Positions 1-64,000 of a stretch of DNA of 64,000 bases are shown piece after piece (the stretch's first letter is position 1; every line of letters starts with the position of its first letter). This stretch comes from Candidatus Omnitrophota bacterium (GTDB lineage: Bacteria > Omnitrophota > Gorgyraeia > JABMRN01 > RBG-13-46-9). A program made the translations under genes and the position numbers. The stretch covers positions 10,468 to 74,467 of the forward strand of contig JABMQJ010000012.1 of NCBI GenBank assembly GCA_013203315.1, in the 5' to 3' direction. The notes beneath the pieces are model-generated. The model was not told the origin of the DNA and made no database searches. It was given only the letters and a program-made list of their open reading frames with translations.

Positions 1-1
1 T

Positions 2-1405
2 ATGAATATTCTTTTTGCTTCATCTGAGGTGGCGCCGTTTGCTAAGACCGGGGGATTGGCTGACGTATCCGCAAGCCTGCCGGCGGCCCTTGGCGAAATC
101 GGGTGCGAAACAAAGGTCATCCTTCCTTTTTATAAAAGTGTCAAAAATATGGGCCTCGCCGGCCTCGTACCTTTTGCCATAAATGAATTCAATTTTTTTA
201 AATATACAGAGCTCGGTATTGAGTACATTTTTGTCATTAATGACCGGTACTATGACAGGGAAAATCTATACGGGGAACCGCACGGCGATTACCCGGACAA
301 CGAGGCGCGTTTCTCATATTTTAGCAAAGCCATTGTAGCATTCGCCGCGCACACAGACCGAAAAACGGATATTATCCACTGTAACGATTGGCAGACGGGC
401 CTGGTTCCCGTTTATTTAAAACTGCAAAAAAAAGAAATAAAAACGCTTTTTACCATACACAATATCGGTTATCAGGGTTTATTTAAAAAGGACCTGTTGG
501 AAAGCCTTGGAATACCCAGGCAATTCTACAACATAAACGGCATCGAATACTACGGGAAGATATCCTTTTTAAAAGCAGGAATCGTGTATTCCTCGGCTAT
601 AAGTACCGTCAGCAAGGGTTACGCAAGAGAAATACTTACCCCGGCATTTGGTTGCGGTATGGACGGAATCCTCGGCACGCGCTCCTCCGAGCTTTACGGC
701 ATAGTTAACGGCGTTGACTATAACCTCTGGGACCCCGCGCGGGATAAATTCATAAAAGAGAACTATGGCCCGGAAAATGTTGATAAAAAAATAGAATGCA
801 AGAAAGATCTGATAAAAGCAGTAGGGTTACCCGCCGAGACTATAGGCAGGCCGCTTATCGGCGTGATATCGAGGCTTGCGCACCAGAAGGGCATAGACCT
901 TTTGGCCGGTGCAGCAAAAGAAATAATTGACCTGGGCGCAAGTATCATCATCCTCGGCACCGGGGACAAGAAGTACAACGCCATATGCTCGGATATTGCA
1001 AAGAAACACCCGAAATATATATCGAGCCAGATAACTTTTAATAATGCCCTTGCCCACAAAGTCGAAGCAGGTAGCGATATGTTTGCGATGCCGTCACGAT
1101 ACGAGCCGTGCGGATTAAACCAGCTTTATAGCATGAGATACGGCACGCTGCCCGTGGCAAGGGCAACGGGCGGATTAGATGATACAATAATTGATTTATA
1201 CGAGGATAAAGACAGCGGAAACGGAATAAAGTTTCCGGATGCTACAAAAGACGGCCTTGTAAATGCCCTCCGCCGCGCCGTAGAACTTTATAAAGATAAA
1301 GCCTTGTGGCAGAGGACGCAGAAGAGAATAATGAATCTGGATTTTTCCTGGAAAACATCCGCCTTGCACTACAAAGAACTCTACCAAAGCCTGCTTAATA
1401 CATGA
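2..1405 (+). CDS. glgA: Glycogen synthase (ADP-glucose, GT5)
   Basis: N-terminal SEVAPFAKTGGLADV (KTGGL) motif, HCNDWQT, SRLAHQKG, MPSRYEPCGLNQL. ATG is at the window edge, so upstream context is not visible. Confidence 0.95.
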   Translation: MNILFASSEVAPFAKTGGLADVSASLPAALGEIGCETKVILPFYKSVKNMGLAGLVPFAINEFNFFKYTELGIEYIFVINDRYYDRENLYGEPHGDYPDNEARFSYFSKAIVAFAAHTDRKTDIIHCNDWQTGLVPVYLKLQKKEIKTLFTIHNIGYQGLFKKDLLESLGIPRQFYNINGIEYYGKISFLKAGIVYSSAISTVSKGYAREILTPAFGCGMDGILGTRSSELYGIVNGVDYNLWDPARDKFIKENYGPENVDKKIECKKDLIKAVGLPAETIGRPLIGVISRLAHQKGIDLLAGAAKEIIDLGASIIILGTGDKKYNAICSDIAKKHPKYISSQITFNNALAHKVEAGSDMFAMPSRYEPCGLNQLYSMRYGTLPVARATGGLDDTIIDLYEDKDSGNGIKFPDATKDGLVNALRRAVELYKDKALWQRTQKRIMNLDFSWKTSALHYKELYQSLLNT

Positions 1406-1417
1406 GGGCTTCCGGCA

Positions 1418-1446
1418 TTGACATTATCAAAAAAGCCAAGTATACT
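1418..1446 (+). promoter_or_regulatory. Sigma70-type promoter for the pgk operon
   Basis: TTGACA (1418-1423), 17-nt spacer, TATACT (1441-1446). Confidence 0.8.
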
Positions 1447-1474
1447 ATTATTTTTGTACAAGTATAGTAGTATA
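1441..1474. promoter_or_regulatory. 34-bp imperfect palindrome overlapping the -10 box (candidate operator)
   Basis: TATACTATTATTTTTGT|ACAAGTATAGTAGTATA; 14 of 17 positions pair Watson-Crick. Confidence 0.45.
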
Positions 1475-1494
1475 TTCTTATAGAGATATAGAGC

Positions 1495-1512
1495 CTGCCT
1501 GTCGGTAGGCAG
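1495..1512. repeat. Short GC-rich palindrome CTGCCT-GTCGGT-AGGCAG (REP-like)
   Basis: 6-bp perfect arms immediately 5' of the GAGG ribosome-binding site of pgk; single copy in the window. Confidence 0.4.
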
Positions 1513-1523
1513 AGAGGTTTTTA

Positions 1524-2702
1524 ATGAAAAAAACGATACGCGACATTGATATAAAAGGAAAAAGAGTTCTAATGCGCGTGGATTTCAACGTGCCCCTGGA
1601 CGAAAAACAGAATATTACAGACGATACACGAATCAAAAGCGTGCTCCCCACAATAAAGTATGCCCAAAACGCCCCCTCAAAGCTTATATTAATGAGCCAT
1701 CTCGGAAGGCCAAAGGGGAGCGTAAATCCCCAGATGAGTCTGGGGCCATGCGGAGAGAGACTTTCAAAGCTTTTGGGTAAAGACGTAAAGATGCTAAAGG
1801 ACTGTGTTGGCTCTTCGGTCGAAGAAGAAGTGAGCAAAATGAAAGACGGAGACGTTGTTCTCCTGGAGAACCTGCGTTTTCATAAAGAAGAAACAAAAAA
1901 TGACCCGCAATTTGCCGAATCCCTTGCCAAATTAGGCGATGTATTTATTAATGACGCTTTTGGCACTTGCCACAGGGCGCACGCTTCAACCGAAGGGATT
2001 ACTAAATATTTACCGAGCGCTATGGGATTTTTGGTGGAAAAAGAAATAGAATACTTCGATAAAGTTCTCAATAATCCCGATAAGCCGGTTGCCCTTATCC
2101 TGGGGGGTGCTAAGGTTTCAGACAAAATCGCTGTTATAGAGAATATGCTTAAGGATATAGATTTTCTTTTGATTGGCGGAGCAATGGCATACACCTTTCT
2201 AAAATCACGCCTTAAGGGAGTAGGAAGTTCCAGGGTGGAGGAAGATAAAATTGAAACCGCATCGGAAATTTTCCAGAAAGCCAGGGACAATAACGTAAGC
2301 ATATTTTTACCGGAAGACCATGTTATTGCCAAGGCCATAACACCTACCGCGCGAACCAGGGTCGTAAGGGAACATATTCCTGACGGCTGGATAGGCCTTG
2401 ACATAGGCCCGAGAACGATCAAAAAGTTCAAAAACGCCCTTAAAGGCGCAAAGACCATACTCTGGAACGGCCCGGTGGGCTATTTTGAAATGAAACCTTT
2501 TAAGAGGGGCACAACCGATATCGCAAAATTCATATCCCGGCTTGATGCCACAACCGTAATAGGCGGCGGCGACACGGCTGCGGCGATAAACGCGCTGGGC
2601 CTCGCCAAGAAGATGAGCCACATCTCAACCGGCGGCGGTGCATCCTTGGAGTATTTGGAAGGGAAAGAACTGCCGGGCATAAAAGCTTTGCAGGATAAAT
2701 AA
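1524..2702 (+). CDS. pgk: Phosphoglycerate kinase
   Basis: RVDFNVP, SHLGRP, LLENLRF, GGAKVSDKI, ISTGGGASLE motifs. Confidence 0.98.
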   Translation: MKKTIRDIDIKGKRVLMRVDFNVPLDEKQNITDDTRIKSVLPTIKYAQNAPSKLILMSHLGRPKGSVNPQMSLGPCGERLSKLLGKDVKMLKDCVGSSVEEEVSKMKDGDVVLLENLRFHKEETKNDPQFAESLAKLGDVFINDAFGTCHRAHASTEGITKYLPSAMGFLVEKEIEYFDKVLNNPDKPVALILGGAKVSDKIAVIENMLKDIDFLLIGGAMAYTFLKSRLKGVGSSRVEEDKIETASEIFQKARDNNVSIFLPEDHVIAKAITPTARTRVVREHIPDGWIGLDIGPRTIKKFKNALKGAKTILWNGPVGYFEMKPFKRGTTDIAKFISRLDATTVIGGGDTAAAINALGLAKKMSHISTGGGASLEYLEGKELPGIKALQDK

Positions 2703-2718
2703 GTTTTGGGGGAGCAAT

Positions 2719-3486
2719 ATGCGTAAACCGATAATAGCGGGAAACTGGAAGATGCATAAAACCGTTGAAGAGGCAATTGTACTCGCAAACGCGATAAAAA
2801 GAGATGTATTTGACATAGAAGACGTGGAAATCGTTCTCTGCCCGCCGTTTACATCGCTGGGTGACGTTAAAGACGTAATTCTTGAAACAAATATTTCTTT
2901 AGGCGCGCAGAATATGCACTGGGAAGCCGAGGGTGCCAAGACAGGCGAGATTTCTTCAAAAATGTTGAAGCAGATAGGGTGCAAATATGTTATAATAGGG
3001 CACTCTGAAAGAAGGGCATATTTCGGCGAAACCAACCAGACCGTGAATAATAAGGTAGGTGCCGCCTTAAAAGAAGGGCTCTTTCCTATAATGTGCGTGG
3101 GCGAAAAACTGGAAGAACGCGAAAGCGGCAAAGCCTTCGATATAATTTCAGGGCACATAGAAGGAGGCCTCGTAAATATCGGGCCTGAAGAAATTTTAAA
3201 TTTAGTTATCGCATACGAACCCGTATGGGCGATAGGAACCGGCAAGAACGCAACGCCTGACCAGGCCCAGGAAGTGCATAAGTTTATTCGGGGATTACTT
3301 GCAAAAAAATACGGTAAGGATACCTCGGAGAAGATTCGAATTCAGTATGGGGGAAGCGTGAAGCCCTCCAATATCGAGAGTCTTATCGGGGAAAAAGACA
3401 TAGACGGCGCTTTAGTAGGAGGCGCGTCCCTTAAGTCAGAGAGTTTTGTTGAACTTGTGAAAAAGTCTTCGCAGGTTGTGAAATAA
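2719..3486 (+). CDS. tpiA: Triosephosphate isomerase
   Basis: AGNWKM, GHSERR, AYEPVWAIGTG, YGGSV, LVGGASL motifs. Confidence 0.98.
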   Translation: MRKPIIAGNWKMHKTVEEAIVLANAIKRDVFDIEDVEIVLCPPFTSLGDVKDVILETNISLGAQNMHWEAEGAKTGEISSKMLKQIGCKYVIIGHSERRAYFGETNQTVNNKVGAALKEGLFPIMCVGEKLEERESGKAFDIISGHIEGGLVNIGPEEILNLVIAYEPVWAIGTGKNATPDQAQEVHKFIRGLLAKKYGKDTSEKIRIQYGGSVKPSNIESLIGEKDIDGALVGGASLKSESFVELVKKSSQVVK

Positions 3487-3523
3487 ATAGAGACGCTTGA
3501 GGTCTCTTATAATAGGAGAAAAT

Positions 3524-3913
3524 ATGGCTTACGGTTTAGCTATAGGTGTTCATGTAATTGCGTGTCTGATTTTAATTGTAGTAATACTTCTGCAGGCAGG
3601 TCGCGGCGGGGGATTGAGTGAGGCCTTCGGCGGCGGCGAATCAAGCCAGACTATTTTTGGCACGAAGATATCCGTTTTTTTAACAAAGGCCACGGTTGTT
3701 GCGGCATGCCTTTTTCTGATTACATCTCTGCTCTTAGGGATAATGACATCCAGGAGGGGAAGGAGCTTAGTCGAAATGGAAAGGCGAAGGGCGGTGGCTC
3801 TTCCCGGTACGGTTCCCATCCCGAAGAATTTAACAGAACAGTCTAAAGAAGTCGAAGTTACCGACAAAGAGGATCTCCCTCTTGCGAAACCCGACAAGAA
3901 GCCTACAGAGTAA
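3524..3913 (+). CDS. secG: Preprotein translocase subunit SecG
   Basis: Two hydrophobic segments flanking LLQAGRGGGLSEAFGGG; conserved position after tpiA. ATG 3524 chosen over TTG 3497 because AGGAGA precedes it. Confidence 0.92.
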   Translation: MAYGLAIGVHVIACLILIVVILLQAGRGGGLSEAFGGGESSQTIFGTKISVFLTKATVVAACLFLITSLLLGIMTSRRGRSLVEMERRRAVALPGTVPIPKNLTEQSKEVEVTDKEDLPLAKPDKKPTE

Positions 3914-5564
3914 TATACAAAAAATACCGCTATTTTTTATAATAGCGGTATTTTTTTTACTATACCTAACCACTCCGAGCGCGAACGGGGACAGGTCTTC
4001 TCCTGACACTATACTGCCTGATGAAAGACCTGTCCCCGCCGAACCTGTCTACGGAGACGCATTCGTAGTCGGCCAGATAGGCGATGCGCGCACGTTAGTT
4101 CCCATATTAGCCTCAGACAGCCCATCCTCTTATATCGTGGCCCTTGTATTCAATGGACTTCTAAAATATGACAAAAACGTAGAGCTCATAGGCGACTTGG
4201 CCGAATCCTGGACGATAGAAGACGACGGCTTATCAATAGTATTTTTCTTGAGAAGAAATGTTAAGTGGCATGATGGGCACCCCTTTACAGCAAAAGACGT
4301 TGAATTTACGTACAAATCAATAATAGACCCGAACGTACCCACCCCGTATAGCGGTGATTTTAAAATGATTAAAACACTCGCTGTCATTGACGATTATACC
4401 GTAAAAATAACTTATAAAGAACCATTTGCCCCGGGCTTGACAAGTTGGGGCATGCCGATTATGCCCAAGCACATCCTGGAAGGCCAAGATCTTCTTACCA
4501 CGGATTTCGCGCGCAACCCCATAGGAACCGGACCTTATAAATTTAAAAGATGGAAAACCGGCGAAAGGATTGATCTTGTATCCAATCACGAATATTTCAG
4601 GCATCGCCCCTACATAGACAGGTATATATATAGGGTAATACCGGATACGGCGACAATGTTCCTGGAATTGAAAACAGGCGGCATAGATGAAATGGGGCTT
4701 ACGCCGCTACAGTTTACAAGGCAGACAGACACGGCGTTTTTTAAAAAGCGTTTTCAAAAATTTAAATACCCCTCTTTCGGCTACACCTTCCTGGCGTATA
4801 ATCTTAAAGACGAAAAATTCATGGATAAAAATGTCCGACAGGCGCTTAATTATGCCGTAGATAAAAATGAAATAATAGACGGCGTTCTTTTGGGGCAGGG
4901 AAGAGTTTGTACGGGGCAGTTTGTTCCGGAATCCTGGGCCTTTAATAAGGATGTAAAGCCATGGCCCTATGATCCCAAAAAAGCCAAAGTAATGTTGAAA
5001 GAGTCAGGTTGGCAGGATACCGATCGTGACGGCTGGCTTGATAAAAACGGTAAGATTTTTGAATTTACAATACTTACAAATCAAGGTAATGAAACCCGGC
5101 GCCAGACGGCTGAAATCATGCAGAGGCGCCTTAGGGATATCGGCGTTAAGGTAAATATAAGGATTCTGGAATGGTCCGTTTTCTTGAACGAATTCGTGAA
5201 TAAAAAAAGATTCGAAGCAATCATTCTAGGGTGGGGTCTCGGCAGGGAGCCGGACTGCTTTGACATATTTCATTCTTCAAAAACAAAAGAAGGCGAATTT
5301 AATTTTATAAGTTATTCAAATTCCGAAATAGACCGTCTTCTCATAGAAGGAAGGCGCACATTCGATAGGGAAAAGAGAAAAGAAATTTATAATAGAATTC
5401 ACGAAATTCTCTACACCGATCAGCCGTACATGTTTTTATATATACCGGATTCACTGGTCGCGGTAGATAGCCGTTTTCAGGGGATAGAAGTCTCACCGAT
5501 CGGCATCGGTTACAATTTCATCGATTGGTGGGTACCTAAGGCTAGGCAGCGATACAGGTATTAA
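3882..5564 (+). CDS. ABC transporter substrate-binding protein, peptide/nickel family 5 (AppA/OppA-like); start codon uncertain
   Basis: Hydrophobic N-terminal segment, [45 protein letters not shown]. Confidence 0.9.
3986..4038. repeat. Palindromic GGGGACAG-family element inside the coding sequence
   Basis: Perfect 14-bp inverted repeat CGGGGACAGGTCTT (3986-3999) / AAGACCTGTCCCCG (4025-4038). Confidence 0.75.
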
Positions 5565-5565
5565 C

Positions 5566-6540
5566 ATGCTGAAATACATATTAAAGCGTTTACTGCACAT
5601 GATCCCTATCTTGCTGGGGATCACACTTATCTCATTTGCCGTAATTCATCTGGCGCCGGGTAAACCGACGGATTTGATGCTTCAATTAAACCCTAAAGTC
5701 GATTTTGAGGCGCGCGAAAAATTAAATAGAATTTATGGCTTTGACAAGCCTCTCTACGTTCAGTATCTAAACTGGATGAAGAAACTCTCGCGATTAGATT
5801 TCGGAAAAAGTTTTATCGACAATAGGCCCGTTATCGAGAAGATCAGAGAGAGGCTCCCTATAACGATATTTATAAACGTCCTGGCCATGACGACAATTTT
5901 CCTGCTTTCGATACCCATCGGAATAAAAAGTGCCGTTAGGCGGGGTTCTGTTTTTGACAAAACAACAACGGTTTTTGTTTTCTTGGGTTTCGCGGCGCCG
6001 AGTTTTTGGCTGGGGTTACTTCTCATGTCCTTTTTCGGGGTAAGGCTCGGGATCCTACCGGTTTCGGGGATAGCCTCGCTTGATTTTGAAAATTTTTCAA
6101 CCCTTGGAAAAATTGCGGATGTTTCCAAGCATCTCATTCTACCCGTTGCCGTAGCGAGTATCGGGGGATTGGCCGGGGTGTCTCGATACATGCGCCAGAG
6201 CATGTTAAATGTTATTTCGCAGGATTACATAAAAACAGCCCGGGCGAAAGGGCTTCCCGAAAAAACAGTAATCTACAAGCACGCTTTAAGAAACGCGTTA
6301 CTGCCCATAATTACAATTCTTGGACTCTCAATTCCGGGACTCATATCAGGAAGCGTGATTTTGGAGACAATTTTTAGTATACCGGGAATGGGACGCCTCA
6401 TGGTCGAATCTGTTTTTACGCGGGATTACAACGTTATAATGGCGGGCCTTGTAATAAGCGCGCTTCTTACTTTGATCGGAAATCTAATCGCGGATATCGC
6501 CTACGTGCACGCGGATCCACGCATAAGGTATAAACGATGA
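5566..6540 (+). CDS. Peptide ABC transporter permease (OppB/DppB family)
   Basis: [10 protein letters not shown] start, [19 protein letters not shown]-loop, [10 protein letters not shown]. Confidence 0.92.
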
Positions 6541-7352
6541 AGAAGCTTTTTCGGAATAAATTAACGGTATTCGGTGCAGGCATAATACTCTTTCTTCTTA
6601 TCGTAGCGATTTTTGCGCCGCAAATTTCAAGATATGACCCGACGTATATCGATATAAAAGAGGCCCTGCTTCGGCCGTCCGCCGAACACCTGCTTGGCAC
6701 GGATTCTCTCGGGAGAGACCTTTTCTCCAGAATGGTATATGCCGCTCGAATAGCGCTTTTAATAGGTTTTGTCGCCGTGGGCCTGGCAGCAGTAATAGGC
6801 GTGATCCTGGGTTCTGTTGCAGGATACTTCGGGGGCAAAATCGATTCTTTGATCATGCGTTTTGCGGATATAATGCTTTGTTTCCCGCGATTTTTCCTTA
6901 TTCTTGCGGTTATCGCGGTTGTGGGCCCCAACATTTTTAATGTAATGATTATTATAGGCCTTACGGGGTGGATGGGCATGGCGCGGCTCATAAGAGCGGA
7001 GATATTAAGTTTAAAAATAAGAGACTATGTTTCGGCATCAAGGGCGCTTGGGGCGAGCGATGTTTTCATAATAACAAGACACCTTATACCTAACGGCATA
7101 GGGCCCGTTCTGGTGAGTTTTGTTTTCGGTGTTGCAGGAGCAATTCTTACGGAAGCAGGGTTAAGTTTTCTTGGCCTAGGAGTACAGCCGCCTAACCCGA
7201 GCTGGGGAAATATTCTCATGGAAGGCAAAGCGGTTCTGGGCGTTGCCTGGTGGGTAATTCTTTTTCCAGGGCTGGCGATTTTAATTACAGTGCTTGCGTT
7301 TAATCTTGTAGGAGAGGGTCTAAGGGATTCGCTTAACCCGAAACAGGGATAA
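6537..7352 (+). CDS. Peptide ABC transporter permease (OppC/DppC family)
   Basis: [42 protein letters not shown]. Confidence 0.92.
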
Positions 7353-7354
7353 CT

Positions 7355-8911
7355 ATGCTTTTAAAAATAAAAAACCTAAAAATACAATTTACGCATGACG
7401 GAAAAGTCATGAAAGCCGTGGACGGTATTGACTTTGAAATAAAAGAAAACGAGGTCGTGGGGCTTGTAGGGGAATCCGGGAGCGGAAAAACCGTTACCGC
7501 ACTTTCGATAATGAAACTGCTTCCGACAAAGGATTGCACGACATCCGGCGAAATTATTTTTGAAGGAAAAGATTTAGCGATCTCAAATGAAAAAGAAATC
7601 CGGAGCGTAAGGGGCTCTAAAATAACGATGGTTTTCCAGGAACCGTTCACCTCGCTAAATCCTGTCATGAGAGCGGGGGAGCAAATAAGAGAGGCAATTT
7701 TTGCGCACAGGAAAATATCAAAAAAAGAAGCTGAAGAAAAAAGTATAAGCCTTTTAGAAAAAGTAAAGATAAGCGATCCTCACAGAATTTACGATTCTTA
7801 CCCGCACCTTCTTTCCGGTGGGGAAAGGCAAAGGGTAATGATCGCGATGGCAATTGCAATGAGACCTAAGCTTTTGATTGCCGATGAGCCTACGACCGCG
7901 CTTGACGTAACTATACAATCCGAAATTTTGGAGCTTCTACTAGGGTTGAAAAAAGATCTAAATATGTCGGTTCTTTTTATCACTCATGATTTTGGCATCA
8001 TAAATAAAGTTGCCGACAGGGTTCTTGTCTTAAACGGCGGGAAAATCATAGAGAGAGGAGAGAAAAAGGATATTCTTTCCGCGCCCAAAGAAGATTACAC
8101 GAAAAAACTTCTTCTCGCCGTTCCGAAGATTACCTTTGCACCCGGGAAAAAGGAAATGCCCGGTGAAAAAAGCGCGATAACGGCTGAAAAACTGAATAAG
8201 ACTTTCATAATCGAAAATGGTATTTTTAAAAAAGATGAAAATAGGGTGTGTGCGGTCAGAGATGTGAATTTGGAAATAAAAAAGGGAAGAACACTTGGCG
8301 TAGTCGGTGAGTCCGGTTCCGGCAAGACAACCCTGGGAAAACTTTTAATAGGTTTATTAAAACCCGATTCCGGCAGTATACGATATAGCCGGAAGACTGC
8401 CTTCGCATCCGGTATCCAGATTGTGTTCCAGGACCCCTACAGTTCTTTGGATCCGCGGATGAGGATGCAGGACATCGTTCTTGAGGGTCTTACGATTAGT
8501 GGGGTGAATAAAGAGAAAAAGGAATCGGTTCTACGGGACGTGCTTTTTAAAGTGCACTTAAATTATAAAAATCGGATGAAATACCCGCACCAGTTTTCAG
8601 GCGGACAAAGACAAAGAATCGCGATTGCGCGGGCGCTGGCAGTAAATCCGGAGATTCTGATCCTTGACGAACCCGTTTCAAGCCTGGACGTAATAATACA
8701 AAAAGAGATCTTAAATCTTTTAAGAGAACTCCAGAAGGAGTTTTGCCTTACTTACGTATTCATATCGCACGACTTACGTGTTGTCGAATATATGGCTGAT
8801 AACGTTGCTGTGATGCAGAAAGGCGAGATTGTGGAGCTTGCGTCTCGCGACGAAATCTACCGCTCACCCAAACACCCTTACACAAAACGCCTCCTCTCAA
8901 GCGTGCTGTAA
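7355..8911 (+). CDS. Peptide ABC transporter ATPase with two fused NBDs (OppD+OppF / YejF-like)
   Basis: Two GESGSGKT Walker A motifs, LSGGERQR and FSGGQRQR signatures, C-terminal PKHPYTKRLL. Confidence 0.92.
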   Translation: MLLKIKNLKIQFTHDGKVMKAVDGIDFEIKENEVVGLVGESGSGKTVTALSIMKLLPTKDCTTSGEIIFEGKDLAISNEKEIRSVRGSKITMVFQEPFTSLNPVMRAGEQIREAIFAHRKISKKEAEEKSISLLEKVKISDPHRIYDSYPHLLSGGERQRVMIAMAIAMRPKLLIADEPTTALDVTIQSEILELLLGLKKDLNMSVLFITHDFGIINKVADRVLVLNGGKIIERGEKKDILSAPKEDYTKKLLLAVPKITFAPGKKEMPGEKSAITAEKLNKTFIIENGIFKKDENRVCAVRDVNLEIKKGRTLGVVGESGSGKTTLGKLLIGLLKPDSGSIRYSRKTAFASGIQIVFQDPYSSLDPRMRMQDIVLEGLTISGVNKEKKESVLRDVLFKVHLNYKNRMKYPHQFSGGQRQRIAIARALAVNPEILILDEPVSSLDVIIQKEILNLLRELQKEFCLTYVFISHDLRVVEYMADNVAVMQKGEIVELASRDEIYRSPKHPYTKRLLSSVL

Positions 8912-8912
8912 G

Positions 8913-9045
8913 TGTACCGTTTGCAATTTTCCGTCCAACCTGTCCCCAATTCTGAACGTAAAGGTGTCCCTTCTTTGCATTACTAGAGAGACATCTTTAA
9001 TTTCAGAATTGGGGACAGGTTGCATTGAAAATTGCAAACGGTACA
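8913..9045. repeat. 133-bp long inverted repeat (REPIN/MITE-like hairpin) with a CTGTCCCC/GGGGACAG core
   Basis: 19-bp perfect arms 8913-8931/9027-9045, a 4-nt bubble, 21-bp perfect arms 8936-8956/9002-9022, and an imperfect inner stem 8959-8974/8984-8999. Confidence 0.8.
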
Positions 9046-9051
9046 GAATCC

Positions 9052-9080
9052 TTGCAAATCAGGTGCTTTTATTGTATAAT
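9052..9080 (+). promoter_or_regulatory. Sigma70-type promoter for the trehalose operon
   Basis: TTGCAA-N17-TATAAT; AAGGA RBS before the ATG at 9115. Confidence 0.7.
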
Positions 9081-9114
9081 ATTATACTCAAATAATAATA
9101 AATAAAGGAATGTC

Positions 9115-10584
9115 ATGCCCTGGACAAAAACGCAACTCAACGAATCAATTAAGAAAATTATAGGCGATAGGCTGCTTATTATCGCATCCAACAGGGAACC
9201 CTATATACACACCTATAAAGAGGGTAAGGTTGAGTATATTCGGCCGATCGGCGGCGCTGTTACGGCATTGGATCCTGTTATGAGGGTTACCAAGGGAACG
9301 TGGGTAGCCTACGGAAGCGGAAATGCCGACAAAGACGTTGTAGATAAGAAGAACGAAGTAAAAGTCCCTCCCGAAAACCCCAAATATAAACTGAGAAGAA
9401 TATGGCTCTCTAAGGACGAGGAAAACGGTTACTATTATGGGTATTCCAACAAAGCAATGTGGCCGCTTTGCCACATGGCTTATACAAGGCCCGCTTTCGA
9501 CGATGTAGACTGGGCTTACTATAAAATCGTAAACCAGAAATTCGCCGACACGATTCTTGATATCGTCAAGGACCAAAAGGCCTTCGTGTGGATACAGGAT
9601 TATCATCTTTTGCTTTTGAGTAAACTTTTGAAGGAAAAAAACAAGAACCTGATTACCGCTCACTTTCTTCATATACCATGGCCCAATCCCGAAGCATTCC
9701 GCATATGCCCGCAAAAAAACGAGATACTTGAAGGGCTTCTGTCAAATAACCTTTTGGGATTTCACATAAGGTACCACTGCAGTAATTTTATGGAGACCGT
9801 TAAGCTGGAAATGGAGGCAAGGATTGACACCGAAAGGACATCCGTTGTTTACGGGGGGCACGAGACGCTTGTGAGGGCATTTCCTATAAGCGTGGATTTT
9901 GCGGAAATATCCGAGCAGGCCGAATCAAAAGAAGTTAAAAGCGCGATGAAAAAATTAAGGCACGAATTTTCGATAGAAAATGACGTTTTTATCATGGTCG
10001 GCTTAGACAGAATAGATTACACAAAAGGCATAGTTGAGAAGATTAGGGCAGTGGACCGTTTCTTCGAAAAATTTCCCGAATATAAAGGCAAGGTCACGTT
10101 CATTCAAAAGGGTGGCTTGAGCAGAATGCATATACCCGAATACAAAGAGCTGAACGATACCCTAAACAGGTTGGTAGAGGAAGTAAACTGGAAGCATTCG
10201 ACCGAAAAGTGGTACCCGATTTTACTTATCAGGCGCCACATGTCGAGAACAGGGATCATTGCTTTATATAAGATGGCAAACGCGTGCCTGGTGAGTCCCT
10301 TGCACGACGGAATGAATCTGGTCTGCAAAGAGTTTATAGCGACGAAAAACGATTTAAACGGCGTTTTAATCTTGAGCCAGTTTACCGGCGCAGCCAGGGA
10401 ACTGGACGATGCGATATTCGTAAATCCTTACGACAGGGAGAATTTCGCCATAATGCTGAAAGAAGCCGTAGAACTTCCCGATTCAAAAAAGAAAAAAAGG
10501 ATGAAACGCTTAAGAAGCGTCGTAAAGGAAAATAATATTTACAAATGGGCGGGAAAATTCTTAGAAGAATTAAAAAAGATTTAG
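9115..10584 (+). CDS. otsA: Trehalose-6-phosphate synthase (GT20)
   Basis: SNREP, GGAVTAL, WIQDYHL, FLHIPWP, DRIDYTKGI, HDGMNLVCKEF, LSQFTGAA motifs. Confidence 0.93.
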   Translation: MPWTKTQLNESIKKIIGDRLLIIASNREPYIHTYKEGKVEYIRPIGGAVTALDPVMRVTKGTWVAYGSGNADKDVVDKKNEVKVPPENPKYKLRRIWLSKDEENGYYYGYSNKAMWPLCHMAYTRPAFDDVDWAYYKIVNQKFADTILDIVKDQKAFVWIQDYHLLLLSKLLKEKNKNLITAHFLHIPWPNPEAFRICPQKNEILEGLLSNNLLGFHIRYHCSNFMETVKLEMEARIDTERTSVVYGGHETLVRAFPISVDFAEISEQAESKEVKSAMKKLRHEFSIENDVFIMVGLDRIDYTKGIVEKIRAVDRFFEKFPEYKGKVTFIQKGGLSRMHIPEYKELNDTLNRLVEEVNWKHSTEKWYPILLIRRHMSRTGIIALYKMANACLVSPLHDGMNLVCKEFIATKNDLNGVLILSQFTGAARELDDAIFVNPYDRENFAIMLKEAVELPDSKKKKRMKRLRSVVKENNIYKWAGKFLEELKKI

Positions 10585-11339
10585 CGGCACGAATTAAGGG
10601 CGCGAAAAGAGTAATATTTTTCCTGGATTACGACGGCACGTTAGTCCCCATCAAGAAGAGACCATCCCTCGCCAAAATTCATAAAAATACAAAAAACCTC
10701 CTTAAGAAACTGGCAAATACTCCTCCTGCAAAAATTTTCATCATAAGCGGCCGCTCATTAAAAGACGTAAAAAAGTTGGTCGGCATAAAATCCCTCTACT
10801 ATATAGGCAACCACGGCATGGAACTCGAGGGCCCACGCTTAAAATACGTAAACAAATCAGCAAATGCTTTAAAAACTTTTATGCAAAAAAGTTGCCAAAT
10901 GCTGAAAAAGAGGGTACACTTAAGAGGTGTTGTTTTAGAAGACAAGACTTACACCTTGAGTTTGCATTATAGACTGGTTGATCCGGGTAAGGTGAAGGCC
11001 CTAAAAAAAGTTTTTTTTGAAACATTAAAGCGCGCTAAAAGTGAAAAAAAGATAAAGGTTACCGAGGGCAAAAAAGTCTTAGAAGTCCGGCCGAATATAA
11101 AGTGGGATAAAGGAAAAATATTAAATCAGGTTTTAAGAGGCATGGGGCAAAAAGGCACCTTGGCTATTTGTATAGGCGATGATAAGACGGACGAAGATGC
11201 CTTTAGGGCGCTCGGGAAAAAGGGAGTAAGCATAGTCGTTTCGAGAAAGTCCAGAAAAACACGAGCGCAGTACAGGCTAAAATCTCCGAAGGAAGTTTTG
11301 AATTTATTAAAATGGTGCAGGCATGAACTGGTGGACTAA
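10545..11339 (+). CDS. otsB: Trehalose-6-phosphate phosphatase (HAD IIB)
   Basis: LDYDGTL motif I, ISGR, GNHGME, GKKVLEVRP, GDDKTDEDAF. The only in-frame start overlaps otsA by 40 nt. Confidence 0.92.
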   Translation: MGGKILRRIKKDLAARIKGAKRVIFFLDYDGTLVPIKKRPSLAKIHKNTKNLLKKLANTPPAKIFIISGRSLKDVKKLVGIKSLYYIGNHGMELEGPRLKYVNKSANALKTFMQKSCQMLKKRVHLRGVVLEDKTYTLSLHYRLVDPGKVKALKKVFFETLKRAKSEKKIKVTEGKKVLEVRPNIKWDKGKILNQVLRGMGQKGTLAICIGDDKTDEDAFRALGKKGVSIVVSRKSRKTRAQYRLKSPKEVLNLLKWCRHELVD

Positions 11340-12000
11340 AAAATCATCGAATCCTTTTCAATTTTACACGAGCGTTAAGCTAAGAGAGGTAACGGGGAGA
11401 AAAGCCCGTACATTGCGGGAGCTTGTGGAAATTATAAAAGAGGTTTCGGGCTCGGTCATATATTATCATACACACGTTTTTCTGCAGAGGCATCAGAACA
11501 TTTCACCGGAACCGCCGAACGATTTCGCGTTTTGGGTGTCATCTACTTTGGGGGAGAACAAATTAAGCGAGGAATTGGCAAGCATAGATATATGCGAGTT
11601 TAGCACTATTCGTGAGCTTAGAGAAAGAATAATAAAAACAATAGAAAATCATTTATTCGAAACAAAAGAGCCCCAGAGATATGCGTTGCAGGGAAAAGAA
11701 TTCGAGTTTATAAAAGCTCACAGCATTGTCATGCCTGCCGGTTTTACGGCGCATAACCTTAAAGAATTCGCGACAATCCTGGAGAAGGTTACCATTCATT
11801 CGATATATTTTCATATATTTGAGGCAAGATTAAGGCTGGAGAAAGCCGTCAATGACTTTGCATTCTGGATAGGTACTTCGGTAGGCTCTCCGGAGCTTGC
11901 AAAGATTATCGAATCGCTCGATCCTTATACGTTTACCGGAGAGGGTTTGAGGCGGGAATTGATAAAGATCATAAACGATTGGTGTACCACGCATAAATAA
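11323..12000 (+). CDS. DUF5752 / OrfY-like protein with an internal duplication, TreT-associated
   Basis: Two repeats of A.(T/N)L.E...I...V...(V/S)IY(Y/F)H...NDFAFW; sits directly upstream of a TreT-like glycosyltransferase. Confidence 0.7.
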   Translation: MNWWTKKSSNPFQFYTSVKLREVTGRKARTLRELVEIIKEVSGSVIYYHTHVFLQRHQNISPEPPNDFAFWVSSTLGENKLSEELASIDICEFSTIRELRERIIKTIENHLFETKEPQRYALQGKEFEFIKAHSIVMPAGFTAHNLKEFATILEKVTIHSIYFHIFEARLRLEKAVNDFAFWIGTSVGSPELAKIIESLDPYTFTGEGLRRELIKIINDWCTTHK

Positions 12001-12011
12001 TAGGGCCTAAA

Positions 12012-13229
12012 ATGAAAATAGCGGATTACGAGAAATTAGTAGGTAAGGACATAATTTACGAACTGACGCTTCTTGCCAAGAAACTTAAACGAAAGAAGAT
12101 ACAGTGCATAAATTCCACGCGTGTTGGCGGCGGCGTCGCGGAAATACTTTCCCGGCTCATTCCTCTTTTAAACGATTTGGGAATTGACGCCACATGGGAC
12201 GTGATAGCCGCGGACACCGATTATTTTAATGTAACCAAGGCTTTTCATAATGCCTTGCACGGCAGAAAAGTCGACATCAATCAAAGCATGTTTGATAAGT
12301 TTTTGAGCACCGGGAAAAAGATTTTAAAGGATACTAAAATATACGGCGATATCGTTTTTGTTCACGATCCGCAGCCAATGATGCTGGTAGATGCGAAGAG
12401 CAGGGGAAATAAATGGCTCTGGCGTTGCCATGTTGATGTCTCGCGGCCTTACCCGGAAGTGTGGGAATTTTTGCGCAAGTACATAGAAAAATATGACAGC
12501 TCGATATTTTCAAGCCCAAAGTTTGCCAGTAAGCTCGATATTCCGCAGTTTTTAGTGGCGCCTTCCATAGATCCTTTTAGCGAAAAAAATAGAGACCTCA
12601 CTAAAACCGAAATTGACACCGCCCTTGCAAGATACGGCATCGAAAGGGATAAGCCTATAATAACCCAGGTATCAAGATTTGATTATTTAAAGGATCCTGT
12701 CGGCGTGATAGATGCGTATAGGCTTGTTAAAAAATATATAGATTGCCAGCTTATCTTAGCCGGAAATGAAGCCGCCGATGACCCGGAAATGGACATGGTT
12801 TATAAGGATATTATGCAGCACAAGGGCGACGACCCGGACATACATGTGCTATTAATAAAACCGGAAAATAACGACCTTGACGTAAATGCCATCCAACGCG
12901 CAAGCGCTGTGGTTATCCAGAAATCAATAAGGGAAGGATTTGCCCTTACCGTAACAGAAGCTCTTTGGAAGGAAAGGCCTGTTGTCGCCTCAGCTGTCGG
13001 AGGAATTCCGCTACAGATAAGCCACGGACATAGCGGCCTTTTATGCCACACAGTCGGAGGAGCAGCCCTCCATATAAGGGAGCTTCTTCATAGCCCCGAG
13101 TACGCCAGACAGCTTGGTAAAAACGCCAAAGAGCATGTCCGGCGTAACTTCTTATCCACCCGCCACTTACGTGATTATATGATGCTCTTCCTCTATCTCT
13201 ACAACCCCCAGGACATTATTTACCTCTAA
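12012..13229 (+). CDS. treT: Trehalose synthase TreT-like glycosyltransferase (GT4)
   Basis: NSTRVGGGVAEIL, TKAFHNALHG, VHDPQP, WRCHVD, QVSRFDYLKDP, QKSIREGFALTVTEALWK. Confidence 0.85.
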   Translation: MKIADYEKLVGKDIIYELTLLAKKLKRKKIQCINSTRVGGGVAEILSRLIPLLNDLGIDATWDVIAADTDYFNVTKAFHNALHGRKVDINQSMFDKFLSTGKKILKDTKIYGDIVFVHDPQPMMLVDAKSRGNKWLWRCHVDVSRPYPEVWEFLRKYIEKYDSSIFSSPKFASKLDIPQFLVAPSIDPFSEKNRDLTKTEIDTALARYGIERDKPIITQVSRFDYLKDPVGVIDAYRLVKKYIDCQLILAGNEAADDPEMDMVYKDIMQHKGDDPDIHVLLIKPENNDLDVNAIQRASAVVIQKSIREGFALTVTEALWKERPVVASAVGGIPLQISHGHSGLLCHTVGGAALHIRELLHSPEYARQLGKNAKEHVRRNFLSTRHLRDYMMLFLYLYNPQDIIYL

Positions 13230-13238
13230 AAAAAACCG

Positions 13239-13266
13239 TTGCATTTTATTTATAAAGTGGTACAAT
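13239..13266 (+). promoter_or_regulatory. Promoter for the leu operon (extended -10), nearly leaderless
   Basis: TTGCAT-N16-TACAAT with TGn extension; only 10 nt to the ATG at 13277 and no Shine-Dalgarno. Confidence 0.55.
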
Positions 13267-13276
13267 TACACGCTAT

Positions 13277-14557
13277 ATGGGATATACTATAACTGAAAAA
13301 ATATTACGGGCGCACATTACCAAGAAATCCATAAACCCCGGCGATTTCATTAACGCCAAGGTGGATTTTTGCCTGGGAAACGATATAACCGCCCCGATAG
13401 CGATTAATGAATTCCGCAGGACAGGCGCAAAAAAAGTATTCGACAAGACAAGGATCGCCCTCATACCCGACCACTTCACACCTGCAAAGGACCTAAGAAG
13501 CGCCAACCAGGCGAAGATGCTCTGTGAATTCGCAAAAGAGCACAAAATCGAGCATTATTACGAAGTCGGCAGAATGGGCGTCGAGCATGCGCTTTTACCT
13601 GAATTAGGATTGGTCCTGCCGGGCAATCTTGTTGTAGGCGCTGATTCACATACGTGTACTTACGGGGCGCTGGGATGTTTTTCAACGGGTGTGGGTTCAA
13701 CAGATTTGGCGGCCGCGTTTATAAAAGGAGAATGCTGGTTTAAGGTTCCCGAGACGATTAAGTTCGTTTATCACGGAAAGCTAAAAAAGTGGGTAAGCGG
13801 TAAGGACCTAATACTCTATACGATCGGCCAGATTGGTGTAGACGGGGCGCTTAATAAGGCGATGGAGTTTACCGGGGAAGCGATAAAAGCGCTTCCAATG
13901 GATGACAGGTTCAGCATTTGCAATATGGCCATAGAGGCAGGCGGAAAAAACGGTATTATCGAACCCGACAAAGCTACGGTAAGTTACGTAAATGCCGCTA
14001 TAAGAAAAAATAAACCGAAAAGGAAAGGTTTTAAATTATATAAAAGCGACAAAGACGCAAACTACGCGGATGTAAAAGAATTTGATGCCTCAAAAATCGA
14101 GCCGCAGGTAAGTTTTCCGCATCTTCCGAGTAACGCGAAGCCCGTAACCAAGGCAAAGAATATAAATATTGATCAGGTGGTTATCGGCTCGTGCACAAAC
14201 GGCAGAATAAGTGATTTAGAAATAGCCGCCAAGATTCTAAAGGGAAGAAAAGCAAAGCAAGGCGTGCGGCTTATAATCATACCGGCAACGCAGGCGATTT
14301 ATCTCGAGGCCGTAAAACTGGGATTTGCAAAGACCTTTATTGATGCAGGAGGAGTTTTTTCAACGCCGAGCTGCGGACCGTGTTTGGGAGGGCATCTCGG
14401 GATACTCGCAGAAGGCGAACGCGCGATCGCAACGACGAATCGGAATTTCGTAGGAAGGATGGGGCACCCTAAATCTGAGGTTTATCTTGCCTCGCCGGCA
14501 GTAGCAGCAGCAAGCGCTATCAGGGGACGCATAGCGCACCCGAAAGAGGTCGTGTAA
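13277..14557 (+). CDS. leuC: 3-isopropylmalate dehydratase large subunit (short LeuC/HacA type)
   Basis: [37 protein letters not shown]; adjacent to leuD and leuB. Confidence 0.93.
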
Positions 14558-15039
14558 TGAAATACAAAGGCAAAGCGCACAAGTTCGGAGACAACATAAA
14601 CACCGACGATATCATACCGGCGAAGTATCTAAACATACATGACGCCGTAGAGCTCGGTAAGTTCTGCATGGAGCATGTCGATAAGAATTTCGCGAAGAAA
14701 GTAAAAAAAGGCGACATTATAGTTGGTGGCAAAAACTTTGGATGCGGTTCCTCAAGAGAGCATGCGCCTATCGCCATTAAAGGTTGCGGTGTATCGTGCG
14801 TCATAGCCGAGACTTTTGCGAGAATTTTTTATAGAAACGCCATCAATATCGGCCTTCCGGTAGTTACTTCGAGTGAAGCTGCGAAAGGCGTAAAAGAAGG
14901 AAACGCAGTAGAAGTTGATACTCATAAAGGCGTGATTAAAAACATATCGAAGAAGAAAGAATATAAAACAGAGGCGTATCCGCCGTTCCTAGAGAAAATA
15001 ATCAAAAAGGGCGGATTGCTTAACGCAATTAAGAGGTAA
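14557..15039 (+). CDS. leuD: 3-isopropylmalate dehydratase small subunit
   Basis: DNINTDDIIPA, NFGCGSSREHA, FARIFYRNAINIG. Confidence 0.93.
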   Translation: MKYKGKAHKFGDNINTDDIIPAKYLNIHDAVELGKFCMEHVDKNFAKKVKKGDIIVGGKNFGCGSSREHAPIAIKGCGVSCVIAETFARIFYRNAINIGLPVVTSSEAAKGVKEGNAVEVDTHKGVIKNISKKKEYKTEAYPPFLEKIIKKGGLLNAIKR

Positions 15040-15050
15040 AGGAGACACGA

Positions 15051-16097
15051 GTGTACAAAATAGCAGTGATTCCCGGTGACGGCACAGGCCCGGAGGTCGT
15101 GCACGAAGGCCTAAAAGTTCTAGAAGCGGTTTCAAAGAAAACCGGATTCAAGTATGAAAAAATAATGTACGATTTAGGCGGCGAGAGATATAAAAAGACG
15201 AAAGAAGTCTTACCTGACTCTGTACTTGAAGAATTAAAGAAGGTAGACGTGATATATCTGGGCGCAGTCGGACATCCGGACGTAAAACCGGGCATCCTTG
15301 AAAAGGGCCTACTTTTAAAGCTCAGATTCAGTCTGAAGCAGTATATTAATCTAAGGCCGGTTGTGCTTTATCCCGGTGTCTGGACGCCTCTTAAAGATAA
15401 GGGCCCTAAAGATATAGATTTTGTAGTGGTGCGTGAAAATAACGAGGGGCTTTACGTGGGCGAGGGCGAATTTCAAAATAAGGGAACCAAGGATGAAATT
15501 GCAATCCAGGTTTCCCGGAACAGCCGAAAGGGCGTCGAGAGATGTCTGAGGTATGCTTTTGAATATACCCGAAAACGCAACAAAAGAAAACAACTTACTC
15601 TTTGCGGCAAAACCAACGTTTTAACGTATGCATTTGATTTGTGGGATAGGACATTTAACGAGCTCGCAAAGGAATACAAGGATATAAAAACCGATTATAC
15701 ACATGTTGACGCTACATGCATGTGGATGGTGAAGAATCCGGAGTGGTTTGACGTGATCGTGACAGACAACATGTTTGGCGATATCATTACGGATTTAGGC
15801 GCGATGATACAGGGCGGCATGGGTATTGCTGCCGGAGGAAATTTAAATCCCGAAGGCGTCTCCATGTTTGAGCCGATAGGCGGTTCTGCCCCGAAATACA
15901 CGGGCAAAAATGTAATAAATCCGCTAGCAGCCATAGCCGCGCTTTCGATGCTACTGGATGAAATCGGTGAAGAAAAAGCGTCAAAGATGATTGAGGAGTC
16001 GATTAAAAAAGTTACTACAAAGATGAAATCTATGTCGGCCGGTAAGATGGGGTATTCTACGACAGAAGTCGGCGACTTGGTGGTTAAAAATTTATAG
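15051..16097 (+). CDS. leuB: 3-isopropylmalate dehydrogenase
   Basis: [39 protein letters not shown]; operon context. Confidence 0.88.
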
Positions 16098-16106
16098 AGG
16101 CAAACA

Positions 16107-17159
16107 ATGTTAAAGAAAAAAGATAAATATAATGTCGCGATAATGGGCGCAACCGGCGCCGTAGGCAGTGAGTTTTTATCAATTCTCGAAGAGAGAAATT
16201 TCCCCATTAAGGAGCTCAAGCTTCTGGCATCCGAGAGATCAAAAGGCAAGAACCTCAAATTTAAGAAGAAAAATTACCCGGTCGAAGTCCTTACCCACAA
16301 ATCGTTCAAGGGCATAGACATAGTTCTTGCAAGCGCAGGTGCGTCAAGGAGCCTTGAATTTTTGCCAAGCGCCGTAAAGGCAGGCGCTGTATGTGTAGAC
16401 AATTCAAGCGCTTTTAGAATGAAAGACGATGTTCCCCTGGTTGTCCCTGAGGTAAATCCGGATGAAACTTATAGCCACAAAGGTATTATAGCTAACCCGA
16501 ACTGCTCAACCATACAGGCTGTGGTAGCACTGGGCCCTTTACATAAACAGGCGAAAATAAAAAGAGTTGTCGCTTCTACTTATCAGTCTGTTTCCGGCGC
16601 CGGACAGAAACATATCCTGGAGCTCGAAAAGCAGGTCGAGACCATCGAAAAGACTGTCGACAACTGGATCGTGGGCCATCACAGCGTGGATAAGTTCTTA
16701 ATAAAGCAATTCCCGCATCAGATAGCATTCAATCTCATTCCCCAGATAGATGTATTTATGGAAAACGCCTACACCAAAGAAGAAATGAAGCTTGTTCATG
16801 AAACCAGGAAGATTATGGGCGATCCTTCGATGAGGATTACCTGCACTTCTATTCGTGTGCCCGTATTCTTTGCCCATTCGGAAAGCATAAATATAGAAAC
16901 CGAAAAGAAGCTAAGCGCAGACGATGCAAGAAAAATTCTTTCAAAAGCGCCCGGTATCCGGGTTATAGACGACCCCGCTAAACAAAAATATCCCATGCCT
17001 CTTAACGCGGAAGGAAAGAACGAGGTCTTCGTAGGCCGCATTCGCGAAGACGAGTCAGTCGAAAACGGATTAAACCTCTGGGTTGTCAGTGACAACCTGC
17101 GTAAAGGGGCCGCACTTAACACGATCCAGATCGCGGAACTGCTTATAAAACATGCCTAA
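16107..17159 (+). CDS. asd: Aspartate-semialdehyde dehydrogenase
   Basis: [39 protein letters not shown]. Confidence 0.97.
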
Positions 17160-17892
17160 TATTTGCCTTACAATCGCCTATGACGGAACGCGTTACGGCG
17201 GTTGGCAAATCCAGAAAAACGCAAAAACAATTCAAGGTGAGATAGAAAAAGCTCTAAAAAAAATACTTAAAGAGAAAATAAAACTAACCGGAGCCGGCAG
17301 GACCGACTCCGGCGTACACGCCAGGGCGCAAGTCGCAAATTTTAAAACAAAAAAAATTTTTCCTCCCAAAAAGCTCACCGCTGCGCTAAACGCAAACCTC
17401 CCGACGGATATTTCAATAGTAAAGATAGAAAAAGTCCCTTCGGAATTTCATTCGCGTTTCGACGCAAAAAGTAAAATTTATCGGTATACTATTTTAAATA
17501 CACGCGCGGACGACCCGTTTCTAATTGCTTATTACTTTAAAATTCCCCGCAGGTTAGATGTTGCGCTGATGAGAAAAGAGGCAAGTGTTCTAGTGGGGAC
17601 GCACGACTTCAAATCTTTCCAGGCCAAAGCCAATCTGTCACCTGTAAAAAATACACGAAGAAAAATAAAAAAAATAACCATCAAAAGAGAAAAACAATTT
17701 ATTTATATTGATGTTGAAGGTACGGGATTCTTGCATAACATGGTTCGTAATATAGCGGGCACCCTTATTGAAGTAGGCAGGGGATACTTTCCGGAAGGCA
17801 GCATGAAAAAGATTCTGGCATCTCGCGACCGCCGGAAAGCCGGCCCCACGGCCCCTGCCAAAGCGCTTTTACTAGTACGGGTTAAATATTAG
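17152..17892 (+). CDS. truA: tRNA pseudouridine(38-40) synthase
   Basis: YDGTRYGGWQ, GAGRTDSGVHA, GFLHNMVR, AGPTAPA. Confidence 0.97.
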   Translation: MPNICLTIAYDGTRYGGWQIQKNAKTIQGEIEKALKKILKEKIKLTGAGRTDSGVHARAQVANFKTKKIFPPKKLTAALNANLPTDISIVKIEKVPSEFHSRFDAKSKIYRYTILNTRADDPFLIAYYFKIPRRLDVALMRKEASVLVGTHDFKSFQAKANLSPVKNTRRKIKKITIKREKQFIYIDVEGTGFLHNMVRNIAGTLIEVGRGYFPEGSMKKILASRDRRKAGPTAPAKALLLVRVKY

Positions 17893-17901
17893 CCCAATAT
17901 T

Positions 17902-17930
17902 TTGACTATAATAGATCCGTTATGTATACT
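17902..17930 (+). promoter_or_regulatory. Sigma70-type promoter
   Basis: TTGACT-N17-TATACT upstream of the kinase at 17961. Confidence 0.7.
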
Positions 17931-17960
17931 TAAGACATAAGTACGAATAGGGCAATGTAA

Positions 17961-18971
17961 ATGAAAAAGAATAAAACACGAAAAAGAAAACCGCGTGAAG
18001 ATCAAAATAGCTATAAAGTAGTTATTTCTGATTTAGGCATGAGCCCGTTTCGCATTATGCGCGCCTCTTTTGTGTTAATGGGCATACTTCCGCTTCTTAT
18101 CATCTTCTACATAATCGTAGGACGCAAATTTCTTTTTGATATTTTTCTGGGGACCAACGGCCTGATAGCGTTTTTTGCTGTCATGATCTCGCTCATAGGA
18201 TTTGTGTATGCTTACACTCTTATTGCGAATATGATAAGAAAACTAGTCGTGTATTCTGCCGAACGCAAGCAAATAGACGAGGAGAAAACCGAACTACTTC
18301 TTGCGGTAAGCCATGATTTAAAAACACCTTTAACCATACTTAAAACGGGAATGCGTAATCTCACCGACGGTATCGGTGGGGCTCTAAGCAAGGTTCACGT
18401 CGGAGTGGCCGATCACTGCCTTCGCGCCGTGGACAGGATAAACCGTTTTATAGATGAACTTTTGGACTTCTCCAAGGTGGGTTTCATGAGAACGAATATA
18501 AAGCGCGACCTGATAGACCTCGGCGAAATGGTAAAGAATGAGGTAGATGCGATGTCTGATCTTGCCAGAGAGAACGGGCAGGATCTTCGGGTTAAGATTG
18601 AGGCCAAAGACGCAAAAGTATGGGCTGACGAGAAAAAAATGTCAAGAGCGGTCATGAATCTTCTTTCCAACGCCATAAAATATACCCCGAAGGGCGGCAA
18701 GATTAACGCGACGGTATCCACTGATGAAAATACCACGAGATTCACGCTAATAAATACCGGTCCCGGAATTCAGCCAAACGAATTAGATAAAATATTTAAA
18801 AAATACGAAAGGCTTGACAGGCATTCCGATGTAGAAGGCACGGGGCTTGGGCTTTCTATCGTAAAAGAAATAATGGATTTACACAAAGGCCGCCTAACCG
18901 TAAAAAGCGAACCCGGCAAAGAGACAGAATTTGATCTAATTCTACCCAGAGACTTACGAGAACGAGTATAG
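17961..18971 (+). CDS. Membrane sensor histidine kinase (2 TM, almost no periplasmic domain, HisKA-HATPase)
   Basis: H-box SHDLKTPL, N-box NLLSNAIKY, G-boxes NTGPGI and GTGLGL; two hydrophobic segments joined by a short loop. Confidence 0.9.
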   Translation: MKKNKTRKRKPREDQNSYKVVISDLGMSPFRIMRASFVLMGILPLLIIFYIIVGRKFLFDIFLGTNGLIAFFAVMISLIGFVYAYTLIANMIRKLVVYSAERKQIDEEKTELLLAVSHDLKTPLTILKTGMRNLTDGIGGALSKVHVGVADHCLRAVDRINRFIDELLDFSKVGFMRTNIKRDLIDLGEMVKNEVDAMSDLARENGQDLRVKIEAKDAKVWADEKKMSRAVMNLLSNAIKYTPKGGKINATVSTDENTTRFTLINTGPGIQPNELDKIFKKYERLDRHSDVEGTGLGLSIVKEIMDLHKGRLTVKSEPGKETEFDLILPRDLRERV

Positions 18972-18995
18972 CGATAGCAGAAAGGCTATCTCCAT

Positions 18996-20006
18996 ATGGA
19001 AAGGGTAAGATACCAGATAGACCCGCATAATAGGCTCGTTATCCGGAAAGCTGCCAGAAAAACACCCCTTCCGTATTTTAGAAAAGTCCTGACAGGCCGT
19101 TTTAAAATCGATAACGATAATGAGCTCACCTACCACGTAAAAACTCCCGTCCCGCATGGCAAAAATATTCCTCATCAGGTAAAGCTAAGAGGGCAATGGT
19201 CAGTAACAGATGATCATAATCTCCGTCTTACTTTTGACAAATGGGGAAGGGAGACTTTCGGCGATCGGCTTACCATAAAAGGCGATATCGTAGACACGAG
19301 TAAAAATTCATTCCTCTTTGCAATCACTACAAAAACAAAAGAAAATACCCGCTCAACATATATACTTAGACTTCAAGGGGTATGGCAGGCCGATAAAAAT
19401 AACCGTCTTACATTTAGGATAACAAAGGAGGATGGTAGGCATGATATTCTGGTATTAGACGGTATCTGGGAAATAAATAAAAACTATCAGATTATTTATA
19501 AATACGAAAAGGCGCATCTTGTAAGAAAACGAAAAAAACTTCACACCCTTATTTTTAAGGGCTATTGGGATATCTCCGGAAAAAAGCGTATATCATATAT
19601 AATTGACGCAAAATCCGGTTCCGTGTTTAACTTTAAAACCGGCCTTGACATATTCAGGGCCGGTTATGTAAAATATGAACTAGGTGTAAAGCTCTCATAC
19701 AGCCCTAAACCGGTTAAGCGCAAGATTACTCTTTCCGGTGCCTGGAAGATTAAGAGAAATCTAGGGCTTGTATTCGAAATGGCATACAAAAATCAAAAAC
19801 TTCACGCCATAATTTTCGGCGCCGAAGCAAGATTGACGGCAAGAGATATGGTATCTTTCAGGCTTAGAAATGAATTAAATAAAGACATGGGCGTAACCTT
19901 AAAGCTGTCGCATAAAATATTAAAAGGGGACGGCGAGGCTTTTTTAAAATTACTTAGGTCGAAAAAAGAATGCGCCGTATTAGCAGGTTCGGGGTGGAAA
20001 TGGTAA
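18996..20006 (+). CDS. Hypothetical basic all-beta protein with ~30-aa hairpin repeats and a C-terminal Trp
   Basis: 336-aa ORF in operon; recurring (L/F)xGxWxI(D/N)xxxxLx(F/Y) units; ends AGSGWKW; no signal peptide (in-frame TAG at 18975-18977). Confidence 0.8.
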   Translation: MERVRYQIDPHNRLVIRKAARKTPLPYFRKVLTGRFKIDNDNELTYHVKTPVPHGKNIPHQVKLRGQWSVTDDHNLRLTFDKWGRETFGDRLTIKGDIVDTSKNSFLFAITTKTKENTRSTYILRLQGVWQADKNNRLTFRITKEDGRHDILVLDGIWEINKNYQIIYKYEKAHLVRKRKKLHTLIFKGYWDISGKKRISYIIDAKSGSVFNFKTGLDIFRAGYVKYELGVKLSYSPKPVKRKITLSGAWKIKRNLGLVFEMAYKNQKLHAIIFGAEARLTARDMVSFRLRNELNKDMGVTLKLSHKILKGDGEAFLKLLRSKKECAVLAGSGWKW

Positions 20007-20740
20007 CTAAGCTTGCCGCAGCGGTAATCGTCGTTATGCTAACCTACGCGCCAAGTATAATTGCCGATACAATTATACTTAAAAATGGCGAAGAAATAGT
20101 AGGAAACGTGGTTAGTGAATCCGGCGAAGGTGTAGTAGTAAGCAAACAGGGCGGAAGCTTTGTATATTCAATTTCAAAAAATAGAATAAAAAACATAAGA
20201 AAATCAACCCCGGGGGAAGAAGCCTGGCAGGAGAAAAAAGAGGGGCGTTTCTACAAAACGGATAAGAAAAATATTTCCGAACAAAAAAGCAAGTGGAAAG
20301 AATACCGTTTATCGGAATACAAAAAAGAAGTGATTGCAGCAGATCGTGCCCAGGGCAGAATGCGCGTTCATTTTACGAATAATAAATTTGGCGTTGTGGA
20401 TGTGGTTCTGAATGATAAAATAAGGGCCTCGCTTTTCGTTGACACGGGTGCTAGTTTTGTATCGATTTCCGAGAAAACAGCCGGAGACCTAAAGATTGAC
20501 TTAGGGTCGCTTCCGAAGATCAAGCTTATACTCGCAAACGGAAGCGAGGTAGAGGGGTATTCTACTACGCTCGATTCAGTCGAAGTCGGCAATGCCCGCA
20601 TCGAAAATGTTAAAATCGCTATACACAAGATGTCTGACTCCGGCAAGGTAGACGGCCTCCTCGGCATGTCCTTCCTGAAGCACTTCCACGTAAAACTTGA
20701 TTCACAAGAGAACTGTCTCATCCTCGAAAAATACCAGTAA
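20000..20740 (+). CDS. Exported retropepsin-like (clan AA) aspartic protease
   Basis: Signal-peptide-like N-terminus from ATG 20000, DTIILKNG..I.G module, catalytic FVDTGAS, ANG flap, GLLGMSFL. Overlaps the upstream stop codon. Confidence 0.85.
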   Translation: MVTKLAAAVIVVMLTYAPSIIADTIILKNGEEIVGNVVSESGEGVVVSKQGGSFVYSISKNRIKNIRKSTPGEEAWQEKKEGRFYKTDKKNISEQKSKWKEYRLSEYKKEVIAADRAQGRMRVHFTNNKFGVVDVVLNDKIRASLFVDTGASFVSISEKTAGDLKIDLGSLPKIKLILANGSEVEGYSTTLDSVEVGNARIENVKIAIHKMSDSGKVDGLLGMSFLKHFHVKLDSQENCLILEKYQ

Positions 20741-20769
20741 TTCGAACACTCCTTTTTCTGCGCACAAAT

Positions 20770-20798
20770 TTGACAAAAGTTAGTTCCTAATGTATACT
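20770..20798 (+). promoter_or_regulatory. Sigma70-type promoter for the cheR/pilus operon
   Basis: TTGACA-N17-TATACT. Confidence 0.78.
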
Positions 20799-20884
20799 TA
20801 TTGAGTTCAGGATATTTGTTGAGTTTTAGATATAAAGGACACCACAATATTAACTCATAATATTAATATCATAATACTAAGTAA

Positions 20885-22399
20885 ATGCCTGCAACAGTAG
20901 ATATAAGAAACCAATTTAAGACTTTTGTAGCCAACCGTGGCGGCCTATATTTTAAGGACCACGACCTAAAGAACCTCGAAAGCGCTATCTCCGCACGAAT
21001 GAAATCCCGCGGAATGCATTCATTTCCCGGATACTATGCATACCTTACAACCGCCGAAGAGAAAGAAGATGAGTTCAGAGAACTCTTAAATCTTCTAACG
21101 ATAAACCACACATACTTCTTCAGGAACGAACCACAATTCAAGGCTCTGAGGGAAAAGGTTTTGCCCAATGTGATTGAGAAAAAACGACAAGAAGCAAGCG
21201 CATCAGGCGAGGAAAAACCCGCGTTACGCATATGGAGCGCCGGTTGTGCGACAGGACAGGAGCCATATTCAATTGCAATGATAGTGCGTGATCTTATAGA
21301 AGACATAGATGATTGGGACGTACAAATACTCGCCACTGACGCGTCCGAAAATGCATTACAGAATGCACGAAAAGGCACATATAGCCAGAACTCGGTAAAG
21401 CATGTTGATGAAACGCGCCTCGCGAGATATTTTACAAAAGAAGGGAATACCGAGCGCGATACAAAATACCGGATACAGGAAAACATTAGAAGAATGATTA
21501 ATTTTGCCTTTTTCAATCTCATGGAGGAAAGTTTCCCTACGGGTTTTGATATCATATTTTGCCGCAACGTTGTCATATATTTCGAATTTGAAACAACTGT
21601 AAAGGTTATGAATAAGCTTTATTCCGGCCTTTTAGACGGCGGTTACATGTTCATAGGCTATTCCGAAACGCTTCAATTCATGCAGGACAGGCTTCAGATG
21701 ATAAGTTGGGAAGACGCGATATATTATCACAAGGCCAAAGGAAAAGCACCTGTTTATACGGAATTCGCCGAACCCCTGCCTGCTAAAGAGGAGATAGATC
21801 TAGATAAGGTCCTGGAAGAAATCTCAAAGGCAGAAGCCACCGCGAACTTAGAGGCCGAGACAAAAAAAGCGCCGCCTACTCAAAAAATAGAGAATATGCT
21901 CATTCAGATTATTAAAGCCATGCACCTAAAGCAATACGACAAGGCCCTCTCACTTATTGAAGAAGCAAGTTCAGTGGACGATAAAGTGGTCGACCCTCAT
22001 TATCTGGCGGCCGAGATTTTTATAAACCAGGGAAAAAGAGGCGAGGCAAAGACAAGGCTTTCTACCGCGCTAAAACTCGATTCGCTTTTCGCGCCGGCGC
22101 ATTATCTTTATGGTTGTATATACGTGGAGGAAAGCGATCTTGATAACGCGAAAAAAAGTCTGAAAAAAGCCTTATTCATAGATAAAAATTTCTTATTGGC
22201 GCATTTTTATCTTGCTCAGGTTTTCAAAACCGAGGGACGCACAAAGGATGCGATCAGGGAATACAGAAATAGCCTGAAACTCTTGTCCGGGGCTGCGCCC
22301 GGAGATATTATAGCCTATAGCGGCGGGTTTAATGCTGCTACATTCATGAGTGTTTGCAGGGATAATCTGGAAAGACTAAAAATAGAATACGGAGATTAA
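20885..22399 (+). CDS. cheR: CheR-type methyltransferase with C-terminal TPR repeats (WspC/FrzF-like architecture)
   Basis: TYFFRN, RIWSAGCATGQEPYSIAM, ILATD, FDIIFCRNVVIYF; then TPRs (ALKLDSLFAPAHYLYG, ALFIDKNFLLAHFYLA). Confidence 0.88.
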   Translation: MPATVDIRNQFKTFVANRGGLYFKDHDLKNLESAISARMKSRGMHSFPGYYAYLTTAEEKEDEFRELLNLLTINHTYFFRNEPQFKALREKVLPNVIEKKRQEASASGEEKPALRIWSAGCATGQEPYSIAMIVRDLIEDIDDWDVQILATDASENALQNARKGTYSQNSVKHVDETRLARYFTKEGNTERDTKYRIQENIRRMINFAFFNLMEESFPTGFDIIFCRNVVIYFEFETTVKVMNKLYSGLLDGGYMFIGYSETLQFMQDRLQMISWEDAIYYHKAKGKAPVYTEFAEPLPAKEEIDLDKVLEEISKAEATANLEAETKKAPPTQKIENMLIQIIKAMHLKQYDKALSLIEEASSVDDKVVDPHYLAAEIFINQGKRGEAKTRLSTALKLDSLFAPAHYLYGCIYVEESDLDNAKKSLKKALFIDKNFLLAHFYLAQVFKTEGRTKDAIREYRNSLKLLSGAAPGDIIAYSGGFNAATFMSVCRDNLERLKIEYGD

Positions 22400-22401
22400 T
22401 T

Positions 22402-22581
22402 ATGAAACTAACAGTATTTACTCTGAAAGATAAGGAATACGGAGTTGACATGATGGTAACGGCTTCAGCCGACGCAGTGGACGCAGTAAAGGCAAGAAAA
22501 ATGGGCGCGGACGATTATTACGCAAAGACGAGCGACTTATCCATTTTAGTCAAAGCTATAAAAAAAATAACTGAAATATAA
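22402..22581 (+). pseudogene. 59-aa chimeric remnant: CheW N-terminus fused to a receiver-domain C-terminus
   Basis: Manual translation MKLTVFTLKDKEYGVD-MMVTASADAVDAVKARKMGADDYYAKTSDLSILVKAIKKITEI; GGAG RBS at 22391; absent from the supplied ORF track. Confidence 0.72.
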
Positions 22582-22595
22582 AAAAACACTTAAAT

Positions 22596-25500
22596 ATGGA
22601 AAAGCAAATCAAACATAAGACTAGCTTGAGGCGAAAAATCGCGTTTCTTATTGTATTTTCCTGTCTTATCGTTATGCTTACAGGTTTTGGGTTGGGGTAT
22701 TTATGGGGATTCAATTTGTTGCGTACTACAATAGGCGAAAGCCATGTCAGCATGGCCGATTTAATTTCAGAATCTGTTAGCAGAATTCTCAACGAAGAAG
22801 TCTCGGATCTTCACATATACATGTCGCTTCCGTTACGCAGGGGCATGATTGAAAAGCAAAATCTCAAATATAGAGGAATGAATGAAGAGGCCGTTAGCAG
22901 ATATTTTAAAGATATGGACGAAAAGTGGAAAGGGACACAAAAAGACAATCCTTTGATCGAAGAATTGTTAGCGACAGAAACCAGCAACAGGTTGAAAAGC
23001 TTAGTAGCCGGAGATGCCGGTATTGCAGAAATTTTCATGACTGATGTGCAAGGAGGGTTAGTCGCTTCCTCAAACAAAACAAGCGATTTTTACCAGGCAG
23101 ACGAAATCTGGTGGCAAAAAGCTTTTAACAACGGAAAGGGCGCTGACTTTATCGGGGATGCAGAACTTGATACGTCGTCTAATGTAATAAGCATAAGCTT
23201 AGCCGTCCCCATAAGAGGCGATTCAGGAGAAGTGATAGGTGCCTGCAAGGCTGTCATGGATGTGAACCGTTTGTTTGAGCCCTTAAAAGATTTTGTTATC
23301 GGAAAAACAGGTCATGCAGTGTTGATTAACAAAAAAGGCGTTATCATTTTTCAAGAGGACATCACACCTTTAAGCCAAAGCCTAACAAGCGAAGAAAATT
23401 TGCAAAAAATATTAGAAACCCCAAAAGGGTGGATAATTACAAGCAAACCTAACGAGCATAACAAAAAAACATTTATTGCGTTCACGGCAAGCAATTACTC
23501 TCTCTTTTTGCGAGAAGGGATACTGTGGAAGGTATGCGTAGGCCAAAATGCCGATGAAGTGTTTGCGCCATTGAATACTTTAATGTTTCAGCTTTTTATA
23601 GTTGTCATTCTTGCCGCCGCAATTCTTGTTTTGGCTAGTGCGGTGTTTAGTGCAGCGTTCATTAAGCCGCTAATTGAGCTTCGCAATGCTACGGAGAAAA
23701 TCGCGAAGGGTGATTTAGACTACCATATAGAAGTAAAAACGGGCGACGAAATCGAAGAATTTGCCGATTTTTTCAACCGGATGACTGACGAGTTAAAAAA
23801 ATCTACTAGATCCGTCAGTGCGCTAAATAAAGAAATCACCGAGCGTAAGAAAGTAGAATATGCACTTAAAGAAAGCGAGGAAAGATATAGAGTGCTGTAC
23901 GATTCCTCGCGCGATGCCATTATGACATTGATGCCCGGGGGGAAATTTTTAAGCGGCAATCCTGCTACATTAGAAATGTTTGGGTGCAAGGATGAAAAAG
24001 AATTTATTTCTAAAACCCCAGCTGATTTATCACCGGAATATCAACCCGATGGGGAACTTTCTAGCGTAAGAGCGAAGCAGATGATGGACATGGCAATGGA
24101 AAAAGGTTCGCACTTTTTTGAATGGACGCATAAGAACGTAGGCGGAAAGAATTTTTTCGCTACAGTATTATTGACCCGAATGAAAATGGGAAATAAAGAA
24201 TTTTTGCAAGCGACAGTCCGTGATATTTCCGTGTCTAAGAATATAGAGACTAAAGTAAGGCAAGCAGCAGAAGAATGGCAGCGCACATTTGATTCGATAG
24301 CGGATTTGGTATTTATTCAGGATACGAATTTCGTTATACTGAAAGCAAACAGGGCGTTTGCCGAAGCGATTAAAATGAAACCCGAAGACATTATCGGCAA
24401 AAAATGTTATGATTTATTGCATGGTCGGGATAAGCCATGGCCAAACTGTCCGTTTGAAAAAACAAAACACGACTCGAAGGCCCACACCGAAGAGGTGGAC
24501 GACCCAAATATTGGCCTACCACTTTCGGTTTCAACTTCGCCGATATTTGACAAAAAAGGTAAATTGGTGGGCAGCGTGCATATTGCCCAGGACATAAGAG
24601 CCAGAAAGAAAGCAGAGAAAGTCTTTCAGGACACAAAAGACGAATTGGAAAAACAGACCTGGGGGCTCAGAAAAAGCAACGAAGCCATCAAGTCTCTCTA
24701 TAAAGAGTTGGAGGGAAGCAATAAAGAACTCCAGAAGTTGGACCAATTAAAATCCGATTTCGTGTCAACCGTTTCACACGAATTACGCACGCCGCTATCT
24801 ATAACTAAAGAAGGCATATCCTTGGTCCTGGATAGGGTAACCGGTGATATTAGCGGAAAACAGGAAAAAATACTCTCTACGGCAAGGGATAACATAGATC
24901 GCTTAGCTCGAATAATAAATGACCTACTTGATATATCCAAAATCGAAGCAGGCAAGGTCGATTTGAAAAAAGCCCTCGTGGATCTTTCAGGTAAGATAAA
25001 GGACGACTGCACATTATGGAAAATAGATGCGGATAAAAAAAATCAAACCTTACAAATTTCCGTGCCGGATTCCCCGGTTAGCATTTATGTTGATCCTGAC
25101 AAGATGGACCAAATTCTTCTTAATCTCGTATCGAATGCCGTAAAATATACCCCTGATAAAGGAAAAATAAAGGTTGAGTTAAAAGATAAAGAAGGCGAGG
25201 TAGAGGTTTCTATTTCCGATACAGGCGTTGGCATTGCCAAGGAGGATTTTCATAAGTTATTCGGTAAATTTCAACAGTTCAGCAGGGCCATAGGCCCAGG
25301 GGCAAAAGGCACGGGGCTTGGCCTTGCCATTGTTAAGCAGCTTGTTGAAATGCACAAGGGTAACATACGCGTTGAAAGCGAGCTCCACAAAGGTAGCAAA
25401 TTTATCTTTTCTATTCCCAAGCTGGATGTTGAAGAGGTGTTTAGGGAATATATTAGTAGCGGGATAAAACAGGCAGCCGATAGAAAAACGCATCTTTCAC

Positions 25501-25844
25501 TTCTTATTGTGCACGTGGTGAATTTCAAGCAAATTTTTGAAGAGCTGGGCTATGATAAGGCGCACGCTTTACTTAAGGACATTGCGAAAGAGACAAAGGG
25601 ATCGCTGCGTCGCCGTGCGGATAGCGTGGTAAGAGATACGGGCGATCTTATTGTGCTTCTATTCGATACGCGCAAGGAAGATGTGGCGGTTGTGAGGAAG
25701 AGGGTTGAAAAAACAATTAGCGATTATCTATCCGGCGGCAAAGAAAAATTTCTTAAAAATATCAGCATAACTTTCGGTAACGCAACATATCCCGATGAGG
25801 CAATCACTGATGAGGAATTACTAAAAAAGGCAAGACCCGCGTAA
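22596..25844 (+). CDS. Multidomain histidine kinase: Cache-like, HAMP, PAS, PAS, HisKA, HATPase, degenerate GGDEF
   Basis: Two TMs, DFYQADEIWWQKA Cache signature, HAMP (KPLIEL..DEIEEFADFFNRM), SHELRTPL, NLVSNAVKY; C-terminal GGDEF-like fold with RDTGD at the active site. Confidence 0.88.
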   Translation: MEKQIKHKTSLRRKIAFLIVFSCLIVMLTGFGLGYLWGFNLLRTTIGESHVSMADLISESVSRILNEEVSDLHIYMSLPLRRGMIEKQNLKYRGMNEEAVSRYFKDMDEKWKGTQKDNPLIEELLATETSNRLKSLVAGDAGIAEIFMTDVQGGLVASSNKTSDFYQADEIWWQKAFNNGKGADFIGDAELDTSSNVISISLAVPIRGDSGEVIGACKAVMDVNRLFEPLKDFVIGKTGHAVLINKKGVIIFQEDITPLSQSLTSEENLQKILETPKGWIITSKPNEHNKKTFIAFTASNYSLFLREGILWKVCVGQNADEVFAPLNTLMFQLFIVVILAAAILVLASAVFSAAFIKPLIELRNATEKIAKGDLDYHIEVKTGDEIEEFADFFNRMTDELKKSTRSVSALNKEITERKKVEYALKESEERYRVLYDSSRDAIMTLMPGGKFLSGNPATLEMFGCKDEKEFISKTPADLSPEYQPDGELSSVRAKQMMDMAMEKGSHFFEWTHKNVGGKNFFATVLLTRMKMGNKEFLQATVRDISVSKNIETKVRQAAEEWQRTFDSIADLVFIQDTNFVILKANRAFAEAIKMKPEDIIGKKCYDLLHGRDKPWPNCPFEKTKHDSKAHTEEVDDPNIGLPLSVSTSPIFDKKGKLVGSVHIAQDIRARKKAEKVFQDTKDELEKQTWGLRKSNEAIKSLYKELEGSNKELQKLDQLKSDFVSTVSHELRTPLSITKEGISLVLDRVTGDISGKQEKILSTARDNIDRLARIINDLLDISKIEAGKVDLKKALVDLSGKIKDDCTLWKIDADKKNQTLQISVPDSPVSIYVDPDKMDQILLNLVSNAVKYTPDKGKIKVELKDKEGEVEVSISDTGVGIAKEDFHKLFGKFQQFSRAIGPGAKGTGLGLAIVKQLVEMHKGNIRVESELHKGSKFIFSIPKLDVEEVFREYISSGIKQAADRKTHLSLLIVHVVNFKQIFEELGYDKAHALLKDIAKETKGSLRRRADSVVRDTGDLIVLLFDTRKEDVAVVRKRVEKTISDYLSGGKEKFLKNISITFGNATYPDEAITDEELLKKARPA

Positions 25845-25871
25845 AGCACCCAATGCTTAAAAGGAGGATGA

Positions 25872-26246
25872 GTGGCAAAGATGAAAATACTACTTGTTGA
25901 CGATGAGCCAATGTTTATCGAAATAATGAAAACAAGGCTGGAGGCCGACGGCTGCGAGGTAATTACCGCTTCCGACGGAAAACAGGCGCTTGACAGGATA
26001 GCGCAAGACAAACCTGATGCGGTTTTGCTGGATATTCTTATGCCCGTATTGGACGGGATGTCTGCGCTTGAAATGATAAGAAAGAAGGATAAAGAATTAC
26101 CCGTATACATGCTGACTGCTTTCTCGACCGAAGATAGAATTAAAGAGGCAAAAAGGGCCGGCGCTTCCGGGTTCCTTGTTAAAGACGGTGAGTTGAAAGA
26201 AGAAATTGGCGGTATAGTAGATCAATTAAAGAAAAATAAATCCTAA
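25872..26246 (+). CDS. Single-domain response regulator (receiver 1 of 4)
   Basis: ILLVDDE, LLDILMP, MLTA, conserved Lys (VKDG). Confidence 0.92.
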   Translation: MAKMKILLVDDEPMFIEIMKTRLEADGCEVITASDGKQALDRIAQDKPDAVLLDILMPVLDGMSALEMIRKKDKELPVYMLTAFSTEDRIKEAKRAGASGFLVKDGELKEEIGGIVDQLKKNKS

Positions 26247-26264
26247 CATGAAAAAGGAGGGTGC

Positions 26265-26648
26265 ATGAATAAGAAGAAAATCCTGATAATAGACGATGAA
26301 GTGGACCTGGTTGATTTAGTCAAGATGAGGCTTGAGGTGGCGAACTATTATGTGTTACCGCTTTATACGAGTACGCGCAGCCTCGAGATAGCGAAAAGAG
26401 AAAAACCCGACCTGGTTCTTCTGGATGTAATGATGCCGGATAAAAACGGGTATGAGGTCTGCAAGGAGCTAAAAGCCGACGAGGCAACGCGCCATATCCC
26501 CGTAATTATATTTACCGCAAAACCTGAACAGAAAGAACGCATTAAAAAAGACGCTGAATTGGCCGGAGCCGATGACTACATCTTGAAACCTTTTGACCCG
26601 GCGGATTTAACTAAAAAGATCGAAAAACTCCTAAAAAAGGGGGTGTAA
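26265..26648 (+). CDS. Single-domain response regulator (receiver 2 of 4)
   Basis: ILIIDDE, LLDVMMP, FTA, KPF. Confidence 0.92.
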   Translation: MNKKKILIIDDEVDLVDLVKMRLEVANYYVLPLYTSTRSLEIAKREKPDLVLLDVMMPDKNGYEVCKELKADEATRHIPVIIFTAKPEQKERIKKDAELAGADDYILKPFDPADLTKKIEKLLKKGV

Positions 26649-26649
26649 A

Positions 26650-27027
26650 ATGAGTAAGAAAAGAATATTAGTCATTGATGATGAGTTGGAATTAGTGGCC
26701 ATGCTAAAAATCAGGCTGGAAGCAAATAACTACGAGGTTGTTACAGCAGGTGACGGCGAAGAGGGTATGGAAAAGGCTAAAACCGAAAAGCCGGACTTAA
26801 TCATTCTGGACATCATGATGCCTAAAAAAGACGGCTACACATTTATTAAGGAAATGAGAACCGAGCAAGGTATAAAAAGTACGCCTGTTATCATACTTAC
26901 CGCTAAGGCGAAAATGCAGGATTTGTTTGCAATCGAAGGCGCGAAAGATTACATTGTAAAGCCTTTCGAAGCTACGGAACTCCTGGAGAAGATAGCAAGA
27001 TATTTTAAGAATACAGGAAGCGAGTAA
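26650..27027 (+). CDS. Single-domain response regulator (receiver 3 of 4)
   Basis: ILVIDDE, ILDIMMP, LTA, KPF. Confidence 0.92.
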   Translation: MSKKRILVIDDELELVAMLKIRLEANNYEVVTAGDGEEGMEKAKTEKPDLIILDIMMPKKDGYTFIKEMRTEQGIKSTPVIILTAKAKMQDLFAIEGAKDYIVKPFEATELLEKIARYFKNTGSE

Positions 27028-27044
27028 AGAACCGGAGGGTGAAA

Positions 27045-27419
27045 ATGCCTGATAAAAAGAGGATCTTAATAGTCGACGACGAAATGCAATTGGTGGAAAT
27101 GGTAAAGATACGCCTCGAGGCTAACGGCTACGAAACTTTAGCAGCTTATGACGGCCAGACAGGGCTGAATATGGCAAAAAAAGAAAAACCCGATTTAATC
27201 ATATTGGATTTGATGATGCCCAAAATGGACGGATATAAAGTTTGTGCCCTTTTGAAAAGAGATTCCAGATACTCAAAAATTCCCGTACTGATATTTACGG
27301 CAAAGGCGCAGGAAGAAGACGCAAAAATGAGCGAAGAAGCCGGTGCTGACGCATACCTTGTCAAACCCTTTGAACCGGAGGCACTACTAGGCAAAATAAG
27401 CGGATTATTGAAGGAGTGA
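27045..27419 (+). CDS. Single-domain response regulator (receiver 4 of 4)
   Basis: ILIVDDE, ILDLMMP, FTA, KPF. ATG 27045 preferred from GGAGGG spacing (ORF track uses GTG 27039). Confidence 0.92.
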   Translation: MPDKKRILIVDDEMQLVEMVKIRLEANGYETLAAYDGQTGLNMAKKEKPDLIILDLMMPKMDGYKVCALLKRDSRYSKIPVLIFTAKAQEEDAKMSEEAGADAYLVKPFEPEALLGKISGLLKE

Positions 27420-27421
27420 AC

Positions 27422-29116
27422 ATGGCAAAAAAGCAGAAAAAGTCCCTCGGTGAGAGCCTCGTGGACGAAGGTATCATAACTCAGGATCAGCTGAAACAGG
27501 CGCAGGCAGAAGAGAAGCGCGTGGGTCAGCGTTTACGTAAAGTGCTTGTTAAGATGGGGTTGATTGACGAAGGGGATCTCGTATCTTTTTTAAGCGACAA
27601 GTTGGGTGTGCCCAGGATAGAGCTTGGTAATTATTTGATTGACGCGAAGATAATTGATTTGGTGCCCGAGGCGCTGGCCAGAAAACACGAACTTATTCCT
27701 GTATTTAAAATTGGGGATCGCCTTACGTGCGCGATGCTTGATCCATGGAACATATTTGCGCTTGATGAGGTAAGAATGAAAACGCATTTAACGGTTGAGC
27801 CTGCTGTGGCGACAGAAGGCGAGATAAAGAAGGCCCTTAATCAATATTACAGCGCAAGGGGCAACATGGAAGACCTTATAAAAACTTTAGACCAAAAAGA
27901 CCTGGGATTAGGAGAGGGTAAAGAAATCGACGCTAAAAAGCTACAGGGAATAGTGGAGGAGCCCATAGTAATAAGGCTTGTTAACATGATTATTTCAAAG
28001 GCCGTGCAGGAAAGGGCCAGTGACATTCACATTGAACCGGAAGAGAGCGTTCTTAAAACGCGATACAGGGTAGACGGCATGCTGCATGAAGCGCCGTCTC
28101 CGCCCAAGCACCTTCAATCTGCGGTGATATCGAGAATTAAAATAATGGCGGATCTCGATATTGCTGAAAGAAGGAAACCGCAGGATGGGCGTTTCAGCAT
28201 TAAAATGGAAGGTAAACAGATAGATGTTCGCGTATCCTGTATCCCCACCATATACGGAGAAAACGTTGTTTTGCGGCTTCTGGATACTTCGAGCACGCTT
28301 ATTAGCTTGAAAGACATGGGATTCTCTAAAGAAGTGCTGGAAAAATACGAGAAGCTTGTCACGAGGCCGCATGGAATAATTCTTGTTACCGGGCCTACCG
28401 GAAGCGGAAAAACTACGACACTCTACGCCTCGCTCGATAAAATAAACACGGTGGAGAAAAATATCATAACAATTGAGGACCCGGTTGAATACAAGCTCGA
28501 AGGGATAAGGCAGACCCAGGTAAACCCCAAGGTTGACCTTACGTTTGCCAACGGACTCCGCTCTATACTGCGGCAAGATCCGGACATAATAATGGTAGGT
28601 GAAATGAGGGACTTCGAGACAGCTGAGATTGCAATTCAGGCGGCGTTAACGGGCCACCTTGTTTTCTCAACGCTTCACACCAATGACGCCCCGGGCGCGG
28701 TGACACGAATGATCGATATGCGAGTCGAGACATTTCTTGTATCGTCTTCGGTAATTGGCGTGTTGGCCCAGAGGCTTGTAAGAACAATATGCCTTGCGTG
28801 CAAGGAAAAATATCAGCCGACAAAAGAAGAGTTGAAAGATATAGGGCTCACGGGTGATGAGAAAATAGATTTCTATAGAGGCAAGGGTTGCGATAAATGC
28901 ATGAAAACAGGCTACAAGGGTAGAATCGGTATTTTTGAACTTATGATGGTGGATGACGAGATAAAGAACTTAATCATTGCGAAAACAACAGCCGAGGAGA
29001 TTAGGAAAAATGCCCTTTCAAAAGGAATGATATCATTGCAGGACGACGGAATCGAGAAAATAAAACAAGGACGTACAACAGTAGAGGAAGTTCTGCGCGT
29101 AACCCAGGAGGAATAA
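27422..29116 (+). CDS. pilB: Type IV pilus / T2SS assembly ATPase (PilB/GspE) with an N-terminal MshEN-like domain
   Basis: ASDIHIEP, PQDGRF, GPTGSGKTT, TIEDPVE, LRQDPD, STLHTN, CxxC...CxxC. ATG 27422 follows AAGGAG. Confidence 0.92.
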   Translation: MAKKQKKSLGESLVDEGIITQDQLKQAQAEEKRVGQRLRKVLVKMGLIDEGDLVSFLSDKLGVPRIELGNYLIDAKIIDLVPEALARKHELIPVFKIGDRLTCAMLDPWNIFALDEVRMKTHLTVEPAVATEGEIKKALNQYYSARGNMEDLIKTLDQKDLGLGEGKEIDAKKLQGIVEEPIVIRLVNMIISKAVQERASDIHIEPEESVLKTRYRVDGMLHEAPSPPKHLQSAVISRIKIMADLDIAERRKPQDGRFSIKMEGKQIDVRVSCIPTIYGENVVLRLLDTSSTLISLKDMGFSKEVLEKYEKLVTRPHGIILVTGPTGSGKTTTLYASLDKINTVEKNIITIEDPVEYKLEGIRQTQVNPKVDLTFANGLRSILRQDPDIIMVGEMRDFETAEIAIQAALTGHLVFSTLHTNDAPGAVTRMIDMRVETFLVSSSVIGVLAQRLVRTICLACKEKYQPTKEELKDIGLTGDEKIDFYRGKGCDKCMKTGYKGRIGIFELMMVDDEIKNLIIAKTTAEEIRKNALSKGMISLQDDGIEKIKQGRTTVEEVLRVTQEE

Positions 29117-30336
29117 TGCCTATATATACGTACAAAGCCCGAGACACGATGGGCAAATCAGTGCGAGGCAAGATGGAGGTTGATACCAAAGCCGAACTTA
29201 TCGATAGGCTGCACAAAATGGGCTATATGACGACGCAGGTGACAGAGGCCCGTTCCACCGGTGACCTTAACATCGAAACCCTACTCGACAAGATAAGACC
29301 CGTAGGCACTGAGCACATGCTCATGTTTTATGTTCAGCTTTCAAATATGATCAGCGCCGGTATACCTATTTTAACCTGTTTAGATACGCTCAGTAATCAG
29401 ATTGAAAATAAGAAATTGAAAGACGCTGTTGGTAGTATTGCCAGAAGCGTCGGCGGAGGGGAAAGCCTTTCAAAGGCATTCAGGGACCAGCCCCGGGTAT
29501 TCCCGCAACTCTTTTCCAATATGGTAAAAGCCGGAGAAGTCAGCGGAAAACTGGATACAGTATCGGTAAAATTTGCCGAATATTTCGAACACCAGGAAGA
29601 CCTGCGCCAAAAAATAAGGAGCGCGCTTTTCTACCCCATGATACTTTTGGTGGCAGGCGTAGCCGTTATGCTTTTTATAGTAACCTTTATCATACCGCTG
29701 TTTGCCCAGATTTTTGCAAAAAGCGGCATAGCCTTACCGGCCCCGACACTCCTGCTTTTAAAAATTGGCCTTTCAATTAAGCATTTCTGGTATTTAGGCA
29801 TTCTGGCTTTCGTCGGATGTTTTTTAGTGGTTAAATTTTACATAAATACTGAAATTGGACGGCTTAATTTCGATAAACTAAAATTGAAAATACCCATAAT
29901 CGGATCGTTGCATCGCAGGGCAGCGCTCGCCAGCTTTACAAGGACCCTGGGGACCCTTACAGATAGCGGGGTTCCTATTCTCGAATCCCTGGATATCACA
30001 AAGTCAGTAATGGGAAACGAGGTGCTGTCCCGTGTTATTGCCAACGCGCGTAGCGCGGTTGAAAAAGGGGAGAAATTATCCGGGCCGCTTAAGATAAGCG
30101 AAGAGTTTCCGCCTGATGCTGTCCAGATGATTTCAGTAGGAGAGGAAACAGGTAATCTGGATACAATGCTGAATAAGGTCGCGGATTTTTATGACATGTC
30201 AGTGGGGTACTCCATAAAAAAACTGACAACCGTGATTGAGCCCCTGTTTTTAGTTATCATGGGTAGCCTTATAGGATTTATCATGATCTCCATACTTTTG
30301 CCGATGTTTGACATGATAAAGGTTATTAAGCATTAG
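29116..30336 (+). CDS. pilC: Type IV pilus / T2SS platform protein (PilC/GspF)
   Basis: MPIYTYKARD, AGEVSGKLD, SALFYP, VGEETGNLD, IEP; two GspF repeats. Confidence 0.93.
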   Translation: MPIYTYKARDTMGKSVRGKMEVDTKAELIDRLHKMGYMTTQVTEARSTGDLNIETLLDKIRPVGTEHMLMFYVQLSNMISAGIPILTCLDTLSNQIENKKLKDAVGSIARSVGGGESLSKAFRDQPRVFPQLFSNMVKAGEVSGKLDTVSVKFAEYFEHQEDLRQKIRSALFYPMILLVAGVAVMLFIVTFIIPLFAQIFAKSGIALPAPTLLLLKIGLSIKHFWYLGILAFVGCFLVVKFYINTEIGRLNFDKLKLKIPIIGSLHRRAALASFTRTLGTLTDSGVPILESLDITKSVMGNEVLSRVIANARSAVEKGEKLSGPLKISEEFPPDAVQMISVGEETGNLDTMLNKVADFYDMSVGYSIKKLTTVIEPLFLVIMGSLIGFIMISILLPMFDMIKVIKH

Positions 30337-30345
30337 AAAGAGGGG

Positions 30346-30564
30346 GTGGCGAAAATGGAAGTATTTCTAGGTATTGCTTCAATATTTTTTCTTATTTTTG
30401 GCGCGATGCTTTTGCTTTCACCGAATATCGTTGAACGAATTTCCAAAGCGACAAATAAGGTGCTTTTTAATCTGGATGACAAAATACAGTCTACGAGAAG
30501 ACCCCTGGGAATTCTGCTATTGGCAATATCGATTTTTTTATGGTATACTGCGCTACATAAGTAA
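30346..30564 (+). CDS. Small two-TM membrane protein
   Basis: 72-aa ORF with two hydrophobic segments and a purine-rich RBS, filling the pilC-pilin gap. Confidence 0.7.
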   Translation: MAKMEVFLGIASIFFLIFGAMLLLSPNIVERISKATNKVLFNLDDKIQSTRRPLGILLLAISIFLWYTALHK

Positions 30565-30579
30565 AAAAGGAGGCCAGGG

Positions 30580-31038
30580 ATGATGAAGAAGAAAGGTTTT
30601 ACACTGATTGAGCTTTTAATTGTGATAGCGGTTATTTCTATCCTGATTGGTATCGCGCTTCCGCGTTTCAGGGGCATGCAGGAAGAGGGTTTGGTTGCGC
30701 AGGCCAAGGGAGAGTTAAGGACGCTCCAAACAGCCATAGAAAGTTACTATATCCACAATAGCAGCGCCTATCCGACAGATAGTGCTACCTGGCAATCAGA
30801 TACAGATAGCCTTACCACTGCTACCCCGCTAATAGTAGGTACGGCTTTAATTGATCCGTTTTCCAGTGCAGGGGCGCAATATCAGCTGGTGTATGATACA
30901 AATACGGCTTATTATGCTATGTATTCAGTGGGTCCGGGCGGCACCGGGAGCGTTACCGCAGTTAGCACTGCCGGCGGTGTTACTGATACACCCAACTGCA
31001 TTTATGTTTCGAACGGAGAAAGAGACACGACGCCATAA
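30580..31038 (+). CDS. Major type IV pilin / GspG-like pseudopilin
   Basis: Class III signal KKKG|FTLIELLIVIAVISIL; strong AGGAGG RBS. Confidence 0.9.
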   Translation: MMKKKGFTLIELLIVIAVISILIGIALPRFRGMQEEGLVAQAKGELRTLQTAIESYYIHNSSAYPTDSATWQSDTDSLTTATPLIVGTALIDPFSSAGAQYQLVYDTNTAYYAMYSVGPGGTGSVTAVSTAGGVTDTPNCIYVSNGERDTTP

Positions 31039-31054
31039 TTTAAAGAGGGTACTT

Positions 31055-31411
31055 GTGAAAAATAATGGCTTTACCTTGCTGGAAATCCTTATGGCTATCG
31101 TACTTTTTACGGGAAGCGTTAGCCTTATTGTGATGCTTTTCGCGAACGCTTTGGTTGCCAGCACTGATGCTGAAAATACGACAATCGCCATGAACTTAGC
31201 GCAAGGAAAAATGGAAGAGGTACGAAACCTTTCCTTCGCCAGCATTGCAGATGAAGCCAAGGCCGCCGTAACCGGTTTTACCGGATTTCAGAGAGAGGTT
31301 GCGGTGACAACGTCCGAAACAGACCTAAAGCAGGTAACGGTTACAACATACTGGACATATAAAGGCGGTGAAGTAGAAGTGCCGCTCGTAACCTATATTA
31401 GCAAAAATTAA
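31055..31411 (+). CDS. Minor pilin (PilV/GspI-like)
   Basis: GTG 31055 after GAGGG; KNNG|FTLLEIL, AMNLAQGKMEE, VTVTTYW. Confidence 0.85.
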   Translation: MKNNGFTLLEILMAIVLFTGSVSLIVMLFANALVASTDAENTTIAMNLAQGKMEEVRNLSFASIADEAKAAVTGFTGFQREVAVTTSETDLKQVTVTTYWTYKGGEVEVPLVTYISKN

Positions 31412-31412
31412 A

Positions 31413-31931
31413 ATGAAAAAGGGAATCACGTTAATCGAGCTTATTATTAGCGTAACTCTTTTTTTAATACTTGGTAGCGTTGTTCTTTGGGTTTTTGTAG
31501 TGGGTTTAAGATCTTGGGATTCGGGTCTGAATAGGGCTAACATACGCCAGAGTGTCAATGTAGCGCTTGAGAGGATGACGCGGGAGCTCGGCCAGGCAAG
31601 CGAGGTTACTCAAGCCAAAGCCGGTAACATTACGTTTCAGGCAGATTTAGACGAGAATGGCACCGTGGAAACCATAACGTTTGATGTTACAAATGCCGAT
31701 AACCTGGAGCGCACCGAGAGTGGCCGAGACATTCTTATGGTTAGCAATGTGCAAGACTTTACACTGGGTTATTATCTGGAATCGGGCAATGACACTCTTT
31801 TAAGCTCTGTTAATTCTCCTGCTAACCGGGATACTATACGGGTTGTTGTTATATCAATTACCGTAAGCGAAGGTGACGAAACGCTTACATTTAGCACAAG
31901 CGCTTATACACGAAATCAGTCAAATGATTAA
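31413..31931 (+). CDS. Minor pilin (PilW/GspJ-like)
   Basis: MKKG|ITLIELII, ALERMTREL. Confidence 0.85.
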   Translation: MKKGITLIELIISVTLFLILGSVVLWVFVVGLRSWDSGLNRANIRQSVNVALERMTRELGQASEVTQAKAGNITFQADLDENGTVETITFDVTNADNLERTESGRDILMVSNVQDFTLGYYLESGNDTLLSSVNSPANRDTIRVVVISITVSEGDETLTFSTSAYTRNQSND

Positions 31932-32724
31932 AAGAGAAAAAGGCGCGATTTTAATAATGGTTTTTGTTGTTATGGTTGCTCTAAGCGGTGTGGCATTTGC
32001 TTTTTTGACAATGATTAGCCAGGAGACAAAGAGTGCGGGAACGGGACTCCTAAATATGCAAGCATTTTATATAGCGGAAGCAGGCCGCGCAAAGGCGAGG
32101 TGGGCACTTACTACAGACGGGCAAACTGCCGGTGTCTGGGGTGAATCCGATACTTCCCTGGGAGAGGGGACGTATAACGTTACTACTGTTGATAATGGTG
32201 ATGGTACAATCACTATTACATCAGATGGGTATATCCCCGATGACACCAGTCCACTCATAATGAGAAGGGTTTTAGAGAAAGATATAACTACGGTTTCCGG
32301 TTCATCTAATAATCTTGCTTTAGACGCCATAGCCTCGGATTCATCTACATTTGGCGGTAATGTTGCCGCAAATGCCAACGACGACAATAGTTCTACGAGA
32401 TGGCGCTCAGGTGTTAATGGCAATTCGCAGCTTCAATTAGATTTTGGAAGCGCAACAGAATTCGATAAGGTTGTGTTTGACGAAAGGCAATTTAGTTCAT
32501 ATGCAGTGCAATATTCAAGTAATGCTAGCACGTGGAATTCGGTGACTGGTGCGACTACAACAGTAGCCGGAAATGTGACTACGGTTACTTTTGATGGGGT
32601 TACAGTCAGATATGTGAGACTTGACATTAATGGTAATAGACCGTCGGTATATGAATTTGAAACATATCTAACAACTGCAACAGGCATCGGGCTCGAAAGA
32701 GGCGAATTCGCTACTTCCTGGTAG
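31924..32724 (+). CDS. PilX/GspK-like minor pilin carrying an F5/8 type C (discoidin/CBM32-like) domain
   Basis: KG|AILIMV (no Glu5), QAFYIAEAG PilX motif; NLAL..AS.SS...A.D.NSSTRWRS...LQLDFG...YAVQYS....W...RYVRL...SVYEFE. Confidence 0.82.
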   Translation: MIKREKGAILIMVFVVMVALSGVAFAFLTMISQETKSAGTGLLNMQAFYIAEAGRAKARWALTTDGQTAGVWGESDTSLGEGTYNVTTVDNGDGTITITSDGYIPDDTSPLIMRRVLEKDITTVSGSSNNLALDAIASDSSTFGGNVAANANDDNSSTRWRSGVNGNSQLQLDFGSATEFDKVVFDERQFSSYAVQYSSNASTWNSVTGATTTVAGNVTTVTFDGVTVRYVRLDINGNRPSVYEFETYLTTATGIGLERGEFATSW

Positions 32725-32725
32725 C

Positions 32726-34330
32726 ATGAAGGGTATAATGGGATTTATTGCATTTTTTAAAAAAGATTACATAGTTGGAATAGACATAGGAACCTCGTCT
32801 GTAAAAATCGCGCAATTTAAAGAAACGGAATACGGGTTAAATCTTGTCAGGGCAGAGTTGCGGGAGTTTAAGCCAACCGTTGACAAGGCCATTTACGAAA
32901 AAGAAGTTTTATCCGCGCTCAAGGCCTTATTTAAAGGTATAGACACCAAAAAATCTCAAATCATCGCACATATAAATTGCCCCATGACAACCGTGAAGAC
33001 TCTTAAGGCGCCCTATATGCCAAAATCAGAATTGCGCGAAGGCATAAAACTGGAGGTAAAGAATTATTTCCCGTTTCCGATAGATGATTCCCTCTTGGAT
33101 TTTGAAATACTGGGCGATGTCGTAGAAAAGGGCGTGAGAAAATATGAAGTAGCGGTAGCGGTCTCACCCGCTATGACAGTTGACAAGTATTTGGCGCTAC
33201 TTAATAAAGCAGGAATTAAGCCCGCTTCTTTTGTCCCCTGCCCGTATGCCCTGCAGAAATTAGCAGAACAGTTACCACAAAAGGGAGAAGGCGCTACAAC
33301 GTGTTTTGTCGATATAGGCGAAATTCATACGGAACTTGTAATTTTAAAAGGCAAAACGTTAATGTTCAGCCGCAAAATTCCTGTTGCCGGAAAGGATTTT
33401 ACAAAAGCCATGACAGGGGTCCTTGTCTCCGATAGAGGAAAGACCGAACTTAGTATAGATGAGGCGGAAAAAATAAAGCGTGAAACAGGTATTCCGGAAG
33501 TCGCCGAAGAGAAAATTATAGATAATAAAATTTCTACCACGCAGATCTCATCAATGCTTCGGACACCGCTTGAGCAGTTTGTAAGCGAGATGGAAAGGTG
33601 TTTTGATTATTACAGAGAAGAAACCGGTGGCGGGAAAATAGATTCTGTTGTGTTGTTCGGCGCCGGCGCATCTTTGACGGGCTTTATCAAGTTTCTGTCC
33701 GAAGAGTTAGGTATAGAGGTTAAGTTGGGAGACCCTACCGAAGGAATCAGGTGCGAAAAGGATGCGATTCCGGAAAGAGACAAAAATTCTTATAGGCTGG
33801 ATCTGGCGATAGGCGCAGCTTTGGGCCGGGCCAGGGGCATAAATCTTCTTCCTCCTGAAATTAAAGAAGCAACAAAAAAGGTTGTTACGCGCGGGACAAT
33901 TGAAGCAGTTGCTACGGCGGTAATACTCGTATCGCTACTCCTTTATATAGGAATGAGAATACAAATCGGAAATTTTGATAAAAGAATTTCAGTAGCAAAA
34001 CTGGAACTAGCTAGCTTACAACCCGCGCTCAAAAAAGCCGAAGCCCACCACGCGGCAAATATGGTTCTGGTAGATGAGCCGCACTGGGAAGATGTTTTCA
34101 GAGAATTGGCTAATCTCATACCGAAAGATACCCATCTTACAAATGTTAGCATGAGAGATAGCGTGATTACCATGAAAGGCATTGTAGCCGCCGAGGATGG
34201 CGAAAGCCATCTCTCGGAGTTCATGCTTACGCTTGAACGAGGAATATTTAAGAACGTAAAACTTGTAAAGACAAGAGATTTAAGCGATAAATCAGGTAAT
34301 GAATTTGAGCTTGAGTGTCAGGTAGATTGA
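32726..34330 (+). CDS. pilM: PilM-PilN fusion (type IV pilus alignment complex)
   Basis: VGIDIGTSSVKI actin-like fold, VDIG, then the INLLP PilN motif, a TM, a coiled coil and a periplasmic domain in one ORF. Confidence 0.85.
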   Translation: MKGIMGFIAFFKKDYIVGIDIGTSSVKIAQFKETEYGLNLVRAELREFKPTVDKAIYEKEVLSALKALFKGIDTKKSQIIAHINCPMTTVKTLKAPYMPKSELREGIKLEVKNYFPFPIDDSLLDFEILGDVVEKGVRKYEVAVAVSPAMTVDKYLALLNKAGIKPASFVPCPYALQKLAEQLPQKGEGATTCFVDIGEIHTELVILKGKTLMFSRKIPVAGKDFTKAMTGVLVSDRGKTELSIDEAEKIKRETGIPEVAEEKIIDNKISTTQISSMLRTPLEQFVSEMERCFDYYREETGGGKIDSVVLFGAGASLTGFIKFLSEELGIEVKLGDPTEGIRCEKDAIPERDKNSYRLDLAIGAALGRARGINLLPPEIKEATKKVVTRGTIEAVATAVILVSLLLYIGMRIQIGNFDKRISVAKLELASLQPALKKAEAHHAANMVLVDEPHWEDVFRELANLIPKDTHLTNVSMRDSVITMKGIVAAEDGESHLSEFMLTLERGIFKNVKLVKTRDLSDKSGNEFELECQVD

Positions 34331-34349
34331 AGTAGCAACAAGGGGAGAC

Positions 34350-34877
34350 ATGATAAAAATAGGAAATATTGAAATAACGCCGGAAAAAAAGATTATTGCG
34401 ATAATTACGGCAGTTTTAGTTTTGGCAATAACAATATACGTTATTTTCTTCGCTCCGCTTTTTGTAAAACTAAAAATAAAATTTTCCGAATACATGGCAA
34501 TTGAGCATGAGGTGCGCCAATACAGGAGCATTATAGAGTCTGCAGGAAAAGTATATAGCGAGAGAACCCTTCAGAGTGAAGAAGACGTTTCGCGCTCAAT
34601 AGACGAGCTGGCCAAACACGGAAAAGTAAAAGATGTGAAATTTATCTCCATAAATCCTGAAAAAGTCGTAAGGAAAGAAGATACGCAGTATAAGGTATTA
34701 CCTGTTGAGATGGAACTCGAGTCTACATATGCGGGCCTCGGAGTATTCCTGGGGTCACTGGATGACCTGGAAAAGACCCTGGTTAAGGTAAAGAGTTTTA
34801 ACATTTCTCATGATAAAAATGATCCAACGAAATTTATAACGGATCTTGAAGTAGAAGTATACCTCTCGGAGAAATAA
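34350..34877 (+). CDS. pilO: PilO/GspM-like protein
   Basis: One TM, coiled coil, YKVLPVEMELESTYAGLGVFLGSL; follows pilMN. Confidence 0.75.
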   Translation: MIKIGNIEITPEKKIIAIITAVLVLAITIYVIFFAPLFVKLKIKFSEYMAIEHEVRQYRSIIESAGKVYSERTLQSEEDVSRSIDELAKHGKVKDVKFISINPEKVVRKEDTQYKVLPVEMELESTYAGLGVFLGSLDDLEKTLVKVKSFNISHDKNDPTKFITDLEVEVYLSEK

Positions 34878-34878
34878 C

Positions 34879-35310
34879 ATGAAAAATAAAAAGCTCGTCG
34901 TATTAATTATATTGGGAATCGGCGCTATATTAAGCCTAATTTACGGCATAACCACGCCTTCGCGTGGAAAAAGGAGCGCTGCTACCTCCCGCAAGCCTCA
35001 GGAAGCGGTAACCCAGGATAACACGGCGCAACATGCAAGCAAAATCGTTCCCACCGCGCGTCGCGCAAAAAAAACAGAGTTTACTACCTGGAAAAGAAAT
35101 CCGTTTACCCCGACGGGCGTTCCCGGCACATCATCTTCCGCGCTTACCCTGGGTGGTATAATGTGGCAGGAGGTAAGCCCTAAGGCCATGGTCAGTAATG
35201 AAATCGTTGGAATAGGCGACAAAGTCGGTGGGTATAAGGTAATCGACATAAAAAAAGATCGTGTTGTTCTAAGCGATGGCAAAGAAAACCACACCCTCTA
35301 TCTTAAATAA
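34879..35310 (+). CDS. PilP/GspC-like protein
   Basis: N-terminal TM, RNPF motif, LGGIMW...AMV.NEIV.IGD.V.G.KVIDI..DRVVL beta domain. Confidence 0.7.
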   Translation: MKNKKLVVLIILGIGAILSLIYGITTPSRGKRSAATSRKPQEAVTQDNTAQHASKIVPTARRAKKTEFTTWKRNPFTPTGVPGTSSSALTLGGIMWQEVSPKAMVSNEIVGIGDKVGGYKVIDIKKDRVVLSDGKENHTLYLK

Positions 35311-36620
35311 TGCCTAACAAGCTAAAAAGAACAGGGACCAGAAACAAACGTATCAGCGCACGGGATAAATTTCTTAAGGGTATCCACCAAAAAAACCGCC
35401 AAGTGCTTGAGAAGAGCCTGTTTGAGCTCACCGCTGCATATAATATAGGAAGAGAAGCCTCTTACGCAGCCGATTTACGGAATTGTCTCAAGATTCTTGT
35501 GGACGGCATTGCGGATTTGATGTCTGTTGAAATCGTATCGGTTATGCTAATGGATAGATATGAAGAGGGGCTTGTATTGGAATTCTCCAAGGGCCTGGGT
35601 AATGAAATAACCAAAGAAAAAGTGCGGTTGGGCCACGGTATTGCGGGCTGGATTGCCCAGACCGGGGAAGCGTTACTAATTAAAGATATAAAAAAGGATG
35701 TAAGATTTTCGAGGCGCGGGGGCAAATATTATACGGATTCACTCCTGAGCGTGCCGCTCAAAATAAACAAGAAAGTTATCGGCGTAATAAACGTAAATAA
35801 TAAGGTAACGAGAGATATTTTTGAAGAAGAAGACATGGATGTACTGAGGAAGGTTGCGGGCCTTGCGGCAGCGGCCATTGAAAGCGCCAGGCTTCAGGAG
35901 GAGGCAGTGGCGCGCGACGAGACGCGGCTTGAATTCATATCAAATATTTCGCACGAATTACGCACGCCACTTTCCTGTATAAACGAGGGCGTGTCCCTGG
36001 TTTTAGACGGAGTAACGGGCAAGATAAACAGTAAGCAAAAAGAGTTTCTGGCCTCGGTAAAGAATAACATTGAACGCCTGAAGCGCCTTGTCAGTGAACT
36101 GCTGGAGCTGGCCAAGGTAGAGTCGCGGATTACACGAATGAGAAGGAGCCTTTTTGATGTGGTGCAATTGATAGAAGGGGTTGTTGCCTCAATGGGGCCC
36201 CTCGTAAAAGACAAAAAGATTTCGCTTAAAAAGACGTTGCCCGATAAAAATATTCAGATCTGGGCAGATCCGGATAAACTGAGCCAGGTTCTTACCAATT
36301 TGATTGATAACGCCATGAAGTATAATAAACCCAAGGGCATCGTGGAGGTCAGTATGGATGAGTCAGCCAAGACTGTTAATATCAATATACGCGACACAGG
36401 CATTGGCATACCGGAAGAAGATATAAAAAAGATTTTTGACAGATTTTACCGCGTAGAGGCCTCGGCAAAAAGCAAAACCCGCGGCGCCGGGATAGGCTTG
36501 TCGATTATAAACGAAATCATAAAAAAGCACAGGGGAAACATTTCTGTCGATTCCGAGGTTGGCAAGGGAAGCAGATTTACCGTAACGCTGCCGAAGGACC
36601 TGAGGGCGGAAAATAGATAA
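35310..36620 (+). CDS. Cytoplasmic GAF-domain histidine kinase
   Basis: GHGIAGWIA, SLLSVPL, IGVINVNNK, F..ED GAF motifs; SHELRTPL, NLIDNAMKY, GAGIGL. Confidence 0.92.
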   Translation: MPNKLKRTGTRNKRISARDKFLKGIHQKNRQVLEKSLFELTAAYNIGREASYAADLRNCLKILVDGIADLMSVEIVSVMLMDRYEEGLVLEFSKGLGNEITKEKVRLGHGIAGWIAQTGEALLIKDIKKDVRFSRRGGKYYTDSLLSVPLKINKKVIGVINVNNKVTRDIFEEEDMDVLRKVAGLAAAAIESARLQEEAVARDETRLEFISNISHELRTPLSCINEGVSLVLDGVTGKINSKQKEFLASVKNNIERLKRLVSELLELAKVESRITRMRRSLFDVVQLIEGVVASMGPLVKDKKISLKKTLPDKNIQIWADPDKLSQVLTNLIDNAMKYNKPKGIVEVSMDESAKTVNINIRDTGIGIPEEDIKKIFDRFYRVEASAKSKTRGAGIGLSIINEIIKKHRGNISVDSEVGKGSRFTVTLPKDLRAENR

Positions 36621-37490
36621 GTGGAAAAGAAGAAAATATTAATTATCGAGGATGACGAAGACTTACTAGAAGTTCTGCAAGTGAGGCTCTCCAGCCAGGG
36701 ATACGAAGTTCATACGAATATAGGTAAGAGGGAAGTTCTCCGGGAGATACGAAGCATATGGCCGGATCTTATTCTTCTTGATATAACATTGCCTGAAATA
36801 AGCGGCCTGGAAATAAAAGCGGAATTAAATAAAAATACTCATACCGCCAGCATTCCTGTAATATTTTTAACCGGCAAAGACTCGGTTTCCGATAAGGTGA
36901 AAGGCCTTGGGCTCGGCGCGGACGATTATATAGCGAAGCCATTTGACTCAAAGGAGCTGATGTCTCGGATTGAGGCCGCGCTAAGACGGAGAGGTTTTTA
37001 CGAAGAGATTTCCATGACTGACGGCCTTACGGGGGTGTATAATGTGAAATTTTTTCAAAAACAGATTACATTATTTTTTAATATAGCCAAAAGATATAAA
37101 AAGATATTTGCGCTTATAATCATTGATATCGATAATCTGAAAGACATAAATGATACATACGGGCACCTGGCAGGCGATTTTATTTTGAAAGAATTTTCTT
37201 CATTAACTAAAAAGACATTGAGAAAATCTGATATACTTGCAAGATACGGAGGAGATGAGTTCGCCATTATTATGCCTGAGACTGACGAAGAGCATGCCGC
37301 TTACGCGATTGACAGGTTAAAGCAGAACATAAACGGAAAGCCGTTTGTATTCGGGGATAAAAAACAGGAGTTAAGATTTAACATTAGCGTTGGTATGACG
37401 ACCTACAGGGACACGCTAACAAGCGAGCTCGAAATGTTCGGGGAAGCCGACAAAAAGCTCTATCGGGATAAGCATAAAGCGAGTAAATAA
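36621..37490 (+). CDS. Response regulator diguanylate cyclase (REC-GGDEF)
   Basis: Receiver (LLDITLP, KPF); TDGLTG, INDTYGH, I-site RKSD and intact RYGGDEF. Confidence 0.93.
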   Translation: MEKKKILIIEDDEDLLEVLQVRLSSQGYEVHTNIGKREVLREIRSIWPDLILLDITLPEISGLEIKAELNKNTHTASIPVIFLTGKDSVSDKVKGLGLGADDYIAKPFDSKELMSRIEAALRRRGFYEEISMTDGLTGVYNVKFFQKQITLFFNIAKRYKKIFALIIIDIDNLKDINDTYGHLAGDFILKEFSSLTKKTLRKSDILARYGGDEFAIIMPETDEEHAAYAIDRLKQNINGKPFVFGDKKQELRFNISVGMTTYRDTLTSELEMFGEADKKLYRDKHKASK

Positions 37491-39035
37491 ATGACGAAAC
37501 AAAGGGAAACCTGGAACTCGCACTGGGGCATGATAGCGGCAATGATAGGCACGGCTATCGGGCTCGGAAATATCTGGCGATTTCCGTATCTTTGTGGAAA
37601 ATACGGCGGGGCAACATTCTTAATTCCTTATATTATTTTATTATTCGGCGTTGCGATCTTTGCCATGATGTGCGAATGGGTGCTCGGCCGCCACACAAAA
37701 AGGGAACCGCTCGGCGCGTTTGACAAAATAAAGTTTCCTTTCGGACGTGATATAGGTGCCTGGGGGATCGTAGGACCGTTTTTCCTTTACTCCTATTATA
37801 TAGTTATCACAAGCTGGGTTTTATTTTTTGTCTTTGCCTCGTTTGAAGGGCTATATTTCGGAAAAAATACGGAGACTTTTTTCGCCTCGTTTTTAGGAAG
37901 CAAATGGATATTTCTGGCGCATTTTGCTGCAGTGTGCATTACAAGCGGCATCCTGGCGATGGGCGTACAGAAAGGTATCGAACGAGCCTGCAAGATAATG
38001 ATACCTACATTGTTCGTGCTCCTTATTGTTGTTGTGATTAGATCTGTTACGCTTCCCGGGGCAAATGAAGGCATAGAATTTTACATGCGTCCGCGCTGGG
38101 GAGGCCTATTAAACATAGAGACATGGGTTGCCGCTCTCGGGCAGGTATTTTTTACTTTGAGTCTTGGCATGGGGGCGATGCTTCTTTACGGCTCTTACAT
38201 GAAGGATGAGTGGGGAATACCCATGAACGCGATTAGCGTGACGCTCGGCAATACCTCGGCCAGTATTTTAGCCGGTTTTGCGATTTTTCCTGCTGCCTTT
38301 GCGCTAGGATTTGGTGCAGTAATAGGTGGTGCAAAATCTATCGGCCTTACATTTTTTGTTTTACCAAAGGTTTTTGAAGTCATGCCGGGCGGGCACTTTT
38401 TCGGTGGAATATTTTTTATCCTTCTTGCGTTTGGTGCCATATCGAGTGCGATAAGCATTCAGGAGCCGGCCATTGCATGGCTAAAAGCCGAGGTAGGTTG
38501 GTCGAGAAAAGAAGCGGCTCTCTTTACCGGGATTATACTTTGGATTATGGGGCTACCTTTTCTGCTCAACGGCTTTGTTAAAGGCGGGCTTGGCGCGAAA
38601 CTGGCGCTTCTTTCAAAAATGGACATAATTATTGGGCAGCTCGCAATCCCCATATTCGGGATTTTAGCGATCATTGCCGTCGGATATTTCATGGGGGACC
38701 GCGGTTTCGACGAGATGAACAAAAACGCGCGGGTTAAGCTGAGTCACACGTGGATTAAATTCTGGATAAAGGCAATCGTGCCGATATTTGTGGCCATACT
38801 TTTTATTTTAACACTTTTGAAGATATTACAGGAAAACGGCGTTATCCCTGCAATTATCCTGCCTGCAAAAGAAATAGGGTTTACCCCTATCGGCATAACG
38901 CCGATGACCGTATTCATGATAATATTCGTATGCGTTGTTTTCTGGGGAGGATTTATTTATACTACAGCGAAGGTATTGACGATAGAAAAAGATAAAAAAG
39001 CGAGGGTGAAACGTGGACTTGCGCATTCTCGCTAG
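37491..39035 (+). CDS. Sodium-dependent transporter, NSS/SNF family, with a MetS-like C-terminal TM tail
   Basis: AIGLGNIWRFPY, GIERACKIMIP, QVFFTLSLG, YGSY; tail MTVFMIIFVCVVFWGGF. Confidence 0.92.
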   Translation: MTKQRETWNSHWGMIAAMIGTAIGLGNIWRFPYLCGKYGGATFLIPYIILLFGVAIFAMMCEWVLGRHTKREPLGAFDKIKFPFGRDIGAWGIVGPFFLYSYYIVITSWVLFFVFASFEGLYFGKNTETFFASFLGSKWIFLAHFAAVCITSGILAMGVQKGIERACKIMIPTLFVLLIVVVIRSVTLPGANEGIEFYMRPRWGGLLNIETWVAALGQVFFTLSLGMGAMLLYGSYMKDEWGIPMNAISVTLGNTSASILAGFAIFPAAFALGFGAVIGGAKSIGLTFFVLPKVFEVMPGGHFFGGIFFILLAFGAISSAISIQEPAIAWLKAEVGWSRKEAALFTGIILWIMGLPFLLNGFVKGGLGAKLALLSKMDIIIGQLAIPIFGILAIIAVGYFMGDRGFDEMNKNARVKLSHTWIKFWIKAIVPIFVAILFILTLLKILQENGVIPAIILPAKEIGFTPIGITPMTVFMIIFVCVVFWGGFIYTTAKVLTIEKDKKARVKRGLAHSR

Positions 39036-39138
39036 TGCTAAGTTTGGCTGGATTTTTGTTATAACCGAAATTGTGCTTCTTTATTTATTATTTCTGTATA
39101 TACACCGGGTAGTAGAGAAGAAGCTCGGCAAGAAATAA
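39013..39138 (+). CDS. Unannotated 41-aa single-TM membrane protein
   Basis: GAGGGTG RBS, GTG start, MDLRILASAKFGWIFVITEIVLLYLLFLYIHRVVEKKLGKK; lies between the transporter and its terminator. Confidence 0.6.
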   Translation: MDLRILASAKFGWIFVITEIVLLYLLFLYIHRVVEKKLGKK

Positions 39139-39153
39139 GCCCGAAACTGTTGG

Positions 39154-39198
39154 ACCGTTTCCATATCGCAATGTCTATATGGAAACGGTATATTTTTG
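39154..39198 (+). terminator. Intrinsic terminator
   Basis: 13-bp perfect stem ACCGTTTCCATAT/ATATGGAAACGGT followed by ATATTTTT. Confidence 0.7.
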
Positions 39199-39211
39199 TC
39201 CATTTTTTCCC

Positions 39212-39240
39212 TTGACAACACGACGGCAATATGGTATATT
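39212..39240 (+). promoter_or_regulatory. Promoter of rplM-rpsI
   Basis: TTGACA-N17-TATATT with TGn extension. Confidence 0.8.
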
Positions 39241-39261
39241 CTCGCTTCTATTGAGGTTAGC

Positions 39262-39690
39262 ATGAAAACTACATGTATAAGAAAAGAAGACGTAAAAAGG
39301 ACATGGTTCATTGTCGATGCCAAGGATAAGGTTTTGGGCAGGCTTTCGACAAAAATCGCGTCCCTTTTAAAGGGAAAACACAAGGTTACCTATTCACCCC
39401 ACGTAGACATGGGGGACGGGGTAGTTGTCATAAATTCTGAAAAGATAAAGATTACCGGCAAAAAGCCGCAGGAAAAACTCTACAAAAATTTTTCAGGATA
39501 CCCGGGCGGTTTGAGGCTTGAGAAGCTTGAAAGCCTTATCAAGAGAAGGCCGCATGAGGTATTGAGGCACGCGGTAAACGGTATGTTGCCGAAGAATAAA
39601 ATCGGCAAAAAAATGATAAAAAGATTAAAGGTGTGCGTAGGCGATAAGCACCCGCACATGGCGCAGAAACCGAAGGAAATCGAGTTATAA
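39262..39690 (+). CDS. rplM: 50S ribosomal protein L13
   Basis: [37 protein letters not shown] 39262 follows GAGG. Confidence 0.97.
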
Positions 39691-39691
39691 A

Positions 39692-40117
39692 ATGGTAAAG
39701 CAAAAAGAAAAAGAAGTTAAAGAGACGAAGCCGAAGTATATAATGACGATCGGTCGGCGGAAAGAATCCACGGCGCGCATTTATTTACGCGAGGGTCAAG
39801 GTAAGATCAAGGTAAATAAACGCACGTTCGAAGATTATTTTCCACGGGAATCACACAGGCTAATCATTAATCAGCCGATTAAGATCGGAGACCTTGAAAA
39901 TAAGCTGGATATTATTGCGACGGTACGGGGCGGCGGCGTAAGCGGCCAAGCCGGAGCCGTTAGACACGGAATCGCAAGGGCTATCGTAAAGCTCGACGAG
40001 ACAAAGAAGTCCGTAGTAAAAAAAGCAGGCTTTTTAACAAGGGATCCGAGAGCAAAAGAAAGAAAAAAATACGGAAGAAAACGCGCAAGAAAGAGATTCC
40101 AGTACTCGAAGCGCTAA
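39692..40117 (+). CDS. rpsI: 30S ribosomal protein S9
   Basis: [29 protein letters not shown]-terminal QYSKR. Confidence 0.98.
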
Positions 40118-40135
40118 TTTTATACGAAGCTGTAT

Positions 40136-40190
40136 AAAACCTATCCTGTCAGATTCTCGACGAGAAAAATGTTGACAGGGTAGGTTTTTT
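40136..40190 (+). terminator. Long hairpin terminator after rpsI
   Basis: AAAACCTATCCTGTCA / TGACAGGGTAGGTTTT (one G-U), inner TTCTCG/CGAGAA, T-tract. Confidence 0.7.
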
Positions 40191-40200
40191 GTTTTATACT
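40172..40200 (+). promoter_or_regulatory. Promoter of the arg-dap run, embedded in the terminator arm
   Basis: TTGACA-N17-TATACT. Confidence 0.75.
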
Positions 40201-40262
40201 GACGAGATATGTAGTATTATGATTATATGATATGTACTGTGGAATAGTTGAAAGGGTCCAAA

Positions 40263-41282
40263 ATGCTAAAAGTAGGTGTAATAGGGGCAACAGGATATAC
40301 GGGCGAAGAGGTTGTAAGGATTCTCGCAGGGCACAAGGATGTCAGGATAACCGTCTTGCAGGCCGTTATTGAAAAAGAAGAGCCGATATCTTCAATATTT
40401 CCTTCGCTAAAGGGAAAAGTTGACCTTGTGTGCGAGAAACCTAACACCGAAATTGCAATAAAAGAAGCGGACTTGATATTCTTGGCGCTTCCGCACACTG
40501 TTTCCATGAAACTGGCACCGAAATTTCTCAATGCAGGAAAAAGAGTTATAGATTTAAGCGCTGATTATAGACTGGATGTAAAAGAGTACGAAAAGTGGTA
40601 CGGCACTAAGCACACAGACCCGGCGAATATCGAAAAAGCTGTATACGGCATGCCGGAGCTTTTTAGAGACAAGGTAAAAAAAGCAAATTTCATAGCAAAT
40701 CCCGGCTGTTATCCGACATCTGTGATATTAAGCGTTGCGCCGCTTCTGGAAAAAGGCTTAATTCATTCGGATCATATAATATGCGATTCAAAAAGCGGAA
40801 TTACAGGTGCTGGGAGGTCGCCCGGATGGAATTTGGAGAATCCAAACATAAAGGGTAATTTTAAGGCTTATAAGGCGCTCAAACACCAGCATTCGCCGGA
40901 GATGGAACATATACTTAGCAAGGTTTCCAAAAAGAAAGTAGGGGTTGCATTTGTTCCGCATCTATTGCCTCTGGAAAGAGGCATTCTTTCAACGATATAT
41001 ATGAAAACCAGAGAAAAATTAACATATGAAAAGATTGCGAAGGTTTACGAAGAGAAATATAAGGATTGCCCTTTTGTAAGAATAAAGGAAAAAGGAGAAT
41101 TTCCCCAGTTAAAAGAAGTAGCCTTCACTAACTTCTTTGATGTGGGATTCGCCGTAGATACTGCCGGAAAACTGATAGTGGCAGTCGCCGCTATCGATAA
41201 CCTCCTTAAGGGGGCTGCCGGCCAGGCCGTGCAGAACATGAACGTGATGTACGGTTTTGACGAAGGAGAAGGGCTATTGTGA
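40263..41282 (+). CDS. argC: N-acetyl-gamma-glutamyl-phosphate reductase
   Basis: GATGYTG, LALPH, DLSADYRL, ANPGCYPT, DNLLKGAAGQAVQNMN. Confidence 0.97.
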   Translation: MLKVGVIGATGYTGEEVVRILAGHKDVRITVLQAVIEKEEPISSIFPSLKGKVDLVCEKPNTEIAIKEADLIFLALPHTVSMKLAPKFLNAGKRVIDLSADYRLDVKEYEKWYGTKHTDPANIEKAVYGMPELFRDKVKKANFIANPGCYPTSVILSVAPLLEKGLIHSDHIICDSKSGITGAGRSPGWNLENPNIKGNFKAYKALKHQHSPEMEHILSKVSKKKVGVAFVPHLLPLERGILSTIYMKTREKLTYEKIAKVYEEKYKDCPFVRIKEKGEFPQLKEVAFTNFFDVGFAVDTAGKLIVAVAAIDNLLKGAAGQAVQNMNVMYGFDEGEGLL

Positions 41283-42469
41283 AGTATATATTGCCAAAAG
41301 GGTTTCAGGCAAGCGGGACGCATTGCGGCATAAAAAGGTTTAAAAAAGACCTTGCCCTAATATATTCAAAGACAGGATGCAAGGCGGTGGGTGTTTTTAC
41401 GAAAAATAAGGTTAAGGCAGCCCCGCTTGTTGTTTCAAAGTCTATTCTTAAAAGGGGCGCTCCGATCAGGGCTATCGTTATAAATAGCGGAAATGCCAAT
41501 TGTTGCACGGGTTGGTATGGCACAAGGGATGCAAATAGGATGATCGGCGCTGTATGCAAAAATATGCAATTAAAGTTTAATAACGTGCTTGTGTCTTCTA
41601 CGGGAATTATAGGAAAGAGGCTGCCGATAGATTTGATAGAGGCAAGTACTCCGAAGCTCGTAAAACTTCTTTCGGAAAAAGGCCTCTTGGGCGTTGCCAA
41701 GGCCATATTGACCACGGATAAGAAGACAAAAATCAGCGTTGAAAAGTTTAATGTCGGAAAGAAAGAAGTGATCGTAACCGGCATAGCAAAGGGCGCCGGC
41801 ATGATAGAGCCAAACATGGGGACCATGCTTTCGTTTATAATGACCGACGCCAAGATAGATAAGGATGCCCTGAAGTTCGCCTTAAGGGAGGCGTGCGACA
41901 AATCCTTCAACTCGATAACGATTGACGGAGATATGAGCACAAATGATACAGTGCTTCTTCTGGCTAATGGTTTGGCGAACAATAAAACAATCAAAAGAGG
42001 CACTAAAGAATACAAAGCGTTTCTTAAAGTCTTGAAAAATGTGGCATTCAAATTAGCCAAGAATATTATTGAAGACGGTGAAGGCGCTACAAAATTTGTA
42101 ACAGTTTATGTTGAAAATGCCAGAACCACAACCGATGCCTACAAGGTCGCAAAGGCCATAGCGAATTCGTGCCTTGTAAAAACAAGCATTCATGGCGAAA
42201 ACCCGAACTGGGGGAGGGTCGCCTCCAGCGTGGGCGCAAGCGGTGTCGGCGGAATAAAACCGAATAGATTCGAAATCTACTTAGATGGTGTTCTTGTTTT
42301 TAAAGGCGGCAAGTTTACGATGCCGTCTAGTAAGAGATTCTATAAGATTTACAAGAGAAAAAACGTAGAAATAACGGTAAATCTTAATCTTGGTAAAAAA
42401 GATGCCGTGATGTGGACCTGCGATTTGTCGAAACGTTATGTGGAGATAAACTCGCATTACATGACTTAG
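41279..42469 (+). CDS. argJ: Ornithine acetyltransferase / N-acetylglutamate synthase
   Basis: NSGNAN, STGIIG, AKGAGMIEPNMGTML, DGDMSTND, DGEGATK, NWGR. Confidence 0.96.
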   Translation: MKYILPKGFQASGTHCGIKRFKKDLALIYSKTGCKAVGVFTKNKVKAAPLVVSKSILKRGAPIRAIVINSGNANCCTGWYGTRDANRMIGAVCKNMQLKFNNVLVSSTGIIGKRLPIDLIEASTPKLVKLLSEKGLLGVAKAILTTDKKTKISVEKFNVGKKEVIVTGIAKGAGMIEPNMGTMLSFIMTDAKIDKDALKFALREACDKSFNSITIDGDMSTNDTVLLLANGLANNKTIKRGTKEYKAFLKVLKNVAFKLAKNIIEDGEGATKFVTVYVENARTTTDAYKVAKAIANSCLVKTSIHGENPNWGRVASSVGASGVGGIKPNRFEIYLDGVLVFKGGKFTMPSSKRFYKIYKRKNVEITVNLNLGKKDAVMWTCDLSKRYVEINSHYMT

Positions 42470-42476
42470 GAGAAAA

Positions 42477-43364
42477 ATGGAAGAAGCGATAAAAAAGAGT
42501 GAAGTCCTGATAGAGGCATTGCCTTACATCAAGAAGTTTTTTCATAAAATTTTTGTCATAAAATTCGGCGGTTCAGCACTCTCGGACGCTGCCCTGCGAA
42601 AAAGCGTCCTCGAGGACATAGTGTTCATGCATTACGCCGGAATGAGGCCGGTTCTCGTTCACGGTGGCGGGCCGCACATAAGCGAGAAGATGAGAGAGGC
42701 CAAAAAAAGACCAAAATTCGTTGACGGATTCAGGGTTACAGATAAAAAGACAATGGAGATCGTCGATGATGCCCTTAACGACCTTAACGCCATGCTCGTA
42801 GAGGAGATCAAAAAAATGGGTGCCGAGGCGTTTGGTTTGAGCGGCAAGGAAAATAAGCTTATTCAGGCAAAAAAGATGGAGCACAAGGAAGACATTGGTT
42901 TCGCCGGGGCGGTAGAATCCGTTGATACAACTGTTCTTGAAAAACTGATGGAGGCTAATATTATCCCGGTTATTTCCCCTGTTGGTATTGGCCGAGATAC
43001 TGAGCTTTATAACGTCAATGCGGATGAAGTCGCAAGTAACATAGCCATGGCCTTCAAGGCGGAAAAACTTTTTATCCTTACAAACGTAAGGGGAATCATG
43101 AGGGAAATAGGGAACCCCGACACTCTCTATAGGTCGTTATCGCTGGCGGACGTGGACATTCTGGGTGAGAAAAAAATTATTTCCCAGGGTATGATCCCGA
43201 AGACAAGGGCCTGTACGAAGGCCTTGGAGGGCAAGGTAAAGAAGGCGCACATAATTGACAGTAACATACCACACGCATTACTTTTGGAAATTTTTACAGA
43301 TAAAGGAATCGGAACGGAAATTATAAAATTAGGCAGAAGAACGAAAGCGACTGAGGGGATATGA
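42477..43364 (+). CDS. argB: Acetylglutamate kinase
   Basis: LIEALPYI, KFGG, VHGGGP, NVNAD, GMIPK, LLEIFT. Confidence 0.96.
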   Translation: MEEAIKKSEVLIEALPYIKKFFHKIFVIKFGGSALSDAALRKSVLEDIVFMHYAGMRPVLVHGGGPHISEKMREAKKRPKFVDGFRVTDKKTMEIVDDALNDLNAMLVEEIKKMGAEAFGLSGKENKLIQAKKMEHKEDIGFAGAVESVDTTVLEKLMEANIIPVISPVGIGRDTELYNVNADEVASNIAMAFKAEKLFILTNVRGIMREIGNPDTLYRSLSLADVDILGEKKIISQGMIPKTRACTKALEGKVKKAHIIDSNIPHALLLEIFTDKGIGTEIIKLGRRTKATEGI

Positions 43365-44539
43365 ACACGCAAGGCGTAGAAAATTTATACGATAAATACG
43401 TGATGAAGACCTACACGAGGGTGCCGCTTGTTTTCGCGAAAGCAAAGGGCGCGCTTGTGGAGGACATAGAAGGGAAGAAATACCTCGACTTTTTCCCGGG
43501 TTGGGCAGTAAGCGGGATAGGTCATTGTCACCCGAGAGTTGCAAGCGCGGTCGCCAAGCAGGTAAAAAAACTCGTGCACGTTTCGAACAATTATTATAGC
43601 GAGCTCCAGGGCAGGCTTGCGAAAAAAATTATCGAACATTCTTTCCCGGGAAAAGTGTTTTTTGGTAACTCCGGGGCCGAGGCGAACGAAGGCGCAGTTA
43701 AGCTCGCCAGAAAATACGGCCATGAAAAGGGGAGATTTGAAGTCATAACCATGAATAAGTCGTTTCACGGAAGAACCCTCGCCATGATAGCGGCAACGGG
43801 CCAGGATAAGGTGAAGCACGGCTTTGAACCCATGCCTCAAGGGTTTGTTCACGTTCCATTCGGTGACATAGAGGCTTTGGAAAAGGCCATAAATGAGAAA
43901 ACAGCCGCGGTAATGCTTGAGTTAATTCAATGCGAAGGCGGTATCAATGTCGCAAGAAAAGAGTATGTAGAAAAAATAAGAGAAATTTGCGACAAAAATG
44001 ACATAGTTCTTATTGTTGACGAAGTGCAGACAGGCATGGGTAGAACCGGAAAGATGTTTTGCTACCAGAACTATGGTATTGAGCCTGACGTCATGACGCT
44101 GGCCAAGGCGCTCGGCGGCGGCCTTCCGATAGGCGTCATAGTAGCCAATGCCAAGTTTAAGGACGTTTTGTTGCCCGGCAATCACGCCTCGACTTTCGGC
44201 GGGAGCCCGATTGTGTGCGCGGCAGCTTTAGGAGTTTTTGAAGCCATAGAAAAGGATAGATTACTGCAGAATGCCGTGAAGCAGGGAAAGTATTTAGCCA
44301 AAAAGCTTGAGCTTCTCAAAAAGAAAAACAAGCTCATCAAAGAAATAAAAGGCATGGCCCTTACAATCGGCGTTGTGTTGGGCGTGGACGGCGAAGGGGT
44401 ATATAGGAAAGCCTTGGAAAACGGCTTACTGATAAACTGCACGCAAAAAAATATTTTAAGAATCATGCCGCCGCTTACGGTTACGAAAGCGCAGATTGAC
44501 AAAGCAGTAGGCATATTGGAAAAGATTCTGGAAGGATAA
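43361..44539 (+). CDS. argD: Acetylornithine aminotransferase
   Basis: NSGAEANE, SFHGRT, DEVQTGMGRTG, LAKALGGG, HASTFGG. Confidence 0.94.
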   Translation: MNTQGVENLYDKYVMKTYTRVPLVFAKAKGALVEDIEGKKYLDFFPGWAVSGIGHCHPRVASAVAKQVKKLVHVSNNYYSELQGRLAKKIIEHSFPGKVFFGNSGAEANEGAVKLARKYGHEKGRFEVITMNKSFHGRTLAMIAATGQDKVKHGFEPMPQGFVHVPFGDIEALEKAINEKTAAVMLELIQCEGGINVARKEYVEKIREICDKNDIVLIVDEVQTGMGRTGKMFCYQNYGIEPDVMTLAKALGGGLPIGVIVANAKFKDVLLPGNHASTFGGSPIVCAAALGVFEAIEKDRLLQNAVKQGKYLAKKLELLKKKNKLIKEIKGMALTIGVVLGVDGEGVYRKALENGLLINCTQKNILRIMPPLTVTKAQIDKAVGILEKILEG

Positions 44540-44543
44540 GAAA

Positions 44544-45461
44544 ATGGCTAAAAGAGATTTTATATCAATAACAGATTTAAGAAAACCCGAGATCCTTGGA
44601 ATTTTTAAACAGGCAAAAGTCTTTAAAAAGAAACCTTTTTCAAAAAGGGATGCTTTGGCGTCCAAGTCGATAGCGCTTGTTTTTCAAAAGCCGTCGAACA
44701 GAACCAGGGTTTCTTTCGAAGTGGGAATTTTTGACCTCGGGGGGCATGCCACTTATCTGGGCCCGGAAGAACTAAAATTAGGCGTTAGAGAATCGGTAAA
44801 GGATGCTGCCAAGGTCCTGTCAAGGTACCTGGACGGTATAGTGGCGAGAACTTTCAGCCATGAAGATATGCTTCTCATGGCGAAGTTTTCGACAATCCCC
44901 ATTATAAACGGCTTAAGTGACTTGCTTCACCCGTGCCAGGGTTTGAGCGACCTTTTCACGATTGATGAAAAATTTGGCAAAAGTGATATCAAGATATCAT
45001 TTGTAGGCGACGGAAACAATGTTCTGCATTCCCTTCTATTGGGTTGTAGCGTGCTAGGAAGGGACATACATGTAGCAACCCCGGCAGGACAGGGACCCAA
45101 CGCCGAAGTTTTAGAGAAAGCAAAAAGCGAAGCAGCTAAAAGCGGATCAAAAATAGAATTAACTAACGACCCCGTAGAATGCGTTAAGGGTGCGGACGTG
45201 GTTTATACCGATGTATGGGTTAGTATGGGGCAGGAAAGAGAGAAGCAAAAAAGGTTAAGCGCATTTAGCGGCTTTCAGGTAAATAAGGAACTTCTCTCGC
45301 ACGCGAAAAAAAACGTGCTTGTTATGCATTGTCTCCCTGCTCATAGAGGCGAGGAGATAACGGATGCTGTTTTGGACGGGAAAAATTCCATTGTCTATGA
45401 TCAGGCGGAAAATAGATTACACGTACAGAAGGCGATTTTACTTAAGCTTTTGGGAGGATAG
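44544..45461 (+). CDS. argF: Ornithine carbamoyltransferase
   Basis: SNRTRVSFE, HPCQ, GDGNNV, DVWVSMG, HCLPAHRG. Confidence 0.96.
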   Translation: MAKRDFISITDLRKPEILGIFKQAKVFKKKPFSKRDALASKSIALVFQKPSNRTRVSFEVGIFDLGGHATYLGPEELKLGVRESVKDAAKVLSRYLDGIVARTFSHEDMLLMAKFSTIPIINGLSDLLHPCQGLSDLFTIDEKFGKSDIKISFVGDGNNVLHSLLLGCSVLGRDIHVATPAGQGPNAEVLEKAKSEAAKSGSKIELTNDPVECVKGADVVYTDVWVSMGQEREKQKRLSAFSGFQVNKELLSHAKKNVLVMHCLPAHRGEEITDAVLDGKNSIVYDQAENRLHVQKAILLKLLGG

Positions 45462-45463
45462 AA

Positions 45464-46639
45464 ATGTCGAAAAAAGTAATACTTGCGTATTCCGGCGGGC
45501 TTGACACGTCTTGCGCCGTAAAATGGTTAAAAGAGAAGGGCTTTAACGTCATCTGCTATCTGGCTGACGTGGGCCAGGGCCAGAATTTCCAGACGGTAAA
45601 GACCAGAGCCATGAAAACCGGTGCCAGCAAAGTGATCGTGGGTAATTTAAAAAAAGAGTTTGTCGAAGACTTTATATGGCCGAGCCTTAAGGCTAACGCC
45701 GTTTATGAGTCAAAGTATTTTCTTGCGACAGCGCTTTCGAGGCCCATCATCGCAAAGGAACTTGTTGAAGTGGCGCATAAAGAAAAAGCAAGCTACGTCG
45801 CACACGGATGTACGGGCAAGGGTAATGATCAAGTAAGGTTTGAGGTCACTTTCGCCGCGCTGGATTCTAAGCTTAAAACGATTGCGCCCCTCAGGGAATG
45901 GGACCTTCCTACAAGGGAAGCTGAAATAAGATATGCGAAGGTTCATAAGATTCCGATAGACGTTACAAAGAAAAAACCGTATAGCATAGATAAAAATCTC
46001 TGGGGCATAAGCATAGAAAGCGGAAATCTTGAGGACCCGTGGTTTGAGCCTACCGAGGACGCTTATCAGATGACCAGGGCTATCGTCAAATCACCCAATA
46101 AGCCGTGTTATCTTAAGATTGACTTCAAGAAAGGCATTCCTACTAAAATAAACGGTAAAAAACTGGATGGGATAAAACTAATCGGCAAGCTAAACGAAAT
46201 AGGCGGGAGATATTCGATCGGAAGGTCTGACTTAATAGAGAATAGGTTAGTCGGTATTAAATCCAGGGAAATTTATGAAGCACCTGCCGCGAAAATACTT
46301 TTTGAAGCGCACAAAGCGCTGGAAAGCCTGGTACTTGACAGGGAAACGCTTCATTTTAAGGAAGTGGTTGGCCTTAAATATTCGAGGCTCGTATACGACG
46401 GTCTTTGGTACACGCCGTTAAAGGGGGCGATAGATAAATTTGTGGACAGTACCCAGGAGCCCGTAGAAGGTACGATAAACCTGAAGCTCTTTAAGGGTAA
46501 TGTAATAATAGTCGGTAGAAAATCACCGAAGTCACTTTATAAAAAAGAGCTTGCTACTTACGGCAAGGGCGATAAGTTCGACCAGGGCCTGGCGAAAGGC
46601 TTTATCGAGCTCTTCGGTTTGCCTTACAAAAAGGGGTAA
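45464..46639 (+). CDS. argG: Argininosuccinate synthase
   Basis: LAYSGGLDTS, HGCTGKGNDQVRFE, ENRLVGIKSREIYEAP. Confidence 0.98.
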   Translation: MSKKVILAYSGGLDTSCAVKWLKEKGFNVICYLADVGQGQNFQTVKTRAMKTGASKVIVGNLKKEFVEDFIWPSLKANAVYESKYFLATALSRPIIAKELVEVAHKEKASYVAHGCTGKGNDQVRFEVTFAALDSKLKTIAPLREWDLPTREAEIRYAKVHKIPIDVTKKKPYSIDKNLWGISIESGNLEDPWFEPTEDAYQMTRAIVKSPNKPCYLKIDFKKGIPTKINGKKLDGIKLIGKLNEIGGRYSIGRSDLIENRLVGIKSREIYEAPAAKILFEAHKALESLVLDRETLHFKEVVGLKYSRLVYDGLWYTPLKGAIDKFVDSTQEPVEGTINLKLFKGNVIIVGRKSPKSLYKKELATYGKGDKFDQGLAKGFIELFGLPYKKG

Positions 46640-46649
46640 GGGGTAATTT

Positions 46650-48029
46650 ATGGCCAAGAAATTATGGGGCGGAAGATTTAATAAGGCACTTGCAAAAGAT
46701 GTTCTATCTTTTACCTCGAGCATCAATATAGACAAGACGCTTGCGATATACGATTGCCTGGGGTCGATAGCGCATGCCAAAATGCTCGGCAAGGCAAAGA
46801 TAATACCGGCAAAAGACGCAAAGAAAATCGTAAAGGGCCTTAAATCTATTCTAACGTCGCTTAAAAAAGGAACCTTTAAGGTAGATAAAGGCTTTGAGGA
46901 CATCCATTCCAATATTCAGTACGTACTTACGAAAAAGATCGGTAAGACAGCCGGTAGATTGCATACGGCGCGTTCCAGGAATGACCAGGTAGTGACGGAT
47001 ACGAGAATGTATTGCAAGGACACGATAGATGCGCTTATCAGATCAATCACATTACTTCAGAAGTCTGTGCTCGGTGCCGCGAAAAAATATGTTACGCTTG
47101 TTATCCCCGGGTATACGCATCTTGAGCATGCGCAACCCGTGCTTTTTTCGCACCTATTGCTTGCGTACATTGAAATGCTGGAAAGGGACAAAGAAAGACT
47201 GGAAGATACCAGAAAGAGAATAGACGTTTTAGTCCTGGGAAGCGGAGCCTTGACCGGCACGACGCTCCCGATAGATAGAAACTATGTAAAAAAACTTTTA
47301 GGGTTTAAATATCTGTCTAGAAACAGCATAGATGCGGTAAGCGACAGGGACTTTATAGTCGAATTTTTAGGCGCACTCTCTATCATATCGATGCACCTTT
47401 CGAGGATTGCCGAAGATATGATTCTCTATGGAACAAAAGAATTCGACCTGATCGAAATAGATGAAAGATTCTGCACGGGCAGTTCTCTTATGCCGCAGAA
47501 GAAAAATCCGGATGTTTTGGAGCTTATAAGAGGTAAAACAAGCCAGATATACGGAAGCCTCGTGAGCGTGCTTGGCATGCTAAAAGGTTTGCCGCTATCT
47601 TACAACAGGGACTTGCAGCTCGATAAAGAGCCGTTATTTAGTTCGATCGAAACAATAAACGAGGAGTTAAAGCTTTTGGCAGGCCTTTTCGCGAGCATAA
47701 AAATAAATAAGAAAAACGCAGGCAAGGCATTGAAGGATGAGACAATCTTTGCAACTGACATAGCCGAATATTTGGTAGGGAAGGGGATAGCTTTCAGGGA
47801 CGCCCATGACATTACGGGAAAACTTGTAAAATATTGCGAGAAACATAATAAAAATATTTCTACACTTGACATAAAGGAGCTTAATAAATTTTCGAAATGC
47901 TTTAAAAAAGATATTTTTGCAAGGCTAAATCCGGAATCTTCCGTAAGGCTTAAAAAGTCTATCGGAAGCACGAATCCGGTGTTTGTAAAAAAGCAAATTA
48001 AAAATTGGAATAAAATTTTAAAAGTCTAA
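46650..48029 (+). CDS. argH: Argininosuccinate lyase
   Basis: KLWGGRF, HTARSRNDQ, PGYTHL, GSSLMPQKKNPD. Confidence 0.98.
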   Translation: MAKKLWGGRFNKALAKDVLSFTSSINIDKTLAIYDCLGSIAHAKMLGKAKIIPAKDAKKIVKGLKSILTSLKKGTFKVDKGFEDIHSNIQYVLTKKIGKTAGRLHTARSRNDQVVTDTRMYCKDTIDALIRSITLLQKSVLGAAKKYVTLVIPGYTHLEHAQPVLFSHLLLAYIEMLERDKERLEDTRKRIDVLVLGSGALTGTTLPIDRNYVKKLLGFKYLSRNSIDAVSDRDFIVEFLGALSIISMHLSRIAEDMILYGTKEFDLIEIDERFCTGSSLMPQKKNPDVLELIRGKTSQIYGSLVSVLGMLKGLPLSYNRDLQLDKEPLFSSIETINEELKLLAGLFASIKINKKNAGKALKDETIFATDIAEYLVGKGIAFRDAHDITGKLVKYCEKHNKNISTLDIKELNKFSKCFKKDIFARLNPESSVRLKKSIGSTNPVFVKKQIKNWNKILKV

Positions 48030-48038
48030 GGGAGAATT

Positions 48039-49280
48039 ATGCACCGTTTTAAGTACAAAGGAAATTCACTTTATTGCGAAAACGTGAAGGTTGAAGAAAT
48101 AGCCAAAGAGGTAGGCACGCCTGTCTACATCTATAGCAAGAACACGCTTCTTGACCATTATCGGAAGATAGAGGACGCGCTTCGCGAAGTATCGCCGCTT
48201 ATTTGTTTTTCCGTAAAGAGTAACTCTAATCTCGCTGTATTGAAGACGTTAGTTTCAGCAGGTGCAGGACTTGATGTTGTTTCAGGTGGGGAACTATACC
48301 GAGGAAAACTCTCAGGCGTGCGACCCGAAAAGATTGTTTATGCGGGTGTCGGAAAAAAGCGCGATGAAATTCTAGACGCCATTCGCTACGGGATACTGTT
48401 TTTCAACGTAGAGTCCGAAGAGGAGCTCGCGCTCATAAATCGATGCGCGCTCGAATTACGCAAGAAAGTAAACGTTGCGATCAGGGTAAACCCGGACGTT
48501 GGTGCCCATACGCACAAATATATAACTACCGGCAAGGGGCACACGAAGTTTGGTGTTGATTTTAATACCGTAAAGCGTATCTTCCGTTCAAAATGGAGAT
48601 ATAGGAATGTCAACCTAAGAGGCATACACATACACATAGGTTCTCAGATAGTGAATCCAAACCCGTTTCAGAACGCGATAAAGAAGGTATTGAAGTTTTT
48701 AAAAGAAAACAAGATATTCGTGGAATATCTTAATATAGGAGGGGGCCTGGGGATAGTATATTCTTTTGAAAAACCGCAGACTGCCAAACATTTTGCTAAA
48801 AGAATTCTACCGTTAATTAAAAAGTCCGGGCTCAAGCTTATACTTGAACCGGGCAGATTTATTTGCGGTAATAGCGGAATAATGGTTACAAAAGTTCTCT
48901 TTAGAAAAAAGACAGGGCAAAAGAGATTTGCCATCGTAGACGGCGGCATGAATGACCTTATAAGGCCAAGCCTCTACGAGGCGCATCACACCATTGTTCC
49001 CGTCACTCTGCCCAAGAAAGGGGCTAAGAAGGGAAAGTTCGACATAGTCGGACCCATATGTGAAACCGGTGACTTCCTCGCTAAAGATCGAAGAATGAAG
49101 CTCCTGGATCGGGGCGACCTTCTTGCCGTGATGGCCGCAGGCGCTTACGGCTACACCATGTCCAGCAATTATAACTCAAGGCCGCGCGCAGCAGAGGTAA
49201 TGGTTAGCGGAAGCAAGTTTTCCGTGGTTAAGAAAAGAGAAAATTACAGGGATCTCGTAAGAGGGGAATCGTCCGGGTAA
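48039..49280 (+). CDS. lysA: Diaminopimelate decarboxylase
   Basis: SVKSNSN, DVVSGGE, HIGSQ, EPGR, GPICETGD, MSSNYN. Confidence 0.96.
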   Translation: MHRFKYKGNSLYCENVKVEEIAKEVGTPVYIYSKNTLLDHYRKIEDALREVSPLICFSVKSNSNLAVLKTLVSAGAGLDVVSGGELYRGKLSGVRPEKIVYAGVGKKRDEILDAIRYGILFFNVESEEELALINRCALELRKKVNVAIRVNPDVGAHTHKYITTGKGHTKFGVDFNTVKRIFRSKWRYRNVNLRGIHIHIGSQIVNPNPFQNAIKKVLKFLKENKIFVEYLNIGGGLGIVYSFEKPQTAKHFAKRILPLIKKSGLKLILEPGRFICGNSGIMVTKVLFRKKTGQKRFAIVDGGMNDLIRPSLYEAHHTIVPVTLPKKGAKKGKFDIVGPICETGDFLAKDRRMKLLDRGDLLAVMAAGAYGYTMSSNYNSRPRAAEVMVSGSKFSVVKKRENYRDLVRGESSG

Positions 49281-49281
49281 A

Positions 49282-50100
49282 ATGAAAATAAACTTCACTA
49301 AAGCAGTAGCCAGCGGAAACGATTTTGTAATCGTGGACAATAGAGCCGGCAAGCTTGCCGGAGAAATAGCCGATTTCGGTGATTTTGCGAAGTTCGTATG
49401 CCGAAGAATGCTTTCCGTAGGATCCGATGGGCTACTCGTTTTAGAAGATTCAAGTGCGGCAGATTTTAAAATGCGTATCTTTAATCCCGACGGCTCCGAG
49501 GTGACAATGTGCGGAAACGGCATTAGGTGTAGCGCCTTATACGCTTACGAAAAGAAATGGTGCGGTGCCGTAATGAAAATTGAAACAGGCGCAGGCACGC
49601 TGGCCGCTGAAGTAGAGGGTGATTCGGTAAAGGTAAAAATGACAGCCCCTAAAAATATAAAACTTGATCAGAATATAGGCGCCGGTAAAACAATAATGAA
49701 CGTTCACACGGTGAATACGGGCGTCCCGCATGTTGTGCATTTTGTCGAAAAGATAGAGAAATATCCCGTAAAAGAAATGGGATCAAAAATTAGATATCAC
49801 AAGGTTTTTCAGCCTGAAGGAACGAACGCGAACTTTGTGCAGAAAATAGACGATTCAACTATTGTGGTAAGAACTTACGAAAGAGGCGTCGAAGACGAGA
49901 CGCTTGCGTGCGGTACGGGCGTGGTTGCCTCGGCTATTATTTCACATTTAGCGCTTGGAGCCAAGGAGCCGGTTAGCGCTATTACAAGAAGTAAAGAAAT
50001 TTTAAGGGTTAGCTTTAAAAAGGAACACAAGTCTTTTCGCGATGTTTTCCTGGAAGGACAGGCGCGAATTGCTTTTGAAGGAGAGGTAGATTATGTTTAG
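49282..50100 (+). CDS. dapF: Diaminopimelate epimerase
   Basis: GNDF, MCGNGIRC, TGVPH, TYERGVEDETLACGTG. Confidence 0.96.
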   Translation: MKINFTKAVASGNDFVIVDNRAGKLAGEIADFGDFAKFVCRRMLSVGSDGLLVLEDSSAADFKMRIFNPDGSEVTMCGNGIRCSALYAYEKKWCGAVMKIETGAGTLAAEVEGDSVKVKMTAPKNIKLDQNIGAGKTIMNVHTVNTGVPHVVHFVEKIEKYPVKEMGSKIRYHKVFQPEGTNANFVQKIDDSTIVVRTYERGVEDETLACGTGVVASAIISHLALGAKEPVSAITRSKEILRVSFKKEHKSFRDVFLEGQARIAFEGEVDYV

Positions 50101-50959
50101 AGGATCATTTGTCGCCATAGTTACGCCGTTTAGAAACGGCAAAATTGACGAAAAAAAGTTTGAGCAACTTGTGGAATTCCAGATTAAAAACGGAACAGAC
50201 GGTATTGTCCCGGCAGGATGCACGGGCGAGGCCGCGACGCTTAGCCACCAGGAGCAAAAGCGTTTCGTGAAGCTTGCTGTCGAGATAGTGGACGGACGCG
50301 TTCCTGTCATAGGCGGGGCAGGCTCGAATAATACCGCGGAGGCTATTTCTCTTACGAAACAAGCGAAGTCGGCGGGCTGCGATGCAGTGCTGTCGATTAC
50401 CCCTTACTACAATAAGCCCACGCCCGAAGGGCAATACAGGCATTACGAGGCGATTGCTAAGAATGTTGATATACCGATTATGCTTTACAACGTGCCCTCG
50501 CGTACGGGCATATCGATTAAACCCGAAACGGTTGCGCGGCTTTCTAAAATCGACAACATTGTCTCTATTAAAGAGGCATCAGGGAGCCTCGATCAGGTAA
50601 GCCAGATCCTGTCTCTTTGTGACATAAACGTGTTAAGCGGGGACGATTCACTTACGCTGCCCATGATGGCGATCGGCGCGACGGGCGTTGTAAGCGTTGT
50701 GGCCAATATTATCCCGAAGGAAGTTCACGACATGGTGTTTAATTTCCTGGAAGGCGATATAGAGAGAGCAAAGAAGCTGCATTACAGCATAATACCTCTC
50801 TGTAAGGCAATGTTTATCGAGACAAACCCGATACCTGTCAAGACCTCGATGAAAGCGATGAAGAGGATAAACGGCCAGATGCGCCTGCCTCTTTGCGGGA
50901 TGATGAAGGATAATGAAGCAAAGCTTAAGAAGGCCCTGAAGGCTTACGGACTAATATAA
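50093..50959 (+). CDS. dapA: 4-hydroxy-tetrahydrodipicolinate synthase
   Basis: GCTGE, PYYNKP, YNVPSRTG, IKEASG, SGDD, ETNPIPVK. Confidence 0.96.
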   Translation: MFRGSFVAIVTPFRNGKIDEKKFEQLVEFQIKNGTDGIVPAGCTGEAATLSHQEQKRFVKLAVEIVDGRVPVIGGAGSNNTAEAISLTKQAKSAGCDAVLSITPYYNKPTPEGQYRHYEAIAKNVDIPIMLYNVPSRTGISIKPETVARLSKIDNIVSIKEASGSLDQVSQILSLCDINVLSGDDSLTLPMMAIGATGVVSVVANIIPKEVHDMVFNFLEGDIERAKKLHYSIIPLCKAMFIETNPIPVKTSMKAMKRINGQMRLPLCGMMKDNEAKLKKALKAYGLI

Positions 50960-50970
50960 AAGAGAAAAAA

Positions 50971-51672
50971 ATGGTTAAAATAGTTATAAGTGGTGCTGCG
51001 GGTAGGATGGGGAAGCGCATAGCAGAGCTTGCCCGGAAGGATACGGATCTCGGCGTAGTGGCCGGTGTTGAACTAAAAGACAACCCCGGTTTAAAAATCG
51101 TAAGTGATTTAAATAAAATCAAAGACGAATACGACTGCATTATCGAATTTACTACACCGAAGGCGACCCTTGAGCACGTTAAAATTGCCAAAGAGCGTAA
51201 AAAGGCAATCGTAATCGGTACTACCGGTTTATCCGAAACCCAAATGAGCGAAATACGCGAAGCTTCGAAAACTATACCTATAGTTTTTTCACCGAACATG
51301 TCAGTCGGCGTTAACGTGCTTTTTGATCTTATAGGAAAAGCGTCCAAGGTTCTGGGAAAAAGCTATAAGGTAAAGATAAAGGAAGCCCATCACGTGCACA
51401 AAAAAGATAAACCGAGTGGCACGGCAAAATTGATGGCGAACATCGTAAACGAAAAAACCGGGTCAAAAAACGTGCCGGTGCAATCCGTAAGGGAAGGCGA
51501 GATCGTGGGCGACCACGACATATTCTTCGAAAGCGACGTGGACGTTTTGAGAATCTCGCATAGCGCAAAGACCAGGGATATATTTGTGCTGGGTGCGTTA
51601 AAAGCGGCAAAATTCGTTGCTACGAAAAAAAATGGCCTCTTTTCCATGAAAGATGTGCTGGAGGAGTTATAA
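50971..51672 (+). CDS. dapB: 4-hydroxy-tetrahydrodipicolinate reductase
   Basis: GAAGRMG, GTTG, NMSVGVN, EAHHVHKKDKPSGTA. Confidence 0.96.
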   Translation: MVKIVISGAAGRMGKRIAELARKDTDLGVVAGVELKDNPGLKIVSDLNKIKDEYDCIIEFTTPKATLEHVKIAKERKKAIVIGTTGLSETQMSEIREASKTIPIVFSPNMSVGVNVLFDLIGKASKVLGKSYKVKIKEAHHVHKKDKPSGTAKLMANIVNEKTGSKNVPVQSVREGEIVGDHDIFFESDVDVLRISHSAKTRDIFVLGALKAAKFVATKKNGLFSMKDVLEEL

Positions 51673-51674
51673 AG

Positions 51675-52844
51675 ATGGGATTGCGCATAGTCAGGTCCGA
51701 TAGGTTGAATAAATTGCCACCGTATCTATTTGTGGAAATAGATAGGGCAAAGAAGAAGGCGGTCAGCGCGGGCCGCGATATAATTGATTTAGGTGTCGGC
51801 GACCCTGATCAGCCTACGCCGCGATTCATCCTGGATGCATTACATAAGGCAAGCCGGGATCCTAAGACGCATAAATATGCGCTTGATAAAGGGATGCCGG
51901 AACTAAGGGCCGAGATTGCCCGCTGGTATAAAGCAAGGTTTGGTGTTGAACTGGACCCTGATAGGGAAGTTCTGCCCCTTATCGGCTCCAAGGAGGGCAT
52001 TGCTCACATACCGCTCGCTCTCATTAACCCGGGCGACATAGGCCTTGTCCCGGAGCCATGCTACCCTCCATACAATTCAGGCGTGATTTTTGCTGGGGGC
52101 GAACCACATAAGCTGCCGCTACTGGCAAAAAATGCGTTTTTGCCGGATTTGCGTCACATAAATTCTACGGTCCTCAGTAAGGTGAAGCTCATGTTTATAA
52201 ATTATCCGAACAACCCTACTGCGGCAGTGTGCGATAAAGCATTTTTTAAGGAATGCGTAAAGTTTGCGGAAAAACACAATATTATTATTTGTCACGACGC
52301 CGCTTATAGCGAACTTTCTTTTGATGGATTAAGGAACCCGAGCTTTTTGGAAACAGACGGCGCAAAAGGAGTCGGCGTTGAATTCCATTCCTTTTCGAAA
52401 GTTTTTAACATGACCGGCTGGAGAATTGGCTTTGTATGCGGAAATTCAGAAGTCATAGAAGCGCTTGCGAAAGTAAAGGCGAATGTCGATTCAGGCGTTT
52501 TTAACGCTATCCAGATAGCCGGCATCACAGCATTGAAAAAAATAGATAGTGTTACAAAAAGCGCAAACGCGCTTTACCAGAAGCGAAGAAACATTTTCAT
52601 TGATGGTTTGGATAAAATCGGTTGGAGTGTTCCAAAGCCTAAGGCCACGTTTTACGTATGGGCACCTGTTTTTGGAAGGCATACGTCGGTTACACTGGCG
52701 CAGGCTCTTCTTGATAAAGCCAATGTAATCGCTACGCCGGGCAACGGCTTCGGCGCAAGCGGAGAAGGCTATGTGCGGATGGCACTTACGGTAGATGAGG
52801 GTCGACTAAAGGAAGCGGTTGCAAGAATCGCGAAGATTATCTGA
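51675..52844 (+). CDS. dapL: LL-diaminopimelate aminotransferase (class I PLP enzyme)
   Basis: LPPYLF, DLGVGDPD, GSKEG, NYPNNPT, HDAAY, SFSKVFNMTGWRIG. Specificity inferred from the dapF-dapA-dapB context. Confidence 0.8.
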   Translation: MGLRIVRSDRLNKLPPYLFVEIDRAKKKAVSAGRDIIDLGVGDPDQPTPRFILDALHKASRDPKTHKYALDKGMPELRAEIARWYKARFGVELDPDREVLPLIGSKEGIAHIPLALINPGDIGLVPEPCYPPYNSGVIFAGGEPHKLPLLAKNAFLPDLRHINSTVLSKVKLMFINYPNNPTAAVCDKAFFKECVKFAEKHNIIICHDAAYSELSFDGLRNPSFLETDGAKGVGVEFHSFSKVFNMTGWRIGFVCGNSEVIEALAKVKANVDSGVFNAIQIAGITALKKIDSVTKSANALYQKRRNIFIDGLDKIGWSVPKPKATFYVWAPVFGRHTSVTLAQALLDKANVIATPGNGFGASGEGYVRMALTVDEGRLKEAVARIAKII

Positions 52845-52848
52845 TAAA

Positions 52849-53268
52849 ATGCCGGAAGAAAAGAAAACCGTCTTTATAGGCATGGGGTCAAATCTGGGAG
52901 ACCGGAAGGCAAATATCGAAAAAGCCTTAGCGCTTGTAAACCTGATTAAAGGTGTAAAGCTTTTAAGGGTTTCCTCGATTTATGAGACAGAGCCGCAGGG
53001 CGGCCCGCCCCAGGGAAACTTCTTAAACGGCGTCTTTGAGGTGAAAACGGCGCGTAGCCCATTTAAATTGCTGGATGAATTGCAGAAAATAGAAAAACAC
53101 CTCGGCAGAAAAAGAAGAGTAAAAAACGGGCCGCGCACGATAGATTTAGATATTCTCACTTTCGCCGACAGAAAAGTAAACGCCAAAAATTTAAAAATTC
53201 CGCACCCCAGAATGCATAAACGTGAATTTGTTTTGCGTGGCATAAGAGAGTTACGGGGCTTAAAATGA
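52849..53268 (+). CDS. folK: HPPK (dihydropterin pyrophosphokinase)
   Basis: GMGSNLG, SSIYETEP, FLN, GPRTIDLDIL, IPHPRM. Confidence 0.95.
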   Translation: MPEEKKTVFIGMGSNLGDRKANIEKALALVNLIKGVKLLRVSSIYETEPQGGPPQGNFLNGVFEVKTARSPFKLLDELQKIEKHLGRKRRVKNGPRTIDLDILTFADRKVNAKNLKIPHPRMHKREFVLRGIRELRGLK

Positions 53269-54182
53269 AGATAATAAAAAAAGTCGATAAAATGAAAACC
53301 TACGCGAAGATCATGAAGAAAGAAAATAAGCTTATCGGCTTTATTCCGACAATGGGATATCTACACGAAGGGCACTTAAGTCTTATGCGGACTGCCAGAA
53401 AGCAAACAGACACGGTTATAACAAGCATATTTGTAAATCCTCTCCAGTTTGGTCCGGATGAGGATTTTAAGAAATACCCGCGGAACATAAAAAAGGACGA
53501 GGAGCTTGCCAGGCAATGCGGCGTAGACGTCATGTTCTATCCCGAAAATGAAGACATGTACCCGGAAGGTTTCGCTACCTACATAAATGTCGAGGGGCTG
53601 ACCGAGGGCTTGTGCGGCAAGTCGAGGGCAGGCCATTTTAGAGGCGTTACTACGGTAGTTATGAAATTATTCGAAATCGTGAAACCGGACATAGCGTATT
53701 TCGGCCAGAAAGACGCGCAGCAGGCCTTTGTGATTAAAAAGATGATCGAAGACTTGAGAATGGATATAACCATGAAGATCATGCCTATCGCAAGAGAGGA
53801 AAGCGGCCTTGCGATGAGTTCCAGAAACGCTTATCTTACGAAGCCCGAGAAGAAAGAGGCAGGTATTTTATTTACATCCCTTAAACTGGCGGAAGAATCT
53901 GTTAATTCCGGTGAAAAAGACCCGAAAAAAATCATAAAAAAGATGCGGGATTCAATATCTGCTTCGTCAGCTTCCGCAAAAATAGATTACATATCAATCG
54001 TTGATACAAAAAGCTTAAAAGAGGTTCGGGACATTTCCGGAGAGGTTTTGATAGCGCTAGCCGTATTTATCGGCAAAACGCGATTGATCGACAATATTAT
54101 TATAAACACGGAAAAATCCGAAGAGGGGTACAAAAATGTCGGAACGCCCAAAGAGCGAAACACAGTACAAGGAAGAGCTTAA
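53265..54182 (+). CDS. panC: Pantoate-beta-alanine ligase
   Basis: PTMGYLHEGH, FVNPLQF, GHFRGV, FGQKDAQQ, GLAMSSRN, TRLIDN. Confidence 0.97.
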   Translation: MKIIKKVDKMKTYAKIMKKENKLIGFIPTMGYLHEGHLSLMRTARKQTDTVITSIFVNPLQFGPDEDFKKYPRNIKKDEELARQCGVDVMFYPENEDMYPEGFATYINVEGLTEGLCGKSRAGHFRGVTTVVMKLFEIVKPDIAYFGQKDAQQAFVIKKMIEDLRMDITMKIMPIAREESGLAMSSRNAYLTKPEKKEAGILFTSLKLAEESVNSGEKDPKKIIKKMRDSISASSASAKIDYISIVDTKSLKEVRDISGEVLIALAVFIGKTRLIDNIIINTEKSEEGYKNVGTPKERNTVQGRA

Positions 54183-55110
54183 ACAAAAGATAGCTCGACT
54201 TAAGAAAGAGCGAAACGCTGTTATCATCGTGCACAATTATCAGCGGGATGAGATACAGGAAATAGCCGATATTCTGGGTGATTCGCTGACACTCGCCCGC
54301 GCGGCGGTTAATACGAAAGCAAAAATAATTGTATTCTGTGGCGTACACTTCATGGCAGAGAGCGCCGCGATCTTGAACCCCGGAAAAAAGGTGCTCTTAC
54401 CGGTCAAGGAAGCCGGCTGCCCGCTTGCCGACATGATCACCGTTCAAAAACTTCGCCGTAAGAAAAAAGAATTCCCGGATGCTGCGGTTGTCTGTTACGT
54501 AAATTCCAGCGCCGAGATCAAGGCCGAAAGCGATGTAAGCTGTACTTCCTCAAACGCGATAGAGGTCGTGAGATCTATAGAAAATAGGCGTATTATATTT
54601 GTTCCCGACAAAAACCTTGGTAGATACGTGCAGAGCCAGGTACCTGAGAAGGAGATAATGTTATGGGAAGGTTTTTGCCCTACGCATCTTAGGCTTACCG
54701 AAGAAGATGTGGTTAAGGCGAAAAACAAGCATCCCGAAGCAGAATTTATAGCGCATCCTGAATGTCGGCCCGAAGTTTTAGCAAATGCCCATCACATTTG
54801 TTCTACCGGCGGCATGTTTCAATATGCGAAGGCATCAAAAGCCAAAGAGTTCATCGTCGGTACTGAGAGCGGCATGCTATATAGGCTGCGAAAGGAAAAT
54901 CCCGGTAAAAAGTTCTATATGCCGACCGCGCACCTTATGTGCGCCAACATGAAGCTGACAACGCTTGGCTGGGTAGCGTACTCACTGGAAAATCTCGTAT
55001 ACGAAGTAAAGGTTTCTGAGGAAATTGCCGGTAAGGCGCGTAAAACTTTGGAGAGAATGCTAAGCGTAACGCAACAAGTGCAAAAAAACACGGCAAAATC
55101 AAACTCATAG
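54136..55110 (+). CDS. nadA: Quinolinate synthase
   Basis: HNYQ, FCGVHFMAE, YVNS, CTSSNA, HPEC, GTE, CANMK. Confidence 0.96.
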   Translation: MSERPKSETQYKEELKQKIARLKKERNAVIIVHNYQRDEIQEIADILGDSLTLARAAVNTKAKIIVFCGVHFMAESAAILNPGKKVLLPVKEAGCPLADMITVQKLRRKKKEFPDAAVVCYVNSSAEIKAESDVSCTSSNAIEVVRSIENRRIIFVPDKNLGRYVQSQVPEKEIMLWEGFCPTHLRLTEEDVVKAKNKHPEAEFIAHPECRPEVLANAHHICSTGGMFQYAKASKAKEFIVGTESGMLYRLRKENPGKKFYMPTAHLMCANMKLTTLGWVAYSLENLVYEVKVSEEIAGKARKTLERMLSVTQQVQKNTAKSNS

Positions 55111-55119
55111 AAAGCTAAC

Positions 55120-55932
55120 GTGGAAAAAATAAAAGCAGGTATTATCGGTTGTGGTGTGATAGGAAGTGAGATCGCCTCCGCGTGCGTAACGGTACTTTCG
55201 AAAAAAATCGAACTCGTAGCCCTTTACGATATAGATAAACAAAAAAGCGCCGGCCTTTCGAAGTTAATAAAAAAAGATGTCGCAGTTGATGCCCCGGATG
55301 AGCTTTACGATAAGTCAGACTTCGTGATAGAAGCCGCAACCGGCGGCGTTGCGCGAGAGACAGTAAAAAAGGTTATTGAGAAGAGGAAAAGTGTTTTGGT
55401 AATGAGCGTGGGAGGGTTAATCGAATCGCAAGACCTAATCGAAGAAGCAAAGAAGAAAAACATCAAATTATTCTTCCCGAGCGGCGCCATATGCGGGATA
55501 GACGGCCTAAAAAGTGCCGGCGTATCTAAAATAGAAAGCGTTACATTGACTACGAAGAAGCCGCCCCGTGGCCTTGCCGGCGCGCCATACCTCAAAGAAA
55601 AAAATATAGACGTAAATTCGATAAAAAGCGAAACAGTTGTATTCAGCGGTAGCGCGTTAGAGGCGGTCGCAGGTTTCCCTAAAAACGTAAACGTGTCTTC
55701 GATTCTCTCGCTTACAGGGATCGGAGCAAAGAAAACAAAAGTAAAAATTGTAACCTCTCCGGAATTCAAGAAAAATGCGCATGAAATAGAAATAATCGGC
55801 GATTTCGGTAGAATGACTACGAGAACCGAAAATGTCCCGTCAGAGAAAAACCCCAAAACAAGCAAATTAGCTGCTCTTTCGGCCATAGCTACACTGACCG
55901 CAGCGGTCGAAAGCGTGAGGTTCGGGACATAA
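55120..55932 (+). CDS. nadX: L-aspartate dehydrogenase
   Basis: GCGVIG, EAA, SVGGL, PSGAICGID, KPP, FPKNVNV, NPKTS; follows nadA. Confidence 0.9.
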   Translation: MEKIKAGIIGCGVIGSEIASACVTVLSKKIELVALYDIDKQKSAGLSKLIKKDVAVDAPDELYDKSDFVIEAATGGVARETVKKVIEKRKSVLVMSVGGLIESQDLIEEAKKKNIKLFFPSGAICGIDGLKSAGVSKIESVTLTTKKPPRGLAGAPYLKEKNIDVNSIKSETVVFSGSALEAVAGFPKNVNVSSILSLTGIGAKKTKVKIVTSPEFKKNAHEIEIIGDFGRMTTRTENVPSEKNPKTSKLAALSAIATLTAAVESVRFGT

Positions 55933-55963
55933 ACTATAGATTAGATGAGAGGAGGTGAAACAA

Positions 55964-56191
55964 ATGGCAAAGACAGTATGTAAATGCGGCATAAAGAGAA
56001 AGAAAGGCTATCTCTATTTTGTCGGCAAGAATGGTTGTGCATATGAAACAAAAATGGCACGCGGCACGAAAAAAGGCGGCGGAAGAAAGGTAGTGCACAA
56101 TTGCCGTATCAAGAAAGAGAAAGGCTATCTTTATTTTATCGACAAGAAGGGTAACGTCGGTGCAGCAAAAATGCAGCGCGGCGGCAAATAA
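55964..56191 (+). CDS. Small very basic protein made of two tandem KGYLYF repeats
   Basis: Strong AGGAGGTG RBS; repeats CGIKRKKGYLYFVGKNG...KMARG and CRIKKEKGYLYFIDKKG...KMQRG. Confidence 0.8.
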   Translation: MAKTVCKCGIKRKKGYLYFVGKNGCAYETKMARGTKKGGGRKVVHNCRIKKEKGYLYFIDKKGNVGAAKMQRGGK

Positions 56192-56203
56192 ACAAATAAT
56201 ACC

Positions 56204-56267
56204 GTAGAGAGTGGCAAGCGACAAAAGAGGAAGGGCTCTTCCTTGTTTGTTTAATGCTGCTCTCTAC
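56204..56267 (+). other. Extended RNA hairpin (terminator or structured 3' UTR)
   Basis: GTAGAGAGTGGCA/TGCTGCTCTCTAC outer stem with G-U pairs; apical AGGAAG-GGCT-CTTCCT. Confidence 0.55.
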
Positions 56268-56335
56268 TTCTTGCAGAATGAAAATCGAATACACGTACTT
56301 CCTTAAAATCCTCATTTTAAAATCCTTACCAAAAT

Positions 56336-57016
56336 ATGGGTAAAGCGCGAACCTTAATGAGTATGTACAAGAAACTGTACGCCCACTTCGGGCCGCGGCA
56401 CTGGTGGCCGGCGAAGAGCGCGTTCGAAGTCATGGTCGGAGCCATACTCACACAAAATACGGCCTGGTCAAATGTTGAAAAAGCGATAGCGAACTTGAGA
56501 AGGGAAGGCCTTCTTTCCCAGAAAAAAATAAGTCAAATAAAAACCAGAAAGCTCGCAGCCCTTATAAGGCCATCCGGATTTTATAACGAAAAGGCAAAGA
56601 AACTTAAAGAGCTTGTAAGATTCCTGGCAGGCTTTTGCGGAAGTAATTTAAGGAAACTGCGCCAGCATGACACTGCTTACCTCAGAAAAGAATTTTTACG
56701 CGTACACGGGATAGGCCCCGAAACAGCCGACAGCATACTTCTCTATGCGCTCGGAAAGGCGAGCTTTGTGGTTGATGCGTATACAAAAAGGATTTGTATG
56801 CGGCATAAACTGATACCCGAACATGCGACGTATCACCAGATTCAAGAGTTCTTTACGGACAATCTTCTTAAAGATGCGAAAATATTCAATGAGTACCATG
56901 CCCTTATAGTGGAGACAGGCAAAAATTACTGTAAAAAAAATAAGCCACTTTGCAAAATTTGCCCCTTGAGACTGGTCAAATGCGGCAAAAATATGGTATA
57001 CTTAAATAAAAAATAG
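56336..57016 (+). CDS. HhH-GPD / endonuclease III-related DNA glycosylase family protein
   Basis: WWP, GAILTQNT.W.NV, PSGFY, GIGPETADSILLYA, VVDAYT, C-terminal C-x6-C-x2-C. Confidence 0.85.
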   Translation: MGKARTLMSMYKKLYAHFGPRHWWPAKSAFEVMVGAILTQNTAWSNVEKAIANLRREGLLSQKKISQIKTRKLAALIRPSGFYNEKAKKLKELVRFLAGFCGSNLRKLRQHDTAYLRKEFLRVHGIGPETADSILLYALGKASFVVDAYTKRICMRHKLIPEHATYHQIQEFFTDNLLKDAKIFNEYHALIVETGKNYCKKNKPLCKICPLRLVKCGKNMVYLNKK

Positions 57017-57026
57017 GGGGTGCGTT

Positions 57027-57320
57027 ATGATATTTGGTTTATTTAAGAAAAAAAGAACCACTGAGGAATTGGGAGCTCCCATCGGCGAAATAACTCATTA
57101 TTTCCAGCATGTAAAAGCAGCAGTTATAAAATTGAAAAAAAACACCATGTCCGAAGGGGATACCATTTGCATTAAAGGGCACACAACGGATTTTGAGCAA
57201 AAAGTAAAGAGTATGCAGGTTAATCATAAAACGATACATAAGGCATCTTCGGGGCAGGAGATCGGAATGAAGGTTAAGTCTAAAGTGCGGCACGGTGATA
57301 AAGTTTATAAAATTTCTTGA
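57027..57320 (+). CDS. Small beta-barrel protein (EF-Tu domain II-like / peptidase U32 C-terminal-like)
   Basis: IGEITHYF, GD.I.IKGHTTDF.Q.V.SMQ, G.EIG.KV...VR.GDKVYK. Confidence 0.65.
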   Translation: MIFGLFKKKRTTEELGAPIGEITHYFQHVKAAVIKLKKNTMSEGDTICIKGHTTDFEQKVKSMQVNHKTIHKASSGQEIGMKVKSKVRHGDKVYKIS

Positions 57321-57345
57321 TATAACGATAAGTGTAGTGTATAAT
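57317..57345 (+). promoter_or_regulatory. Promoter giving a probable leaderless transcript
   Basis: TTGATA-N17-TATAAT with 8 nt to the ATG at 57354 and no SD. Confidence 0.65.
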
Positions 57346-57353
57346 TTGCCAAT

Positions 57354-57617
57354 ATGAAAAATAGATTGTATAAAAAAATGCTCTTGGGTCTGGGTTTTGA
57401 CTGCAGAGACGGTCACGTGCGGATAACAAAGGGCAAGAATTTCCGCCTCTACGGAGGTTCAAAAGAAACACACGGCCTCATGCAGGAAAAAGCCGTTAAA
57501 TTTAATGAGCATCTCCACAAAAAGCAAAAGACATTGGAGGGCTTAAGTAGAAGAGAATTTCATGATATCGCGAAAAAAATAGGCCTTCAGATACCAAAAG
57601 ACAATGAAGGCGCGTAG
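57354..57617 (+). CDS. Conserved-looking hypothetical protein (GLGFD.RDGH.RIT..NF.L.GGS.ETH..MQE motif)
   Basis: 87-aa ORF with its own promoter; the motif is recalled from PVC-group hypothetical proteins but not verified. Confidence 0.7.
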   Translation: MKNRLYKKMLLGLGFDCRDGHVRITKGKNFRLYGGSKETHGLMQEKAVKFNEHLHKKQKTLEGLSRREFHDIAKKIGLQIPKDNEGA

Positions 57618-57658
57618 ATAGCCCCGTCATTACTTATCCGCCCGAGCCCCTAAAAGGC

Positions 57659-57687
57659 TTGCCACATACAATTTTTAATGATATCAT
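57659..57687 (+). promoter_or_regulatory. Possible promoter for ferredoxin-suhB
   Basis: TTGCCA-N17-TATCAT with TGn extension. Confidence 0.45.
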
Positions 57688-57720
57688 ATTGTTTCATAAA
57701 AAAGGAAAGGGGGAGCGATA

Positions 57721-57903
57721 ATGGCTAAGATTACCATCGATGTAACCACTTGTACCGGTTGCGGGCTTTGCTCATCGCTATGTCCGGAAGTGTTCGAAAT
57801 AGATGATAAGAACATTGCAAAAGTAAAAGGCGATTCATGCCAGGGCCAGGACATAAATGACGTGGCTTCACAATGCCCTGTTGAGGCAATAAAAGTAGAA
57901 TAA
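57721..57903 (+). CDS. Monocluster [4Fe-4S] ferredoxin
   Basis: CTGCGLCSSLCP ... CPVEAI; 60 aa; strong RBS. Confidence 0.92.
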   Translation: MAKITIDVTTCTGCGLCSSLCPEVFEIDDKNIAKVKGDSCQGQDINDVASQCPVEAIKVE

Positions 57904-57906
57904 AAG

Positions 57907-58683
57907 TTGAAAACCGATAGATTCAAGAAGGTTGCGGCCGCCGCCGCGGTTTCCGCGGGCAATTATATCGCCAAGAATGTCGGCAAAATAAAAAGCATTC
58001 GCTACAAGGGCGAGACAAATATTGTCACTGACATAGACAAAAGGGCCGAAGACATAATTATAGGCGCGATAAAAAAATCCTACCCGCGCCATAACTTTCT
58101 TGCCGAAGAAAAAACCTACCTAAAACGCGAATCAGATTTTACGTGGATTATTGATCCTATTGACGGCACGACGAATTTTTTGCACGGGTTTCCTTTTTTT
58201 TGCGTTTCCGTGGCGCTTGCGTATCGCGAAAAGGTTATCGTGGGCGTCGTGTACGATCCGTCAAAAAATGAACTTTTTCACGCAGAACATAAAAAAGGCG
58301 CGTTTTTAAACAGAAAAAGAATCCGTGTCTCCGGAGTAAGAGAAGTTAAGAAAGCGCTCCTATCAACGGGATTTGCCTATAACGTGAAAAAGGCAAAGCG
58401 CAATAATGTTAACAATTTTGCAAAATTCCTTAAAACCTCACAGGCAATAAGAAGGCCCGGTTCCGCTGCGCTCGACATTTGCTATGTTGCATGCGGGCGT
58501 TTTGACGGATTCTGGGAGCTGCGCCTTAGCCCATGGGATACGGCGGCAGGTTTTCGAATAGTAGAAGAAGCGGGCGGAAGGGTTACCAAGTTTGACGGGA
58601 CAAAATATACTATATACGATCAGGAAATTCTTGTCTCAAACTCAAGGATTCATGCCCGCATGGTAAAAACCCTGCTGACATAA
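57907..58683 (+). CDS. suhB: Inositol monophosphatase family protein (SuhB-like)
   Basis: VTDID, AEE, WIIDPIDGTTNF, GSAALD, PWDTAAG. Confidence 0.88.
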   Translation: MKTDRFKKVAAAAAVSAGNYIAKNVGKIKSIRYKGETNIVTDIDKRAEDIIIGAIKKSYPRHNFLAEEKTYLKRESDFTWIIDPIDGTTNFLHGFPFFCVSVALAYREKVIVGVVYDPSKNELFHAEHKKGAFLNRKRIRVSGVREVKKALLSTGFAYNVKKAKRNNVNNFAKFLKTSQAIRRPGSAALDICYVACGRFDGFWELRLSPWDTAAGFRIVEEAGGRVTKFDGTKYTIYDQEILVSNSRIHARMVKTLLT

Positions 58684-58697
58684 AAGAGATATTTTTA

Positions 58698-58725
58698 TTG
58701 TAATCTATCCGGTTCGTGCTAAAAT
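58698..58725 (+). promoter_or_regulatory. Possible promoter (extended -10)
   Basis: TTGTAA-N16-TAAAAT with TGn extension; AAGGAGG RBS follows. Confidence 0.45.
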
Positions 58726-58752
58726 ATATGCAAGGTAAAAGGAGGTGGCTTT

Positions 58753-59124
58753 ATGGGAAAACTATTTTTATATCTAATAAGCATATTCTGGATAATCATC
58801 GGTGCGCTTTCCGTGTTCGCTACTGACTTGGTGAGAAAGAAATTTTTTAATAGGCTTTTAAAAAAGAAAGATATGAAAAAATTAGCTCCTATTCCTATCG
58901 CTATAGGAATACTGCTGTTTCTATCAGCTTCGGCCAATAATCATGCAATAATCGTTATCCTGATTGGGATTCTGGCTATCGCAAAAGGGGTAATGATCAT
59001 CGTGGCAGAAGACAAAATGCAAAAAATAACCGACTGGTGGCTAAAATCCAAGGATAACGCCTACAAAATATGGGGTGTTGTCATAATTCTCTTAGGCTCG
59101 GTAGTGTTGATGGGGATTAAATAG
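58753..59124 (+). CDS. Hypothetical membrane protein (~4 TM)
   Basis: 123 aa, four hydrophobic segments with basic loops, strong RBS. Confidence 0.78.
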   Translation: MGKLFLYLISIFWIIIGALSVFATDLVRKKFFNRLLKKKDMKKLAPIPIAIGILLFLSASANNHAIIVILIGILAIAKGVMIIVAEDKMQKITDWWLKSKDNAYKIWGVVIILLGSVVLMGIK

Positions 59125-59148
59125 TAGCCTCTCTTTTAAATATTTTTA

Positions 59149-59178
59149 ACGGGGACAGTCCGCAAGGCCTGTCCCCGT
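59149..59178. repeat. GGGGACAG-family hairpin with a GCAA tetraloop
   Basis: ACGGGGACAG-T-CC-GCAA-GG-C-CTGTCCCCGT; 10-bp perfect outer arms. Confidence 0.72.
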
Positions 59179-59195
59179 ATCTATAAACACCTCAC

Positions 59196-60632
59196 ATGCT
59201 TATAAAAAAAGATCCCACAATTATTCAATCCTATCTCGAAGACTCCTCTAATCTAAAAGGCGGCCATACTGAAAGGGTGGTCATACCGCAAACCATCGAT
59301 GAAGTATCTTCCGTTTTAAAAGAGGCAGATACTAAGAGGGTTCCCGTTACTGTATCGGGCGCCGGAACGGGTCAGGCAGGGGGAAGGGTTCCTTTTGGGG
59401 GGATAGTTTTATCTACGGAGAAACTGAGCGCAATAAAGGAAATAAGGAAATTTGATAAAGGCGGATACGTAGTTCTGGAAGCAGGCGTTTTGATCAAGGA
59501 CTTAAAAGAGGCATGTGAACAAAAAGAGCTTTTTTATACATACGACCCGACAGAACAAACAGCTTTTGTCGGAGGCGCCATCGCTACTAACGCCTCCGGG
59601 GCGCGTTCGTTTCGATATGGGCCGACAAGGCAATATGTAAAAGGCATAAGGGTGGCTTTAGCCGACGGTTCGATTCTTTTATTAAAAAGGGGAGAAGTTA
59701 AGGCAAAGGGGCGCATCTTAGGGTTCGAAGCGTCCGGAAAGCGTTACAAAATCAACCTTCCCGCATACAAAATGCCGGATACAAAAAACTCTGCCGGATA
59801 TTACGCAAAAGATGACATGGATCTTGTGGACCTTTTTGTGGGCCAGGAGGGCACGCTTGGGGTTATCGTAGAAGCGGAGCTAGGGCTTATTGATAGGCCA
59901 AAAGAAATATTTAGCGCATTTGCATTTTTTAAAGATGAATCTAGTGCCTGGAGCTTTGCCAAAGATTCAAGGTTAGCGCGCCCTTTATCGATCGAATATT
60001 TTGATGTTAATTGCCTCAAACTCCTTGGGGAGAGGGATCACAATGTCCCGGATAGCGCAAAAGCAGCGATATTTTTTGAAGATGAAATCACAGAAACAGA
60101 GGATGCGGTTATGGCGAAGTGGGAAAAGCTCCTGTCTAAACACGGCGTTTCCCTGGATAACACCTGGGTTGCCATGAACGAAAAAACGCACCGCGAATTC
60201 CTGGATAAAAGGCATTTTATTCCAGAGACAATGTCCGAGATGGCCAAGCGTTCCGGTTTCCCAAAAGTCAGCACAGACCTTGCGACACCGAAAGAAAAAT
60301 TGCGTGACATGCTGGAGTTTTATAAAAACAGTTTAGAGAAAAATGCTTTGCGTCACTTCGTGTTCGGTCACATAGGTGATGCGCATTTGCACGTAAACAT
60401 GCTCCCTGCCGATCAAAAAGAATATGAAAAATGCAAGAATTTGCAGCTTGAATTTGTAAAAAAGTCTCTTTCTTTAGGCGGCACCGTTTCGGCGGAGCAC
60501 GGCATCGGGAAGTCTAAAAAGGGATTCCTGAAATTACTCTACGGCGAGAAAGGCATAAACGAGATGATTGAGGTTAAGAAAACTCTTGACCGGAATTTAA
60601 TTTTGGGAAGAGGGAATGTATTCGATACTTGA
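59196..60632 (+). CDS. FAD-linked oxidoreductase, GlcD / D-lactate dehydrogenase family
   Basis: GAGTG.AGG, GGAIATNASG, GQEGTLG, FGHIGDAHLHVN, SAEHGIG. Confidence 0.88.
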   Translation: MLIKKDPTIIQSYLEDSSNLKGGHTERVVIPQTIDEVSSVLKEADTKRVPVTVSGAGTGQAGGRVPFGGIVLSTEKLSAIKEIRKFDKGGYVVLEAGVLIKDLKEACEQKELFYTYDPTEQTAFVGGAIATNASGARSFRYGPTRQYVKGIRVALADGSILLLKRGEVKAKGRILGFEASGKRYKINLPAYKMPDTKNSAGYYAKDDMDLVDLFVGQEGTLGVIVEAELGLIDRPKEIFSAFAFFKDESSAWSFAKDSRLARPLSIEYFDVNCLKLLGERDHNVPDSAKAAIFFEDEITETEDAVMAKWEKLLSKHGVSLDNTWVAMNEKTHREFLDKRHFIPETMSEMAKRSGFPKVSTDLATPKEKLRDMLEFYKNSLEKNALRHFVFGHIGDAHLHVNMLPADQKEYEKCKNLQLEFVKKSLSLGGTVSAEHGIGKSKKGFLKLLYGEKGINEMIEVKKTLDRNLILGRGNVFDT

Positions 60633-60643
60633 GATTTCCACTC

Positions 60644-60672
60644 TTGACAAAGCCATATATATATCTTATAAT
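60644..60672 (+). promoter_or_regulatory. Consensus sigma70 promoter for the acd-etfBA operon
   Basis: Perfect TTGACA-N17-TATAAT. Confidence 0.85.
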
Positions 60673-60710
60673 TACTTCCCTATATAAACCAAAATAATGA
60701 GGAGGTTTCA

Positions 60711-61862
60711 ATGAGCCACTTACTTACCGATGAACAGAAAATGATAAAGGACCTATGTCGCCAGATAGCGCGGGAGAAAATCCAGCCTGTTGCGGCCGAA
60801 TATGACGAAAAGGAAGAGTTCCCCTGGCCGATAGTAAAGATACTCGCCGAATCCGACATCTGCGGTATCTATATACCTGAGGCTTATGGTGGAATGGGCG
60901 GAGGTATCCTGGAGCTGGCAATAGCAACCGAGGAGTTGTCATGGGGCTGCGGCGGTATATCGCTAGCTTTTGCTGCAACGGGCCTGGGAACCTTCCCTAT
61001 CATACTTTTTGGAAATGATGAGCAGAAAAAGAAATACCTGCCGAGAATCGCCAAGGGCACGATAGCGGCATTCTGTATTACGGAAGCTGAAGCCGGTTCG
61101 GATGCAGGTTCAATAAAAACGACTGCAGTAAAAGACGGTGACCATTACATATTAAATGGTACAAAGCAGTGGATCACAAACGGTGGCGAAGCAGAGATTT
61201 ACACGGTTATAGCCATGACGGATAAAAACAAGGGCGCAAGAGGCGCAACAGCCTTTGTCGTTGAAAAAGGAACCAAGGGTTTAGATTTCGGAAAGAAGGA
61301 AAAAAAGCTTGGCATCAGGGGTTCGGCCACGAGAGAAGTTATATTCACCGATTGCAAGATCCCCAAAGAGAACATGCTATCGAAGCAGGGCATGGGCTTT
61401 ATTGTTGCCATGAAAACCTTCGATTATTCCCGTCCAGGCGTTGCAGCACAGGCCCTAGGCATAGCACAGAGAGCGCTTGATGAAGCGGTTAAATATTCTC
61501 ACGAGAGAAAACAGTTCGGTCAATTTATCTCAAGCTTTCAGGGCATACAGTTCATGCTGGCTGACATGGCCATACAGGTTGAAGCAGCGAGGGCTATGGT
61601 TTACAGGGCCGCCAGAATAATCGATTCCGGCGCGAAGGACATATCCAAGCTGTCGGCTATTGCAAAAACATTTGCTTCAGACGTGGCGATGAAAGTAACT
61701 ACAGACGCAGTTCAAGTTTTCGGAGGATACGGTTACATGCGGGAATACCCTGTAGAGAAACTAATGAGAGACGCGAAAATTACACAGATTTATGAAGGGA
61801 CAAATCAAATACAGCGCAGCATCATAGCGGCACATCTGATAAAAGAACTCAAGAAGAAGTAA
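60711..61862 (+). CDS. Acyl-CoA dehydrogenase (Bcd/CarC-like)
   Basis: FCITEAEAGSD, NGTKQWITNG, KLGIRGS, RKQFG, GGYGYM, IYEGTNQIQ. Confidence 0.92.
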   Translation: MSHLLTDEQKMIKDLCRQIAREKIQPVAAEYDEKEEFPWPIVKILAESDICGIYIPEAYGGMGGGILELAIATEELSWGCGGISLAFAATGLGTFPIILFGNDEQKKKYLPRIAKGTIAAFCITEAEAGSDAGSIKTTAVKDGDHYILNGTKQWITNGGEAEIYTVIAMTDKNKGARGATAFVVEKGTKGLDFGKKEKKLGIRGSATREVIFTDCKIPKENMLSKQGMGFIVAMKTFDYSRPGVAAQALGIAQRALDEAVKYSHERKQFGQFISSFQGIQFMLADMAIQVEAARAMVYRAARIIDSGAKDISKLSAIAKTFASDVAMKVTTDAVQVFGGYGYMREYPVEKLMRDAKITQIYEGTNQIQRSIIAAHLIKELKKK

Positions 61863-61877
61863 AAACGAGGCAATAAC

Positions 61878-62657
61878 GTGCACGTAGTAGTTTGCATAAA
61901 GCAAGTTCCGAATACCACGCAGGTCCGGATTAATCCCGAGACAAATACGCTTATACGCGACGGTGTAGAGAGTATCATCAACCCCTTTGACATGTACGCC
62001 ATAGAAGAGGGCATACGCTTGAGGGAAAAATTCGGGGGGAAGGTCACCGTAATAAGTATGGGGCCGCCACAGGCAGACCAGGCGCTAAAGGAAGCTATTT
62101 CTATGGGCTGTGACGAGGCAATATTGATAACGGACAGGGCTTTTGCAGGCAGTGATACATGGGCGACAAGTTATGTGCTTTCGCAGGCTATAAAGAAAAT
62201 AAAGGATTTTAACGTTATACTTTGTGGGAAACAGGCCTCGGACGGTGATACCGCGCAAGTAGGGCCCGGTATCTCAACACATCTTGACATACCGCAGGTC
62301 ACATATGTAAAGAAAATAGAGGAAATAAGCGAGAAAAGCGCCCGTGTTGAAAGAATGATGGAAGAAGGCTTTGAAATAATTGAAATTCCGCTACCCTGCC
62401 TTTTTACGGTAGTTAAAGAAATTAATGAGCCGCGATTACCGTCCTTAAAAGGTAAGATGAAAGCGAAGAAAGCAGAGATTCCAAAGTGGAGTGCCGAAGA
62501 CCTGAACTGCGATTTTGATAAAATAGGCCTGGACGGTTCACCGACACGCGTAGTTAAGATATTTACACCTACGCCACGTAAGGGCGGGGAAATTCTAAAA
62601 GGCGATACCAAGGAAATAGTAGATAGGCTGGCGAGTGAGTTAAAAAATGAGTGCTGA
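61878..62657 (+). CDS. etfB: Electron transfer flavoprotein beta subunit
   Basis: VCIKQVP, INPFD, SMGPP, DRAFAGSDT.AT, GKQASDGDTAQVGP, NEPR. Confidence 0.93.
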   Translation: MHVVVCIKQVPNTTQVRINPETNTLIRDGVESIINPFDMYAIEEGIRLREKFGGKVTVISMGPPQADQALKEAISMGCDEAILITDRAFAGSDTWATSYVLSQAIKKIKDFNVILCGKQASDGDTAQVGPGISTHLDIPQVTYVKKIEEISEKSARVERMMEEGFEIIEIPLPCLFTVVKEINEPRLPSLKGKMKAKKAEIPKWSAEDLNCDFDKIGLDGSPTRVVKIFTPTPRKGGEILKGDTKEIVDRLASELKNEC

Positions 62658-63852
62658 GAAGAAAATTCAAATTTTAAACGATGTATGCACGGGCTGCACC
62701 CTATGCGTTAAGGCGTGTCCGTTTGCCGCTATCAGCATGCAAAACAAAAAGGCGGTTATTGATTACGATAAATGCAACCTTTGCGGCGCATGCGTGGATG
62801 TGTGCAATTTTAACGCCATAGAAATAAAAACACTGGAGCGGAAATACGATCACTCCTCCTACAAGGACGTATGGGTTTTTTGCGAACAGAAAAAAGGCAT
62901 AGTGCAATCTATCTCGTATGAGCTGCTTGGCGAGGGTAAAAAACTTGCGAAAAAACTAAACTGCAAATTATGTGCCGTTCTCTTAGGTGAAAACATGAAA
63001 GAAAAGGCAAATGAACTCTTTGAGAGGGGCGCGGACATTGTCTATCTCGTTGATTCACCGCACCTGAAATATTACCAGGACGACCCGTATTCAAAAGTGC
63101 TTACCGAAGTCATAAACGAACATAAACCCGAGGTTGTCTTGTGCGGCGCCTCAACGATCGGAAGAAGCCTTATATCGAGAGTTGCGGTAAAGATCAATGC
63201 GGGTCTGACGGCAGATTGCACCGGACTCGATATTGACCCGAAGGAAAAATTACTTTTGCAGACAAGACCGGCTTTCGGTGGAAATATAATGGCCACGATC
63301 ATAACGCCGAATCACAGGCCGCAGATGGCAACCGTGCGGCACAAAGTCATGCAGGAGGCCGGAATCGAAAAGGGCCGAAAAGGCACCATAATCGAGAAAA
63401 AATACAGCGATGAAATCTTATTTACGAGAACCAAACTCATAGATATTGTAGAAGAAATTGAAGAAACGGTTAACCTCACTGAAGCTGACATAATCGTTTC
63501 AGGCGGCAGAGGCGTAGGTGGGCCTGAAAATTTCGATATTATTCGCGAACTTGCTCTTACCGTGGGAGGCGCTGTCGGCGCGTCACGAAGTGCGGTAGAC
63601 GCCGATTGGATACCATACTCGCACCAGGTAGGGCAGACCGGCAAAACAGTGTGCCCGAAAATTTACATAGCCTGCGGTATAAGCGGACAAATCCAGCACT
63701 TAATCGGAATGCAATCCTCTAAAATAATCGTAGCTATAAACAAAGACCCCGATGCCCCTATCTTCAAAGTCGCCACTTACGGCATAGTAGCCGACCTTTT
63801 CCAAATAGTCCCGGCCCTCACCAAAAAATTCAAACAGATCCTCGGCAAGTAA
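62647..63852 (+). CDS. etfA: Electron transfer flavoprotein alpha subunit with an N-terminal 2x[4Fe-4S] domain
   Basis: CTGCTLCVKACP and CNLCGACVDVC; GLTADCT, RPAFGG, SGGRG, QVGQTG, GISGQIQH. Confidence 0.93.
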   Translation: MSAEKKIQILNDVCTGCTLCVKACPFAAISMQNKKAVIDYDKCNLCGACVDVCNFNAIEIKTLERKYDHSSYKDVWVFCEQKKGIVQSISYELLGEGKKLAKKLNCKLCAVLLGENMKEKANELFERGADIVYLVDSPHLKYYQDDPYSKVLTEVINEHKPEVVLCGASTIGRSLISRVAVKINAGLTADCTGLDIDPKEKLLLQTRPAFGGNIMATIITPNHRPQMATVRHKVMQEAGIEKGRKGTIIEKKYSDEILFTRTKLIDIVEEIEETVNLTEADIIVSGGRGVGGPENFDIIRELALTVGGAVGASRSAVDADWIPYSHQVGQTGKTVCPKIYIACGISGQIQHLIGMQSSKIIVAINKDPDAPIFKVATYGIVADLFQIVPALTKKFKQILGK

Positions 63853-64000
63853 CTCTACCGCAAAAATAAAAAGCTCTAGCGGAATGAGAGGGTATTAGTG
63901 AGGGCGGCTTTTTTTGCCGATTATAGGAGATCCTTTCTTTCCATAATTACAAATATATACATTCAGCTTACTACAATTTTTTGAAGAAGAAAGAGCTCCG

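Follow-up and report, generated by a model that had tools for sequence, protein, structure and literature searches.

A leaderless, basic beta-hairpin-repeat protein family of Omnitrophota with a beta-signal-like C-terminus

The locus analysed here raises the question of what a protein can be that is built of beta-hairpin repeats and ends like a bacterial outer-membrane protein (OMP), and that is nevertheless made without a signal peptide. The gene lies in the window, that is, the whole stretch of 64,000 nucleotides that was analysed, in the following setting:

18975..18977, + strand: in-frame TAG, read directly, 7 codons (21 nt) before the ATG at 18996
18980..18985, + strand: purine-rich GAAAGG, probably the ribosome-binding site, 10 nt ahead of the ATG
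18996..20006, + strand: CDS of the 336-aa beta-hairpin-repeat protein, from the ORF list, with stop TAA at 20004-20006
20000..20740, + strand: downstream gene of a signal-peptide-bearing clan AA aspartic protease, with a likely start at ATG 20000

This frame is the only one in the window matched by the family HMM (E 2.5e-136), and its product has full-length relatives at 55-65% identity. The stop codon from which a preliminary description had excluded an upstream signal peptide is indeed present at 18975-18977; given this TAG and the gap of 24 nt to the upstream histidine-kinase gene, which ends at 18971, there is no space for a signal peptide and no upstream extension. On the other side, the likely start codon of the protease and the stop of the repeat gene share the sequence ATGGTAA. 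A scan for promoters and terminators between 17800 and 21000 gave sites no commoner than in shuffles. The protein is Lys/Arg-rich, as had been described, with 69 K+R versus 32 D+E and a crude pI of 10.65 calculated from its composition. Its highest 19-residue Kyte-Doolittle mean is 0.66, and it is therefore without a transmembrane helix; no recognisable catalytic motif was found in it.

Family-wide statements refer to alignment A1 (35 sequences, 55-65% identity), to alignment A2 (134 sequences) or, for the statistics of tail and N-terminus, to 352 fetched members of 300-380 aa. Along the chain, the following parts were recognised:

19008..19037, + strand: N-terminal hairpin motif RYQIDPHNRL, residues 5-14, conserved in alignments A1 and A2
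19077..19262, + strand: double unit S1, residues 28-89, with G34-x-F36 and G66-x-W68, matching S2-S4 in hhalign at 96.0-98.5%
19263..19442, + strand: double unit S2, residues 90-149, with G96 and G128-x-W130 ... D133-x-x-N136-R137-L138-x-F140, from hhalign, alignment and column entropies
19443..19628, + strand: double unit S3, residues 150-211, with G156-x-W158 and G189-x-W191, from hhalign, alignment and column entropies
19629..19799, + strand: double unit S4, residues 212-268, with G218 and G248-x-W250, from hhalign, alignment and column entropies
19800..20003, + strand: last unit S5, residues 269-336, divergent, with pLDDT 49-71 and weaker hhalign matches to S1-S4 (E 3e-4 to 5e-3)
19980..20003, + strand: beta-signal-like terminal strand LAGSGWKW, residues 329-336, from the family logo

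All nine units of about 30 aa quoted in the preliminary description are present in the translation, as is the ending AGSGWKW, and the periodicity that it reported is above chance. Lags of 28 and 60 stand out in the BLOSUM autocorrelation (both at z 3.3, versus 300 shuffles), the family sub-alignments of S1 to S4 match each other by hhalign in all six pairs (95.7-98.5% probability, E 1.5e-15 to 8.4e-9), and the 30-aa units U1, U2, U4, U5, U6 and U8 do so at 92-97%. These comparisons show that the protein consists of about ten tandem hairpin units of about 30 aa, arranged by duplication as five double units of about 60 aa. In six of the nine units, the Gly is paired cross-strand with an aromatic residue 12 positions further on, and G66 of S1 is invariant in the family alignment. 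A motif of the RYQIDPHNRL type occurs within the first 30 residues of 313 of the 352 members, and its N12 and L14 are nearly invariant family-wide (column entropies 0.26 and 0.23 bits). The D-x-x-N-R-L turn presumably recalls the YD motif; an RHS/YD repeat was nevertheless rejected, as no RHS or YD family appeared among the 134 members at E<=0.01.

The family was described as new, and database searches agree with this. In Pfam, the best match of the window protein is DUF7926 (20.6 bits versus a cut-off of 33.5), and none of the 134 members reaches a Pfam cut-off; NCBIfam and PDB sequence searches gave no match. None of the curated OMP families of Pfam and NCBIfam matches either, Alginate_exp fitting a single member of the 134 at E 0.008. 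Profile searching of PDB gave a single match, to a hairpin from the barrel of ZnuD, a TonB-dependent receptor (E 0.021). Literature searches on Omnitrophota and on DUF7926, DUF7840 and DUF5004 gave no description of the family.

AlphaFold2 run on the shallow alignment A1 gave an unusable model (pLDDT 38.5), and the model built on A2 was used instead (pLDDT 83.8, pTM 0.81, 188 residues at >=90). It is all-beta, with 29 strand segments, or about 23 strands after merging those split at Gly bulges, and it has no helix of at least four residues and none at the N-terminus; the last 65 residues are of low confidence (pLDDT 49-71). With mean-field covariation (Neff 310), some 11 of the roughly 22 hairpins between successive strands were recovered at z>=4.5. 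Averaged over units, pairing is strong within a unit (G+-2 with G+10..14, z 8.4) and with the next unit (z 5.4), and stays at z <=4.2 for units at least two apart. Between consecutive units, strand D is paired with the strand A that follows (170-175/178-183, z 5.7; 287-292/296-301, z 5.8). Model and couplings together show that the repeat protein is one continuous up-and-down antiparallel beta-meander. Long-range anti-diagonal couplings (91-96/258-263, z 5.7; H11-W83) were not used for topology because the parallel-diagonal control itself reaches z 5.5.

The preliminary description had left the choice between a large beta-barrel and an open meander; the meander stands, and the closed barrel found no support. 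Covariation between first and last strands reaches at best z 3.7, under a noise ceiling of about 4.6-5.5 and with a power of only about 50%, and among the 50 PDB matches listed by Foldseek there is no OMP, VDAC, usher or other membrane barrel. Those listed are beta-propeller lectins, WD40 proteins and OspA (E 6e-5 to 8.5e-4 for the PHL/PLL lectins, 2.2e-3 for an OspA mutant). They share with the model the local geometry of a four-strand meander; at TM 0.09-0.16 and rmsd 17-27 A, its global fold therefore differs from that of propellers, WD40 proteins and OspA single-layer sheets. A search of BFVD had a similar outcome, and neither database gave a superposition, the best TM among the listed matches being 0.16. 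A beta-propeller was rejected despite having the best E-value (6e-5), with TM 0.13, rmsd 25 A and strand D paired with the next strand A; in propeller blades, the last strand is not known to pair with the first strand of the next blade. The shape of the model was not deduced from the Foldseek rmsd because this is only a lower bound on the radius of gyration.

The alternation of hydrophobic and polar residues first noticed by eye is real and family-wide. Over the 29 modelled segments, one strand face is hydrophobic and conserved (hydropathy +1.68, 9% charged, column entropy 1.65 bits) and the other polar and variable (-1.08, 36% charged, 2.76 bits; Mann-Whitney p = 3e-14). The former holds nearly all conserved residues (Gly, Trp, Tyr, Phe, Leu), and the latter is mostly cationic. 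Net charge varies from -4 to +51 over the 134 members (median +24), so that charge is not conserved by position, as is expected of an exposed surface.

The C-terminus is the most striking part of the protein. The last residue is aromatic (F/W/Y) in 346 of the 352 members, in line with what had been claimed for the window copy, and the fit to a beta-signal exceeds the earlier guess when set against PMC10945584 and PMC10629564. The first of these gives the consensus zeta-x-G-x-x-[aromatic/hydrophobic]-x-[aromatic/hydrophobic], and the second the example LGLGYRF. In the logo of the 352 tails, G stands at -5 in 97%, a hydrophobic or aromatic residue at -2 and R at -1 in 65%; the pattern G..[hydrophobic].[aromatic]$ is found in 298, and a version with the polar zeta position in 54 of the 134 members. 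Judged from sequence, this C-terminus is a textbook BAM beta-signal of the substrate type. At the other end, the protein had been called signal-peptide-less, and this extends to its relatives. Scored by a hydropathy proxy, no signal-peptide-like stretch occurs in the first 50 residues of any of the 352 members (10-residue mean hydropathy >=2.0) nor in the first 45 residues of any of the 134, where the neighbouring secreted protease scores 3.2. By this measure, the protein is made without a signal of the Sec or Tat type, and the missing signal peptide is a trait of the family and not a truncation of the window copy. Overall, neither a match to a soluble family already known, nor a model other than beta, nor a homologue with a signal peptide came to light, the outcomes that would have contradicted the preliminary description.

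We tentatively prefer to see the repeat protein as a leaderless, non-enzymatic beta-meander with a buried aromatic face and a terminal strand that docks through beta-augmentation. The conserved aromatic face would pack on itself, on a partner or on lipid, and the variable charged face would be exposed to solvent; such an arrangement would therefore make the protein a soluble or peripherally bound scaffold or binding module, and not a classical Sec/BAM porin. The terminal G-x-x-hydrophobic-R-[W/F] strand may cap or close the edge of its own sheet or dock on the edge strand of a partner, which would parallel the docking of OMP substrates on BamA strand 1. Both the buried face and the absence of a barrel are inferred from the list of structure matches to a predicted model rather than from observed coordinates. 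Several results speak against this preferred reading: a stripe density equal to that of OMPs, the ZnuD hairpin match, weak membrane-pore neighbours in a language-model comparison, the low confidence of the model tail (pLDDT 49-71) and the lack of conserved neighbours. Moreover, we know of no need for a terminal beta-signal in a purely cytoplasmic scaffold.

Taking the C-terminus at face value, the protein would be a true BAM client without a signal peptide, either by Sec-independent export of a barrel or as a porin or blocker delivered to the BAM of other bacteria. We regard this as rather unlikely; if true, it would be a new use of the beta-barrel assembly pathway.

In its domestic form, such a client would be an integral, porin-like outer-membrane beta-barrel with a cationic lumen, which reaches the periplasm by a route free of a Sec/Tat signal and is then inserted by BAM. 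Much of its build agrees with this. Like the barrels of porins and TonB-dependent receptors, it is an up-and-down meander of amphipathic strands made of hairpin repeats and it ends on an aromatic in G-x-x-hydrophobic-R-[F/W], in keeping with LGLGYRF (PMC10629564) and the consensus of PMC10945584; two real OMPs encoded beside relatives end in ..GAKYKF and ..KTAVTF. Its Gly-aromatic cross-strand pair resembles the 'mortise-tenon' pair, which PMC5542473 reports in 13 of 15 OMP families. Uncharged alternating stripes of at least five residues number 3.57 per 100 aa (family median 3.29), compared with 2.98 and 3.32 in two OMP barrels of the phylum and 1.96-2.47 in six soluble proteins. The ZnuD barrel hairpin is the sole PDB profile match, and several paralogs per genome, as found here, are frequent for porins. 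Against this stand the signal peptide, absent from all 352 members and ordinary in the two real OMPs of the phylum, and the basic composition, with 20.5% K+R in the repeat protein versus 6.0% and 10.0% in these acidic controls and a strongly positive median net charge. Neither a significant OMP-family match, nor a barrel among the 50 listed matches of a confident model, nor a closing contact (at about 50% power) was obtained. In addition, alternate strands of the model have only 5-7 residues (44-48, 76-80, 138-143, 198-204, 257-263, 285-291), probably too few to cross a bilayer. To our knowledge, there is no Sec-independent route for bacterial OMPs. A membrane barrel is, in our estimate, improbable.

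The suggestion that the last hairpins recall VDAC found no support. The proteins of the VDAC/Tom40 Porin_3 family and OEP24 are, like the repeat protein, leaderless and basic, with short turns on both sides and about 15 residues per strand plus turn. OEP24, Porin_3 and Porin_4 are also its nearest named clusters by language model, at a score of 0.86 with 138-150 shared features, which is below the reliability mark of 170 and a lead only. In contrast, Porin_3 gave no match to the window protein at E<=1 or to any of the 134 members at E<=0.01, and OEP24 of Pfam matches neither. VDAC has 19 strands and an N-terminal helix, whereas about 23 strands and no helix are predicted here, in a family from a bacterial phylum.

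Alternatively, the protein might be released or injected to engage the BAM of other bacteria, either as a false substrate that would form a pore in the outer membrane of the prey or by blocking strand 1 of BamA. Such a role would suit the predatory or parasitic habits suspected in this phylum and would account for a protein that is leaderless and yet has a perfect beta-signal. Variable surface and net charge together with several paralogs are what an arms race predicts, and a cationic surface might suit anionic cell surfaces. [quoted passage not shown] According to the same source, the aromatic-x-aromatic dyad of this peptide pairs with BamA strand 1, and Llp have lectin domains and hypervariable tails in which Gly is almost never present and the terminal dyad aromatic never. 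Here, the tail is conserved, strictly terminal and Gly-bearing, and the conservation of Gly (97%) and terminal aromatic (98%) is that of a substrate and not of a mimic. Pfam found no lectin or other receptor-binding domain in the window protein or the 134 members, immunity, lysis and secretion genes are not conserved neighbours, and the predatory life is only suspected, at the level of the phylum. We consider an effector of this kind doubtful.

It is also quite unlikely, in our view, that the protein is a cytoplasmic carrier or store for a lipid or other hydrophobic ligand, with its aromatic face forming the wall of a flattened cavity or groove, in the manner of binders of the beta-taco, LolA or lipocalin type, and its cationic outside keeping it on anionic membranes. 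A single long conserved hydrophobic face opposite a variable charged one would serve this purpose, and the repeated G-x-W is a strand motif of the lipocalin type; one family cluster is even auto-named 'Lipocalin-like'. Over residues 1-211, the low-confidence model of the ESM Atlas (pLDDT 0.45) has sheets of the LptD type as its closest structures (TM 0.36-0.39; 0.30-0.39 against ushers and LptD, a lead only), and near some of the 80 loci retained for gene context are lipid-related genes, those of PLD (6), PEBP (4) and receiver/PP-binding proteins (8), with a ketoacyl synthase next downstream in 2 of the 64 neighbours scanned. Lipocalins and calycin barrels, however, carry a single copy of the motif in a barrel of 8 strands and about 170 aa, as against nine copies in the chain of 336 aa here. 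Lipocalin-type matches (Lipocalin_4, DUF5004, DUF5640) are all below cut-off and confined to at most 3 of the 134 members: Lipocalin_4 fits just two, at E 0.0036 or worse, and DUF5640 reaches 11.4 bits versus a cut-off of 28.5. LptA, LolA, TamB, lipocalin and lipid-transfer structures are absent among the 50 listed PDB matches, the neighbouring genes form no conserved class, and the strictly terminal aromatic is left unexplained.

That the protein is a cytoplasmic inhibitor or chaperone of the adjoining protease, by analogy with staphostatins, which are leaderless beta-barrels encoded beside staphopains, seems very improbable: the gene does overlap the start of the secreted aspartic protease, and a papain-family Peptidase_C1, the commonest neighbour cluster, lies within 4 kb of 15 of the 80 relatives (downstream in 12, and directly following on the same strand in 7 of the 64 cases scanned), but 64 of the 80 loci lack such a protease nearby, the proteases are of two different classes, and the repeat protein is three times the size of a staphostatin and present at up to five loci per genome in scattered, unrelated contexts. 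Of the neighbours in the window, none is met again in more than 4 of the 80 loci (kinases in 4, the aspartic protease in 1, L044, after a relative), so this protease is outside the conserved context of the family. The genes directly adjoining, 64 downstream and 61 upstream, are of mixed kinds and show no conserved class of neighbour, and the family HMM detected nothing under E 0.76 in 652 neighbouring ORFs.

Whichever of these readings applies, the family may be of broader interest. If its OMP-like features are functional, it breaks the textbook coupling of Sec signal and beta-signal and would give a handle on how cells outside the usual pathway read beta-signals, or misuse them. If they are only structural, an ancestral hairpin grammar of OMPs would be present in a non-membrane all-beta fold that has no PDB relative, which bears on the evolution of membrane barrels from hairpin repeats. 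The family is large, frequently multicopy and without a Pfam or NCBIfam model, and being met in one phylum, it could serve as a marker of Omnitrophota.

Of 1810 candidates, 505 are relatives at E<=1e-3, and there are 492 cluster representatives at 50% identity with this E-value, 267 of them at E<=1e-30. A search for longer or fused forms of 656-2000 aa, rated as weak evidence, gave none. Genome contigs contain 209 relatives, from which the 80 loci, collected using alignment A1, were kept; their titles name Omnitrophota or Omnitrophica in 63 cases, Candidatus Aadella gelida, of an Omnitrophota genus, in one, and 'uncultured Planctomycetia/Planctomycetales' MAGs in 16. All but one of the organism-naming records are Omnitrophota or Planctomycetia-labelled MAGs. 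As far as was found, this unnamed family is confined to records of Omnitrophota. Two to five loci occur in 5 of 72 assemblies, and in the one MAG with five, their contexts are unrelated. A distant, Arg-rich subfamily also belongs here, all five of its organism-naming records being from Omnitrophota.

The ORF 18996..20006 (+) of the ORF list encodes a 336-aa protein built of hairpin repeats in the grammar of outer-membrane proteins (OMPs), with a tail that is at odds with its leaderless state. Its translation contains all the peptide units of the preliminary description and the ending AGSGWKW. Since an in-frame TAG (18975-18977) lies 7 codons upstream of the start and the upstream histidine-kinase gene ends at 18971, the N-terminus is fixed and leaves no space for a leader, as had been claimed from the upstream stop. 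The protein is indeed rich in Lys and Arg (K+R 69 vs D+E 32; crude pI 10.65), lacks any hydrophobic stretch (hydropathy over 19 residues at most 0.66) and is the single copy detected in the window by the family HMM. A signal-peptide-like stretch was found in 0/352 family members; the absence of a signal peptide, proposed for this protein, thus extends by this hydropathy measure to these homologs, none of which was found with a normal one.

This missing leader stands in real and unexplained contradiction with the C-terminus. The last residue, already noted as aromatic here, is aromatic in 346/352 members, and 298/352 end in G..[hydrophobic].[aromatic]$; the logo of the 352 members has G at -5 (97%), V/A at -4, G/Q/A at -3, V/W/F/I at -2, R at -1 (65%) and F/W last (98%), and the close-subfamily consensus is AGAGWRW. 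This terminus corresponds to the beta-signal, the C-terminal strand docking on BamA, whose consensus is zeta-x-G-x-x-[aromatic/hydrophobic]-x-[aromatic/hydrophobic] in PMC10945584, and it is near the prototypical LGLGYRF of PMC10629564. The family's Gly-aromatic pair is similar to the "mortise-tenon" pair, reported in PMC5542473 to be conserved in 13 of 15 OMP families. Counted crudely, uncharged alternating stripes at least 5 residues long number 3.57 per 100 aa in the protein (family median 3.29), compared with 2.98 and 3.32 in two OMPs adjoining relatives in other genomes and 1.96-2.47 in six soluble proteins. These two OMPs, a TonB-dependent receptor ending ..GAKYKF (locus L050) and a Gcw_chp protein ending ..KTAVTF (locus L046), have ordinary signal peptides. 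The repeat protein differs from them in its K+R content (20.5% vs 6.0% and 10.0%), and its high-confidence model cannot be recognised as a barrel from the Foldseek PDB matches listed.

The repeats are real, and the evidence from family sub-alignments is much stronger than that from self-similarity. The latter is highest at lags of 28 and 60 residues (z 3.3 for both), in line with the ~30-aa periodicity described previously, while the first four ~60-aa double hairpin units (S1-S4) match one another by hhalign in 6/6 pairs at 95.7-98.5% probability (E 1.5e-15 to 8.4e-9); the fifth (S5, residues 269-336) matches the others weakly, and 6/11 of the 30-aa units match one another at 92-97%. Every unit runs from a strand containing hydrophobic-x-G-x-[W/F/I] through a turn rich in Asp and Asn (best copy W-x-A-D-x-x-N-R-L-x-F) into its return strand. 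The alternation of hydrophobic and polar residues noticed previously is borne out by the modelled strands: their conserved face has a mean hydropathy of +1.68, 9% charged residues and an entropy of 1.65 bits, against -1.08, 36% and 2.76 bits for the opposite face (p = 3e-14 between faces). The hydrophobic face carries nearly all invariant residues:

G66, G128, G189, G248: invariant Gly
W68, W130, W158, W191, W250: invariant Trp
Y168, Y201, F140, F260: invariant Tyr/Phe

In 6/9 units a conserved aromatic occupies Gly+12 (Y46, F108, F140, Y168, Y201, F260), the cross-strand position indicated by couplings. Net charge ranges from -4 to +51 (median +24) among 134 members and R137 is the only conserved basic residue in the wide alignment; the positive charge is therefore general and not a fixed site.

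AlphaFold2 gave a pLDDT of 38.5 on 35 close sequences, and a mean pLDDT of 83.8 and pTM of 0.81 on 134 family sequences (25-65% identity to query); 188 residues reach at least 90, and confidence falls to 49-71 over the last ~65. The latter model is all-beta and comprises 29 strand segments, or ~23 strands after merging segments split just before conserved Gly. Foldseek found 27 PDB matches at E<=1e-3, led by seven-bladed propeller lectins (6flu_A, E 6e-5), designed propellers, WD40 proteins and an OspA variant, and 6 BFVD matches at E<=1e-3 (TM at most 0.16); the 50 PDB matches listed have TM 0.09-0.16 and rmsd 17-27 Å throughout. Because these matches are significant yet superpose so poorly, the model is locally a closely packed antiparallel meander, in a global arrangement that has no relative in the PDB and BFVD libraries. 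Since one-way strands sum to 137 residues and return strands to 77, with turns of 4-5 residues, the sheet would be steeply staggered, unlike ordinary membrane barrels. Six of the return strands have only 5-7 residues.

Mean-field coupling analysis (397 sequences, Neff 310) recovered ~11 of ~22 sequential hairpins at z>=4.5. Some of these join the final strand of a double unit to the first of the next (170-175/178-183, 287-292/296-301), which speaks against discrete propeller blades. In the mean over nine units, the strand around Gly pairs with G+10..14 (z 8.4) and the return strand with the next unit (z 5.4), and couplings two or more units apart reach z 4.2 or less. The strongest single covariation pair of the family, H11-W83 (nt 19026-19028, 19242-19244; score 2.03 vs background sd 0.24), connects the N-terminal DPHNRL turn with KWGRETFGD, the loop leading from strand 76-80 to strand 91-102, a hint that the hairpin at the N-terminus packs against this loop. 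No contact closing the N-terminus on the C-terminus was detected, as the best z of 3.7 is below the parallel-diagonal control (z 4.6-5.5) in a test of power about one half. The 50 PDB matches listed include no membrane barrel. What the preliminary description saw in the sequence is confirmed and its interpretation holds in part: a leaderless, undescribed beta-meander stands, but a closed barrel and a kinship with VDAC are unsupported.

Since the members lack leaders, the exposed face is basic and variable, the aromatic face is invariant and the model does not resemble a barrel, we favour, tentatively and at somewhat below an even chance, a soluble or peripheral non-enzymatic beta-meander, the aromatic face of which would be buried and the terminal strand of which would dock by beta-augmentation. 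Since this leaves the strictly terminal, canonical beta-signal and the OMP-like strand grammar unexplained, two bolder readings that would account for them are retained. A genuine membrane barrel whose export bypasses Sec is unlikely given the absent leaders, the high K+R content and a model not recognisable as a barrel. A released effector engaging the barrel-assembly machine (BAM) of other cells, quite improbable in our view, finds a precedent, though only in part, in the Llp bacteriocins, which according to bioRxiv 10.64898/2026.09.25.754295 lack the Gly and terminal aromatic of the repeat family. A lipid-groove protein seems very doubtful, and a protease partner hardly credible; the rest of the probability goes to none of these readings.

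The family is undescribed, as had been supposed: literature searches found no description of it, NCBIfam gave nothing relevant, and the best Pfam match, DUF7926, scores 20.6 bits vs a cut-off of 33.5. Below the Pfam cut-offs, 134 diverse members most often match DUF7840 (10), DUF7926 (5), DUF5004 (3) and Lipocalin_4 (2). A PDB sequence search gave nothing below E 0.098, and the sole profile match is a hairpin from the barrel of ZnuD, a TonB-dependent receptor (E 0.021). A word-index search found 505 proteins at E<=1e-3 among 1810 candidates; the 120 relatives listed have 323-359 aa and 55-65% identity, every named one is "hypothetical", and the 11 organism-naming records are 10 Omnitrophota/Omnitrophica and 1 Syntrophaceae. 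Among 1.84 billion cluster representatives, 492 matched at E<=1e-3, 415 at E<=1e-10 and 267 at E<=1e-30, mostly with 310-375 aa and the whole profile covered. The taxonomic survey proposed earlier rests on 80 of 209 relatives from a one-genome-per-species scan (72 assemblies): 63 loci are titled Omnitrophota/Omnitrophica, 16 come from MAGs labelled "uncultured Planctomycetia/Planctomycetales", and 1 is titled Candidatus Aadella gelida, whose genus belongs to Omnitrophota. In a more remote subfamily rich in Arg (query P0195), 5/5 organism-naming records are again Omnitrophota. A search for longer or fused forms found none, which is weak evidence. Within these 80 loci, 5 of 72 assemblies have 2-5 copies; the five of one Omnitrophota MAG are separate loci (L029, L034, L037, L038, L039; contigs JAHITY01...), and a 41-aa fragment (L037:3422-3544), 54% identical to the query, lies ~800 nt upstream of a full copy.

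The window is a housekeeping chromosome stretch with glycolysis, trehalose, leucine, arginine and lysine genes. The repeat gene follows the gene of the small histidine kinase and precedes that of an aspartic protease with a signal peptide:

9115-13229: trehalose gene cluster, OtsA/OtsB route and TreT-type synthase, with a DUF5752 gene between
19970-20740, likely start ATG 20000: clan AA aspartic protease with signal peptide, downstream of the repeat gene
27416-34877: type IV pilus / type II secretion-like cluster (ATPase, platform protein, N-methyl pseudopilin, PilM-PilN fusion, PilO)
31873-32724: 283-aa protein with F5/8 type C (discoidin) carbohydrate-binding domain, in the pilus/secretion-like cluster

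The probable protease start overlaps the repeat-gene stop as ATGGTAA, which suggests translational coupling of the two genes. The protease N-terminal domain resembles the Leptospira LA_0442/LA_0875 family (NCBIfam NF047433, 36 bits, cut-off 43). Gene context gives no function for the repeat protein, because, of the 80 loci with relatives, only 4 also have the kinases and 1 the aspartic protease, other immediate neighbours are heterogeneous, and a promoter and terminator scan around the gene gave nothing above shuffles. The commonest neighbour is a papain-family Peptidase_C1 of ~260 aa (within 4 kb in 15/80 loci, downstream in 12). It is the immediate downstream gene in L003, L008, L012, L013, L022, L029 and L058 and lies near the relative in 8 further loci; that of L003, with its start as called, has no obvious signal peptide. 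Elsewhere in the window, the ~1.6 kb between a kinase-GGDEF gene and the pilus ATPase gene (25845-27415) contain no ORF of at least 150 aa. A 59-aa ORF (22402-22581) between a CheR-TPR gene and this large Cache-HAMP-PAS kinase-GGDEF gene has no Pfam match at 1e-5; its end resembles the C-terminal portion of a receiver domain (..GADDYY.K..), and the ORF may represent a response-regulator remnant.
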